Shown one piece after another: positions 1 to 49,925 of a DNA stretch of 49,925 bases (position 1 is the stretch's first letter; each line of letters opens with the position of its first letter). The stretch comes from Flavihumibacter sp. (lineage in GTDB: Bacteria > Bacteroidota > Bacteroidia > Chitinophagales > Chitinophagaceae). A model generated the notes under the pieces. The model was not told where the DNA came from. It was given only the letters and a program-made list of their open reading frames with translations, and made no database searches. The stretch spans positions 1 through 49,925 of the forward strand of contig JASGFZ010000001.1 in NCBI GenBank assembly GCA_047605345.1, read 5' to 3'. The translations under genes and the position numbers were made by a program.

Positions 1-170
1 CCTTCATTTTTGTCCCATTCATCGCCCGTTCCATCCCAGCAGTCTAATAAAGTCGCCGGAGCCATGCCTGTTTCGGAAATTAGCGTCAGGTTGCTTTTCT
101 CGTCAATGCCTGTTGTACCGGAATGCGTATTTTACGCAAAGGTGTCAACAGGTTTTTTTGCGGGCGTTTC

Positions 171-1184
171 TCAGTCCAGCCAATGCACAATCGCCGCAGT
201 TACCTTCGGGGCTTCGACCAGGAAGCCGTCGTGCCCATAGGGCGAGTCTATTTCCACATAGCTGGCATTCGGTATCACGGCGGCCATTTTGCGCTGCTCT
301 TCGGGTGGGCATAAGAGATCGCTCGTAATACCCATGAGCAGAACAGGCTGCCGGATGGTTTTCAATACCTCGGCCGCAGTGGCGGCCCGGCCGCGGGCGA
401 TCTGGTGACTGTCCATCGCTTTGGTCAGCAGCCAGTAACTCTGCGCATTGAAACGGTTCACCAGCTTATCGGCCTGGTAGCGGATGTAAGATGCCGCTTT
501 AAAGCCGTCGGTTTTATTCACATCGGGTTCCGACTGCTGCTGCACCATCGCGGTATAATTGCGGTAGGTAAGCATGCCAATGGCGCGGGCGGCACGCAAC
601 CCGTTGCTGCCGGCATCGGGCCTGTCGGCCTGCCAATCGGGATCGGCCTCGATGGCCAGCCGCTGGCTTTCGTGAACCGCTATCCCCCAGGCGCTTTCCG
701 CCGCCGAGGTGGCAATCAGGAAAAGCCTTTTGATACGGTCGGGCTCCATCAGCGCCCATTCCAGCACCTGGTAGCCGCCCATGCTGCCGCCCATGCAGAT
801 CGCGATGGATGCAATGCCCAGCGCTGCACGCAGCAGCATATGGGCTTTCACCTGGTCGCGAATGGTTACCTGCGGAAAACGGCGGTAATAAGGCCTGCCC
901 GTTTGCGGGTCAATGATAAGGGGTCCGCTGCTGCCGTAACAGGAGCCGAGGATATTGGCGCAAACAATAAAATATTTTGCCGGATCGATCGCTGCCCCCG
1001 CGCCCACCACGCCGGGCCACCAGCCGGCCGCATCGGCATTGGCTGTGAGGGCATGGCATATCCATACCACATTGGAGCCATCGGCATTCAGCGTACCGTA
1101 GGTATAATAGGCTATCTCCAGCGCCGGTAATACCTCGCCGCTCTCCAGTACAAATTCTTCTTTCGATACAAAACGATGCAGCAT
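171..1184 (-). CDS. metX: Homoserine O-acetyl(succinyl)transferase, alpha/beta hydrolase fold
   Basis: 337 aa ORF with HALTAN, NILGSCYGS, nucleophile elbow GGSMGG and C-terminal YGHDGFL; divergent from a MetZ-like gene. Confidence 0.93.
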   Translation of the reverse strand: MLHRFVSKEEFVLESGEVLPALEIAYYTYGTLNADGSNVVWICHALTANADAAGWWPGVVGAGAAIDPAKYFIVCANILGSCYGSSGPLIIDPQTGRPYYRRFPQVTIRDQVKAHMLLRAALGIASIAICMGGSMGGYQVLEWALMEPDRIKRLFLIATSAAESAWGIAVHESQRLAIEADPDWQADRPDAGSNGLRAARAIGMLTYRNYTAMVQQQSEPDVNKTDGFKAASYIRYQADKLVNRFNAQSYWLLTKAMDSHQIARGRAATAAEVLKTIRQPVLLMGITSDLLCPPEEQRKMAAVIPNASYVEIDSPYGHDGFLVEAPKVTAAIVHWLD

Positions 1185-1210
1185 GACTGCAAAATAAACG
1201 CTCCCACCGT

Positions 1211-1218
1211 TACCTTTG
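1211..1218 (+). promoter_or_regulatory. Bacteroidota housekeeping-sigma -7 element (TAnnTTTG) for osmC-metZ
   Basis: TACCTTTG ending 22 nt before the ATG at 1241. Confidence 0.55.
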
Positions 1219-1240
1219 TGGAGAAATTTAAAAAACAGTT

Positions 1241-1660
1241 ATGGTTACGATCGATATCATTCGCCAGGAAGGGGATTTTGGTTTTGAAGCCACAGACGCC
1301 ACCGGTAACAGCATCCGGATGGACACCAGCCCTGAAACGGGCGGGAACAATTACGGCATTCGCCCCATGCAGGCCCTGCTGATGGGGCTGGGCGGCTGCT
1401 CGGGTATCGACGTGATCAGCATTCTCAAAAAACAACGCCAGGAAGTGACCAGCTTCTCGATGCACATTGAAGCGGAACGCGAAACGGGAAAAGAGCCTGC
1501 CCTGTGGACCAGCGCAAAGATCGTTTTCACCCTCGGCGGCCAGGTTGATGCCGACAAGGCACAGCGCGCCGTTCAGCTGTCGATGGATAAATATTGCTCG
1601 GTAGCAGAAACCCTGCGCCGCGCGGGCACCACCATTTCCTGGGAAGTAAAAGTTCAGTAA
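1241..1660 (+). CDS. OsmC/YhfA-family protein
   Basis: 139 aa; GIRPMQALLMGLGGCSGIDV and KYCSV two-cysteine pattern. Confidence 0.88.
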   Translation: MVTIDIIRQEGDFGFEATDATGNSIRMDTSPETGGNNYGIRPMQALLMGLGGCSGIDVISILKKQRQEVTSFSMHIEAERETGKEPALWTSAKIVFTLGGQVDADKAQRAVQLSMDKYCSVAETLRRAGTTISWEVKVQ

Positions 1661-1663
1661 ATC

Positions 1664-2836
1664 ATGCACCCTATTACCCGCGCCATCCGCAGCCAGGTGG
1701 AGCGCACCAATGAAATGGAACATGCACAGCCCATGTTCCTTACCAGCAGTTTTTGCTTCGACAATGCCGAAGAAATGCGCGCGGCTTTTGCCGACGAAAC
1801 CGACGACAATATCTACAGCCGTTTCAGCAATCCCAACGTGCAGGAATTTGTAGACCGTATGTGCGCACTCGAAGGCGCCGAAGCGGGCTTTGCCACCGCA
1901 TCGGGCATGAGCGCCCTCTTCGCCAGCTTCATGAGCTTCCTGAAACAGGGCGATCACCTGCTGAGCTGCCGGAGCATTTTCGGCAGCACCCACACCGTTA
2001 TCACCAAATACCTTCCGAAATACGGCATCAGCCACACCTATGTTGACGCTGCCGCGGATACCAGCGCCTGGGAAGCAGCCATCCGGCCCGAAACGAAAAT
2101 GATCTACTTCGAAACCCCTACCAACCCCGCGCTGGAGGTAATTGACCTGGAAGCCCTTTCGGCGCTGGCCAAAAAACACGGGCTGCTGCTGAATGTAGAC
2201 AACTGTTTCGCTACACCGATCGCCCAGCGGCCGATTGAATACGGCGCCGACCTGGTTATCCATTCAGCCACCAAATGGCTCGACGGCCAGGGCAGGGTGC
2301 TGGGTGGTATCGTACTGGGCAAAAAGGAGCTAATCAAGGAGATTTACCTGTTTTGCAGAAGCACCGGGCCTTCACTGTCGCCCTTCAATGCCTGGATCCT
2401 GAGCCGCAGCCTCGAAACACTGGAGGTCAGAATGGAGCGGCACGCCGCATCGGCCCTGCAGCTGGCAACAGCCCTGCAGGATCATCCGGCGCTTGCCTGG
2501 GTGAAATACCCGTTCCTGCCCAGCCACCCGCAATACGCCATTGCCACCCGGCAGATGAGTTCGGGCGGTGGCGTGGTGTGCTTTGAGCTGAAAGGCGGAC
2601 TGGCAGCAGGCAAACAGTTTCTCGATGCCCTGCGGCTTTTGAGCATTACGGCAAACCTGGGCGATACCAGGAGCATCGCCTCGCACCCGGCCAGCACCAC
2701 CCATGCCAAACTCACCGATGCCGAAAGGCAGGCAGTGGGTATCAGCAGCGGGTTGATCCGCATCTCGGTGGGGCTGGAACATGTAGATGATATCCTCGCC
2801 GATATCAGGCAGGCGCTGGATCAGCTACCAGCCTGA
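1664..2836 (+). CDS. metZ: O-acylhomoserine sulfhydrylase (PLP-dependent trans-sulfuration family, MetZ-like)
   Basis: YSRFSNP, ETPTNP, VDNCFATP, PLP-lysine motif HSATKW, NLGD and RISVGLE. Confidence 0.88.
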   Translation: MHPITRAIRSQVERTNEMEHAQPMFLTSSFCFDNAEEMRAAFADETDDNIYSRFSNPNVQEFVDRMCALEGAEAGFATASGMSALFASFMSFLKQGDHLLSCRSIFGSTHTVITKYLPKYGISHTYVDAAADTSAWEAAIRPETKMIYFETPTNPALEVIDLEALSALAKKHGLLLNVDNCFATPIAQRPIEYGADLVIHSATKWLDGQGRVLGGIVLGKKELIKEIYLFCRSTGPSLSPFNAWILSRSLETLEVRMERHAASALQLATALQDHPALAWVKYPFLPSHPQYAIATRQMSSGGGVVCFELKGGLAAGKQFLDALRLLSITANLGDTRSIASHPASTTHAKLTDAERQAVGISSGLIRISVGLEHVDDILADIRQALDQLPA

Positions 2837-2981
2837 GAACAGCTTCCACGGCAATCAGCCGAAATGGATGTGGTGAACAGGCAGCAATGCCGAAGCTCAA
2901 AACGCAATAGCACCGGCCCGTAAGCAAACGATGACGGTTAATGCAACGGTGACTATTGACAAAACCGGCAGCGTAACCCGT

Positions 2982-4385
2982 TTACGACAACCCGACTTCG
3001 TAATGCCGTTCGGGAATTTCAACATCTTTAAAGCCCTTCTGGTAAAGCCGTTGCTTGAACTGTTGCTGCACATCGTATTCGCCGTGCACCAGGAATAAGC
3101 GTTTCACCTTTTTGGGGTCCTGGCAGGCAAGGAACTGGCAGAGGTCTTCGTAATCACCGTGCGCGCTCATGCTCCTGATAGAGCCGATGGTTGCATTCAC
3201 TTCGTGCTCCACACCGAAAATGGACACCATTTTCTTGCCGGCCATGAGCCTGCCCCCGAGCGATTGCGGTTCACAATAACCCACCAGCAGAATACCGTTG
3301 CGGCTGTTCTCTATATTGTTGGAGATATGGTGTTTCACACGCCCGGCTTCTGCCATGCCGCTTGCGGAAATGATCACGCAGGGTTCGTTCCTGAAGTTGA
3401 GCAGCTTTGACTCCTCAACGGTTTTAATGTATTTGAGCCCCGCAAAACGGAACGGATCATCGTCGTGCTCCAGCACTTTCTGGATGGTGCGGTTGAAATA
3501 CTGCGGATAGCGTTTAACCATCTCCGTTGCTTCAATGCTCAGCGGGCTGTCCAGGAAATAATCCAGCGACGGCAGGCGCCGCTCCACTTCTAGCTGGTTC
3601 AAGGAATACAATATTTCCTGGGTTCTTCCCACACTGAAAGCCGGAATGATCAGCTTGCCTTTTTGCTGCAGGCATATCTTTTCGATCCAGCCCAGCAGCT
3701 GGTCGGGGGTGGTGGTTTGCAGCTCATGCAGGCTGTTGCCGTAGGTAGATTCAATCAGCACATAGTCGGCCTGCGGAAACACATCGGGCGAGCGCAATAT
3801 CACATCGCGGTAGCGGCCCACATCACCACTGAAGCTGATCTGCTCGGTAACGCCATTCTCGGTTACCCGCAGATGAACCGCCGCGCTGCCGATGATGTGG
3901 CCGGCATCGGTGTACAGCACTTCCAGCCCCTCCCCGATTTTCGTCCACTGCCCGTATTCAACCGCCCTGAAATACTGCAGGGCGTTTTGGGCGTCGTCGG
4001 AAGTGTACAGGGGCCGGATATAAGGCTGCCCGGCGGCGGCGCGTTTTTTGTTTGCATACTTCACATCGTCTTCCTGGATATGCGCCGAATCTTCCAGGAG
4101 AATACCCGAAAGATCTTTGGTAGCCGGCGTACAATAAATGGGGCCTTTAAAGCCTTCACTCACCAGTTTGGGAATGAGGCCGCTGTGGTCGATATGGGCG
4201 TGCGACAGCAACAGAATATCCACTTCGGCGGGCTCGAATCCCCAGGTACGGTTCAGCATATCCGTGTCTTTACCCATACCCTGGAACATACCGCAGTCGA
4301 ACAAAATTTTTCTTCCGTCTTTCAGTGTCAGCAAATGTTTTGAGCCGGTAACGGTGCGTGCCGCTCCGTGGAATGCCATTTTCAT
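2982..4385 (-). CDS. MBL-fold beta-CASP ribonuclease
   Basis: GAARTVTGS, DCGMFQG, SHAHIDHSG, AGHIIGS, ESTYG, SASGM and SAHGD motifs. Confidence 0.92.
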   Translation of the reverse strand: MKMAFHGAARTVTGSKHLLTLKDGRKILFDCGMFQGMGKDTDMLNRTWGFEPAEVDILLLSHAHIDHSGLIPKLVSEGFKGPIYCTPATKDLSGILLEDSAHIQEDDVKYANKKRAAAGQPYIRPLYTSDDAQNALQYFRAVEYGQWTKIGEGLEVLYTDAGHIIGSAAVHLRVTENGVTEQISFSGDVGRYRDVILRSPDVFPQADYVLIESTYGNSLHELQTTTPDQLLGWIEKICLQQKGKLIIPAFSVGRTQEILYSLNQLEVERRLPSLDYFLDSPLSIEATEMVKRYPQYFNRTIQKVLEHDDDPFRFAGLKYIKTVEESKLLNFRNEPCVIISASGMAEAGRVKHHISNNIENSRNGILLVGYCEPQSLGGRLMAGKKMVSIFGVEHEVNATIGSIRSMSAHGDYEDLCQFLACQDPKKVKRLFLVHGEYDVQQQFKQRLYQKGFKDVEIPERHYEVGLS

Positions 4386-4866
4386 GATGATTTCTTTTTA
4401 AAAGACCAGGTAATGCGAAAAGAGGCAACAGGCTCTCCTTTTTCGTTTACGCCCTGCGCCTGTGCAATAATCGTTTGTGCCTCACCGGTAGTAACCGCCC
4501 TTTCAACCGCTTCGGCAATAGCGATGCCGTCGTTGCACCGGAAGCTGGTGAGCCCGGTTGCCTTTTTGACAAAGCCGGCCTCCATGCCCACTACCAGCAT
4601 CGATACCGCCGGCTTTCGCTGGTAGGTATGCGCCATCGCCAGTATGCCGGTGCTCATTTCTGCCGCCATTGCCAGGCAGGCGAAATAGGTGGACCTAAAA
4701 GGATTGGTGGAAAACCATTTGTAAGGAACCGTTACTTCGGCCGCCTCCGCAGAAACGGATTTCACTCTTACGCCGAAAAAAAAGCAGCGGGTATCTTGGT
4801 CAATAGGAAAAGCCTGAATTTCAGGGACTATTGACAAGCTGAAAAAAATCGTTCTCGGGAGGCAAT
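4382..4866 (-). CDS. Hotdog-fold thioesterase (DUF4442/YiiD-like); N-terminus broken by two 1-nt deletions, probably sequencing error
   Basis: C-terminal part VPYKWFSTNPFRSTYFACLAMAAEMSTG...FVKKATG. Reading across frames near 4780-4830 restores NDFFQLVNSP.KFRLFLLTKIPAAFF.GVRV. The TTG start at ~4866 is uncertain. Confidence 0.75.
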
Positions 4867-4982
4867 GGGTAAAGTATTGGAAATGGAAGGTAAGGGAAAA
4901 CTGAAAAATGGGCACAGGAAGTGGAGGGTACGGGTAAACGGCAGCTTTTTTGAGGCCAGACCTCTTTTACGCCGGGGGTTGT

Positions 4983-5408
4983 TGTTTCTCGCGACGGCTT
5001 TTTGTTCCTCGCGAAAGTCTTTCTGTTTCTCGCGACAGTTTCTTTGTTTCACGCGAAAGCTTTTTTGTTTCCCGCCAGGCGCGCAGAGGAGCAATGACGC
5101 AAAGGACTTGGAATGGGGCCTCCTGGCAAAAAGTTATCTTACAGCACAGGTCGGGTTTTGTTTCTCACAGAGAACACAGAGGAACGGAGACCGTATTACA
5201 GATTAAACCACCCGATATCTCTGTTCCTCTGTGTTCTCTGTGAGAAACAAAAAACTGCTCTCGTGAGAAACAAGCATATCGAATCGACAAACTTTCCCTG
5301 GCGTCATTGCTCCTTTGCGCGCCTGGCGTGAAACAAAAAAGCTTTCGCGTGAAACAAAGAAACTGTCGCGAGAAACAGAAAGACTTTCGCGTGAAACAAA
5401 AAAGCCGT
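4983..5408. repeat. Composite REP/BIME-like element: nested inverted repeats built from ~21-bp tandem units
   Basis: Outer arms 4994-5100 / 5301-5408 (~107 bp, about 5 differences); inner arms 5156-5190 / 5218-5252 (35 bp, 1 mismatch); TGTT(T/C)CNCGC units start at 4983, 5003, 5024, 5045, 5066. Confidence 0.92.
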
Positions 5409-5483
5409 GCAGAAAACCTCTGTGAGAAAAACCGGTCTCTGCGCCAAAAAAAGTTCGCGGCGTGAAATGTGCCCGCACCGGAC

Positions 5484-6695
5484 TCACTCTTCCACCTGGT
5501 TACGCAGCAGGTCTTCAAAAACATCGCGCTTCCTGATCAGGTGCGCTTTGCCTTCTATGACGAGCACTTCGGCGGGTTTGAGGCGCGAGTTGAAATTGGA
5601 CGACATTTCGAAGCCGTAGGCGCCGGCATTGTAGAAAACAAGGAAGTCGGATTCGCGCACCTCGTTGAGTGTGCGATCCCAGGCGAAAGTGTCGGTTTCG
5701 CAGATATTGCCCACAACGGTGTAGATACGTTCGGGACCATTGAGGTTGCTGATGTTTTTGATGCGGTGGTAGGCTTCATAGAACATGGGGCGGATCAGGT
5801 GGTTGAAGCCGCTGTTCACGCCCACGAAAACGGTGGCGGTGGTTTGTTTGATCACATTGGCCTTAACAATGAAATAGCCCGATTCGCTTACCAGGAATTT
5901 ACCCGGTTCAAACCATACCTGAATGCTTTTACCCGTTTCCTTTTCGTATTGTTCGAAAGCCTGGGTCACTTTTCTGCCGAGCAATTCGATATCAGTTTGT
6001 ACATCGCCATCCTGGTAGGGCACTTTGAAGCCGCTGCCGAGATCGATGAACTGTATATCGGGGAAATGCCGGGCCAGGTCAAACATCACTTCAAGCCCCT
6101 GGAGAAATACATTCACATCTTTGATATCGCTGCCGGTATGCATATGGATGCCGGCCACATGGAGGCCCGTTTTTTTCACCACCCTTTCGATATGACGCAA
6201 CTGGTGAATGGATATGCCGAATTTGCTGTCGATGTGCCCGGTGGATATCTTGTAATTGCCGCCGCCCATGATATGCGGGTTGAAGCGAATGCAGATGGGG
6301 TATGATCCGCCGTATTTATTTCCAAACTGCTCGAGTATGGAGATATTGTCGATGTTGAGGTTAACGCCCAGCTGTTTGCCTTCGTCTATTTCGGCAAAGT
6401 CAACGCAGTTGGGGGTAAAGAGGATGCGGTCGGGTGTGAAGCCGGCTTTGAGGCCGAGCTTTACTTCGTTGATGCTTACGCAATCGAGCGAAGCGCCGAT
6501 CGACTGCACATATTTAAGCACGTTGATATTGCTGAGCGCCTTGCAGGCATAAAAAAAACGGGCGTTGCATTTGCTGAACGCTTTTTCCAGCTTGTGGTAC
6601 TGATCGCGGATCTGATCAGCGTTGTACACATACAGGGGCGTGCCGAATTCTTTTGCGAGGGCAACCAGTTGATCGTTGCTTAAAAAGTCTGCCAT
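5484..6695 (-). CDS. lysA: Diaminopimelate decarboxylase
   Basis: GTPLYVY, PLP-lysine FYACKA, SKFGI, HMHTGS, EPGKFLV, GNICETD and GAYG..MSSNFN. Confidence 0.96.
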   Translation of the reverse strand: MADFLSNDQLVALAKEFGTPLYVYNADQIRDQYHKLEKAFSKCNARFFYACKALSNINVLKYVQSIGASLDCVSINEVKLGLKAGFTPDRILFTPNCVDFAEIDEGKQLGVNLNIDNISILEQFGNKYGGSYPICIRFNPHIMGGGNYKISTGHIDSKFGISIHQLRHIERVVKKTGLHVAGIHMHTGSDIKDVNVFLQGLEVMFDLARHFPDIQFIDLGSGFKVPYQDGDVQTDIELLGRKVTQAFEQYEKETGKSIQVWFEPGKFLVSESGYFIVKANVIKQTTATVFVGVNSGFNHLIRPMFYEAYHRIKNISNLNGPERIYTVVGNICETDTFAWDRTLNEVRESDFLVFYNAGAYGFEMSSNFNSRLKPAEVLVIEGKAHLIRKRDVFEDLLRNQVEE

Positions 6696-6781
6696 AGTTT
6701 AATAAATGGCAGCGAATATACTTATTCTTCGGCTGCCGGCGCATCATGCAACCATTCTCAGGCTGCCGGCAGATCGGATAG

Positions 6782-7499
6782 TCACTCTTCGGCTGCGGGG
6801 GTATCGTCGGGCGCTTCCTGCAACTCGCCGCTTTCACTCACCTGCAGTCCCGCATGCGCATCTGCATCGGCCACGAGCACGTCGGTGATCGTTTCTTCAT
6901 CGCCGTTTTCCGTTCTGAGCTGGCCGCCGGGAATAGTGGGTCCGATGACCTGGTCGGCCAGCACTTCCCTGATCCGGGGCAGATCCTCGGGACCATTAAG
7001 CCCGAAATAATCCATAAAAGAGCGCGAGGTAGTATACCAGCGGTTTGCCCGGCAGCTCTTCATTCCGCCCGGCTATAATGATCAGTTCTTTTTCGAGCAG
7101 TTTCTGGATACTGTAGTCGGCACTGACGCCGCGGATGGCTTCGATCTCCGATTTGGTAATAGGCTGCTTATAGGCAATGATGGCGAGGGTTTCCATCGCG
7201 GCGCCGCTGAGGCGCTTGAGGAATTTGTCGCCATTCAGCTGGGCGACGGTTTTATGGTAATCTTTTTTGGTTAAAAACTGCCAGCCATTGCCGCTGAAGC
7301 GGATCTCGAAAGGATAAAACTCGCTCTGGTACTTCTCTACAATCCCTTCCAGGGCCGATTCCACCTGCTCAAGCGTGATCTTGTCTTCCATAAAGCCGAA
7401 GGCCTGGTTGATCAGATCGGTCAGCTCAATGGCGCTCAGGGGCTTTTCACTGGCAAAGATCAACGATTCTATATGGGGTATGATACTTCCTATTTCCAT
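6782..7499 (-). CDS. scpB: SMC-Scp complex subunit ScpB; 1-nt frameshift near 7030, likely sequencing error
   Basis: IESLIFAS, LSGAAMETLAIIAYKQPITKSEIEAIRGV and PGKPLVY in one frame; TSRSFMDYFGLNGPEDLP in the adjacent frame. Confidence 0.9.
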
Positions 7500-7596
7500 G
7501 GTTCCGATTTTCATTTGTTGCAACAAGCAACATGCCGCAAGCAAATAATAAAAGGATAAAAAAGGGAAATGAGTTGTTCACAATGTGGAAAACGAA

Positions 7597-7706
7597 ATGG
7601 TTTATGGTCTGTGGTTTAGGGTTGCTGCCGCGTGCGGGTATTGTTAACCAATAATGGCCTGCCGGGAAAGCAAGCCAGCAACCCTAAACCACAGACCATA
7701 AACCAT
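7597..7706. repeat. Perfect 31-bp inverted repeat made of TGGTTTA-type heptamers, directly downstream of atpG
   Basis: 7597-7627 ATGGTTTATGGTCTGTGGTTTAGGGTTGCTG is the exact reverse complement of 7676-7706; 48-nt spacer. Confidence 0.9.
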
Positions 7707-7714
7707 AAACTTAT

Positions 7715-8596
7715 TTAGCCTTGCAAGGCAGCCGCACCGCTCACAATCTCCGTCAGCTCGGTGGTGATGGCGGCCTGGCGGGCGCGGTTGTAGCTGATCT
7801 TGAGCGACCGGATCAGCTCGTTGGCGTTTTCGGAGGCTTTGTCCATCGCCGTCATGCGGGCGCCGTGTTCGGAAGCGTTGGCGTCGAGCACCGCCTTGTA
7901 CAATTGCGTATTCAGGATCTTCGGCATCAGCTCGGCGATGAGCTCTTCTTTGTTGGGCTCGAAGATAAAATCGGTTTTCTTGTTACCGCCCGAGCCCTGC
8001 ACCTTGGGAATGGGCAGAAAGCGTTCAACCACGAAGGCCTGGGTAGCGGCATTCTTGAACTGGCTGTAAACGATCTCCACCACGTCGAACTGGCCGGCTT
8101 CAAAGGCGGCTACCGCTGCCTGGGCGCAGGCCTGCACCTTTTCGAAACGCAGGTCGAGGAAAATATCTTTATAAAGCGGCGAAGTATTGTAATTGCCTTT
8201 CTGAAGCGATTCGTAGCCCTTTTTGCCGATATTCCAGACAACCACATTCCCTTTGTTGTACTGGCTGAGGTATTTTTCCTGTACCACGGCGCGGGCGGCT
8301 TTCACCACGTTGGCATTGTAAGCGCCGGCGAGCCCGCGGTCGCTGGTGATCACGATCAGCAGCACTTTTTCCACCGTCCGCTCGTTGGCGAGCCGGCTGC
8401 CCACTTCCCCTTCGGTATTGCTGACGATATTGCTGAGCATTTCCTGGAGCTTGTTGGCATAGGGACGCATCTGGAGGATGGCATCCTGCGCGCGGCGCAA
8501 TTTGGCAGCACTGACCATTTTCATGGCTTTGGTGATCTGCTGCGTGCTTTGAACGGATTTGATCCGGTTGCGTACTTCTTTCAGTGCTCCTGACAT
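7715..8596 (-). CDS. atpG: ATP synthase F1 gamma subunit
   Basis: RIKSVQSTQQITKAMKMVSAAK, TSDRGLAG, SEHGARMTAM and YNRARQAAITTELTEIVSGA. Confidence 0.98.
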   Translation of the reverse strand: MSGALKEVRNRIKSVQSTQQITKAMKMVSAAKLRRAQDAILQMRPYANKLQEMLSNIVSNTEGEVGSRLANERTVEKVLLIVITSDRGLAGAYNANVVKAARAVVQEKYLSQYNKGNVVVWNIGKKGYESLQKGNYNTSPLYKDIFLDLRFEKVQACAQAAVAAFEAGQFDVVEIVYSQFKNAATQAFVVERFLPIPKVQGSGGNKKTDFIFEPNKEELIAELMPKILNTQLYKAVLDANASEHGARMTAMDKASENANELIRSLKISYNRARQAAITTELTEIVSGAAALQG

Positions 8597-8615
8597 GCTT
8601 CTGGGAAATTTGCCG

Positions 8616-8623
8616 CAAAACTA
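8616..8623 (-). promoter_or_regulatory. -7 promoter element (TAnnTTTG) for atpG
   Basis: TAGTTTTG on the minus strand about 20 nt upstream of the atpG ATG. Confidence 0.55.
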
Positions 8624-8675
8624 AGGCAGGAAAACCAGATTACCATGTTTCCCGGGCCGGGGAACATGGATTTTG

Positions 8676-8683
8676 TACCTTTG
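8676..8683 (+). promoter_or_regulatory. -7 promoter element (TAnnTTTG) for secA
   Basis: TACCTTTG in the divergent atpG-secA intergenic region. Confidence 0.5.
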
Positions 8684-8777
8684 TCGCCCTGTCAATATGA
8701 CCGCTCTGAAAGTGTAGCATTGAAATTGACAGACCAAATAACATTTTATCAGACACATTCTATTTCAATAACAGATT

Positions 8778-11700
8778 ATGATAGGGTTTATCCAGAAGAT
8801 ATTTGGTGGCAGCAAATCGGAAAAAGACATCAGGGGCATCCAGCCCATTGCTGTCAAAACGAACGAATACTTCGCTGCTTTTCAATCACTTACGAATGAT
8901 GAGCTGCGTGACAAAACGGTCGATTTCAAAAGCAGGATCCAGGACCACCTGAAAGAAACCGATGCCGAAATCGCCCGGCTGAACGCCGAAGCCGAGGCCC
9001 TGCCCTTCACCGACTTCAACGGCAAGGAAGCCATCTACCAGGAAGTGGATAAGTTGCGTAAAAAACGGAACGAGCAGATCGAAGAAGTGCTGAAGGCCAT
9101 CGCTCCCGAAGCATTCGCCACCATCAAGGAGGCGGCCCGCCGTTTCAAGGAAAACAGCCAGCTGTCGGCTACCGCTACCGAACTGGACCGCCAGCTGGCC
9201 ACCAAAAAGAATTACCTCAAGATCGAGGGCGACCAGGTAACCTACCAGAACTCGTGGACGGCCGCCGGCGGCACCATTACCTGGAACATGGTGCATTACG
9301 ACGTACAGCTCATCGGCGGTTATGTACTTCACCAGGGCAAAATCGCCGAAATGGCCACGGGTGAAGGTAAAACCCTGGTGTCGACCCTCCCCGCCTACCT
9401 CAATGCGCTGGCCGGAGAAGGGGTACACATCGTAACCGTGAACGATTACCTGGCCCGCCGCGACTCCGAGTGGAATGGTCCGCTTTTCGAGTGGCTGGGA
9501 CTGACAGTCGATTGCATCGACAAACACCAGCCCAACAGCGAAGACCGCCGCCGCGCTTACCTGGCAGATATCACCTACGGTACCAATAACGAATTCGGTT
9601 TCGACTACCTGCGCGATAATATGGTGCACAGTCCCGATGAAATGGTACAGCGCCGCCACCATTTCGCCATGGTCGATGAAGTTGACTCCGTACTGATCGA
9701 CGACGCTCGTACGCCGCTGATCATTTCCGGTCCCGTACCCCGTGGCGACGACCAGCAATACCATATCCTCAAACCCCGTGTACAGCAATTGTTCGAAGCA
9801 CAGCGGCAGGTAGTGAATAAAGTCCTGAACGAAGCGCGCAAGAAGATCGCCGAAGGGAACGACGACCCCAAAGACGGCGGACTCGCCCTGATGCGCGCCT
9901 ATCGCGGCCTGCCCAAAAGCAGTGCGCTGATCAAATTCCTGAGCGAGCCCGGCATCAAGGTAAAGCTGCAGAAATCGGAGAACTATTACCTGGCCGACCA
10001 GCAGAAAGAAATGCCTAAGGTAGATGCCGAACTGTTCTTCTATATCGACGAGAAAAACAATTCGGTGGATCTTACCGATCGCGGCATCCAGATGATCACC
10101 CGCTCGGGCGAAGACCCTGAGTTTTTCGTGTTGCCCGATATCGCCTCCAAGCTGGGTGAAATCGAAACCAGCACCCTCACCGCTGAAGAAAAGCTGCAGA
10201 AAAAAGAAAGCCTGCTGAGCGAATACACCCTGAAAGCCGACCGCATCCATACCATCCAGCAATTGCTGAAAGCCTATACCCTCTTTGATAAGGATGTGGA
10301 GTATGTGGTGATGGAAGGACAGGTGAAGATCGTTGACGAGCAGACCGGTCGTATCCTCGACGGACGCCGCTACTCAGACGGTTTGCACCAGGCCATTGAA
10401 GCGAAAGAGAATGTGAAGATCGAAGCCGCCACGCAAACCTATGCCACGGTAACGCTGCAGAACTATTTCAGGATGTACCACAAGCTCTGCGGTATGACCG
10501 GTACCGCCGAAACCGAAGCAGCTGAATTGTGGGATATCTATAAGCTGGACGTGGTAACGGTTCCGACAAACGTAACCGTGATCAGGAAAGACCAGCAGGA
10601 CCTGGTGTATAAAACCAAGCGTGAAAAATATGCGGCGGTGATCGAAGAGATCGAGCGGCTGCGCAATGCCGGCCGTCCGGTGCTGGTGGGTACCACTTCG
10701 GTGGAAGTGAGTGAACTGCTGAGCCGTATGCTGCAGGTGAAAAAGATCCCCCACAACGTATTGAACGCCAAACAGCACGCCCGTGAAGCACAGGTGGTTG
10801 CCGAGGCCGGATTGGCCGGTGCGGTAACCATTGCCACCAACATGGCCGGCCGCGGTACCGATATCAAGCTCGGGCCCGGTGTGAAAGAAGCCGGTGGCCC
10901 GCCATCATCGGTACCGAACGCCACGAAAGCCGTCGCGTTGACCGCCAGTTGCGTGGCCGTGCCGGCGCCAGGGCGATCCCGGTACTTCACAGTTCTATGT
11001 ATCGATGGAAGACGACCTGATGCGTATGTTCGGCAGCGACCGCATCGCCTCGCTGATGGACCGCATGGGTTACAAAGAAGGCGAAGTGATCCAGCACAGC
11101 ATGATCACCAAAAGCATTGAACGGGCGCAGAAAAAAGTGGAAGAGAACAACTTCGGTATCCGCAAACGCCTGCTGGAATACGACGATGTAATGAACAAGC
11201 AGCGGAATGTGGTGTACAAAAAACGCCAGCACGCGCTGTTCGGCGAACGCCTGGCGCTGGACCTCGACAATGCTTTCTATACCGTTTCAGAAGGCGTGGT
11301 CAGCTCTTTCAGGGAACAGGACGATTATGAAGGATTCAAGCTGGCGGCCATCGTCAACTTTGGCCTCGATACAGCCATCAGCCAGTCCGATTTCAAATCG
11401 AAAAACGAGCAGGACCTGGCCGAGATCTTATACAACGAAGCCACGGCCAATTACCAGCGCCGCAACGAGCACCTTAAAACACAGGCGGTGCCGGTATTCG
11501 AAAACATCCGTGTTACACAGGGGCACCATATTGAAAATGTAGTGGTACCCTTCTCCGACGGCAAAAAAGGCATCAGTGTATTGAGCAACCTGCAGAAAAC
11601 CATCGATACCAAAGGCCAGGAACTGGTGAACTCACAGGAAAGAACCATTACGCTGGCATTGATCGACGATGCCTGGAAAGAGCACCTGCGGTCAATGGAC

Positions 11701-12120
11701 GACCTGAAGCAGAGTGTACAAACAGCCTACCTGGAGCAGAAGGATCCGCTGGTGATTTACAAAGTGGAAGCATTTGAGCTGTTCCGCAAAATGGACAGCG
11801 AGGTGAATATCGATATCGTTTCTTTCCTCTGCCACAGCGGTATTCCCATCGAACAGCAGCAGCAACAACAGGCTGCTCCGCAGCAGGTGATCCGCGAAGG
11901 CCGTGAAAGGAAAACCGATATGAGCCGCCTGCACGCCAACAAAGAAGAGGTAGAGGCCCGTGGAGACGACTATGCCGCCAACCAGAACGATTATTTCGAT
12001 CCGAACAGCGGGCCGATCGTGCAGGAACCGGTTCGTGTAGGACCGAAAGTGGGCCGGAATGACCCTTGCCCATGCGGAAGCGGGAAGAAATTTAAGAATT
12101 GCCATGGCGCGAACGGATGA
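8778..12120 (+). CDS. secA: Preprotein translocase ATPase SecA; two 1-nt deletions near 10900 and 10965, likely sequencing error
   Basis: [40 protein letters not shown], (GGL)[22 protein letters not shown](RQGDPG) restored across frames, and C-terminal [19 protein letters not shown] zinc motif. Confidence 0.97.
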
Positions 12121-12125
12121 CAAGT

Positions 12126-12175
12126 GTGGTTTATGGTTTGTGGTTTGTGGTTTGTGGTTGTTTGAGGTTTGAGGG
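12126..12175. repeat. Short tandem heptamer repeats (TGGTTT[A/G], GAGGTTT) between convergent secA and GH130
   Basis: GTGGTTTATGGTTTGTGGTTTGTGGTTTGTGGTTGTTTGAGGTTTGAGG. Confidence 0.8.
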
Positions 12176-12189
12176 TGAAACGGCCATGG

Positions 12190-13353
12190 TCAGTTTCCGT
12201 CAACGGGTAGTGGGTCGGGTTCAGCCGGGTGTGCGGGATCGTAGATGGCTACACCCACTTTCGAATCGGCACAGCCGTAATAGAGGAACCATTTGTTGTT
12301 GAACCAGGTCATGCCTTCAATGAATACGGTTCCGTTTACATACTGGCCGCTTTTTTCAAAAGGCTGCATGGGGCGGAGAAAAGGAAGATCCAGCCGGTCG
12401 ACCAATACCGTCGGGTCGGTTTTGCTGAACAGCATTTGCCCGGCGCAGTAGGCATTACCGGTAAAACGTTTATCGCCTTTGTCGCCTGCATTGTTCTTGC
12501 CATTGTAAAAAAGGATTATGCCTTTATCGGTAAGCAGCGCCGGCGGTCCGCATTCGGTAAGATCGCTGTCGAAATAACCGGCACGGGTAGACGCCAGGGG
12601 CTTCAGCGCTCCTTTTTCGTCGGTCACGGGCGTCCAGTCGACCAGGTTGGTGGAAGTGGCGCCGAATACATGGGTTTCGCCCCAGTACATGAAATAGTGG
12701 CCGTTTATTTGGGTAATAACCTGTTTGTTGTTTTTGATGGTGGTGAGAATGGACGCTGATTTATGGGGAATATTGAAAAAGCGGCCGTTATAGGCATCCT
12801 GGAAAATAGGCCCGTGTTTTTTCCAGTGGATCAGGTCTTTGGAAGTGGCGGCGCCCAGGCGGGGCGTTTTCCGGTTCCACTGCGTATAGAAAAGCACATA
12901 GGTACCATCTTCGGTAACCGCCACCCGCGGATCTTCACAGCCACCCGGCCATTCGTATTCCTGCTGGTCGTCGTTTGACGGGTAAAACACCGGTTCGGAA
13001 CGGCGGGTAAAGTGAATGCCATCGGCGCTTTCGGCATAACCCAGCCGTGAGGTGCGCATGCCGATTTCAATGCCAGTTTTGTCTTCGGAACGGTACAGCA
13101 CTACGATCTTTCCGTTTTTAACAGCGGCGGCCGGGTTGAAGGTGTCGTTGTCCTCCCAATGCACCTTCTTTTTCTTGATGGGATCTAAGAATACGGTTGA
13201 AGCCCTGGGCGAAATAATAGGGTTAACGCCTTCGGGGCGTGCGAAACCACCCATCGCCCAGTCGGGCAGGCGGTTGCTGTTCTGGGAAAAAGAACACAAG
13301 GCGCTGCCGGTGAACAACAGTAGCCACACAGGGCGAAACAATCGTTTGGTCAT
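12190..13353 (-). CDS. Glycoside hydrolase family 130 protein (beta-mannosidase/phosphorylase-like), secreted
   Basis: Signal peptide from MTKRLF at 13353; TFNPAA, GCEDPRV, KSASI, ECGPP, VFIEG and LYYGCADS five-bladed propeller motifs. Confidence 0.87.
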   Translation of the reverse strand: MTKRLFRPVWLLLFTGSALCSFSQNSNRLPDWAMGGFARPEGVNPIISPRASTVFLDPIKKKKVHWEDNDTFNPAAAVKNGKIVVLYRSEDKTGIEIGMRTSRLGYAESADGIHFTRRSEPVFYPSNDDQQEYEWPGGCEDPRVAVTEDGTYVLFYTQWNRKTPRLGAATSKDLIHWKKHGPIFQDAYNGRFFNIPHKSASILTTIKNNKQVITQINGHYFMYWGETHVFGATSTNLVDWTPVTDEKGALKPLASTRAGYFDSDLTECGPPALLTDKGIILFYNGKNNAGDKGDKRFTGNAYCAGQMLFSKTDPTVLVDRLDLPFLRPMQPFEKSGQYVNGTVFIEGMTWFNNKWFLYYGCADSKVGVAIYDPAHPAEPDPLPVDGN

Positions 13354-13436
13354 TTGCGATTCTTTAAAGTAAGTGAGAACGAATCTCAAACTAATGATAA
13401 AAATCTTTATATTAATGTGCCATTTTTTGTTTTGAT

Positions 13437-14771
13437 ATGAACAAGCGCGCATTCCTGAAACGCTGTGCATCTTTTGCACCGGTGCCCTTTGTACAGCAAC
13501 TGCCCCTGCTGGCGCAAACCGGGCGGCTGCAGAACTGGGCGGGCAACCTCACATACAGCACCAATACCATCAGCTATCCTAAAACGGTGGCCGAAGCGGC
13601 CGCTGCGATCGCGCAGCACGAAAAGCTGAAAATACTGGGTACCCGCCATTGTTTCAATACCATTGCAGACAGCCGGCATCGTTTTATTTCGCTGCAGGAA
13701 ATCAAAACGATGGAGCTTAATGAAACGGCAAAAACCGTGCGGGTGGGCGCCGGCATCCGGTATGGCGACCTGGCGCCTTTTCTCGACGGCAAGGGATTCG
13801 CCTTGCACAACCTGGCCTCCCTGCCGCATATTTCGGTAGCAGGCGCTGTCGGCACTGCCACCCATGGCTCGGGCATGGCCCAGGGGAATTTATCAACTGC
13901 GGTTACAGCCCTCGAATTTATCACCGCTTCAGGCGAGATCGTGCGTTTGCAGAAAAGCGACGGAGACGCCTTTAAAACGGCGGTGGTACACCTGGGTGCT
14001 ATCGGCGCGGTGAGCCATGCAGAGCTGGAAGTGCAGCCGCGGTTCGATATGCGCCAGTTTGTGTTTGAGCACCTGCCGCTGGCGGCGCTTACGCAGCATT
14101 TCCGGGAGATCATGTCGGCAGGTTACAGCGTCAGCCTGTTCACCGACTGGCAGCAGGAAAGCATCAATGAGGTATGGGTAAAAGAACGCTGTGATGGCGC
14201 AGGAACGGTGGGAAAAGAAACGACCTTTTTCGGCGCAAAAGCCGCTACGCGTAATATGCATCCTATCGCCGCGCTGCCGGCCGAAAACTGCACTGCGCAG
14301 ATGGGCGTTTGCGGCACCTGGTATGAACGGATGCCCCATTTCAAAATGGGCTTTACACCCAGTAGCGGCAAGGAGCTGCAGTCGGAATATTTTGTTCCGC
14401 TGGAGCAGGCAGTACCGGCTATACTGGCCATCCAGCGGCTGGGCCGGCAAACGGGCCCGCACCTGTTCATTTCAGAGATCCGCAGCATAGCGGCTGATGA
14501 TCTGTGGATGAGCCCCTGTTACCAGCGTCCGTCGATTACCATCCACTTCACATGGAAGCAGGAATGGGAAGCCGTGCGCAAGTTATTGCCGCTTATTGAA
14601 AAAACGCTGGCGCCCTTTCATCCGCGGCCGCACTGGGGCAAGTTGTTCACCCTGCCGAAGGAAACACTTGCTGCCGAATACCCGCAATTGCCGGCGTTCA
14701 GGGAACTGGTAAACCGGTATGACCCCAGGGGTAAGTTCAGGAATGATTTTCTGCAGCAGCATTTGTTTTAA
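13437..14771 (+). CDS. FAD-linked oxidase, alditol/xylitol oxidase (AldO) type, with Tat-like leader
   Basis: NWAGN, LGTRHCFN (His at the covalent-FAD position), NLASLPHISVAGA..TATHGSG, ELQSEYFV, HFTW and RPHWGK. Confidence 0.88.
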   Translation: MNKRAFLKRCASFAPVPFVQQLPLLAQTGRLQNWAGNLTYSTNTISYPKTVAEAAAAIAQHEKLKILGTRHCFNTIADSRHRFISLQEIKTMELNETAKTVRVGAGIRYGDLAPFLDGKGFALHNLASLPHISVAGAVGTATHGSGMAQGNLSTAVTALEFITASGEIVRLQKSDGDAFKTAVVHLGAIGAVSHAELEVQPRFDMRQFVFEHLPLAALTQHFREIMSAGYSVSLFTDWQQESINEVWVKERCDGAGTVGKETTFFGAKAATRNMHPIAALPAENCTAQMGVCGTWYERMPHFKMGFTPSSGKELQSEYFVPLEQAVPAILAIQRLGRQTGPHLFISEIRSIAADDLWMSPCYQRPSITIHFTWKQEWEAVRKLLPLIEKTLAPFHPRPHWGKLFTLPKETLAAEYPQLPAFRELVNRYDPRGKFRNDFLQQHLF

Positions 14772-14880
14772 ACCCATTATTATTGAATTCCTGCGGTCAT
14801 CGGGCAAACAGACCAGGGGCTGGCGTTACCGGCTGACCTCACCAGCAGCATGTAAAACAACAAGCTGCTTATTGGCAAAT

Positions 14881-14931
14881 TTGGATGACATTTCAGTCAT
14901 TTTTACTACTTTTGACTGAAATATCATCCAA
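14881..14931. promoter_or_regulatory. 19-bp inverted repeat, putative operator of the adjacent XRE antitoxin
   Basis: TTGGATGACATTTCAGTCA-N13-TGACTGAAATATCATCCAA (18/19 match), ending just before the likely TTG start at 14933. Confidence 0.7.
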
Positions 14932-14932
14932 T

Positions 14933-15298
14933 TTGAAGAGCAAAAAAACCATCTTATTGCCCTCGGCCGAAAAGATTCTCCGGGATTTAGGCGAAAATAT
15001 CCGGCTTGCCCGCAAGCGGCGGCGGCTGTCTCTGCAGCAGGTGTCAGAAAGAGCGGGTATAGCCCGATCAACATTGGGGTTGATTGAAAAAGGTTCGCCC
15101 GGCGTAGCCATGAGCGCTTACCTGCAGGTACTCTTTGTATTGGGGTTAGAAAAAGACCTGCAACAGGTGGCGGCGAATGACACTTTAGGACGGAAGCTGC
15201 AAGACGCAGGATTATTAGCAGGCAGGGGTTCGGGTCGCAGAAGGGAAAGCCCGTCGCCTCACCCGCGATCACCATACATTTCTGACCAAACGATTTGA
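14933..15298 (+). CDS. XRE-family HTH protein (HipB-like antitoxin); natural C-terminus probably replaced by a deletion junction
   Basis: LGENIRLARKRRRLSLQQVSERAGIARSTLGLIEKGSPGV...LGRKLQDAGLL; the tail after ~15218 reads out of frame over hipA sequence. Confidence 0.85.
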   Translation: MKSKKTILLPSAEKILRDLGENIRLARKRRRLSLQQVSERAGIARSTLGLIEKGSPGVAMSAYLQVLFVLGLEKDLQQVAANDTLGRKLQDAGLLAGRGSGRRRESPSPHPRSPYISDQTI

Positions 15299-15797
15299 TC
15301 GTCGTAAAGAAGACAGAATTCATTTTGCCTCTGCTATGACATTGCTGGGTTACAATGATGGGGCATCTGCCATAACAGGGGTATCTTACTTACACATTGC
15401 CGAATTCATCATGCGCCATGGTGCCAGACCGGACGACGATTTGCAGGAATTGTGGCGGCGAATCGTATTCAATATATGTATAAGCAACAGCGATGATCAT
15501 TTGCGCAATCATGGATTCCTGCTAACTCCCAAAGGATGGGTATTATCACCCGCCTTCGATATCAATCCTATTCCATCGTCTACAGGCCTAAGCCTTAACA
15601 TATCAGAATATAGTAATGCGCTTGATCTTGACCTGGCCAGTGAAGTGGCGGAAAAATTTCGGGTAACTGAGAAAAAACGAGAAGCCATTATTGATAAAGT
15701 CACTAAAACAGCTAGCCGTTGGCAAGAGGTTGCTGCAGGGGTTGGTATTTCCCGGAATGAGATGCAGCAAATGGAACATACATTTTTAATCAGATAG
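15219..15797 (+). pseudogene. 5'-truncated HipA-family kinase toxin (C-terminal half only)
   Basis: Frame open from 15219: QAGVRVAEGKARRLTRDHHTFLTKRFDR..RIHFASAMTLLG...LWRRIVFNICISNSDDHLRNHGFL...LSPAFDINP. In-frame TAG at 15216-15218 and no N-terminal/ATP-binding part. Confidence 0.85.
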
Positions 15798-15800
15798 AAT

Positions 15801-15838
15801 AAAAAAGCCGGCCCTGTATGGGAGCCGGCCTTTTTATT
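15801..15838. terminator. Bidirectional intrinsic terminator
   Basis: AAAAAA-GCCGGCCC-tgtat-GGGAGCCGGC-CTTTTT between convergent genes. Confidence 0.7.
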
Positions 15839-15852
15839 TTACAAATCAATGC

Positions 15853-17160
15853 TTACTTAAGTCCGTACTTCAGCAGGTACCGTGTATTCAACTGCTTCTG
15901 TTTATCCGTCAGGTCGATCTGCCGCCCCTGGATAAAGGCCTGGGTAATTACACTGCTGCGCATGTCGAGTATATCGCCTTCGCTGATAACGATATTGGCA
16001 TCTTTGCCGGGCTCCAGCGAACCGGTTTTGTCGGCAATGCCCAATATCTTCGCGGCGTTCAGCGTCACTGCCTGGAGCGCCTGCTCTTTGCTGAGGCCAT
16101 AGGCGGCGGCGGTACCGGCGTTGAAAGCGAGGTTGCGGCCACGGGTATTGCCGTCTTCATCATTGATGGCAAACAGCACACCTGCTTTCTGTAAAGCAGC
16201 CGGTGTTTTGTAGGGCTGGTCAACATCATCGTCGGCCGAAGTAGGCAGGCTGTGCATCTGGCCCAGGATAACAGCGATATTATTGGCTTTCAGCAACGGC
16301 GCAATCTGGAAGCTTTCGCTGGCGCCCACCAATACCACATCCATACCAAACTCGCGGGCGAAGTCAACCGCAATCAGCATTTCACGAACAATATCGCAAT
16401 GCACAAACAGTTTTTGCGACTTATTGAACAATCCTTTCACCGCTTCATACTTCAGGTTGGTAGCTGTGTGGCTGCTTTCTGCGGCATAGGCTTTTGCTTC
16501 TTTGAAGAAAGTTTTGATCCGCTCCACCTGCTCCAGGCCGCGCTTCAGCGGATCACCTTCCGGCGCCGCCAGCCCCATAAATTCCGCATAGGGATTGGGG
16601 CGGTTCATCAGCTCGGGCATATTGAGGTGAATGCCGTTCTCCATTTTGTAGGCTGCATCTTCCCAGTTCCAGGCATCCAGCTGCACCACCGATGAAGAGC
16701 CGCTGATAAGACCACCCTGCGGACCAATACCGGCCAGCAGAATACCGTTTGAACGCAGGATGTTGATCACTTTCGAATCGGTGTTATAGGCAACGATCGA
16801 ACGGATCGACGGATTGAGTTCACCTAATTCCTTGTAATCGTTGGTGGCACGAACGGCCCCGACTTCCGATAAACCCAGGATGCTGTTCGACAGGATCAGC
16901 CCCGGGTACACATGCTTGCCTTTGGCGTCAAATACCTTCACATCATCCTGCGGAATAGGCATGTCTTTCGCAATCTTCTCGATCTTGCCATTGCTGACCA
17001 TGATAGTGGCGCCCTCCAGCACTTCGCCGGTACCGGTGTGTACAATGCCATTCCTGATAAAGAGCAGGCCCTTATATTCTTTTGCGGGATAAACCGTTTC
17101 CTGGGCCAGCGCCGATACGGCGAATCCGGCGGCGAGGAAAAGGCTGACTATTTTTTTCAT
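15853..17160 (-). CDS. Secreted amidohydrolase-family protein with degenerate metal site
   Basis: Signal peptide MKKIVSL...ALA; DAKGKHVYPGLI, ALQAVTLNAAKILG and GSLEPGKDANIVI; the HxH position reads SNS. Confidence 0.85.
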   Translation of the reverse strand: MKKIVSLFLAAGFAVSALAQETVYPAKEYKGLLFIRNGIVHTGTGEVLEGATIMVSNGKIEKIAKDMPIPQDDVKVFDAKGKHVYPGLILSNSILGLSEVGAVRATNDYKELGELNPSIRSIVAYNTDSKVINILRSNGILLAGIGPQGGLISGSSSVVQLDAWNWEDAAYKMENGIHLNMPELMNRPNPYAEFMGLAAPEGDPLKRGLEQVERIKTFFKEAKAYAAESSHTATNLKYEAVKGLFNKSQKLFVHCDIVREMLIAVDFAREFGMDVVLVGASESFQIAPLLKANNIAVILGQMHSLPTSADDDVDQPYKTPAALQKAGVLFAINDEDGNTRGRNLAFNAGTAAAYGLSKEQALQAVTLNAAKILGIADKTGSLEPGKDANIVISEGDILDMRSSVITQAFIQGRQIDLTDKQKQLNTRYLLKYGLK

Positions 17161-17161
17161 C

Positions 17162-20100
17162 TTAATTGCTTTGGTTGTTTTCGTAATCAATCGCATCCAT
17201 TACCAGCAGTCCGTGCTTGTGATAGTGCTCACTGCAGGTTTGCATTATTTCCATGCTCGCCCTGGCAGGCGCAACAGGCATGCCTGCTTTCTTCTCTCCC
17301 ATCATCTTTTGCACCAGCCGGTTTCTTTCGGCGCTCAGCGCCGCAGCCAGCTGGCGGTCGCGCTCGCGATCGAAATACACAATACCATCAACGATTGTTT
17401 TTTCTGATTTGGCATAAATGCTCAGCGGGTTATCGCTCCACAGCACCAGGTCGGCGTCTTTGCCTACCTTGATGCTGCCCACACGGTCGTCTACATGCAG
17501 CATCCTGGCGGGGTTGATCGTCACCATCTTCCATGCATCTTCTTCTGACACACCGCTGTATTTCACGATCTTGGCAGCTTCCTGGTTGAGGCGGCGGGCC
17601 ATCTCGGCATCATCAGAATTGATGGCTACGTTGATGCCCATCTTGTGCATGATGCCGGCGTTATAGGCGATGGCATCCACCACTTCCATTTTATATGCCC
17701 ACCAGTCGGCAAAAGTGCTCGCATTGGCGCCATGCGCTTTGATCTTATCAGCTACCTTATATCCTTCCAGGATATGTGTAAGGGTATTGAAGGGGAAACC
17801 GAAGCGATCAGCCACCCGCAGGGCTGCCGTGATCTCGCTCTGCACATAGCTGTGGCAGGTGATGAAGCGTTTTTTATTCAGTATTTCCACCAGGGCATCC
17901 AGCTCCAGATCGCGGCGTACCACGCTGAAGGGATCCACTGCCACGCCTTTTTTACCCGCAGTACCCGAAGCGGCCTTAATGGCGTTTTCATAATCACGGG
18001 CACGTGTAAACGCATCCATAAGCACTTCTTCCACGCCCATGCGGGTATCGGGGAAGCGGTTGTTCTGCGCCGAGCTGGAACGTTTTACGTTTTCACCCAG
18101 GGCAAACTTGATGAACGGATCGGCGCCGGCAAATTTCAATCCTTCTGCATTGGCACCCCAGCGCAGCTTGATCAGTTGTGTTTGTCCGCCGATGGTATTC
18201 GCCGACCCATGCAGTATGTGCGAAGTGGTCACCCCGCCGCTCAGCTGCCGGTAAATATTAATATCCTCCGGGTTCAGGTTATCGGCGATGCGCACTTCGG
18301 AAGTTACCGACTGAGCGCCTTCGTTGATCGACTGCACGGCGATATGCGAGTGTTCATCAATGATACCGGCTGAAAGATACTTGCCGGTTCCATCGATCAC
18401 CTGCGCACCGGCATCGGAAAGATTTTTGCCGATGGCGGCGATCTTGCCGTTCTTCACCAATACATCGGTGCCTTCCAGTTTGCCTTCGGCTTCACCGGTC
18501 CACACCGTTGCGTTTTTGATCAGCAGCGATTTAGCGGCAGGCAGGCTGTCCCAGCCGAAGCCGTTGAAAGGATAAGTAACCTTACCCAGTTCTCCGACCG
18601 GTTTCTTTTGCGCGGCATCGGCGGCGGGCGCCCCTGCTTTCAGCAGTGTGCCGGTCCACAGCACCTTATTGCCGGCTGCATCGTCGCCGGTACCCTGCCA
18701 ACTACCGTCGTTGTCAATACCGCTCAGGCGAATGGTTTTCTTACTGCCTTTTGCTTCGGGGAAGCTGATGCGCACAATCTTACCGTCGCTGCTGAATTTG
18801 GCGTCGATGCTGTCTTTACCGACAATTTTCGCGCTGCCTGCGCTTTTTACATCGAGCGTATATTTTGTTGTGCTGTTGAGGGTCAGCTCATACTGACCGG
18901 CAACGGGCGACCAGGTGTCGTTGTTCACCATATAACGCTGGCCCTGTACCCAGTTTTGCAGGATCACTGTTTTTTCATCGAAGAGCGGGCCCGAGGTAAT
19001 CAGGAAGTTGGCGATCTTACCGTTTTCGAGGCTGCCCACCTGGTTGTAAATACCCAGTGTGGTGGCCGGTGTTTTGGTGAGCGCTTCGAGGGCTTTGGTT
19101 TCGGAAAGACCATAAGCCAGGGCCTTGCGAAGATTGGCCAGGAACTGTTTGGTCTCTTTCAGATCGGCTGCCGACAGGCAGAAAGGAATACCCGCTTTTT
19201 CAAAAGCAGCGGGATTGCCGGGCGCCAGCTCCCAGTGTTTCATATCGGCGAGCGAAACAAAACGCGCATCGGCAGGATCTTCCACATCCATGGCCTGCGG
19301 ATAATTCAGCGTAAGAATATAAGTGGCTTTGGATGCCTTGATATCGTTGATGCGCTGGTATTCGTTGCCGCCCCCCTTGATGATGAACTGAACGCCGAAT
19401 TCGTCGCCGATCTTATCGGCACGCAGGTCGGCCCATTTGTCGTTTCCTTCAAATACCTGCGGCAGCGAAAGGTTTTTGCTGAAAGCCTGCAGGCTGAGGT
19501 TCACGCCTTCTTTGGCGGCATTGTTCTGGTACCATTTGGCATCGATAAAGGTTTGCCGTAAAAGCGCGATGGTTCCCATCAGGCTGCTGGGATACGATTG
19601 CGTGGAAGAGCCTTTGCTGAAAGAATAAAAAGCGGCCGCCTGCTCGCGCAGGATGGTTTTGTTTTCTTTTTCGCCTGCAAGGGTCGATACCACGCCGGTA
19701 CCGCGGGCAATACCGTCTTTCACGTGCGACAGTACCGTTCCGAAGCCAATATCACGCAGGGGCTTTGCTTTGGCATCGTCGGTAGTGAACGCAGATACGG
19801 CATCAACGGTTGTACGGATGGCCTGGTTCCAGCCATAGGCGCCTTTGTCGTTGGAAGTGAATTGCGCCGGGGCGCCCCAGTTGGCGCGCGAAGGCCGTGC
19901 AACGGGGGCCAATCCGTAGTCGCTGTACAAATCAATAAAAGACGGATAAATGTACTTGCCTTTGCAATCGACCACCATGGCTTCTTTCGGAATGCTCACC
20001 GATGTGCCTGCGGCGATCACTTTACCTTCTTTTACTACCAGCGTCGCCTGCTGCAGGCTGGTTCCCGGGGCAACCACCAGGGTTGCATTGGTAAAGGCAT

Positions 20101-20233
20101 AGGTTGTTTGTTTGGGGTCTGCAATTCCGTTCACCGGAAAAGTCGGTTGTGCCTGTACGATAGTTGCCGAAAAAACCAGGGCCAGCAGCGCCTGCCATTT
20201 TCGGCTACCCGTACACCGGGAAAATTTTCTCAT
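17162..20233 (-). CDS. Secreted tandem (double-domain) amidohydrolase-family protein
   Basis: 1023 aa; domain 1 YPSFIDLYSD...GSLENGKIANF; domain 2 GIIDEHSHI, KFALGENVK, HILEGYK, INSDD and GSIKVGKDADLVLW. Confidence 0.88.
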   Translation of the reverse strand: MRKFSRCTGSRKWQALLALVFSATIVQAQPTFPVNGIADPKQTTYAFTNATLVVAPGTSLQQATLVVKEGKVIAAGTSVSIPKEAMVVDCKGKYIYPSFIDLYSDYGLAPVARPSRANWGAPAQFTSNDKGAYGWNQAIRTTVDAVSAFTTDDAKAKPLRDIGFGTVLSHVKDGIARGTGVVSTLAGEKENKTILREQAAAFYSFSKGSSTQSYPSSLMGTIALLRQTFIDAKWYQNNAAKEGVNLSLQAFSKNLSLPQVFEGNDKWADLRADKIGDEFGVQFIIKGGGNEYQRINDIKASKATYILTLNYPQAMDVEDPADARFVSLADMKHWELAPGNPAAFEKAGIPFCLSAADLKETKQFLANLRKALAYGLSETKALEALTKTPATTLGIYNQVGSLENGKIANFLITSGPLFDEKTVILQNWVQGQRYMVNNDTWSPVAGQYELTLNSTTKYTLDVKSAGSAKIVGKDSIDAKFSSDGKIVRISFPEAKGSKKTIRLSGIDNDGSWQGTGDDAAGNKVLWTGTLLKAGAPAADAAQKKPVGELGKVTYPFNGFGWDSLPAAKSLLIKNATVWTGEAEGKLEGTDVLVKNGKIAAIGKNLSDAGAQVIDGTGKYLSAGIIDEHSHIAVQSINEGAQSVTSEVRIADNLNPEDINIYRQLSGGVTTSHILHGSANTIGGQTQLIKLRWGANAEGLKFAGADPFIKFALGENVKRSSSAQNNRFPDTRMGVEEVLMDAFTRARDYENAIKAASGTAGKKGVAVDPFSVVRRDLELDALVEILNKKRFITCHSYVQSEITAALRVADRFGFPFNTLTHILEGYKVADKIKAHGANASTFADWWAYKMEVVDAIAYNAGIMHKMGINVAINSDDAEMARRLNQEAAKIVKYSGVSEEDAWKMVTINPARMLHVDDRVGSIKVGKDADLVLWSDNPLSIYAKSEKTIVDGIVYFDRERDRQLAAALSAERNRLVQKMMGEKKAGMPVAPARASMEIMQTCSEHYHKHGLLVMDAIDYENNQSN

Positions 20234-20307
20234 ACGTGTAGTTTAAATGCGTGGGCCGAATTTAGCCAAATGGACTAACTTCGGGCAACCGAATTTTAAC
20301 CCTGGCA

Positions 20308-20982
20308 ATGAACCTCGCTCCGTTTATCGACCATACTGTACTAAAACCGACCACTACGATCGGTGAAATTGAAAACTGTTGTACCGAAGCGGCCGAACAT
20401 GGATTTGCAGCGGTATGTGTGCCGCCGCCCTTTGTTAAAAGATCAGCGGTGATCCTGGCGCCTACTGACGTTAAAGTAGCCACGGTGGTGGGCTTCCCCT
20501 TTGGCTATTCGGCCACCGAAGCCAAAGTGGCCGAAACCATCCTGGCGGTGGTAGACGGCGCCCACGAGATCGATATGGTCATCAACCTGATCGCGCTGCG
20601 GCAGCAGGACTGGGCCTATCTGACCAAAGAAGTGCAGCTGATCAGGGAGGTTTGCCACAACAAGGGCAAACTGCTGAAAGTGATTATTGAATCGGGCATC
20701 CTGAGCGATGAAGAGATCATCGCCTGCTGTGAAAAGCTGGGGCCATTGGGTATTGATTACATGAAAACCAGTACCGGCTATGCCGAAAAAGGCGCCAGTG
20801 TGGAAGCCGTGGCCCTGATGAAAAAGCATTTGCCCGAAAACGTGAAGATCAAGGCTTCGGGCGGCATCAGGGATTATGCTTTCGCCAAAGCCCTGGCAGA
20901 TGCGGGCGCCAGCCGATTGGGCTGCAGCGCCAGCATCGCGATTATCAAGGGGGCGCCGGCAAACGATGATGCCGGTTACTAA
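20308..20982 (+). CDS. deoC: Deoxyribose-phosphate aldolase
   Basis: IDHTVLKP, TVVGFPFG, EIDMVIN, KVIIESG, KTSTG and KASGGIR. Confidence 0.96.
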   Translation: MNLAPFIDHTVLKPTTTIGEIENCCTEAAEHGFAAVCVPPPFVKRSAVILAPTDVKVATVVGFPFGYSATEAKVAETILAVVDGAHEIDMVINLIALRQQDWAYLTKEVQLIREVCHNKGKLLKVIIESGILSDEEIIACCEKLGPLGIDYMKTSTGYAEKGASVEAVALMKKHLPENVKIKASGGIRDYAFAKALADAGASRLGCSASIAIIKGAPANDDAGY

Positions 20983-21102
20983 AACAGAAAGGGTCGTTAT
21001 TTAATGGCTTGAGCAATGCGCTTGCCAACTTCCCTGCCTGCCCTGGCATAACATCTTTGATGCTAATTGTTTCCGCTCTTTTCAGTAGCTTCACCCATAG
21101 TT

Positions 21103-21534
21103 ATGAGGAGACCCGTATTATTTATGCTGGCGCTTTTTACCAGCGTGGCTGCTTACAGCCAGGCCGACAGCAATTCGGTAACGGTTAAAAAAGATCCGCG
21201 TCTTGACCAGCTGGTGGCCAAGCAGATCGAGATCAACGAGTTTACCACCCGCGAAGCCCGCAGCAATGTACCCGGTTTCCGCATACAGGTGGTGAATACC
21301 ACCGACCGCGCGCAGGCCATCCAGGCAAAAACAAAAGTGTACCAGAAATACCCCGAGCTGAATGCCTACCTGCTGTACCAGTCGCCCTATTTCCGGGTAA
21401 GGGTCGGCAATTTCCTGACCAGGAAAGATGCCGAGGCTTATCTTAAAAAGCTGAGTAAGGATTTCAGCCAGAATATCTACGTTGTGAACGATATCATTGA
21501 GACCAATCCCGACAAAAGCCAGGATCAGGACTAG
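21103..21534 (+). CDS. Secreted SPOR-domain (peptidoglycan-binding) protein
   Basis: Signal peptide, then GFRIQV...YQSPYFRVRVGNFLTRKDAE. Confidence 0.82.
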   Translation: MRRPVLFMLALFTSVAAYSQADSNSVTVKKDPRLDQLVAKQIEINEFTTREARSNVPGFRIQVVNTTDRAQAIQAKTKVYQKYPELNAYLLYQSPYFRVRVGNFLTRKDAEAYLKKLSKDFSQNIYVVNDIIETNPDKSQDQD

Positions 21535-21538
21535 CCAT

Positions 21539-21546
21539 TATCTTTG
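21539..21546 (+). promoter_or_regulatory. -7 promoter element (TAnnTTTG), implying a leaderless or near-leaderless transcript
   Basis: TATCTTTG ending 4 nt before the ATG at 21551. Confidence 0.45.
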
Positions 21547-21550
21547 CCGA

Positions 21551-22729
21551 ATGAGTTTGTTGGAACGCATCAAAACACTGGCGGCCGGCTATGCCCCGCA
21601 GTTCATTGATATCCGAAGGCACCTGCATGCCCACCCGGAACTGAGCTACCAGGAATATGAAACCAGCGCCTTTGTGCAGCAGCAGCTAACGGCCATGGGT
21701 ATCCCCTTTTCGGTGATGGCAGCAACCGGTGTGGTTGGTCTTATCGAAGGTGTGGAGCCAGCCAGCCGCGTAGTGGCGCTGCGGGCCGATATGGATGCGC
21801 TGCCCATCGAAGAAGCGAACGACATCCCCTATAAATCGAAACGCCCGGGCATCATGCATGCCTGCGGGCACGATGTGCATACCAGCTGTTTGCTGGGTGC
21901 CGCCAAAATACTGGCTGAAACCAGCAACGAATGGAAAGGCACCGTAAAGCTGGTCTTCCAGCCGGGCGAGGAAAAGAACCCCGGCGGCGCGAGCCTGCTG
22001 ATCAAAGCCGGCGTTCTGGAGAACCCGGCTCCCTCGGCTATTTTCGGATTACATGTGCATCCGCAGCTGCCGGTGGGAAAGCTGAGCTTCCGGGCGGGCA
22101 TGGTAATGGCCAGCGCCGATGAATTGTATATCACGGTGAAGGCGAAAGGCGGCCATGCGGCGGCCCCGCATACAACGGCCGACACCCTGCTGGCGGCTTC
22201 ACACATCGTGGTGGCCCTGCAGCAGGTGATCAGCCGCAACTGCGACCCCTTCCAGCCCTCGGTATTGTCGATCACCTCGATACAGGGCGGCCATACCACC
22301 AATGTCATCCCCGCCGAAGTGAAGATGATGGGCACGTTCCGGGCCATGAACGAAACATGGCGCTTCCGGGCCCATGAACTGATCAGGCAAATCACCGAAG
22401 GCGTTGCCCACAGTATGGGCGCTTTGGTAGACCTGCACATCGACGTGGGTTATCCTACCGTGTATAACAACGAAGCGCTGGCGGTGCGCGCAAAGGCGCT
22501 GGCGGTCGGTTATATGGGCGCCGAAAATGTGGAGGAAACCGAATTGCGCATGGGCGCCGAAGACTTCGGGTATTATTCCCAGAAAATACCCGGCTGCTTT
22601 TACCGGCTGGGGGTCATGAATGCAGCTGCGGGGATCACCTCAGGCGTACACACCCCTACTTTCAACATCGATGAGCGGGCCATCGAAACCGGCATGGGCA
22701 TGATGGCGCTGTTCGGATCACAGGCGTGA
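21551..22729 (+). CDS. M20D-family amidohydrolase (N-acyl-amino acid amidohydrolase-like)
   Basis: RRHLHAHPELSYQE, LRADMDALP, MHACGHD, FQPGEE, GGHAAAPH, GAEDF and HTPTF. Confidence 0.92.
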   Translation: MSLLERIKTLAAGYAPQFIDIRRHLHAHPELSYQEYETSAFVQQQLTAMGIPFSVMAATGVVGLIEGVEPASRVVALRADMDALPIEEANDIPYKSKRPGIMHACGHDVHTSCLLGAAKILAETSNEWKGTVKLVFQPGEEKNPGGASLLIKAGVLENPAPSAIFGLHVHPQLPVGKLSFRAGMVMASADELYITVKAKGGHAAAPHTTADTLLAASHIVVALQQVISRNCDPFQPSVLSITSIQGGHTTNVIPAEVKMMGTFRAMNETWRFRAHELIRQITEGVAHSMGALVDLHIDVGYPTVYNNEALAVRAKALAVGYMGAENVEETELRMGAEDFGYYSQKIPGCFYRLGVMNAAAGITSGVHTPTFNIDERAIETGMGMMALFGSQA

Positions 22730-22789
22730 GCGTATAAAAAATGCCGGCTCGGGGAAAGCTCCAAATATATTTCCGCTAAATTTACCGCC

Positions 22790-25122
22790 ATGAATACAGC
22801 ATCCAGAAAATCGGAAGCGCTTGAATACCATGCCAAAGGGCGGCCCGGAAAGATTGAGGTAAACCCTACCAAAGAAGCCAAAACCCAGCGGGACCTGTCG
22901 CTGGCCTATAGCCCGGGCGTAGCCGAACCCTGCAAAGAAATTGAAAAGAATCCCGACAATGCCTATACCTATACCGCCAAGGGCAACCTGGTGGCGGTGA
23001 TCAGCAACGGAACCGCCGTACTGGGGCTGGGTGATATCGGCCCCGAGGCCTCCAAACCGGTAATGGAAGGAAAGGGCGTACTCTTCAAGATTTTTGCCGA
23101 CATCGACGTATTCGACATAGAGATCGCCGAAAAAGACCCCCGGAAATTTGTTGAGATCGTTAAGGCCCTGGAACCCACTTTCGGTGGCATCAACCTGGAA
23201 GACATCAAGGCGCCGGAGTGTTTTTACATCGAACGCGAGCTGAAAAAGCAGCTGAACATACCGGTGATGCACGACGACCAGCACGGTACCGCCATCATCA
23301 GCTCGGCCGCCCTGCTCAACGCCCTGGAGCTGCAAAAGAAAAAAATCGAGGCTGTGCGCATTGTGGTCAACGGCGCCGGAGCGGCCGCCATGGCCTGCGT
23401 AAAGCTGTACGTAAGCCTGGGGGCGAAATACGAGAACTTCATCATGTTTGATAAAGACGGCGTGCTGCACCGGGAACGTACCGATCTCGGGGAAGACAAA
23501 ATACCCTTCGCCGTAGCCGATAAAAACTGGACGCTGGAGAAAGCCATGGTGGGTGCCGACCTCTTCCTGGGCCTGAGCGTGGGCAATGTGGTTAGCACCG
23601 AAATGGTGCAGTCGATGGCGAAAAACCCCATCGTATTTGCCATGGCCAACCCCGATCCGGAGATCACCTACGACAAGGCGGTAGCCGCGCGCAAAGACAT
23701 TATCATGGCCACCGGCCGCAGCGATTATCCCAACCAGGTGAACAATGTGCTGGGCTTTCCGTATATATTCAGGGGCGCATCGACGTACGGGCACGCCAGA
23801 TCAATGAAGCCATGAAGCTGGCTGCCGTGCGGGCGCTGGCCGAGCTGGCCAAAAGCCCGGTGCCTGATCGTGAACCTGCCTATAATGAAAAAACATGTTT
23901 TCGGTCGGTACATCATTCCCAAACCGCTCGACCCGCGGTTGCTGAAACGGTAGCGCCGGCAGTCAAAGGCGGCCATGGCAGCGGGGTGGCCACTGGCCTC
24001 GATCACCGACTGGGATGCTTACCGGCTGGAGCTCAGCAACCGTCTCGGTATCGATAACCAGTTGATGCGGGTTATCGGTAGCAAGGCCCGCCGCGATCCC
24101 AAGCGACTGGTGTTTGCCGAGGCCGATAACCTCAAGATACATGAAGGCGGCCGCCATCGCCTACGAAGAAGGCATCGCTTATCCCATACTGTTAGGTGAT
24201 GAAAAAAAGATCCGGCGCATAGCTGCCGACAGCAAGATCGACGTGAGCGATTTCCCCATTATCGATCCGCGCAGCGACGAGCAGGAAGAGAAACGGAAAC
24301 AATACGGCGAACTCTTTTTCGGCAAACGACAACGTAAGGGCATCAACCGGTACGAAGCGTTCAAGATGATGCGCGACCGCAACTATTATGGCTGTATGAT
24401 GGTGGAAACCGGTGATGCAGACGCCATGATTTCGGGGCTGACCCGTAACTACGATGAAACCATCCGCCCGGCCCTGGAGGTGATAGGTGTGGAAGAAAGC
24501 GTTAAAAGATCGCAGGCATGTACCTGCTGATGACAAAGAAAGGCCCCTGTTCATGGCCGACACCACCATCAATTTCAATCCCACCGCCGCCGAACTGGCC
24601 GAGATCACGCTGATGGTGGCAAAGGAAATCCGGAATTTTAATATGGTGCCGAGAATCGCCATGCTGAGCTATTCCAATTTCGGCAGCAGCGCCTCACCCG
24701 AAGCAAAGCTGGTGGCCGAAGCGCGCCGGCTGGTCAAAGAACGCAATCCGTCGCTGATCGTAGACGGTGAAATGCAGGCCAATATCGCTTTCGATAAAAA
24801 GATCATGCGCGAAAGCTACCCGTTCAGCGAGCTGGTAGACCAGGATGTAAATACCCTGATCTTCCCGAACCTTGCTGCCGGTAACGTGGCGTATAACCTG
24901 TTGAAAGAAGTGGGTGGCGCCGATGCCATCGGCCCCATTCTGCTGGGTATCAACAAACCCGTTCACATCCTGCAGCTGGGCAGCAGCGTGCGCAGCATTT
25001 TCAATATGGCGCTGGTGGCTGTTATAGATGCACAGATCAAATGCGGGCAGGCGTCGACACGCGACCTGGTGGAAAAAAGCGACTGGTGGAAAAGAGCCAG
25101 GAATATATCGGCAGACGTATAA
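22790..25122 (+). CDS. maeB: NADP-dependent malic enzyme with C-terminal PTA-like domain; multiple small indels at ~23770-24550, likely low-quality consensus
   Basis: [53 protein letters not shown], then [31 protein letters not shown] and [10 protein letters not shown] spread over shifting frames. Confidence 0.92.
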
Positions 25123-25144
25123 TTTATGACCGAAGTGGAGCAAT

Positions 25145-25882
25145 ATGAAATTTGTTACTGAGTTTGGCCGTTACCTGTTAATGCTGAAAGGCATGTTTTC
25201 CAAACCGGAGAACAGGCATGTTTACTGGAAGGAATTCATGCACCAGTGCAATGATATCGGTATCGGATCGGCCGGTATCGTGGTGATCATTTCCTTTTTT
25301 ATGGGCGCCGTATCTACCCTGCAAACCGCTTACCAGATGGTAAGCCCGGTTATTCCCAAATCAACCATTGCCCAGATCGTGCGTGATACGGTATTGCTGG
25401 AATTCGCTCCCACCCTGGTATGTATTGTACTGGCCGGTGTGGTGGGCAGCCGCATTGCGAGCGAACTCGGCAACATGCGCGTGAGCGAGCAGATCGATGC
25501 GCTGGAAATTATGGGTATCAATTCCAAAACCTACCTGGTGGCACCCAAGATTGTGGCTGCCCTGCTGGTGATTCCGCTGTTGATCGTATTGAGTGCGGGG
25601 CTGGGTATCTGGGGCGGATGGATTGCCGGCAAGATGTCGGGCATCCTTTCATCGAACGATTTTCACCGGGGGCTGTTGGGCAGCTTCCAGCCTTTTAACG
25701 TGTATTTCATGCTGATCAAAGCCTATGTATTTGCCTTTATCATCAGCAGTGTACCTGCTTTTTACGGCTATTATGTAGAAGGAGGCGCCCTGGAAATCGG
25801 CCGCGCCAGTACAAAATCGGTGGTGGTAAGCTGTATATTGATATTGTTTTCAGATTATGTGCTGGCGGCAATACTGCTTTAA
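25145..25882 (+). CDS. mlaE: MlaE-family ABC transporter permease
   Basis: LEFAP..LAGVVGSRIASELGNMRVSEQIDALEIMG and GGALEIGRASTKSVV. Confidence 0.92.
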   Translation: MKFVTEFGRYLLMLKGMFSKPENRHVYWKEFMHQCNDIGIGSAGIVVIISFFMGAVSTLQTAYQMVSPVIPKSTIAQIVRDTVLLEFAPTLVCIVLAGVVGSRIASELGNMRVSEQIDALEIMGINSKTYLVAPKIVAALLVIPLLIVLSAGLGIWGGWIAGKMSGILSSNDFHRGLLGSFQPFNVYFMLIKAYVFAFIISSVPAFYGYYVEGGALEIGRASTKSVVVSCILILFSDYVLAAILL

Positions 25883-25885
25883 TTA

Positions 25886-25942
25886 TTTGAGGTTTGAGGT
25901 TTGAAGTTTGACGGCTTCAAATCTCAAACCTCAAACCTCAAA
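25886..25942. repeat. Inverted pair of TTTGAGG heptamer tracts (hairpin) between mlaE and mlaF
   Basis: TTTGAGGTTTGAGGTTTGAAG...CTTCAAATCTCAAACCTCAAACCTCAAA. Confidence 0.85.
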
Positions 25943-25950
25943 CATTTTTC

Positions 25951-26760
25951 ATGATAGAAGTTAGACACCTCAAAAAAGGTTTCGGCGACAAGCTGGTGCT
26001 GAAAGATGTTTCGGCGGTGATGGAAGAGGGCAAATGCAATCTTATCATCGGGTCGTCGGGCAGCGGAAAAACCGTGCTGATGAAATGCCTGGTGGGCTTG
26101 TTTCAGCCCGACAGTGGTGAAATCTATTACCATGGGGAAGAGTTTACCGCCATGAGCGACGAAAAACGGAAGGAGATCCGGAAAGAGATCGGCATGCTGT
26201 TCCAGGGCTCGGCGCTGTTCGACAGCCAGACCGTAGAGCAGAACGTACAATTCCCGCTGAATATGTTTACCAGCTGGACCACCGCCGAAAAGAAAAAAAG
26301 AGTGAATGAGGTACTTGACAGGGTGGCACTGAAAGACGCGCACCGGAAATTTCCCGCCGAGATCAGCGGAGGCATGAAAAAAAGGGTGGGCATTGCCCGG
26401 GCCATCGTGCTGAACCCGAAATACCTTTTTTGCGACGAACCCAACAGCGGGCTCGACCCGCAAACCTCGCTGGTGATCGATAAGCTGATCAAAGAGCTGA
26501 CCGACGAATACAAGATCACCACCGTCATCAATACCCACGATATGAACAGCGTGATGGAGATCGGCGACAAGATCATCTATATGTACAAAGGCGAAAAAGA
26601 GTGGGAAGGCACCAATAAAGAGATCATTTTCAGCAAAAACCAGCGGCTGAACGACTTCATCTTTGCCTCCGAGTTTCTGCGCGACGCCAAAGACATGCGG
26701 ATGCTGGAACAAACCGGCAGGATCGATAACAACCGAAATATGGATGAGCTGATCAAATAA
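25951..26760 (+). CDS. mlaF: MlaF-family ABC transporter ATP-binding protein
   Basis: GSSGSGKT, MLFQGSALFDS, ISGGMKKRVGIARA, DEPNSGLDP and THD. Confidence 0.92.
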   Translation: MIEVRHLKKGFGDKLVLKDVSAVMEEGKCNLIIGSSGSGKTVLMKCLVGLFQPDSGEIYYHGEEFTAMSDEKRKEIRKEIGMLFQGSALFDSQTVEQNVQFPLNMFTSWTTAEKKKRVNEVLDRVALKDAHRKFPAEISGGMKKRVGIARAIVLNPKYLFCDEPNSGLDPQTSLVIDKLIKELTDEYKITTVINTHDMNSVMEIGDKIIYMYKGEKEWEGTNKEIIFSKNQRLNDFIFASEFLRDAKDMRMLEQTGRIDNNRNMDELIK

Positions 26761-26765
26761 TTCCC

Positions 26766-26773
26766 TAGTTTTG
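26766..26773 (+). promoter_or_regulatory. -7 promoter element (TAnnTTTG) for sucD
   Basis: TAGTTTTG ending 23 nt upstream of the sucD ATG. Confidence 0.55.
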
Positions 26774-26796
26774 CCCCGATTCCAAAACAAATCATT

Positions 26797-27669
26797 ATGA
26801 GTGTTTTAGTTAATAAGGATTCCCGGATCATCGTTCAGGGATTCACCGGTACAGAAGGTACATTTCATGCAACCCAGATGATCGAATACGGATCGAACGT
26901 AGTGGGCGGCGTAACGCCTGGCAAAGGCGGCACCCAGCACCTCGAGCGGCCGGTTTTCAACACCGTGGCCGACGCGGTAAAAGCGACCGGCGCCAATGTA
27001 TCGATCATATTTGTACCGCCTGCTTTCGCAGCAGATGCGGTTATGGAAGCAGCTGATGCGGGTATCGAGCTCGTGGTTTGTATTACGGAAGGCATCCCGG
27101 TACAGGATATGGTGAAAGCCAAGAATTTCCTGCTGGGCAAAAGCACCCGCCTGATCGGTCCCAACTGTCCGGGGGTGATCACTGCCGGCGAATGTAAAGT
27201 GGGTATCATGCCGGGTATGATCTTCGAAAAAGGCCGTATCGGCATCGTATCCAAGAGCGGTACCCTTACCTATGAAGCGGCCGACCAGCTGGCCAAAGCC
27301 GGATTGGGCGTAACCACGGCCATCGGTATCGGCGGCGACCCCATCATCGGCACCACTACCCGCGAAGCGGTGGAACTGCTGATGAAAGATGCTGATACAG
27401 ACGCCATCGTGATGATCGGCGAAATCGGCGGCGGTATGGAAGCCGAAGCGGCCCGCTGGGTCAAGGAGCACGGCACCAAACCGGTGGTAGGTTTTATCGC
27501 GGGGCAAACAGCGCCTCCCGGCCGTCGTATGGGGCATGCCGGTGCGATCATCGGCGGCGCCGACGACACAGCAGCTGCCAAGATGAAAATCATGACAGAA
27601 TGTGGCATTCACGTGGTGCAAAGCCCGGCCGAGATCGGCAAGCGCATGGCCGAGGTGATGAAGAAGTGA
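26797..27669 (+). CDS. sucD: Succinyl-CoA synthetase alpha subunit
   Basis: [36 protein letters not shown] and RMGHAGA (phospho-His). Confidence 0.98.
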
Positions 27670-27688
27670 TTTGATTGAAATGATATAC

Positions 27689-27720
27689 AAAGCCGTCCCG
27701 TTATCCGGGGCGGTTTTTTA
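27689..27720 (+). terminator. Intrinsic terminator after sucD
   Basis: AAAGCCGTCCCG-ttatc-CGGGGCGGTTTTTT. Confidence 0.7.
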
Positions 27721-27799
27721 TTGTAGTAAAGATTCAATCGGGGAAATAAAGGGTGATTTCACGGTTTTCTGTCAGCGCCGGGAATACGAATATTGTGAA

Positions 27800-28276
27800 A
27801 TGCTTGGCGGTTATAGATTTCACTACAACAGTTCTTCCGATATATACAGCTTTGACAGTGTAGGCACAAAAGGAATTGTCAGGAAGATAGTGAAATTCGA
27901 CCGGCTTCAGGACGACCTGTTTAATGTGTGCCTTGCTGACCTTGACCCCCAAACCGGTTGCATTTCCGATTCGGTTACCACCAATAACGGAGACGCCGAC
28001 CTGGTGCTTTTAACGGTGGCGAGCATAGGTCTGCATTTCATGGAAAAACACGCCGGATCAGCCCTGTTCATCCAGGGCAGCGATGCCAAAAGAACACGCT
28101 GGTACCAGATGGGTTTGGCACGAAACTGGCGGTTTATTGAACCGAAGTTTAAGTTGCTCGGCTATAAGGATGAAAACTGGGAACCTTTCAGGAAAGGAAC
28201 AAATTATATAGCATTTTATTTGGAAAAAAGACTAAATTGGCAATATGGCACAAAAAGATCCAAAAAAACCAGGTAA
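27800..28276 (+). CDS. DUF6934-like protein
   Basis: YSFDSVGTKGIVRKIVKF...FNVCLAD...DSVTTNNGDADLVLLTVA...GSDAKRTRWYQMG...WEPFRKGTNY; start at 27800 chosen because the longer ORF runs through the sucD terminator. Confidence 0.72.
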   Translation: MLGGYRFHYNSSSDIYSFDSVGTKGIVRKIVKFDRLQDDLFNVCLADLDPQTGCISDSVTTNNGDADLVLLTVASIGLHFMEKHAGSALFIQGSDAKRTRWYQMGLARNWRFIEPKFKLLGYKDENWEPFRKGTNYIAFYLEKRLNWQYGTKRSKKTR

Positions 28277-28427
28277 AGCTGTTTTTCCTGAAAAACAGTG
28301 TTTGGATAACGATCCTTTCTTTGTAAAAAAGAGATTGGCTGCCATTGCTTTTCTTGATAAAGCCGGGTATCCGCCTGCCGAACTGCTAAGCGGGCAAAAG
28401 GGCAAAGCCGGTATGCATAAGAAGTAA
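28245..28427 (+). CDS. Small basic hypothetical protein overlapping the DUF6934-like gene
   Basis: 60 aa, LDNDPFFVKKRLAAIAFLDKAGYP; followed directly by a terminator. Confidence 0.6.
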   Translation: MAQKDPKKPGKAVFPEKQCLDNDPFFVKKRLAAIAFLDKAGYPPAELLSGQKGKAGMHKK

Positions 28428-28442
28428 ATTTTCTGAATATTG

Positions 28443-28470
28443 AAAAAGGGAGCGAAACGCTCCCTTTTTT
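28443..28470. terminator. Intrinsic (bidirectional-type) terminator
   Basis: AAAAAGGGAGCG-aaa-CGCTCCCTTTTTT perfect stem. Confidence 0.85.
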
Positions 28471-28594
28471 GTTGGTGGCTATGTGTAATACCCATGGCGT
28501 GAAGAAGCAAGGAAGGCTTGCCTGCATGAAAATTAAAATTTGATTAATCGTCCTGTTTGCGTTAGCTTGGTTTTACCAACCTAACCATGAGAAA

Positions 28595-29020
28595 ATGAAA
28601 CAGTTTTACCTTGCTATCCTATGCCTCCTTTCCTTTCGGCCATTTTCCCAACCGTCCACGCTTTATTTCTCTTATGACGCTTCCGGCAGCCAGATTATGC
28701 GCAATACAGTCTGCGTCAACTGCCGCACAGCAACTGCCGATGCAGTTGCCATTGCTTCGAAAGCGGAACCAGATGCATTTACTGCATCGCCCAATCCAGT
28801 CGACGGTCTGCTCCAGGTACGATGGGTACGCGATGTAGCCAACCCGCTGCAACAACTTCAATTGCATAGTGTTACCGGTCAACTGCTGCTGACACAACCA
28901 GTGAGGAGCGCCAAAGAGCAGCTACAACTGAATTTCTCCGGCTATCTTCCAGATCTATCCTTTTTGACTGGTGTAAGTGCCAACGGAAGCGTCAATATTA
29001 TAAAGATCATCCGGCATTAA
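28595..29020 (+). CDS. Small secreted protein with T9SS type-A C-terminal sorting-like domain
   Basis: Signal-like N-terminus, FSYDASGSQIMR..CVNC, then ASPNPVDG.L.V...L.SVTGQLL...IKIIRH. Confidence 0.7.
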   Translation: MKQFYLAILCLLSFRPFSQPSTLYFSYDASGSQIMRNTVCVNCRTATADAVAIASKAEPDAFTASPNPVDGLLQVRWVRDVANPLQQLQLHSVTGQLLLTQPVRSAKEQLQLNFSGYLPDLSFLTGVSANGSVNIIKIIRH

Positions 29021-29090
29021 CGATTGCCTGCGGCTTCTCCGTTTCACCTGCCATTACCAATGGCGATGATATAGAAAAATGGATTAGACA

Positions 29091-29440
29091 ATGATAAACC
29101 CATATTATTATCTATACTATAAACTCTACAGATTCTCGAAAAGAATGGGCGTAACAGATGCTGCCTGGACGGCCATGTTACTGTTTTACTCTACTTTAAT
29201 ATATCGCCTATCATTTTCTGGCTTTTCCCGATAAAAAAAATATCAGTCCTTCCCGTTTGGGTAGCGGCACTAGCAATAGCCACACCCCTATTAGCCGTTA
29301 ATTATTTTATCTTCTTAAAAACGGATAGGTATTCAAAAATTATCGAACATTTTAAAGAAGAAGATGCCGCAACCAAAATACTCGGGGCTATTTTAACAAC
29401 AGCATACATCGCAATGAGTTTATTTTTAGCACACCTTTAA
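29091..29440 (+). pseudogene. Frameshifted small multi-pass membrane protein, paralog 1 (orphan immunity-like)
   Basis: MINPYYYLYYKLYRFSKRMGVTDAAWTAMLL // LLYFNISPIIFWLFP...NYFIFLKTDRYSKIIEHFKEE...AYIAMSLFLAHL*; not in the ORF track, translated by hand. Confidence 0.72.
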
Positions 29441-29890
29441 ATTTCACAAATACTATAATGACAGATCATTCGTTGCCTATTTTTTGGAGGAGGTCATATG
29501 CAAATAGCAAGTTTTCAAGTCATTTACAAAAACGCTACCTGTAATACCCTTGATAATAGCGATACGGCTAACTAATGCGACTTTGTAAGCTGTTGCAAAT
29601 AAGACAAACAGGCAACTTTGTTAAATTAAATTAGCAAATTAGGAGGGTGGTCACAACTACATTCAACAACATTATTGAAGAAAAAACGACTACGATCATG
29701 GTCGCAAACCTATATTACAACATTTGGGTTGGCTGTATCTTAAAGGCAAAATCACCACCCCGGAACTGCATTAGATGCATTCATCAGCTTTACGAAATCT
29801 TGATCCAGAAATACAAATACTATACTGGGAAACTATTCGTTGGGTATCTATGGATCCAATTTAGTAACGCTTAATACAGATCACGTGGCA

Positions 29891-30246
29891 ATGATAAACC
29901 CATACTATTTTTTATACTACAGGCTTTACAAGTTTGCCAAAAAGGCAGGAGTAGCAGACGCAACCTGGACAGCGATGTTATTAGTTTCGGTACTGCTTAC
30001 ACTGAATGTGTTTACTGCCTTATTTTTCATCTTTAATAAGCAGGATTTCTTTTTTTATCCCCAAAAATGATCGGCGGGTTTATGGCAATATTGGTGGGTG
30101 TATTTAATTATTTCGTATTTATCTATAAAGACAAATGCAATCGCATCATAGCTGAATATGAAAAGGAAAGCAAGGGTCAAAAAGCGGGGAGTTCTATATT
30201 AACTATTCTGTATGTCGTATTAACCTGGTATTTAGCTCATTTATGA
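29891..30246 (+). pseudogene. Frameshifted small multi-pass membrane protein, paralog 2 (break may be a homopolymer error)
   Basis: MINPYYFLYYRLYKFAKKAGVADATWTAMLL...QDFFF // PKMIGGFM...NYFVFIYKDKCNRIIAEYEKE...LYVVLTWYLAHL*; shift at the T/C/A runs near 30050-30068. Confidence 0.72.
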
Positions 30247-30461
30247 TAATATTTCAACAAATAATATTTTTACCATAAAGCAGTTGCGGATGTCAATATC
30301 CAGCCTCGCGCAATGCAGGTTCCAGGTATTCCAAACCGTCAATTTGCTGCAATTCTTCATAAGATAAGGGGCGGAATCTGTAAAATTCCGATCAAAAGGG
30401 CCTATAGCCTTGTGTAATGACTATTGAAATTGCATCTCTCTCTTAGTTTTCTATAAATTGT

Positions 30462-33400
30462 ATGAAAATGAATCCAATGCGTGTTATCGGATTATTGCTG
30501 CTGTTCGTAACAGTGAACTCATTTGCCCAAAACATGAAAAAAACCGACTATACAGGCTGGTGGAAAAAGATCGATGCCCTGATCAATACAGAAGGCAGGC
30601 TGAAAACCGCTTTAGCGGAAGTAAAATCGTTACAGGCGACAGCCGTCAAAGAAGGTGTCGCCGGTGAAGAAGTGAAAGCCATGCTCTACCGCCTGCAGAT
30701 CGAAGCTACCGTAGAGGAAGGCAGCGACACCACCGCCATCGGCCGGCTGCGGGAAGCGGTCACAAAAAGCGAAGGTATCCGCAAAGCGCTTTACCAGTCG
30801 CTGCTGGCCGATTACCTGAAAAACTATTACGATAACCACCGCTGGCAACTTTACGACCGCGGCACCGTGGCAGGAGGCACCAAAAGCGATATTACTACCT
30901 GGAGCACAGCCGATTTCAACCGTGAGATCAGCGCCGCCTACCAGGCCTCGCTCAGTAACAAGGCACTTTTACAGGCAACACCTGCCAAGGCGATCGGCGC
31001 CATGGTAACGAACGGCAATGCCGGCAATACACGCCCCACCGCCTTCGACCTGGTCGCCTGGCACGCACTGGACTATTTCAAGGAAGCGCCCGCCGAAACC
31101 GTCCGTTCCATAAACCGCTTCCGGTTGAGCGACCCCGCGCTTTTGGCGCCCGCCCCGGTATTCATGCAGGCGTCGCTGAACCATGCAGACAGTAACCACC
31201 AGCAGTTGATCGCCCTGCAAGTCTACCAGGAATTATTGCGATTTCATACCCGCTCGAAAAACGAAGCGGCATTGATAGCCGCCGACCTCGACCGGCTTGC
31301 TTTCGTAAAAGACCAGGCCATCATCCCCCATAAAATACAAACCTACCGGCAGGCCCTCGAAACACTTGCGAAAACCCATCCAGGCAACGCCGACGACAGC
31401 CGGATCACCCTCGCACAGTCGCTGGTAAATGACGATCCCTCCAACCTGGCGGCTGCCCTGCAACTGGCCAATGCCTTGCGCAACAGCAGCAATCCCCGTG
31501 TAAAGGCCGACGCCCATAACCTAACGGAACAGATCAAAAAGCCGGCCCTCACGCTGACCACCGAAAAAGTAAACCTGCCGGAAGCGCCTTTCCGCGCACT
31601 GGTGAACTATGCCAACCTGTCAACCGCTTTTTTTCGCCTGTACCCGATGACAGAAACGCTGCGCGGCAGCCTCCGCCGGGGACGTCAACTGTTCTCGGAA
31701 AAAGCCTGGGCCCAGATCAGCGGCAGCAAACTGATGAAAGAATGGCAGCAACCTTTGCCATTGCCGGCCGACTACCGCGAACACAGCACCGAAGTAAAAA
31801 TAGACGGCCTGCCGATCGGCGAATACATCCTGCTGGCAGGCAGCGACGCCAGTTTCGCGCCCGAAAAAACCTATATGGCCGCCGTAGTGGTACGGGTGTC
31901 AAATATCAGCTATATCAACCGCGACCGCGACTACTTCATTCTCGACCGCAATACCGGCCAGCCATTGTCCAAAGCAAGCATACAAACCTGGAAAGAAAAA
32001 TACGACCGGGCCAGCCAGGACAATATCCTGGTGAAGGGGGAAAGATTTATCGCCAACGAAAGCGGCTATGTACACCTGGCCCTCGCAACCGACGACAACG
32101 TGCTGCTGGATGTCAACTACCACAACGACCGGCTGTTTACCGACGACATGGTGTATCATTATCGTTACCGCCCCGGGCAACAGGAACAATCGGAGAGAAA
32201 AAGATCCAATACCTGGTTCTTCCTCGACCGCTCTATTTACCGCCCCGGGCAACTGGTTTATTTCAAGGGCATTGCCATCAGCAGCGACAGCTCCGGCAAA
32301 AGCAAACCCTATAGCGGCCAACAGACGACCGTACAACTCTTCAATGCCAATAACGAAGCCATCGACAGCATCACCTTAAAGACCAACGCATACGGATCGA
32401 TACAGGGCAGTTTCCGGTTGCCTGAAGGCGGGCTGACAGGTAGTTTCAGCCTTCGGCAGAAAGAATGGAATGGAACGGCTTATTTCAGGGTGGAAGAATA
32501 CAAAAGGCCCAAATTCCAGGTAGCGCTGCTGCCGGTTAAAGGAAGCTACCGCGTGCACGATACGATTGTAGTGGAAGGAACCGCCAAAGCCTATGCCGGT
32601 AATGCCATCAGCAACGCCGGTATAACGTACAGGGTCACCCGAAACAGCAGGATACCGTTTTACCGGCACCGCATCTGGCCGCCTTACCGCGAAGGTTCGG
32701 AAGAGCTGATCAACGGAACCGCCGTCACCGGCGCCGATGGCAGGTTTGCCATTCGCTTTACCGCAGTACCCGACCCCTCTATAGAAAAATCGGCCGACCC
32801 CGTATTCGACTATCAGATACAGATCGATGTCACCGACCTCAACGGCGAAACCCGCAGCGCTTCGCAATATTTGTCGGTTTCCTACAAAGCCCTGCACGTT
32901 ACGATCGGTGAGCTGGCAGCGCAACTGCCGGTAGATAGTTTGAAGACGGTTACCGTGTCTACCCGGAATGCCGGCGGACTGTTTGAGCCTGCGCAGCTGA
33001 AACTGCAGTTGTTCAGCCTGCAATCACCCGGGCGGCTGATCCGCGCACGCTACTGGCAGCAACCCGACCAGTTTGCGATAGCAGAAAATGATTTCCGGCA
33101 ATATTTTCCGTACGACGAATACAAATCGGAAACCGATGTAAACAGCTGGGCGCTGAACCAAGAGGTCTTCAGCAGCAGCTTCCTGTCCACCGCCGAAGGG
33201 CAGGTGCCGCTTGCCTGGAAACAGCGCAGCGGCGGCTGGTATCGCATCGTTGTTACGGGGCTGGATCGTTTCGGCGACAGCATACGCACTGAAAAAAACA
33301 TCTATCTCATCGACCCCAAATCAGCTGCAGCGCCGTCGCCGGGTTTCCTGGTTACCTATAGCAGTAAGACATCCGCGCAGCCGGGTGAAAAGCTGGAATG

Positions 33401-36400
33401 GCTGGTAGGCACGGCCACAGAAGCCTGGCTGATCAGCCAGCGCGAGAACCATGACAGCAAGGCCAAAGCAAACGATCTTCCTTTTGCAAAGCGTTTCGAT
33501 ATCAATAAAGTGAAACCCGGCTTCAGAACCATCGGTTATACCGTACAGGAAAACGACCGGGGCGGTATGGGCTGGACCCATGTATATGTACAGCACAACC
33601 GCGTGTATGTGGCCAACGATCATGTCGCTGTTCCCTGGAACAACAAGCAGCTTTCCCTGGCCGTGTCGAGCTTCCGGGACAAAACGGAGCCCGGCAGCCC
33701 GGAAACCTGGACGGTGACGGTGAAAGGTCCCCAGGGCGAGCAGGCAGCCGCCGAACTATTGACCAGCATGTATGATGCTTCACTGGATCAGTTCACGCCT
33801 CACGGCTGGTCTGTACCCGGCATCTGGCCTCATTACGCTTCGGGCAATACCTGGAATGGCAGTAATAATTTTGAGCAGGAGGCAGGTGAAGGAACCGAGC
33901 CGGAACTGAAGTACACTCCGGTACCGCCCTTGCTGTACGATGCATTGCTGGGTTTAAATATTGGATATGGAGAGATGCTGCGGGGTGCAGCGGGCGGTAT
34001 TATGTATTCCAGAAGGGAAGCCCGTGGTACAATGGTCATGGAATCGGCAATGGCGCCAGCACCGGACGACGCAGGCCTTATGAATGCGAGGAATGCGGCT
34101 CCCAAGATGCAAATGGACAAATTCACGCCGGCTAAAATGGTCAAAGACGAAGAAATGGCCGCCACAGATCCGGCACCTGCCGGCAATGCACCCATTGCCA
34201 CGCGCACCGACTTCCGTGAAACCGCTTTCTTCTTTCCGCAGCTTTCGGCCGATGCCGCCGGCAACTACCAGTTCAGTTTTACCATGCCCGAAGCCCTGAC
34301 CAGCTGGAAATGGCAGCTGCTCGCCCACACCAAAGACCTCGCCTTCGGCACACTCACCCAAACGGTTATCACGCAAAAAGAGCTGATGGTGCAAACCAAT
34401 ATGCCGCGCTTCTTGCGCGAAGGCGACAAGATGGAGATCAGCACCAAGATCGTGAACCTGGGTGATAAGGAAATGACCGGGCAGGCAGAATTACAGCTCA
34501 TCGATCCCGCTAACGATCAACCGGTCGACGGCTGGTTCCGCAACTTCTTTCCCAACCAGTATTTCACTGTGGCGGCGGGCGGCAGCGAAGCCGTGAAATT
34601 CCCGGTAGAAGTGCCCTATCTCTACAACAAAGCGCTTACCTGGCGCATCATAGCACGTTCTGAAAATTACAGCGACGGTGAATCGGCCAGTCTGCCCGTA
34701 CTGACCAACCGTGAGCTGGTCACTGAAACAAAACCGTTCTTCCTCAACGGCAACGGCAGTAAAGACCTGGTTTTGCAGCACCTGGTCAGCAGCGGGAACA
34801 GCGAAACACTGAGCAACCAGTCGCTCACCGTCGAGTTCAGCAGCAATCCTGCCTGGTATGCCGTGCAGGCGCTTCCCTACCTGGCCGACTATCCCTATGC
34901 GTGCGCCGAGCAAACCTTCAACCGTTTGTATGCGACCCTGCTGGCGGCCCATATCGTCAACAAAATGCCGGCCATTAAGCAGGTGCTTGAAAGCTGGAAA
35001 GGCAAAGACACCGCCGCCCTGATCAGCAACCTGCAGAAAAATGCCGAGCTGAAACAAATACTGCTGGAAGAAACACCCTGGGTATTGAACGCCAAAAACG
35101 AAACGGAACAGGAACAAAAGATCGCTGCGCTGTTCAACCTGGTGCAGCTATCGGCCAATACAAGCAAGATCGCCGCGCAACTGAAAGAGATGCAAACGGA
35201 AAGCGGCGGTTTCAGTTGGTTCAAAGGCGGTAGGGATGACCGTTATATTACGCAGTATATTCTAACCGGTATCGGGCGCCTCAAACTGATGGGGGCATTA
35301 CCGGCCGGCCTGAAAGAAATTCCTGCTATTGTTGCTGCCGCGATCCCTTACCTCGATAATGCCATCCGCCAGGATTATGCACTATGGGAAAAAACGCCAA
35401 AGACCGCTGCTGCGTTGAACGAATATGCCGCGCAGTACCTCTATATGCGGAGCTATTTTCCTGAAACCGGTATAGCCGGCGGCACGGTAAAAGCAGCCGA
35501 TTTCTATCGCAAGCAATGCCAGCAACAATGGATCAAAGGCAGCCGGCTGGTACGCGGCATGATCGCCACGATGCTGTTCCGCACCGGTGATAAGGTCACC
35601 GCCGCAAAAGTGTTGCAATCGCTCGCAGAAACCGCTGTGCAAAGCGAAGAGCTCGGCATGTACTGGAAAGACAATAGTCCTGCTTATTACTGGCAGCAGG
35701 CGCCTGTTGAAACCCAGGCCCTGATGATCGAGGCTTTTCAAACCATCAAACCCGGCGGCAAAGAAGTGGCTGCGCTGAAAACCTGGCTGCTGAAAAACAA
35801 GCAGGCCAGTCACTGGCCTTCAACCAAAGCCACCGCCGACGCCTGTTATGCGCTGTTGCTGCAGGGCGGCAACTGGCTGGAAGCGGCGCCCAATGTATCG
35901 GTACAACTGGGTGGTATCACCACCGTAACAGCACGGGGCGCCGAAGCGGGCACCGGTTACTACCAGCAAACCATTCCGGGCACGGGTGTGCATCCTGAAA
36001 TGGGCCGCATCAAAGTGCAGGTAACCAATGCAGCCGCTGCCGGCAAACAGCCGCCGGTTTGGGGCGCCGTGTACTGGCAGTATTTTGAGCAAATGGACAA
36101 GATCGAAGCAGCCGCTTCGCCCCTTTCACTTAACAAGGAAGTGTTTGTAGAAAGGTTGACCGATAACGGACCTACGCTGCAAAAATACACAGACGATATG
36201 CTGCTGAAAGTAGGCGATAAGCTGAAGATCCGTATCACCCTGAAAGCCGATCGCGCCATGGAGTATATTCATGTGAAAGACCTGCGTGCGAGTAACCTGG
36301 AGCCGGTGAATGTGTTAAGTGGCTACCAGTGGCAGGGCGGGCTCGGTTACTACCAGGCGCCGCGAGACGCCAGTATGAATTTCTTCATCAGCTACCTGCC

Positions 36401-36539
36401 GCAGGGAACGTACGTGTTCGAGTATGCGCTTTTCGTGAACCAGGCCGGCACATTCAGCAATGGCATCGCGAAAGCGCAAAGCATGTATGCCCCCGAATTC
36501 AGCAGCCACAGTGAAGCGATGCAATTGAGGGTGGAGTAA
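30462..36539 (+). CDS. Bacterial alpha-2-macroglobulin family protein
   Basis: 2025 aa; LDRSIYRPGQ, FRVEEYKRPKF, RTDFRETAFF, MPEALTSW, PRFLREGD, thioester YPYACAEQ, GGFSWF and QSMYAPE. Confidence 0.95.
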   Translation: MKMNPMRVIGLLLLFVTVNSFAQNMKKTDYTGWWKKIDALINTEGRLKTALAEVKSLQATAVKEGVAGEEVKAMLYRLQIEATVEEGSDTTAIGRLREAVTKSEGIRKALYQSLLADYLKNYYDNHRWQLYDRGTVAGGTKSDITTWSTADFNREISAAYQASLSNKALLQATPAKAIGAMVTNGNAGNTRPTAFDLVAWHALDYFKEAPAETVRSINRFRLSDPALLAPAPVFMQASLNHADSNHQQLIALQVYQELLRFHTRSKNEAALIAADLDRLAFVKDQAIIPHKIQTYRQALETLAKTHPGNADDSRITLAQSLVNDDPSNLAAALQLANALRNSSNPRVKADAHNLTEQIKKPALTLTTEKVNLPEAPFRALVNYANLSTAFFRLYPMTETLRGSLRRGRQLFSEKAWAQISGSKLMKEWQQPLPLPADYREHSTEVKIDGLPIGEYILLAGSDASFAPEKTYMAAVVVRVSNISYINRDRDYFILDRNTGQPLSKASIQTWKEKYDRASQDNILVKGERFIANESGYVHLALATDDNVLLDVNYHNDRLFTDDMVYHYRYRPGQQEQSERKRSNTWFFLDRSIYRPGQLVYFKGIAISSDSSGKSKPYSGQQTTVQLFNANNEAIDSITLKTNAYGSIQGSFRLPEGGLTGSFSLRQKEWNGTAYFRVEEYKRPKFQVALLPVKGSYRVHDTIVVEGTAKAYAGNAISNAGITYRVTRNSRIPFYRHRIWPPYREGSEELINGTAVTGADGRFAIRFTAVPDPSIEKSADPVFDYQIQIDVTDLNGETRSASQYLSVSYKALHVTIGELAAQLPVDSLKTVTVSTRNAGGLFEPAQLKLQLFSLQSPGRLIRARYWQQPDQFAIAENDFRQYFPYDEYKSETDVNSWALNQEVFSSSFLSTAEGQVPLAWKQRSGGWYRIVVTGLDRFGDSIRTEKNIYLIDPKSAAAPSPGFLVTYSSKTSAQPGEKLEWLVGTATEAWLISQRENHDSKAKANDLPFAKRFDINKVKPGFRTIGYTVQENDRGGMGWTHVYVQHNRVYVANDHVAVPWNNKQLSLAVSSFRDKTEPGSPETWTVTVKGPQGEQAAAELLTSMYDASLDQFTPHGWSVPGIWPHYASGNTWNGSNNFEQEAGEGTEPELKYTPVPPLLYDALLGLNIGYGEMLRGAAGGIMYSRREARGTMVMESAMAPAPDDAGLMNARNAAPKMQMDKFTPAKMVKDEEMAATDPAPAGNAPIATRTDFRETAFFFPQLSADAAGNYQFSFTMPEALTSWKWQLLAHTKDLAFGTLTQTVITQKELMVQTNMPRFLREGDKMEISTKIVNLGDKEMTGQAELQLIDPANDQPVDGWFRNFFPNQYFTVAAGGSEAVKFPVEVPYLYNKALTWRIIARSENYSDGESASLPVLTNRELVTETKPFFLNGNGSKDLVLQHLVSSGNSETLSNQSLTVEFSSNPAWYAVQALPYLADYPYACAEQTFNRLYATLLAAHIVNKMPAIKQVLESWKGKDTAALISNLQKNAELKQILLEETPWVLNAKNETEQEQKIAALFNLVQLSANTSKIAAQLKEMQTESGGFSWFKGGRDDRYITQYILTGIGRLKLMGALPAGLKEIPAIVAAAIPYLDNAIRQDYALWEKTPKTAAALNEYAAQYLYMRSYFPETGIAGGTVKAADFYRKQCQQQWIKGSRLVRGMIATMLFRTGDKVTAAKVLQSLAETAVQSEELGMYWKDNSPAYYWQQAPVETQALMIEAFQTIKPGGKEVAALKTWLLKNKQASHWPSTKATADACYALLLQGGNWLEAAPNVSVQLGGITTVTARGAEAGTGYYQQTIPGTGVHPEMGRIKVQVTNAAAAGKQPPVWGAVYWQYFEQMDKIEAAASPLSLNKEVFVERLTDNGPTLQKYTDDMLLKVGDKLKIRITLKADRAMEYIHVKDLRASNLEPVNVLSGYQWQGGLGYYQAPRDASMNFFISYLPQGTYVFEYALFVNQAGTFSNGIAKAQSMYAPEFSSHSEAMQLRVE

Positions 36540-36575
36540 CCAAACAGAAAGAGAAACAACAAACCGGAAAAGAGA

Positions 36576-39197
36576 TCAGGCTTTGATCTCTTTTCCGTCT
36601 ACCATATATTTTGAAACAGGTATGGTTCCCGAAACCACATTCAGCACGGGCCTGCCGCCATTCCAGCGCACCGTTCCGAAGCCGGTGGCGGTAGACAGAA
36701 AACATTCGAAAGCGCCGATGCGCGACTGAACATGCAAGGTTGTATCTACCGCATCATAACGCAAACCGGTAAGCCCCTGCAACATGCCGTAACTGGCCAA
36801 GGCCCGGGCATACCAGTGCCCGCATTCATATTCGTTGAAGGGATTCCGGATACGTCCGTCGTAGCGGTTGCGGCAGGCCTGCACGATATCGAGCCCTTCC
36901 TGTACACGACCCACCAGCATAAGGTGTGAAGCCACCTGGTATTCGATACCCGTCCACACTTCATCGCTGTACACAAAAGGAATGGAAAGCTTTCCGCCCC
37001 GGGGCCAGGAACAGAGCAGCAACCCCCCATCGTGCCCGAGCGCAAAGCCCGGCCGCTGCGGATTATCATGCTGGCTGAGATCTGTTTTCAGGTTGTATTT
37101 ATGCACGGCAAGCAGGTGGCTGGTGATCTTGGTTTGATCAATAAAAGCGGGCAGGCCTGAAACCATTCCGAGCCACGCACCCAATACACCATCGCTCAAA
37201 CAGCCGGTTCCGTACTGGTATTTTGGCCCTTCTTTTTTGAGCAGGGCAATGGCTTCGGGTGAATAGTCGCCGCCGAACGATTGCGCTTTTGAAGGATCGG
37301 GCGCCGAAAGCCCTTCATACTGGATGTGCTGGAAGAAATATTCTCCGTTGTAAAGCTTCTCTTCCATATACCTCACTCCTTTCTGAAGCAGGTCCTGGTA
37401 ACGGCTGTTGTCTTTTTTCAACGCCTTGCCCATTGCCAGCATGGCTGTTAACGCACCCAGGTAAAAACTGGTACACATGCCATCAGGCCCCCAGAATTCA
37501 ATGTCGTACGTATTGTGGTGTGGTTCCTGCACCACGCCGAGCCCGCGCGGATCCCAGGTTTGGATGCAATAGTCCATGCTCTGCTTCACCATCGGGTATA
37601 TCTTCTGCAGCCAGGCAGTATCGGCATTGATCCGCCAGTCGCGGTACACTTTCATGATGCCGCCCAGCTGCCCGTCGGCTGCCGAATGAAAATCGTGCTT
37701 TGCCGGCGAGATCGGGATATTGGCGCGAAAAACCTGGTGGCCGTCTGCCCGCTGGTTCTCGGCGAACTCGGTATTGCGCAAGGTTTTCTCGAGGCGGGGA
37801 AACAAATGCGGTATGGCCTGCGCGTAATTCCATACATGCGTGCAGGAACCGTGACAGGAGCCTTCATCATCACCTGACCCTTCCCAGTTCCACAACCGGC
37901 CGTCGTACTGCCGCATGACCGTGGGCGATTTCAGGATGGTGAGGTTGGCGGCAACGGCTTCTATTACTTCGGAGGGCAATGTGCTGGCATAAAAAGCTTT
38001 CGTAAACGCTTCGGTCTGCTGTTTCAGAGACGAATAATGCTTCAGCCAGTAGGCGGCTACTTCCTGCACGTTCCGGTACCGGCTGCTGTACCAGGGGCGA
38101 TGGGTATCGCCTGTGTTTGCCGGCAGCGTTGGGTCGAGATAGGAAGAATCTTTGGCGCAACCCGCCTGCGGATCACAAGCTGTTTTAGGCACCACCTCGC
38201 CAATACGCAAATTCGAATGGGGCACATACCAGGCAAAATAGAGCCGGATCGTTTTCGATTCGCCGGCGCCCAATGTAAACGGAACATAGAGGCTGGCGCC
38301 GGGCGCATCTTTTTCCACTGGCGGATGGGCCGCCGCTTCGCCATCGCGCACCTTGTTCCAGGCCATCGTCATCGGATCCCACCAGCCACCCCTGAACCAG
38401 CAATGATCCACTTCGGTACGGGGGTCATCGGTGAAGATGGCGAAAGACGCTGTGTCGGGTTTATTGTCCCTGCCCGGTTTCTGTTGCAGGATAAACCCGT
38501 TTGCAATGGGGTCAATGCTATGTGTTTTCTCGGGCCACCACAAAAAGTTTTTGCTGTTATAAGAAAATACCAGCTCTTTTGACGATGAGCCCGTGTTGGT
38601 GAAACGGTATTCGAAAGCCCCGATGGGGTGGCCAGACTCATCTTCCTTACCGGGAACAAAAGGACTCCAGCCGGTCAGCTCAACGCTGACGGGTATAACG
38701 GTATCAAACAACCGAATAATACCAAAGGGAAATTTTGTTTCGAAGCTGGCCTGCGAAAAGCGGGGCAACCCATAGGTGGTTCCAACCGAACCCAGGCCCG
38801 ATCCCCGCATACCAAAGAACTTCCACTCCGGCACCGGCCCTTCCAATACCCTTGCCGTATTCTTCTCTCCTTTTACACAAATCGCCGCGAACATACCCGG
38901 CTCATGGTATATCTCGGGGCGGTTGCGGATGCTCATATGTGAAACAGCGCCCGTTCCTTCCAGGCAAAACATGCCCGCTCCCAGTCCGCCCACCGGAAAA
39001 GCAATCCTGTGCAGGTATTCTTTTTCATAAATACCGTTAAAAGCCCTTGTGCCTTCATGCTTTTCAACAGGCTTTCTTTTCCCGGCACCGGCCGGGGACG
39101 GCGCTGCTTTTTCGCCCGCAGCAGGCGCCACCACGGCCCCGATACCGCCCAGGGTTATATTTCGGAGAAAGCGCCTTCTTTTACTGGAATGACCCAT
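36576..39197 (-). CDS. GH116-family glycoside hydrolase with Tat signal (candidate exo-beta-D-arabinofuranosidase)
   Basis: KRRRFL leader; FPVGGLGAG, WEG...CHGSCTHVWNY, AADGQLG, HHNTYDIEF, YSDEVWTGIEY and NPFNEYECGHWYAR. Confidence 0.88.
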   Translation of the reverse strand: MGHSSKRRRFLRNITLGGIGAVVAPAAGEKAAPSPAGAGKRKPVEKHEGTRAFNGIYEKEYLHRIAFPVGGLGAGMFCLEGTGAVSHMSIRNRPEIYHEPGMFAAICVKGEKNTARVLEGPVPEWKFFGMRGSGLGSVGTTYGLPRFSQASFETKFPFGIIRLFDTVIPVSVELTGWSPFVPGKEDESGHPIGAFEYRFTNTGSSSKELVFSYNSKNFLWWPEKTHSIDPIANGFILQQKPGRDNKPDTASFAIFTDDPRTEVDHCWFRGGWWDPMTMAWNKVRDGEAAAHPPVEKDAPGASLYVPFTLGAGESKTIRLYFAWYVPHSNLRIGEVVPKTACDPQAGCAKDSSYLDPTLPANTGDTHRPWYSSRYRNVQEVAAYWLKHYSSLKQQTEAFTKAFYASTLPSEVIEAVAANLTILKSPTVMRQYDGRLWNWEGSGDDEGSCHGSCTHVWNYAQAIPHLFPRLEKTLRNTEFAENQRADGHQVFRANIPISPAKHDFHSAADGQLGGIMKVYRDWRINADTAWLQKIYPMVKQSMDYCIQTWDPRGLGVVQEPHHNTYDIEFWGPDGMCTSFYLGALTAMLAMGKALKKDNSRYQDLLQKGVRYMEEKLYNGEYFFQHIQYEGLSAPDPSKAQSFGGDYSPEAIALLKKEGPKYQYGTGCLSDGVLGAWLGMVSGLPAFIDQTKITSHLLAVHKYNLKTDLSQHDNPQRPGFALGHDGGLLLCSWPRGGKLSIPFVYSDEVWTGIEYQVASHLMLVGRVQEGLDIVQACRNRYDGRIRNPFNEYECGHWYARALASYGMLQGLTGLRYDAVDTTLHVQSRIGAFECFLSTATGFGTVRWNGGRPVLNVVSGTIPVSKYMVDGKEIKA

Positions 39198-39206
39198 AAA
39201 AATGGT

Positions 39207-40550
39207 TTAATGGTGTTGAAATGAAACAGCGCTTGTTTGGGCCGACTTACTTACACCCCAGATCGCATACCAGGCTATGAAGGCATAGCAGAGCAGCGGT
39301 ATAAAAAAGCCGGTAGCCATTTTAAAATGATCGGCGAAGAGGCCCATCACCGGCGGACAAAAAGCGCCACCCGCCACAGCCATCACCAGGAAAGAAGAAC
39401 CTTTTTTGGTAAGGGTACCGAGGTCTGCAATACCGAGGGCGAAAATGGTCGGGAACATGATCGACATAAAAAAATACGTGCTGAACAATGCTATCACCGA
39501 CAGCCAGCCGGCATCGGCAATAACCAATGCCACCAGGCAAATATTGATGATCGCATAAACGGCCAGCAGCCGGTGCGGTTTGAAAAACTTCATGAACCAG
39601 GAGCCGGTTAAGCGGCCCACCCAAAAAGCGCCCATACCGCCCACCGCGAGAATAACCGATGCCGCCTGCTCATCGTTTTTCGGCATAAACACCTCGCCAA
39701 ACCAGCCGAGGTGCTGCATCATACCCGAAACAGGTTCGCGCAGGTTGGGGATGGCATCGATCACATAATTGATGAAAAAAGAATTGGTACCGGTTTGCGC
39801 CGCCACGTACAGGAACTGCGCAATTACTGCCACCATGAAAGCTGGGTGTTTGAGCAGGTTGCGCATCGGCGGGTCTTCTTCCGTTTCTATTCCTTTTTCC
39901 TCCTTGATCTCGGGCAGTTTGATCAGCATAAAAACAAAGGCAACGGCCACTACCACCGTACCAATACCCATATAAGGGCGTACCAGCGAATGGAATTTTT
40001 CCCCTTCGGCCGCTTCATCAGCGCCAAAGATCATAAGCCCGCCGATCAGCGGCCCCAGTATCCAGCCGAGGCCATTGAACGACTGCGAAATATTGATCCG
40101 CCGCGCCGCCTGGTCTTTCCCGCCCAATACCGTAGAATACGGATTAGCTGCGGTTTCCAGAAAGGCAAGCCCGCAGGCCAGTACAAAAAGGGCCAGCAAA
40201 AAGGGAATGAATTTTTCCAGCTTCGCCGCCGGGTAAAACAGGAATGCGCCGATGGCAAAAAGCGCCAGCCCGAAAATGATACCGCGCTGGTAGCCGTATT
40301 TTTTGATAAACAGCCCGGCGGGAATCGCCATGGCCAGGTAACCGATGTACAGCGAAAACTGTACAAAGCCGCTTTGCGCTTTCGACACCTGCAGCAGGTC
40401 CTGGAAATGCTTGTCGAGCACATCGAGAAAACCATGCGCAAAGCCCCACATTAAAAAGAGGCTGCAGATAAAAACAAAGGGCACCAGGTAACGGACCCCG
40501 TTTTCTCCCGTGAATAAAGAACCTTTTTTAGCAGGCATATCGTCAGGCAT
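39207..40550 (-). CDS. fucP: L-fucose/D-arabinose:H+ symporter (FHS family MFS)
   Basis: SLFLMWGFAHG, GLAFLETAANPY, RINISQSFNGLG, SIMFPTIFAL and LVMAVAGGA. Confidence 0.88.
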   Translation of the reverse strand: MPDDMPAKKGSLFTGENGVRYLVPFVFICSLFLMWGFAHGFLDVLDKHFQDLLQVSKAQSGFVQFSLYIGYLAMAIPAGLFIKKYGYQRGIIFGLALFAIGAFLFYPAAKLEKFIPFLLALFVLACGLAFLETAANPYSTVLGGKDQAARRINISQSFNGLGWILGPLIGGLMIFGADEAAEGEKFHSLVRPYMGIGTVVVAVAFVFMLIKLPEIKEEKGIETEEDPPMRNLLKHPAFMVAVIAQFLYVAAQTGTNSFFINYVIDAIPNLREPVSGMMQHLGWFGEVFMPKNDEQAASVILAVGGMGAFWVGRLTGSWFMKFFKPHRLLAVYAIINICLVALVIADAGWLSVIALFSTYFFMSIMFPTIFALGIADLGTLTKKGSSFLVMAVAGGAFCPPVMGLFADHFKMATGFFIPLLCYAFIAWYAIWGVSKSAQTSAVSFQHH

Positions 40551-40557
40551 TCAATCG

Positions 40558-42315
40558 TTATTTATAAACAGGTCCGTACACATTGCAGGCGCGGAAATCG
40601 GCCCCTTCGGTGTCCATACCGAAGCTTTTCCAGGCCGACGGGCGGAAGATGCGCTCGTCTTCCACGTTGTGCATCGACACGGGTATGCGCAGCAACGACG
40701 CCAGCGTAATCAGCTGGTCGCCGATATGCCCGTAGCTGATGGCGCCGTGATTGGAGCCCCAGCCGGCCATCACACTGTACACATCGCGGAAAGCGCCCTG
40801 CCCTGTCAGCTTCGGCACAAACCAGGTAGTGGGCCAAATAGGATCCGTACGATCGTCGAGTATATTATGCACCTTATCGGGAAGGCCGATGGTTTCGCCT
40901 TCGGCGATCTGCAGCACCGGGCCCAGGCCTTTTACCAGGTTCAGGCGGCACATGGTAACGGGCATGCCGCCGCGCGAAACGAATTTGGAGCTGAAGCCGC
41001 CGCCGCGCATATAATCCACATTCGAGGGATAGAAACGGGTTGCTTCCAGGCAGTCGGACACTTCCTGCTCACTGACCTCCCAAAAGGGTTTCATCACCGG
41101 CTTGCCGCCGGCCGACTGGCAACCGGTTCCGTCAAGTGTAGCCGAACCTGAATTGATCAGGTGCAGGAAGCCGTTGGCGGCGGGCCCCTCAGGCTGCCAG
41201 CCGCTCACCCTTTTCACGGCATCGGGGCTCCAGTAGGTGCGCACATCGGCGAATATCTGCGCCGTATTGGTAAGCAGGTAACCCAGCAACATGCTGGCGC
41301 CGTTCATCGCATCGTTTTCGGTAGCCACCATTACCGGCGGCCGGATGCCGTTCCAATCGAACGACGAGTTCAGCATGGCTTCGGCAAAATCGCCATTGGG
41401 CTGAAAATCGGTCCACTGCCGCTGCCCCTGGAAGCCCGACACAATGGCGTTGTGACCCAGCGCTTCTTCGCCAAAACCTTTTTCTTTCAACTTGTCATTG
41501 CCGAACATCAGGTCGCGAATGATCATGGTCATCTTTGTTACAAAGGCCCATTGTGCGTCTTTCTGTTCGCGGCTGTATTGTTTTTCTTTCGGGTTGAAAT
41601 CCTCCCCTTCCTTGCAATGCCTGCGCACCCAGTCGAGGGCTTTTTCAAATTCGGTTTCGTCGTATATTTTTTTCTCCACGCGCCGCAATATTTCCGACGA
41701 ATCCACATACTCGGTACGCATGCCCAGGTACGACTGGAAGAAATCGTTGTTAACGATGGAACCGGCAATGCCCATGCTTACCGAGCCGATGGCGAGGTAT
41801 GATTTACCCCGCATCATGGCCACAGCCAGTCCCGCACGGGCAAACGACAGCAGCTTTTCCTCCACATCGGCAGGAATGGCTGCATCACCCATGTCCTGCA
41901 CTTCCCGGCCATAAATGCCGAAGGCGGGCAACCCGAACTGGTTGTGCGCGGCCAGCGTGGCAGCGAGGTAAACGGCGCCCGGCCTTTCCGTTCCGTTGAA
42001 TCCCCAGATGGCTTTGGGCCACAGCGGGTTCATGTCCATGGTTTCACTGCCATAACACCAGCAGGGTGTTACCGACAACGAAACCCCTACATTTTCCCTT
42101 TCGAATTTAGCGGCACAATTACTGGCTTCTTTCACGCCGCCAATGCAGGTGTCGGCGATCACGACCTGCACCGGACTGCCGTCGGGATAGCGAAGGGTGT
42201 TCGTGTACAGCGTGGCAACGGCCCGGGCCATATTCATGGTGGTATCTTCGAGCGATTCACGAATGCCGCCGAGGCGACCGTCGATGATGGGTCGGATTCC
42301 TATGCGTGGAAACAT
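40558..42315 (-). CDS. fucI: L-fucose isomerase / D-arabinose isomerase
   Basis: [60 protein letters not shown] and WGSNHG. Confidence 0.97.
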
Positions 42316-42322
42316 ATATTTA

Positions 42323-42355
42323 AGTTTATGGTTTGTCGTTTATGGTTTATGGTTG
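42323..42355. repeat. TGGTTTA-type heptamer tandem repeat overlapping the 3' end of the DUF6786-like gene
   Basis: AGTTTATGGTTTGTCGTTTATGGTTTATGGTT. Confidence 0.7.
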
Positions 42356-43572
42356 GGGATGGCGGAGAGTGATACGCCGAGCAGCTTTTGGGCGATGGCA
42401 TTGAGCTGTTCGGTGCTGCCGGTAAAGTGATAGACATCGTGCCGGTGTTCGATCGACTGGCCGGGCGACAGCGCGGCGGCGGGTGAAACGGATTCTATTT
42501 CGTAAAAGGGGCCCATCTGCGATCCATCGGCCAGCGGGCCATCGTTGTAGGCATTCATGGCGTCGCCGCTGAATACCGGTTTTACCGTATTCCACTCCTG
42601 GTTCAGGTAACGACCCTTGTTATCAACGGTGAAATGGGCGATGGTCAGCACATTGGCCGCTGCATCGTAGCTCCCGGCAAAGGGCAATACCCTTTCGGGA
42701 ACAATACCCAGCTTGCCGCGGCTTTTTCCGTCGGCCTTAAAAAACAGCGCACTATCGGTGATGGTTAACCGATCGGCTGCGATTTCACCAAAATAGTCGG
42801 TGGTGGCTATTTTTCCTTTTTTACCCGGCTTAAAGGGAACGATGATGGTCGTTGCCGGTGAAGGATTGAACATATCCAGTATCCAGATACAGGGCATACC
42901 GCTGGTTTCATTCCAGGCACCTTTGCCTGTATTGGTAAGCGTTTGCCAGGTTTGATAACCCACCAGCCGGATACTGTCGCCGATGCTGACGCCCAATTCT
43001 TTTTCGGCGGTGGCTCTGTCGGTAATGGATATGCGCCGGTTTACTTTCATATCCAGCTGCGCGCCGGTATAATTGGTGAGCTGAATGGTTTTTGAAAGCT
43101 CCACGGAAGCTGCCGACTGGCCGGTTTTTTCCCAGGTTTCGGTATCGATCGACGGATGGGTCTTCCAATGGGCGAATACCATGGAATCGCCTTTCCGGAA
43201 AAAGACGGAGTACTTACCCCCTTCGGGGCCCAGCCAGAAGCGATTCTCACCGCCATAGGCATTCATGTGCTGGTCAACGGGAGCATCGAAAGCCTTGTAG
43301 TTGATCCACCCGAAAGAGGCGCCGTCATCGCCCGCAGCCGCGCTGGTAAACACTTTCGCCTGGTATTTGGGCGATACCAGCACAGCCGCGTCGCCCGATT
43401 GCAACCGCACGAGGTCGCTGTCGTAACGACGCAAAAACTGTTCGTCGTAGCCCAGGCTGCCTTTTGCAAAGACCGGTTTCGTTTCCACTTGTTTTTCTTG
43501 TTTTGGTGCGTTGTTGCAGGAACCGGCCATCAAGGCCGCTATGGTAATTCCCAGCAGGCTGATTTGTTTCAT
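42340..43572 (-). CDS. Uncharacterised lipoprotein, DUF6786-like
   Basis: Lipobox MAGSC; SFGWINY, GGENRFWLGPEGGKYS, YNDGP..DGSQMGPFYEIESVSPA. Confidence 0.75.
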   Translation of the reverse strand: MKQISLLGITIAALMAGSCNNAPKQEKQVETKPVFAKGSLGYDEQFLRRYDSDLVRLQSGDAAVLVSPKYQAKVFTSAAAGDDGASFGWINYKAFDAPVDQHMNAYGGENRFWLGPEGGKYSVFFRKGDSMVFAHWKTHPSIDTETWEKTGQSAASVELSKTIQLTNYTGAQLDMKVNRRISITDRATAEKELGVSIGDSIRLVGYQTWQTLTNTGKGAWNETSGMPCIWILDMFNPSPATTIIVPFKPGKKGKIATTDYFGEIAADRLTITDSALFFKADGKSRGKLGIVPERVLPFAGSYDAAANVLTIAHFTVDNKGRYLNQEWNTVKPVFSGDAMNAYNDGPLADGSQMGPFYEIESVSPAAALSPGQSIEHRHDVYHFTGSTEQLNAIAQKLLGVSLSAIPNHKP

Positions 43573-43595
43573 TTGGCTTCTTTGAATGGATGGCC

Positions 43596-44765
43596 TTAAT
43601 TGACTTCAAGCGCATCTTTTGACGGCAGTGGCGGGAAAGGATTGTGCGGCTCCTTCTGGTACCAGTACGCCACCGTGATGATGTCTGAATGCTGCGGCAG
43701 GTAACGGCCCCCGCTGCGCCAGCCGAGGTCCTGGATGGTCACTTTCAGGTCGCTGTCAAAGCGGATCGGGTCCATAATATGCCAGCGGTACATGCCGAAG
43801 CGCTGCTGCGAACCATAGAGACCGTCGGGACGGGTCACCTGGTGCAGGCCTCTATAGGCAGTGGAAAATTCCTGATAGCGATGCGTGCGCTGGTTTTCGA
43901 AATTATACGAGCCGCAGAAATAATCTTCCGTACCTGTTCCGACAATGGTGGCGTAATCTTTATCGCCGTCCATGAAGAATTTTATTTCTCCCTCACCCCA
44001 CCAGCCGGTATTGGTGGTGCCCAGCCCCATATAAGTACCTACATACTGTCCTTTTCCCTTGATGCCGTCGATAATCGTATGTACGCTCTTGTCGTTGTTC
44101 ACAGCGCTGGAGCGGCGATATTGGGCGTGGAAATAGGCCTCATCGTCGGGTACATCGGTCAGCGTATAATTTACCTGGTAGTATAAACGCATCGGTTCGG
44201 TATCGATGTTCTCCATGGTAATGCGGCATTTTTTGCGGAAGGGCATTTTCCAGTAGCAATTGAAAGCGCTGCCCGGGTTTACCGTTACAGGCAGGCTGTT
44301 CAAGGGTGCATACTGTCCCCAGGCCATGCCGAAGAAAGCCCCTACAGGCGCCTCCACCGAAGGTGTTTTTTCATCGTCCCAATAAAAACGGATGATGCTG
44401 TAATTCCAGTTACCGGTGGGCGTCATCCATATCTGCTGGATGGCGCCGGAGCCTTCTATCTCGGCAATCGTAAATGTTTCCTTGCCGTTGATGATGATAA
44501 AAGGGTTCACTTTCCAGCCCGTACCCAGGTCGCGGGCTTCATTGGCGGCATTCGCTACATTGCGTTTGCCCTTGTCTTTAACAGCGTCGGCCATACCGCC
44601 CTTGCCTTTGCCACCCGAAAAGTTCTCGGGACTGATCGATCTTGTTTTGGCATCTGACACACGCGACAGGTTACCGAGGTTCATATCGAGGCCATTGAAT
44701 TTCTGCTGTGCGAAGGCGGTTCCGGCAAACAGCAAACAGGCAAATAAAAGAAGTCTTCTAAGCAT
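43596..44765 (-). CDS. GH172 (DUF2961) glycoside hydrolase, candidate exo-alpha-D-arabinofuranosidase
   Basis: Signal peptide; TRSISPENFSG.KG.GG, GAIQQIWMT, FNCYWKMPF, WWGEGEIKFFMDGD, GTGTEDYF and YRWHIMDPIRF. Confidence 0.92.
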   Translation of the reverse strand: MLRRLLLFACLLFAGTAFAQQKFNGLDMNLGNLSRVSDAKTRSISPENFSGGKGKGGMADAVKDKGKRNVANAANEARDLGTGWKVNPFIIINGKETFTIAEIEGSGAIQQIWMTPTGNWNYSIIRFYWDDEKTPSVEAPVGAFFGMAWGQYAPLNSLPVTVNPGSAFNCYWKMPFRKKCRITMENIDTEPMRLYYQVNYTLTDVPDDEAYFHAQYRRSSAVNNDKSVHTIIDGIKGKGQYVGTYMGLGTTNTGWWGEGEIKFFMDGDKDYATIVGTGTEDYFCGSYNFENQRTHRYQEFSTAYRGLHQVTRPDGLYGSQQRFGMYRWHIMDPIRFDSDLKVTIQDLGWRSGGRYLPQHSDIITVAYWYQKEPHNPFPPLPSKDALEVN

Positions 44766-44793
44766 AGAAATCGTTTTAGAATGTTTTTAATTA

Positions 44794-44809
44794 GCGCAAA
44801 CGTTTAAGC
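44794..44809. promoter_or_regulatory. LacI-type operator upstream of the GH172-to-GH116 gene run
   Basis: GCgcAAACGTTTaaGC palindrome with central CG, about 30 nt upstream of the GH172 start and next to the lacI gene. Confidence 0.65.
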
Positions 44810-44826
44810 AAACCTTTTAAAAAAAA

Positions 44827-45867
44827 TTATTCACCACAGGAATGTTGCACCACCAGTTTTGCGTCGATCACCAGGTGGGCCGTATCCATTTTCTCTGTAG
44901 TGTTTTTGTCTTTTACCTCCAATTGCTGCATCAGGATGCGTACCGCTTCCTTGCCGATGCGATCGGTACTTTGGTTGATATAGGTTAAGGGGCAATAAAA
45001 GAAATCGAACGCTTCCGTTTCATCAAAACTGATGATGCCAAGGTCATCAGGCACTTTCAGTTTTCTTTTATTGATCTCTTTCAGTCCGTTTATGGCCAGT
45101 GAGTTGGTTGCAAAAAGAAAGGAGTCGGGCCGGTGGTCGGCCTGATCGAGCAGGCGTTGCATGATAGCAGCCACATCGCTGCCGATGTTTTCGTAACTCG
45201 ACTCCATCAAACTGTTTTCATGTACCGGCAGCCCCAGTGATTCCAGCGCTTTCAGAAACCCCTGCTTGCGGTCTTCCATGTGCGGAAGCCTGGTTTTATA
45301 GGCCACCATGGCTATGCGGCGATACCCGCGGCCATGAAGGTGTTTCACTGCCTTGAAAGAAGCCTGGTAGTTATCAATACGAACGGTATTGGCATTAAGG
45401 TCGTTGAAGTACCGGTCGATCAGCACATAGGGAAAGCCCCGGTCAGAAAGCACCTGCAGCTGCGGTGCCGTGTTTTCGGCAGGGGCTATGATCAAACCGT
45501 CTACCTGCCTTTTGATCAGCGTATTGATGAGGGTTTGCGACTTCTCGGCATTTTCGTCAGAGCTGCCGAAGATCACCGTATAATTATTCAGGCTGGCTTC
45601 GTCTTCAATGGTACGGGCAATATTGCTGAAGAACGGGTTGGAGATATCGGCCACGATCAGTCCGATGGTTTTGGTTCGGCCGCTTCGCAGGCTGCGTGCA
45701 ATCAGGTTCGGCTGGTAATTCAATTCACGCGCGGTGCTTCGAACCCGCTCGGCCATTTCCAATCCCACGCGCGCTTCTTTTTCCTTGTTGTTGAGCACAT
45801 AGCTGACCAGCGCAGCCGATACCCCCAGCTTTTTGGCAATGTCTTTTATGGACACTTTTTTCTCCAT
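44827..45867 (-). CDS. LacI-family transcriptional regulator
   Basis: SIKDIAKKLGVSAALVSYVLN HTH, LNYQPNLIARSL, ADISNPFF and VPDDLGIISFD. Confidence 0.96.
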   Translation of the reverse strand: MEKKVSIKDIAKKLGVSAALVSYVLNNKEKEARVGLEMAERVRSTARELNYQPNLIARSLRSGRTKTIGLIVADISNPFFSNIARTIEDEASLNNYTVIFGSSDENAEKSQTLINTLIKRQVDGLIIAPAENTAPQLQVLSDRGFPYVLIDRYFNDLNANTVRIDNYQASFKAVKHLHGRGYRRIAMVAYKTRLPHMEDRKQGFLKALESLGLPVHENSLMESSYENIGSDVAAIMQRLLDQADHRPDSFLFATNSLAINGLKEINKRKLKVPDDLGIISFDETEAFDFFYCPLTYINQSTDRIGKEAVRILMQQLEVKDKNTTEKMDTAHLVIDAKLVVQHSCGE

Positions 45868-45891
45868 TCTTCAAATGTATCAATTACATTT

Positions 45892-46302
45892 TTAGTTGTA
45901 TTGAACTGTTTGCCCCAGCGAATAAATATTGCTGGAATAATTGGGATCGGGATTGATCAACTGCCCGTTGACCTTAACGGTGATGGTATAGGTTTTTTCA
46001 GGATTCGGCACAGCAGCCTCAAAGCTGGTGGGCGCATCAGGCAACATCACCGACGCAACGGTATTTGTTTTCAATCCGATGGTTTCTTTCACCTCTATCA
46101 ATACATTCAGCGGTTGCTGAATTTCGGATGGAACCGTTTTGGGCATGCTCCAGCTCAGGGAAGCCATATTATCCGTTCCCTTGTTCAGCACCAGGTTTTC
46201 CACGCCAGGTAAAAAGAGGTCACGCTTAGGCCGGATGGTTTCTTTCGTGTTGCAGGCCGACAGCAGCAAAACGACCAGTAAAATGATAACACTGTTTTTC
46301 AT
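45892..46302 (-). CDS. Small surface lipoprotein (DUF4945/FN3-like), putative glycan-binding accessory protein
   Basis: Lipobox LLSAC; LPGVENL...LSWSMP beta-sandwich-like pattern; directly downstream of susD. Confidence 0.65.
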   Translation of the reverse strand: MKNSVIILLVVLLLSACNTKETIRPKRDLFLPGVENLVLNKGTDNMASLSWSMPKTVPSEIQQPLNVLIEVKETIGLKTNTVASVMLPDAPTSFEAAVPNPEKTYTITVKVNGQLINPDPNYSSNIYSLGQTVQYN

Positions 46303-46319
46303 CTTGGTTGATTTTTAGG

Positions 46320-48074
46320 TTAATAACCCGGATTCTGCACATACGAACCTTTTGACCAGTTCATTTGCGGTTGCGGTATGGGCAGGTACTCGTCGCGTCC
46401 CGGCAGGAAATGCCCCAGGTTGAACCAGTCGAACCTTGTTTTCTCCTTGTCGATATAGGCATTCATTACCGGCGCGAGCTTGCCCCAGCGAAGCAGGTCG
46501 AAGAAGCGGCGCCCTTCCATGGCCATTTCGAGCCGCGACTCCCACATGAGCGCCTCAAAGGCAAAATCTTTTGTCCAGGTACAGTTCACACCTGGCTGGT
46601 AAAGTGCCAGCTGGAAATTCATCCAGTTACTGCCGTCGGGTTTTTTCAGCCGTGCCGTGCTGTTGGCGGCGCGGGTGCGGATGCGGTTGATGATCGGCAG
46701 CGCTTCATCCTGCCGGTCGAGCTGGATGAGTATTTCGGCCTTCCACAACAGCACTTCGTCGTAACGGATCTCGCGGCGATTCATCGAATTATACGTATAA
46801 AATGGTTTGTAAATACAGTCGCAGTCGGGCGGCACCTGCTCTTTCAGCGAATTGAAGTAGCCATACTGGAAAGGCGCCCTCGATCCTGATTCGTCGAACA
46901 GGAGGTTGTTATCGTATTTCCACGGATAACCCGGAATGCCTACGGTATGCAGAATACGGGGATCAAAGGCATGCGTTTTAAAGAAAGCGACATAGGCATT
47001 GCCGTTCAGATCGGTATTGTTGAAGCCGTTAAAATCAGGCAGTCCGCCGTTATCGGTTTTAAAAGCGTTCACGAGGTTGTGCGATGCCTTGTGAAAATCG
47101 CAGCAGCCATACTTGCCGGCCCACCAGGGAGCATTCAGCTCATTGCCGCGATTGGTTTGCCCGTCAGACCAGTTCTGCGTACCATCACCAATGGAATGCT
47201 GGATTTCCCAAACCGATTCTTTGGTGATATTGTCATATTGCTCCAGGAAGTTATTGGCGAAATCGGGCTCAAGGTCAAACAGCACACCGTCTTTGGCCGT
47301 CAGCACTTCAATATGCTGCAGTGCGCGCTGCAGGGTTTCTTTGTTGATATTGGTCACCTGGTGCGCATCGTTCTGCTCGTAGGCGCGAAACAACAGTGCT
47401 TTGGCGGCAAACGCGTGCGCGGCATACAGGGTAGGACGGCCTTTTTCAGCCTGGGTTTCGGGCAATACAGCAGCGGCGGCTTCAAAGTCGGTAATTATTT
47501 TATCCCACAATTCGAGGTCATTGGCGGTTCCTTCCGGCCGGTTGGAAATGCCTTCCACGATCACCGCGTCGGTGGGCACACTGTCGTCGATCCACGGAAC
47601 ATACTTCCAGCGCAGCTTCATGCCGAAATAGATCCAGCCGCGCAAAAAGCGCATTTCGGCAATACGCTGGTCTTTCAGCGGGAAGTCGGTTGTATTGGAT
47701 TGATTCAGCAGGGTGATGGCGGTATTGGTTCTTCCGATACCGCAATAACCGAGGTACCAGGGGCCATCGTTATTGCCGATATTGGGTGTAACAGCGGTAA
47801 ATATTTCCATTTCGTACCAGGGCGTTTGGTCGTTGAGACCGCCGCCGCCTTTATAGGCATCATCAGAGCGTACGCTTTGGATCCAGGGATTGTGCGTGGT
47901 ACCAAATCCCAGGCCGGGCATAAGAGAATACGCTGCAATAACAAAATTTTCGAGCTGGTCTTTCACCTGGGCTTCCGACAATACCGCTTTGGGCTCTACG
48001 CTGAGCATTTTACTGCAACCCGAACCAAGGGCAGCCAGTGCGAAGGCGATGGGTAAAATATAAGATCGTTTCAT
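46320..48074 (-). CDS. RagB/SusD-family nutrient-binding lipoprotein
   Basis: Lipobox LGSGC; RSDDAYKGG, AEMRFLRGW, IRYDEVLLWKAE, INRIRTRA, ELAMEGRRFFDLLRWG and QNPGY. Confidence 0.96.
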   Translation of the reverse strand: MKRSYILPIAFALAALGSGCSKMLSVEPKAVLSEAQVKDQLENFVIAAYSLMPGLGFGTTHNPWIQSVRSDDAYKGGGGLNDQTPWYEMEIFTAVTPNIGNNDGPWYLGYCGIGRTNTAITLLNQSNTTDFPLKDQRIAEMRFLRGWIYFGMKLRWKYVPWIDDSVPTDAVIVEGISNRPEGTANDLELWDKIITDFEAAAAVLPETQAEKGRPTLYAAHAFAAKALLFRAYEQNDAHQVTNINKETLQRALQHIEVLTAKDGVLFDLEPDFANNFLEQYDNITKESVWEIQHSIGDGTQNWSDGQTNRGNELNAPWWAGKYGCCDFHKASHNLVNAFKTDNGGLPDFNGFNNTDLNGNAYVAFFKTHAFDPRILHTVGIPGYPWKYDNNLLFDESGSRAPFQYGYFNSLKEQVPPDCDCIYKPFYTYNSMNRREIRYDEVLLWKAEILIQLDRQDEALPIINRIRTRAANSTARLKKPDGSNWMNFQLALYQPGVNCTWTKDFAFEALMWESRLEMAMEGRRFFDLLRWGKLAPVMNAYIDKEKTRFDWFNLGHFLPGRDEYLPIPQPQMNWSKGSYVQNPGY

Positions 48075-48086
48075 GACTAACAGACT

Positions 48087-49925
48087 TTAGAAGGTTAGGT
48101 TTACACCGAAATAGGCATTTACAGGAAGCGGATAGTTGAAGCCGGTTTCGGGATCGAGGCCGGTGAACTTGTCGTCTCCCCACGATTTGGTTAAGGTCAT
48201 CAGGTTCTGACCGGAGATATACATGCGGAGCTGTTGTATGCCCAGGCGGCTGATCAGCTTAGGCGGCAGGGTATAACCAATATCTACGGTGCGGAGCTTG
48301 AGGTAAGAGCCGTTTTCGATATAGTACGACGACAATCTTTTTTCACCGTTGGCATCGCCCCTCGACAAGGCCGGGATGGTGGAGTTGGGGTTGTCGGGCG
48401 TCCATGCATCGAGTATGCGCGAAGGGTGGTTGCGGTCGTTCTGTACAGAGATGTTCCAGAAATCGCTCAGCTCTTTCCAGTTGTTGTATATCTGGTTGCC
48501 GAATACACCCTGGAAGAAAACGGTGATATCGAAGTTTTTGTAACGGGCTTCGAAATTCAGGCCGGCCGCCAGGCGGGGGTCCCAAACGCCGATCCAGGCC
48601 CTGTCGTACAATTCACTTACCGTACCGTCGCCATCCAGGTCGCGGTAACGGATGCGGCCGAGCCCCTTGCCGTTTTGCGCTGCGTAATCATCCACTTCCT
48701 TTTGCGTGCGGAACAAACCGTCTGCCACCAGGCCATAATAAGAGTGCAGGGGCCGGCCTTCGATATAATCCAGCAGGCCATTGCCGCCATAAGCATATTT
48801 TACGTTTTCAGGCACTTTACCTACCCTGTTTTTAAAGGCCGATAAATTGGTGGTAATGGTGTATGAAAAATCTTTTTTGCTTTCGCCCCAGCTGAGCAAC
48901 AGCTCAAAACCTTTGTTGTTCATATCGGCGGCATTGACCCAGCGGTAGCCGCCTTCACCGAGGGCTGCTATATAGGGCGGTTCGAACAGCATGCCGAATG
49001 TTTTTTTGTTGAACCAGTCGAATGAACCACGCAGGCGGTTGGTCAGCAGGCTGAAGTCGACGCCCAGGTTGAGCTGTTCGGTGGTTTCCCATTTCAGGTC
49101 AGGGTTGCCCAGGCTCGCGCGGCGGTAGCCCGAGGGAATATTGGTGGAAGATCCGTCGATGGGATAAGAAGTGCCGCCCAGGTCGGTGGTATAAATATTC
49201 ACCAGCTTGCCGGCGCTGAGCGGCGCCGAGTTACCGTTTTGTCCCCAGCTGGCCCGCAGCTTGAGATCGGATACAAAACCCACGTCTTTCATGAATTTTT
49301 CGTCGCTGATGCGCCAGCCGGCAGAAACAGCGGGGAAGGTTCCGTAGCGGTTATTGGCGCCGAATACCGAAGCGCCATCGCGCCGCATGGTAAGGCTCAG
49401 CAGGTATTTGGCATCAAAAGCATAGTTGATCTTGCCGAAATAGGAAAACAGGCGCACTTCGCTGCCGCCGCCGTTCAGTGTATAGGAAGTGCTTGACGTG
49501 GTGGCATTGAGGTAACCGTAGTCGCGGTTTTCCAGCAATACGTTTTGCCGGTAGCCTTTCAGGTCTTCGGTAATAAACGAATAAGATTCCACGCCGGCAA
49601 CCGCATCCACTTTGTGCTGGCCGAGGTTCAGGTTATAGGTCAGCGTGTTGGTCCAGGTACGGCCCAGGTTCTGCCAGGTATTCTGCGTAACACCGTTTAC
49701 ATCGCTGCTTTTGCCGCCTGCCTCCGCCCATTTTTTCTGGATGATGCGTTCGTACCACATGCTGTAGTCCACACCGTATTGCGTGCGAAGCGCCAGGTTG
49801 TCGAGTATCTTGAGGTTGGCATAGGCCGAGCCCAGCACCTTCATGAAATTGGGTACATTGTCGGCATTCATACGCAGGTCGCGGATCGGGTTATTGTAGT
49901 CGTCCATGCCGAGCTTCATCGCCAC
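48087..49925 (-). CDS. SusC/RagA TonB-dependent transporter (5' part outside the window)
   Basis: RRDGASVFG..NRYGTFPAVSAGWRIS.E.F, NPDLKWETT, YRDLDGDG, ENGSYLKLR and C-terminal GVNLTF. Confidence 0.96.
   Translation of the reverse strand: MAMKLGMDDYNNPIRDLRMNADNVPNFMKVLGSAYANLKILDNLALRTQYGVDYSMWYERIIQKKWAEAGGKSSDVNGVTQNTWQNLGRTWTNTLTYNLNLGQHKVDAVAGVESYSFITEDLKGYRQNVLLENRDYGYLNATTSSTSYTLNGGGSEVRLFSYFGKINYAFDAKYLLSLTMRRDGASVFGANNRYGTFPAVSAGWRISDEKFMKDVGFVSDLKLRASWGQNGNSAPLSAGKLVNIYTTDLGGTSYPIDGSSTNIPSGYRRASLGNPDLKWETTEQLNLGVDFSLLTNRLRGSFDWFNKKTFGMLFEPPYIAALGEGGYRWVNAADMNNKGFELLLSWGESKKDFSYTITTNLSAFKNRVGKVPENVKYAYGGNGLLDYIEGRPLHSYYGLVADGLFRTQKEVDDYAAQNGKGLGRIRYRDLDGDGTVSELYDRAWIGVWDPRLAAGLNFEARYKNFDITVFFQGVFGNQIYNNWKELSDFWNISVQNDRNHPSRILDAWTPDNPNSTIPALSRGDANGEKRLSSYYIENGSYLKLRTVDIGYTLPPKLISRLGIQQLRMYISGQNLMTLTKSWGDDKFTGLDPETGFNYPLPVNAYFGVNLTF

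Follow-up and report, generated by a model that had tools for sequence, protein, structure and literature searches.

The nine-gene cluster at one end of the window (the whole stretch of Flavihumibacter sp. DNA that was analysed, 49,925 nucleotides) is closely related to PUL42 of Dysgonomonas gadei, and D-arabinan loci of this kind are already known. PUL42 has been described in the literature (Al-Jourani et al. 2023, PMC10115798; PMC10509167; Ross et al., bioRxiv 10.64898/2026.08.13.744632) as a D-arabinan locus of Bacteroidota, and its core genes are those of the window cluster. The window cluster is orthologous to the PUL42 core and would probably import oligosaccharides of D-arabinofuranose. 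These would most likely be pieces of Mycobacteriales arabinogalactan (AG) or lipoarabinomannan (LAM) released by other organisms, and two exo-enzymes would free D-arabinose from them. Gene content, orthology, residue conservation, co-occurrence and a predicted fold were computed for the locus, and from them we infer the activities, where in the cell the proteins act and where in nature the sugar comes from.

Organization of the cluster

All nine genes reside on the minus strand, co-oriented and closely spaced as the first-pass annotation had described, with gaps of 7 to 61 bp (successively 12, 17, 24, 61, 23, 24, 7 and 9 bp from susC to GH116). Domains were called in the nine ORFs with Pfam and NCBIfam profiles (Table 1), and the gene previously termed DUF6786-like is a true member of that family. 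Chance does not explain the arrangement, because dozens of Bacteroidota genomes carry this module.

Table 1. Genes and candidate regulatory elements of the cluster, in order of transcription
Feature	Position	Strand	Basis or remark
SusC TonB-dependent transporter, C-terminal 612 aa	48087..49925	-	TIGR04056
SusD lipoprotein, 584 aa	46320..48074	-	PF07980/PF14322
DUF4945 small lipoprotein, 136 aa	45892..46302	-	PF16303
LacI-family repressor	44827..45867	-	PF00356/PF13377
Putative LacI operator, 5' of GH172	44792..44811		imperfect palindrome around AAACGTTT
GH172 (DUF2961)	43596..44765	-	Pfam; signal peptide read by eye
DUF6786 lipoprotein	42340..43572	-	PF20583, 517 bits
FucI L-fucose/D-arabinose isomerase	40558..42315	-	TIGR01089, NF008220 over cut-off
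FucP-family MFS permease	39207..40550	-	TIGR00885 over cut-off
GH116	36576..39197	-	8IC6 match; twin-arginine-like N-terminus read by eye
14-pair hairpin overlapping GH116 end	36565..36597	-	stem search

Identities to PUL42 were measured against its near-copy L135 and P0155. The DUF6786 protein of L135 is 98% identical to D. gadei 02469, and its LacI, GH172 and GH116 have the same lengths as 02465, 02467 and 02468. Eight window genes have orthologues in L135, at 41-72% identity. The susC gene lacks its 5' part because contig C1 constitutes the whole window and stops inside the gene; the missing half was found on no other contig of the assembly. What is present of SusC is 51% identical to the PUL42-type SusC of L135, and SusD is 41.6% identical to its L135 counterpart over the N-terminal 267 amino acids only. 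The GH172/DUF6786 module adjoins SusD in 12 of the 14 best-matching genomes of the family (anchored on SusD). DUF4945 follows the closest SusD homologues in four loci (L080, L216, L217 and L219), and is likely a surface accessory of the SusC/SusD pair.

The LacI protein is 42% identical to the 333-aa LacI of L135. Sites of the TAAWCGWTT type occur at most 200 nucleotides past lacI in 25 of 34 loci, as against 38 of the 933 other gene ends, and the window's own candidate operator scores below the threshold of the position weight matrix. A motif of this type is also found next to a second lacI elsewhere in the genome. At the other end of the cluster, the hairpin is likely a terminator ahead of the convergent alpha-2-macroglobulin gene; it has the longest stem among 18 sites found, a total that is at the level expected by chance (19.8).

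Predicted exo-enzymes and proposed D-arabinose catabolism

Sequence comparison predicts that the GH116 protein is an exo-beta-D-arabinofuranosidase of the ExoMA2 (subfamily 4) type, in agreement with the specificity proposed by the first-pass annotation. ExoMA2 is its only strong match in the PDB (8IC6, E 7e-100; the next is at E 1.5e-4), and phmmer gives 338 bits for ExoMA2 versus 23 bits for the next match. ExoMA2 residues E431, H446, R483 and D557 align with E439, H454, R491 and D565 of the window protein, with one constant +4 numbering offset. The catalytic pair is kept (E439 for the nucleophile Glu431, D565 for the acid/base Asp557), as are the determinants of beta-Araf specificity, Arg483 (R491) and His446 (H454), which in ExoMA2 stand where the beta-glucosidase TxGH116 has His507 and Asp452. 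All 44 full-length locus homologues that share more than 50% identity have the three motifs that bear these residues; the full set occurs in none of 11 distant homologues. The window protein is 59.6% identical to the 859-aa GH116 of L135 and groups with the D. gadei 02468-type protein at support 100 in a FastTree phylogeny that held neither ExoMA2 nor sequences of subfamilies 1-3. PMC10509167 lists this D. gadei protein as a putative GH116 and assigns the GH116 candidates of the clusters to subfamily 4.

The GH172 protein is a well-supported candidate for an exo-alpha-D-arabinofuranosidase of the ExoMA1/Dg67 type. Its best match is ExoMA1 (8IC8), at 373.5 bits versus 117 bits for alphaFFase1 (7V1V). 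By motif and spacing, W255, E258 and E280 correspond to W239, E242 and E264 of Dg67, with the two catalytic glutamates 22 residues apart, and N288 occupies the position of ExoMA1 Asn253, which blocks fructofuranosides and is Gly in alphaFFase1. Dg67 itself cleaves alpha-1,5 and alpha-1,3 links and leaves DFA I intact. The window enzyme is 67.7% identical to the Dg67-type protein of L135, and a quick tree of 53 rows places it in a 36-row Dg67 clade (SH-aLRT 99), apart from Dg71 and Dg79, where the Dg79-type anchor was picked by similarity and not from a named record. Both the matches and this position beside a characterised D-arabinofuranosidase accord with the alpha-D-Araf activity first assigned to the gene.

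FucI and FucP, which are 71.5% and 47.5% identical to their L135 counterparts, most likely serve D-arabinose, and the neighbourhoods of relatives favour this earlier proposal. Among 80 DUF6786 loci, the neighbours are FucI (42), GH172 (41), FucP (40), LacI (35), FGGY kinase (30) and GH116 (18), with fucosidases rare (GH29 in 2, GH95 in 0) and GH183 in 1; none of the pathway genes counted is present in 17. Both module kinases tested in relatives score as ribulokinases, with no fuculokinase model among the matches listed. Pfam and NCBIfam searches of the visible locus detected no fuculokinase, fuculose-phosphate aldolase, fucose mutarotase or fucosidase. The first-pass remark that no fucosidase is visible is correct for the nine-gene locus, which contains neither GH29 nor GH95, but not for the whole genome, where five GH29 matches and one GH95 match lie on other contigs. 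No ribulokinase orthologue was found in the locus or in the incomplete assembly; araB of the L-arabinose operon probably falls in the assembly gap after contig C92, and E. coli AraB accepts D-ribulose.

In the pathway that we propose, SusC/SusD would take up a D-arabinofuranose oligosaccharide, a periplasmic GH116 would strip its beta-Araf caps, and GH172 would strip alpha-1,5- and alpha-1,3-linked Araf. The DUF6786 lipoprotein might speed the turning of the released furanose anomers into the ring form used by FucP and FucI; this is the least certain step, to which we give somewhat less than an even chance. FucP would then carry D-arabinose into the cell and FucI would convert it to D-ribulose. 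A ribulokinase whose gene lies elsewhere, probably AraB from the gap-lost L-arabinose operon, would phosphorylate this to D-ribulose-5-phosphate, which would enter the pentose phosphate pathway. Repression by LacI would take place at the site 5' of GH172. Mycobacteriales cell walls would be the likely source of the sugar.

The predicted fold of DUF6786

The structure model of the DUF6786 protein (pLDDT 96.9) confidently predicts an aldose 1-epimerase fold, with Z about 22. This assignment is new here, and we infer from the model a role as a mutarotase. Foldseek and VIA-align searches matched the model to 3TY1 (Z 21.7, rmsd 3.5, 276 aligned), 3K25 (Z 21.8, rmsd 3.0, 252 aligned) and L. lactis GalM 1L7J (Z 16.8, rmsd 3.7, 263 aligned), and the top 18 rows of a wide structure search belong almost entirely to the aldose 1-epimerase family. 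The resemblance to the aldose 1-epimerase/galactose mutarotase fold (also 3NRE and YeaD 2HTA) spans the whole domain, although sequence identity is 8-15%, DUF6786 carries a lipoprotein signal, and for several of the top matches the epimerase function is itself putative. In sequence, the protein matches only PF20583 and not PF01263 of the GalM family, and a profile-profile comparison with GalM (hhalign) gave a probability of 0.8%.

Conserved residues of the family are R111, R179, D281, K287, N343, E358, E360, H376 and H382. Inspection by eye suggests that E360, kept in 128 of 131 sequences, may equal the catalytic Glu of GalM, that YGGE stands where GalM has HGG, and that H376 and H382 sit elsewhere than the GalM catalytic His, with no obvious second catalytic His. 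The protein is 48% identical to D. gadei F5IZF2/HMPREF9455_02469, and 47-48% when measured against L135 and P0155. This D. gadei orthologue is abundant on D-arabinan in a proteome lacking a glucose control. DUF6786 is found fused to GH172 and also occurs in loci without any glycosidase. It is conceivable, though we consider it doubtful, that DUF6786 represents a hitherto undescribed family of D-arabinose mutarotases, anchored in the membrane and working without the GalM histidines, and that it marks a D-arabinose module in soil, sludge and marine Bacteroidota. On this reading most Chitinophagaceae with the module have exo-enzymes only and would therefore cross-feed, either on arabinan fragments that Mycobacteriales shed or on a yet undescribed D-arabinofuranose glycan. 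The module is present in 7 of 250 sampled genomes of the class.

Endo-enzymes, alternative substrates and known systems

The first-pass annotation credited the locus with the enzyme set for D-arabinan. The GH172/GH116 exo pair, transporter and regulator are present, but no GH183 endo-D-arabinanase was detected in the visible locus or in this incomplete assembly, where the contig stops within susC; a custom GH183 profile run against all six frames of the assembly returned nothing (best E 0.07). The claim of a full set also conflicts with most complete relatives that have this transporter and module, which lack full-length GH183 (DUF4185): it is present in 2 of the 14 SusD-anchored genomes, and 4 of the 12 others have no match at all. 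The single-contig genome G584, whose gene order is nearly identical, has no DUF4185 match, and its cluster contains no kinase. Of 75 metagenome loci for which the D. gadei protein served as anchor, 10 to 11 have GH183; flanks of 10 kb would probably not reach it even in PUL42, because there it lies 11-12 genes from DUF6786. Upstream of susC, the three closest SusD loci carry either unrelated genes or genes of the module, GH116 among them. Related genomes usually have the exo-only layout, which suggests scavenging of oligosaccharides.

These distributions, and the occurrence of DUF6786 in loci without a glycosidase, make it unlikely that the same chemistry serves a primary degrader of the arabinan polymer like D. 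gadei, with GH183 or an unrecognised endo-enzyme upstream of susC or unassembled, or with DUF6786 cutting chains. An endo-enzyme may nevertheless be missing from the data, because the contig ends in susC and the assembly amounts to 3.06 Mb versus 4.0-5.7 Mb in congeners at least 96% complete; the L-arabinose operon was demonstrably lost in another gap. Also in favour of a primary degrader, GH183 directly follows a SusD of the window type in G556 and L056 and lies about 24 kb away in G467, and a partial DUF4185-like lipoprotein at a separate locus tracks the module (5 of 5 complete congeners with it versus 2 of 12 complete relatives without). The DUF6786 lipoprotein has conserved acidic residues, and some glycosidases and lyases share its fold at lower Z. 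We likewise give little credence to a target outside the Mycobacteriales, such as Gram-negative pilin or LPS oligosaccharides or an undescribed environmental glycan, since an enzyme of the beta-Araf type paired with one of the alpha-Araf type fits the capped ends of AG/LAM, and AG/LAM is what both characterised loci with a GH172/GH116 pair act on. Such a target would agree with the presence of the module in many Flavobacteriaceae from marine genera, and with 14 FucI loci whose fetched flanks lack both GH172 and GH116. An endo-enzyme is not needed for short glycans, Dg67 cuts the pilin glycan, and D-Araf is present on P. aeruginosa PA7 pili and some LPS (PMC10115798).

The routine annotation, in which the locus encodes L-fucose uptake and isomerisation, a beta-glucosidase or glucosylceramidase and a difructose-dianhydride enzyme, is very improbable given the Arg/His pair that separates ExoMA2 from TxGH116, the lack of any match of GH116 to a bacterial beta-glucosidase structure, the Asn at the fructose-excluding position of GH172, and the ribulokinases and scarce fucosidases of related loci. 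FucI and FucP do pass L-fucose equivalog cut-offs, and the genome has GH29 and GH95. Other bacteria use a common permease and common enzymes to handle L-fucose as well as D-arabinose, so FucP/FucI may carry some fucose flux. That FucA was not found in the assembly is uninformative, because the same search missed the gap-lost araD.

L-fucose catabolic operons have the composition fucP-fucI-fucK-fucU-fucA. The window cluster shares FucP and FucI with them, but it lacks FucK, FucU and FucA, has a LacI regulator, and in relatives the linked kinase is a ribulokinase. With PUL42 it has in common LacI, FucP, GH172 (Dg67), GH116 (02468), DUF6786 (02469), FucI, SusC and, in part, SusD. Unlike PUL42, it has one GH172 instead of three, a different gene order and a host that is Chitinophagaceae-like by its nearest named homologues, and its visible part lacks the GH183 pair, the ribulokinase, a second SusC/D-sized pair and the 698-aa 02470-type gene. 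The D-arabinan cluster of Microbacterium arabinogalactanolyticum, source of ExoMA1 and ExoMA2 (Shimokawa et al. 2023, PMC10509167; PDB 8IC8, 8IC6), has four DUF4185 genes and a kinase, unlike the visible part of the window cluster, and combines an ABC transporter with cytoplasmic exo-enzymes, whereas the window cluster combines SusC/SusD with apparently exported enzymes. Common to both are an exo pair of GH172 and GH116, in which the specificity residues that were tested are kept, and an isomerase route for D-arabinose.

Locus layout and the two predicted exo-enzymes

Nine minus-strand genes, namely a cut susC, susD, a DUF4945 lipoprotein gene, lacI, GH172, DUF6786, fucI, fucP and GH116, form a locus with intergenic gaps of 7 to 61 bp and a hairpin of 14 pairs overlapping the end of GH116. 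Its closest named homologues come from Flavihumibacter and other members of the Chitinophagaceae. Because the window is an entire contig, everything upstream of mid-susC is missing, and no other contig yielded the 5' half of susC (best matches 28-37% identity). The genome measures 3.06 Mb and is 82.6% complete by markers; congeners that are at least 96% complete measure 4.0-5.7 Mb. A sigma-70 promoter scan was at chance, with 11 promoters found and 11.8 expected. Elsewhere in the window, the split secA and the fragmented malic enzyme/phosphotransacetylase region are probably assembly frameshifts.

In the PDB, the sole strong match to the locus GH116 is ExoMA2, an exo-enzyme of Microbacterium arabinogalactanolyticum (8IC6, E 7e-100), and the second is a glucosylceramidase (E 1.5e-4). 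According to the accessible part of the ExoMA2 paper, the catalytic residues are Glu431 and Asp557, and Arg483 and His446 are the main contrast to the beta-glucosidase TxGH116 (PMC10509167). Residues E439, D565, R491 and H454 of the locus GH116 pair with Glu431, Asp557, Arg483 and His446, respectively, with a constant +4 offset in the alignment. All 44 full-length locus homologues above 50% identity have complete motifs carrying these residues, as against none of 11 distant ones. The GH172 scores 373.5 bits against ExoMA1 (8IC8), the GH172 exo-enzyme of the same bacterium, 136 against Dg79 of Dysgonomonas gadei and 117 against alphaFFase1. Its N288 pairs with ExoMA1 Asn253, which excludes fructofuranosides (PMC10509167, accessible part), and its W255, E258 and E280 correspond by motif and spacing to W239, E242 and E264 of D. 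gadei Dg67, an enzyme that cuts alpha-1,5 and alpha-1,3 links but leaves DFA I uncut (bioRxiv 10.64898/2026.08.13.744632, accessible part).

Tree placement among D-arabinofuranosidases, as proposed in the first-pass annotation, assigns GH172 to the Dg67-type clade (quick search, SH-aLRT 99, in a tree without ExoMA1) and groups GH116 with the D. gadei 02468-type protein (FastTree, support 100, in a tree without ExoMA2). Among the outcomes that this annotation had named as counting against it were two on the enzymes, a GH116 that is only a beta-glucosidase or xylosidase and a GH172 acting only on difructose dianhydride; at the sequence level, the matches and conserved residues speak against both. 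The locus GH116 is a Bacteroidota enzyme predicted to strip beta-Araf caps, and a potential tool for analysis of lipoarabinomannan (LAM) and arabinogalactan. According to the accessible part of PMC10509167, the D. gadei study found no removal of beta-Araf caps. A CobW-family GTPase gene adjoins ExoMA2-type GH116 in 9 of 80 loci, sometimes accompanied by a small SlyD-like protein (read by eye).

Coordinates of the locus and of other features in the window, its genome and homologous loci (L-numbers)
Sequence	Coordinates	Feature	Remark
Window	36576-49925	Nine-gene locus	Minus strand
Window	44792-44811	TAAWCGWTT-type palindrome	Imperfect copy, below matrix threshold
Window	30462-36539	Bacterial alpha-2-macroglobulin	2025 aa, convergent with GH116
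Window	8778-12120 and 22790-25122	secA; malic enzyme/phosphotransacetylase region	Two overlapping ORFs; fragmented
Window	13437-14771	FAD oxidase with D-arabinono-1,4-lactone oxidase (ALO) domain	Adjoins GH130-like gene, 22 kb from locus
Own genome (G000), C232	727-2260	Second, distant GH116	32-36% identical to a module GH116; seems fragmented; near GH29 fragment
L031	14356-15435	CobW-family GTPase
L080	19076-20146	CobW-family GTPase
L229	2640-3704	CobW-family GTPase
L108	1294-2505	Partial-DUF4185 lipoprotein
L117	239-1444	Partial-DUF4185 lipoprotein
L121	10781-11977	Partial-DUF4185 lipoprotein
L044	7601-8728	~354-400 aa family	No Pfam match
L135	1053-2114	~354-400 aa family	No Pfam match
L219	16474-17571	~354-400 aa family	No Pfam match
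L221	16379-17497	~354-400 aa family	No Pfam match
L135	10143-12236	~700 aa family	No Pfam match; position of D. gadei 02470
L076	3095-5287	~700 aa family	No Pfam match

A candidate role for DUF6786

Sequence searches of the PDB with DUF6786 returned nothing meaningful, an Atlas search returned DUF6786 clusters only, and a literature search by listing, largely outside subscription journals, found nothing on DUF6786 or on this family as a Bacteroid D-arabinose mutarotase. The structural model reached a pLDDT of 96.9 from a 131-sequence alignment, versus 38 from the single sequence. With this model, the top Foldseek hits are aldose 1-epimerase-like proteins (3NRE, E 4.5e-12), and VIA-align gives Z scores of 21.7 for 3TY1 (rmsd 3.5, 276 aligned), 21.8 for 3K25 and 16.8 for L. 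lactis GalM, with Z of at most 15.3 below rank 18 in the wide search. Conserved polar residues include R111, R179, D281, K287, N343, E358, E360, H376 and H382. In a scan of nine long homologues, DUF6786 was joined to GH172 in two, with both domain orders represented, to an SDR in one and to a GH43-like domain in one.

DUF6786 genes lie beside the isomerase route and beside an apparent oxidative route (SDR, UxaA-like, FAH and aldehyde dehydrogenase genes), sometimes without a glycosidase, a pattern of co-occurrence that would suit a step acting on the free sugar. Furanose anomers are what retaining enzymes release, whereas the form taken by FucP and FucI is presumably the pyranose. DUF6786 might be a mutarotase, a reading that we hold tentatively. 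However, a fold in common does not establish function, a profile comparison with 14 GalM-family proteins gave no match to GalM, the GalM histidines have no equivalent evident by eye, and 17 of 80 loci are without the counted pathway genes. DUF6786 could instead be a binding lipoprotein, which we consider rather unlikely, or a hydrolase or lyase, which seems more doubtful still. As a candidate mutarotase, it acquires from its fold a testable function, and it is an abundant but unstudied protein of PUL42, the characterised D-arabinan locus of D. gadei. The PUL42 protein 02469 (F5IZF2; 416 aa), itself a DUF6786 protein with 48% identity to that of the window, has 34 peptides in the D. gadei proteome file, which also holds the DUF4185 protein 02481 and ribulokinase 02482 and is without a glucose control.

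L-fucose or D-arabinose

Counts in the best 80 of the 444 DUF6786 loci are 42 for FucI, 41 for GH172, 40 for FucP, 35 for LacI, 30 for an FGGY kinase, 18 for GH116, 2 for GH29 and none for GH95. The first-pass annotation assigned the fucose genes to D-arabinose on the ground that no GH29 or GH95 gene is visible, which holds within the locus but not for the rest of the genome, where there are five GH29 matches and one GH95. The two sugars can have permease and enzymes in common (PMC6946681, accessible part). Both module kinases tested score above the ribulokinase cut-off, and a fuculokinase model is listed for neither. Across 250 genomes of the class, DUF6786 is present in 7, GH172 in 9 and both in 6.

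FucU and class II aldolases were not found in the assembly, which carries little weight. Missing FucA and ribulokinase were discounted as evidence, because in the two closest relatives the only ribulokinase is in araB-araD-araA, directly after the gene whose orthologue is cut by the end of contig C92 of the window's own genome. Probably, araB falls in the assembly gap after C92. E. coli AraB accepts D-ribulose (bioRxiv 10.64898/2026.07.27.741123, accessible part). In several loci (L017, L019, L037, L219 and L127), DUF6786 and GH172 have UxaA-like, FAH or SDR genes as partners in place of fucI and a kinase, which suggests an oxidative D-arabinose route; an SDR and UxaA-like pair is also present on contig C311 of the window's own genome. 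We are confident that the chemistry of the locus is that of D-arabinofuranosides, and annotation pipelines would wrongly present it as a glucosylceramidase with fucose uptake.

A palindrome of the TAAWCGWTT type lies after lacI in 25 of 34 loci, compared with 38 of 933 other gene ends. When further operator sites were sought with a PWM, no new regulon member emerged and the window's own site was left unranked. Stronger sites occur elsewhere, including one next to another lacI, which means that the motif is not confined to the regulon of the locus.

Endo-enzymes, substrate source and comparison with PUL42

DUF4185, the GH183 endo-D-arabinanase domain, was not detected in the assembly by Pfam (control genomes were likewise without a match) or by a custom profile. 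Transporter-anchored sampling took the best 14 of 52 SusD matches among 400 genomes of the family: GH172 and DUF6786 lie beside the transporter in 12, GH183 is there instead in one, and one has no module genes. DUF4185 matches are full-length in two of these genomes, partial in eight and absent from four. On the single contig of genome G584, the cluster reads susC-susD-GH172-lacI-DUF6786-fucI-fucP-GH116, without a kinase and without a DUF4185 match. The exo-only layout is also carried by cultured strains, for example of Olivibacter domesticus or Arachidicoccus. GH183 occurs in 1 of 80 genome loci (best 80 of 444; Pfam on 82 unlabelled ORFs, custom profile on all); among 75 loci for which the D. 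gadei DUF6786 protein served as anchor, it is present in 10 to 11. Flanks of 10 kb undercount it.

A partial DUF4185-like lipoprotein is encoded at a separate locus in 5 of 5 complete congeners with the module versus 2 of 12 complete relatives without it, a co-occurrence that is a lead only, because kin are not independent. We rejected these partial matches as GH183, since they cover about a third of the model and align poorly at the nucleophile motif; three of four contexts examined are near GH92-like genes, away from the module. Such lipoproteins match EndoMA1 weakly (E 1.3e-6), and their separate PULs with GH92-like genes are possibly LAM or mannan loci. The family of ~354-400 aa adjoins this SusD type or the GH172 genes in 9 of the 80 genome loci and in 11 of the 75 metagenome loci, the PUL42 copy among them, and was not found in the window's own genome; it is a candidate for an unrecognised D-arabinan enzyme. 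Of the 75 metagenome loci, 36 encode the ~700 aa family, most often next to DUF6786 and a GH172. Both families are candidates for endo-enzymes.

Intact LAM is not acted on by ExoMA1, and its caps are removed by ExoMA2. For an exo-only, apparently periplasmic GH116/GH172 pair behind SusC/D, import of ready-made fragments would fit best. A Mycobacteriales source of the substrate seems likely to us, and we lean, with less assurance, towards the combined model in which the locus would scavenge fragments of Mycobacteriales walls. With these loci, D-arabinofuranoside use would reach beyond one gut species and a few actinobacteria into many environmental Bacteroidota, where the endo-enzyme is mostly missing. 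This exo-only pattern suggests cross-feeding on actinobacterial walls, or else an undescribed D-Araf source. Our literature search, with the same coverage, found no description of an exo-only GH172/GH116 PUL variant in Bacteroidota.

The locus is real and is mostly explained by published work; this type of locus has already been published, and the headline of the first-pass annotation is therefore not new. The locus probably works like PUL42 and may be a full member of its type, with neither GH183 nor the kinase seen in the visible part. L135, a metagenome near-copy of PUL42, encodes a protein 98% identical to 02469, and its LacI, GH172 and GH116 have exactly the lengths of 02465 (LacI, 333 aa), 02467 (386 aa) and 02468 (859 aa) in the proteome file. 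Compared with this near-copy, the window proteins show identities of 71.5% for FucI, 67.7% for GH172, 59.6% for GH116, 51% for SusC, 47.5% for FucP, 47% for DUF6786, 42% for LacI and, over 267 aa, 41.6% for SusD.
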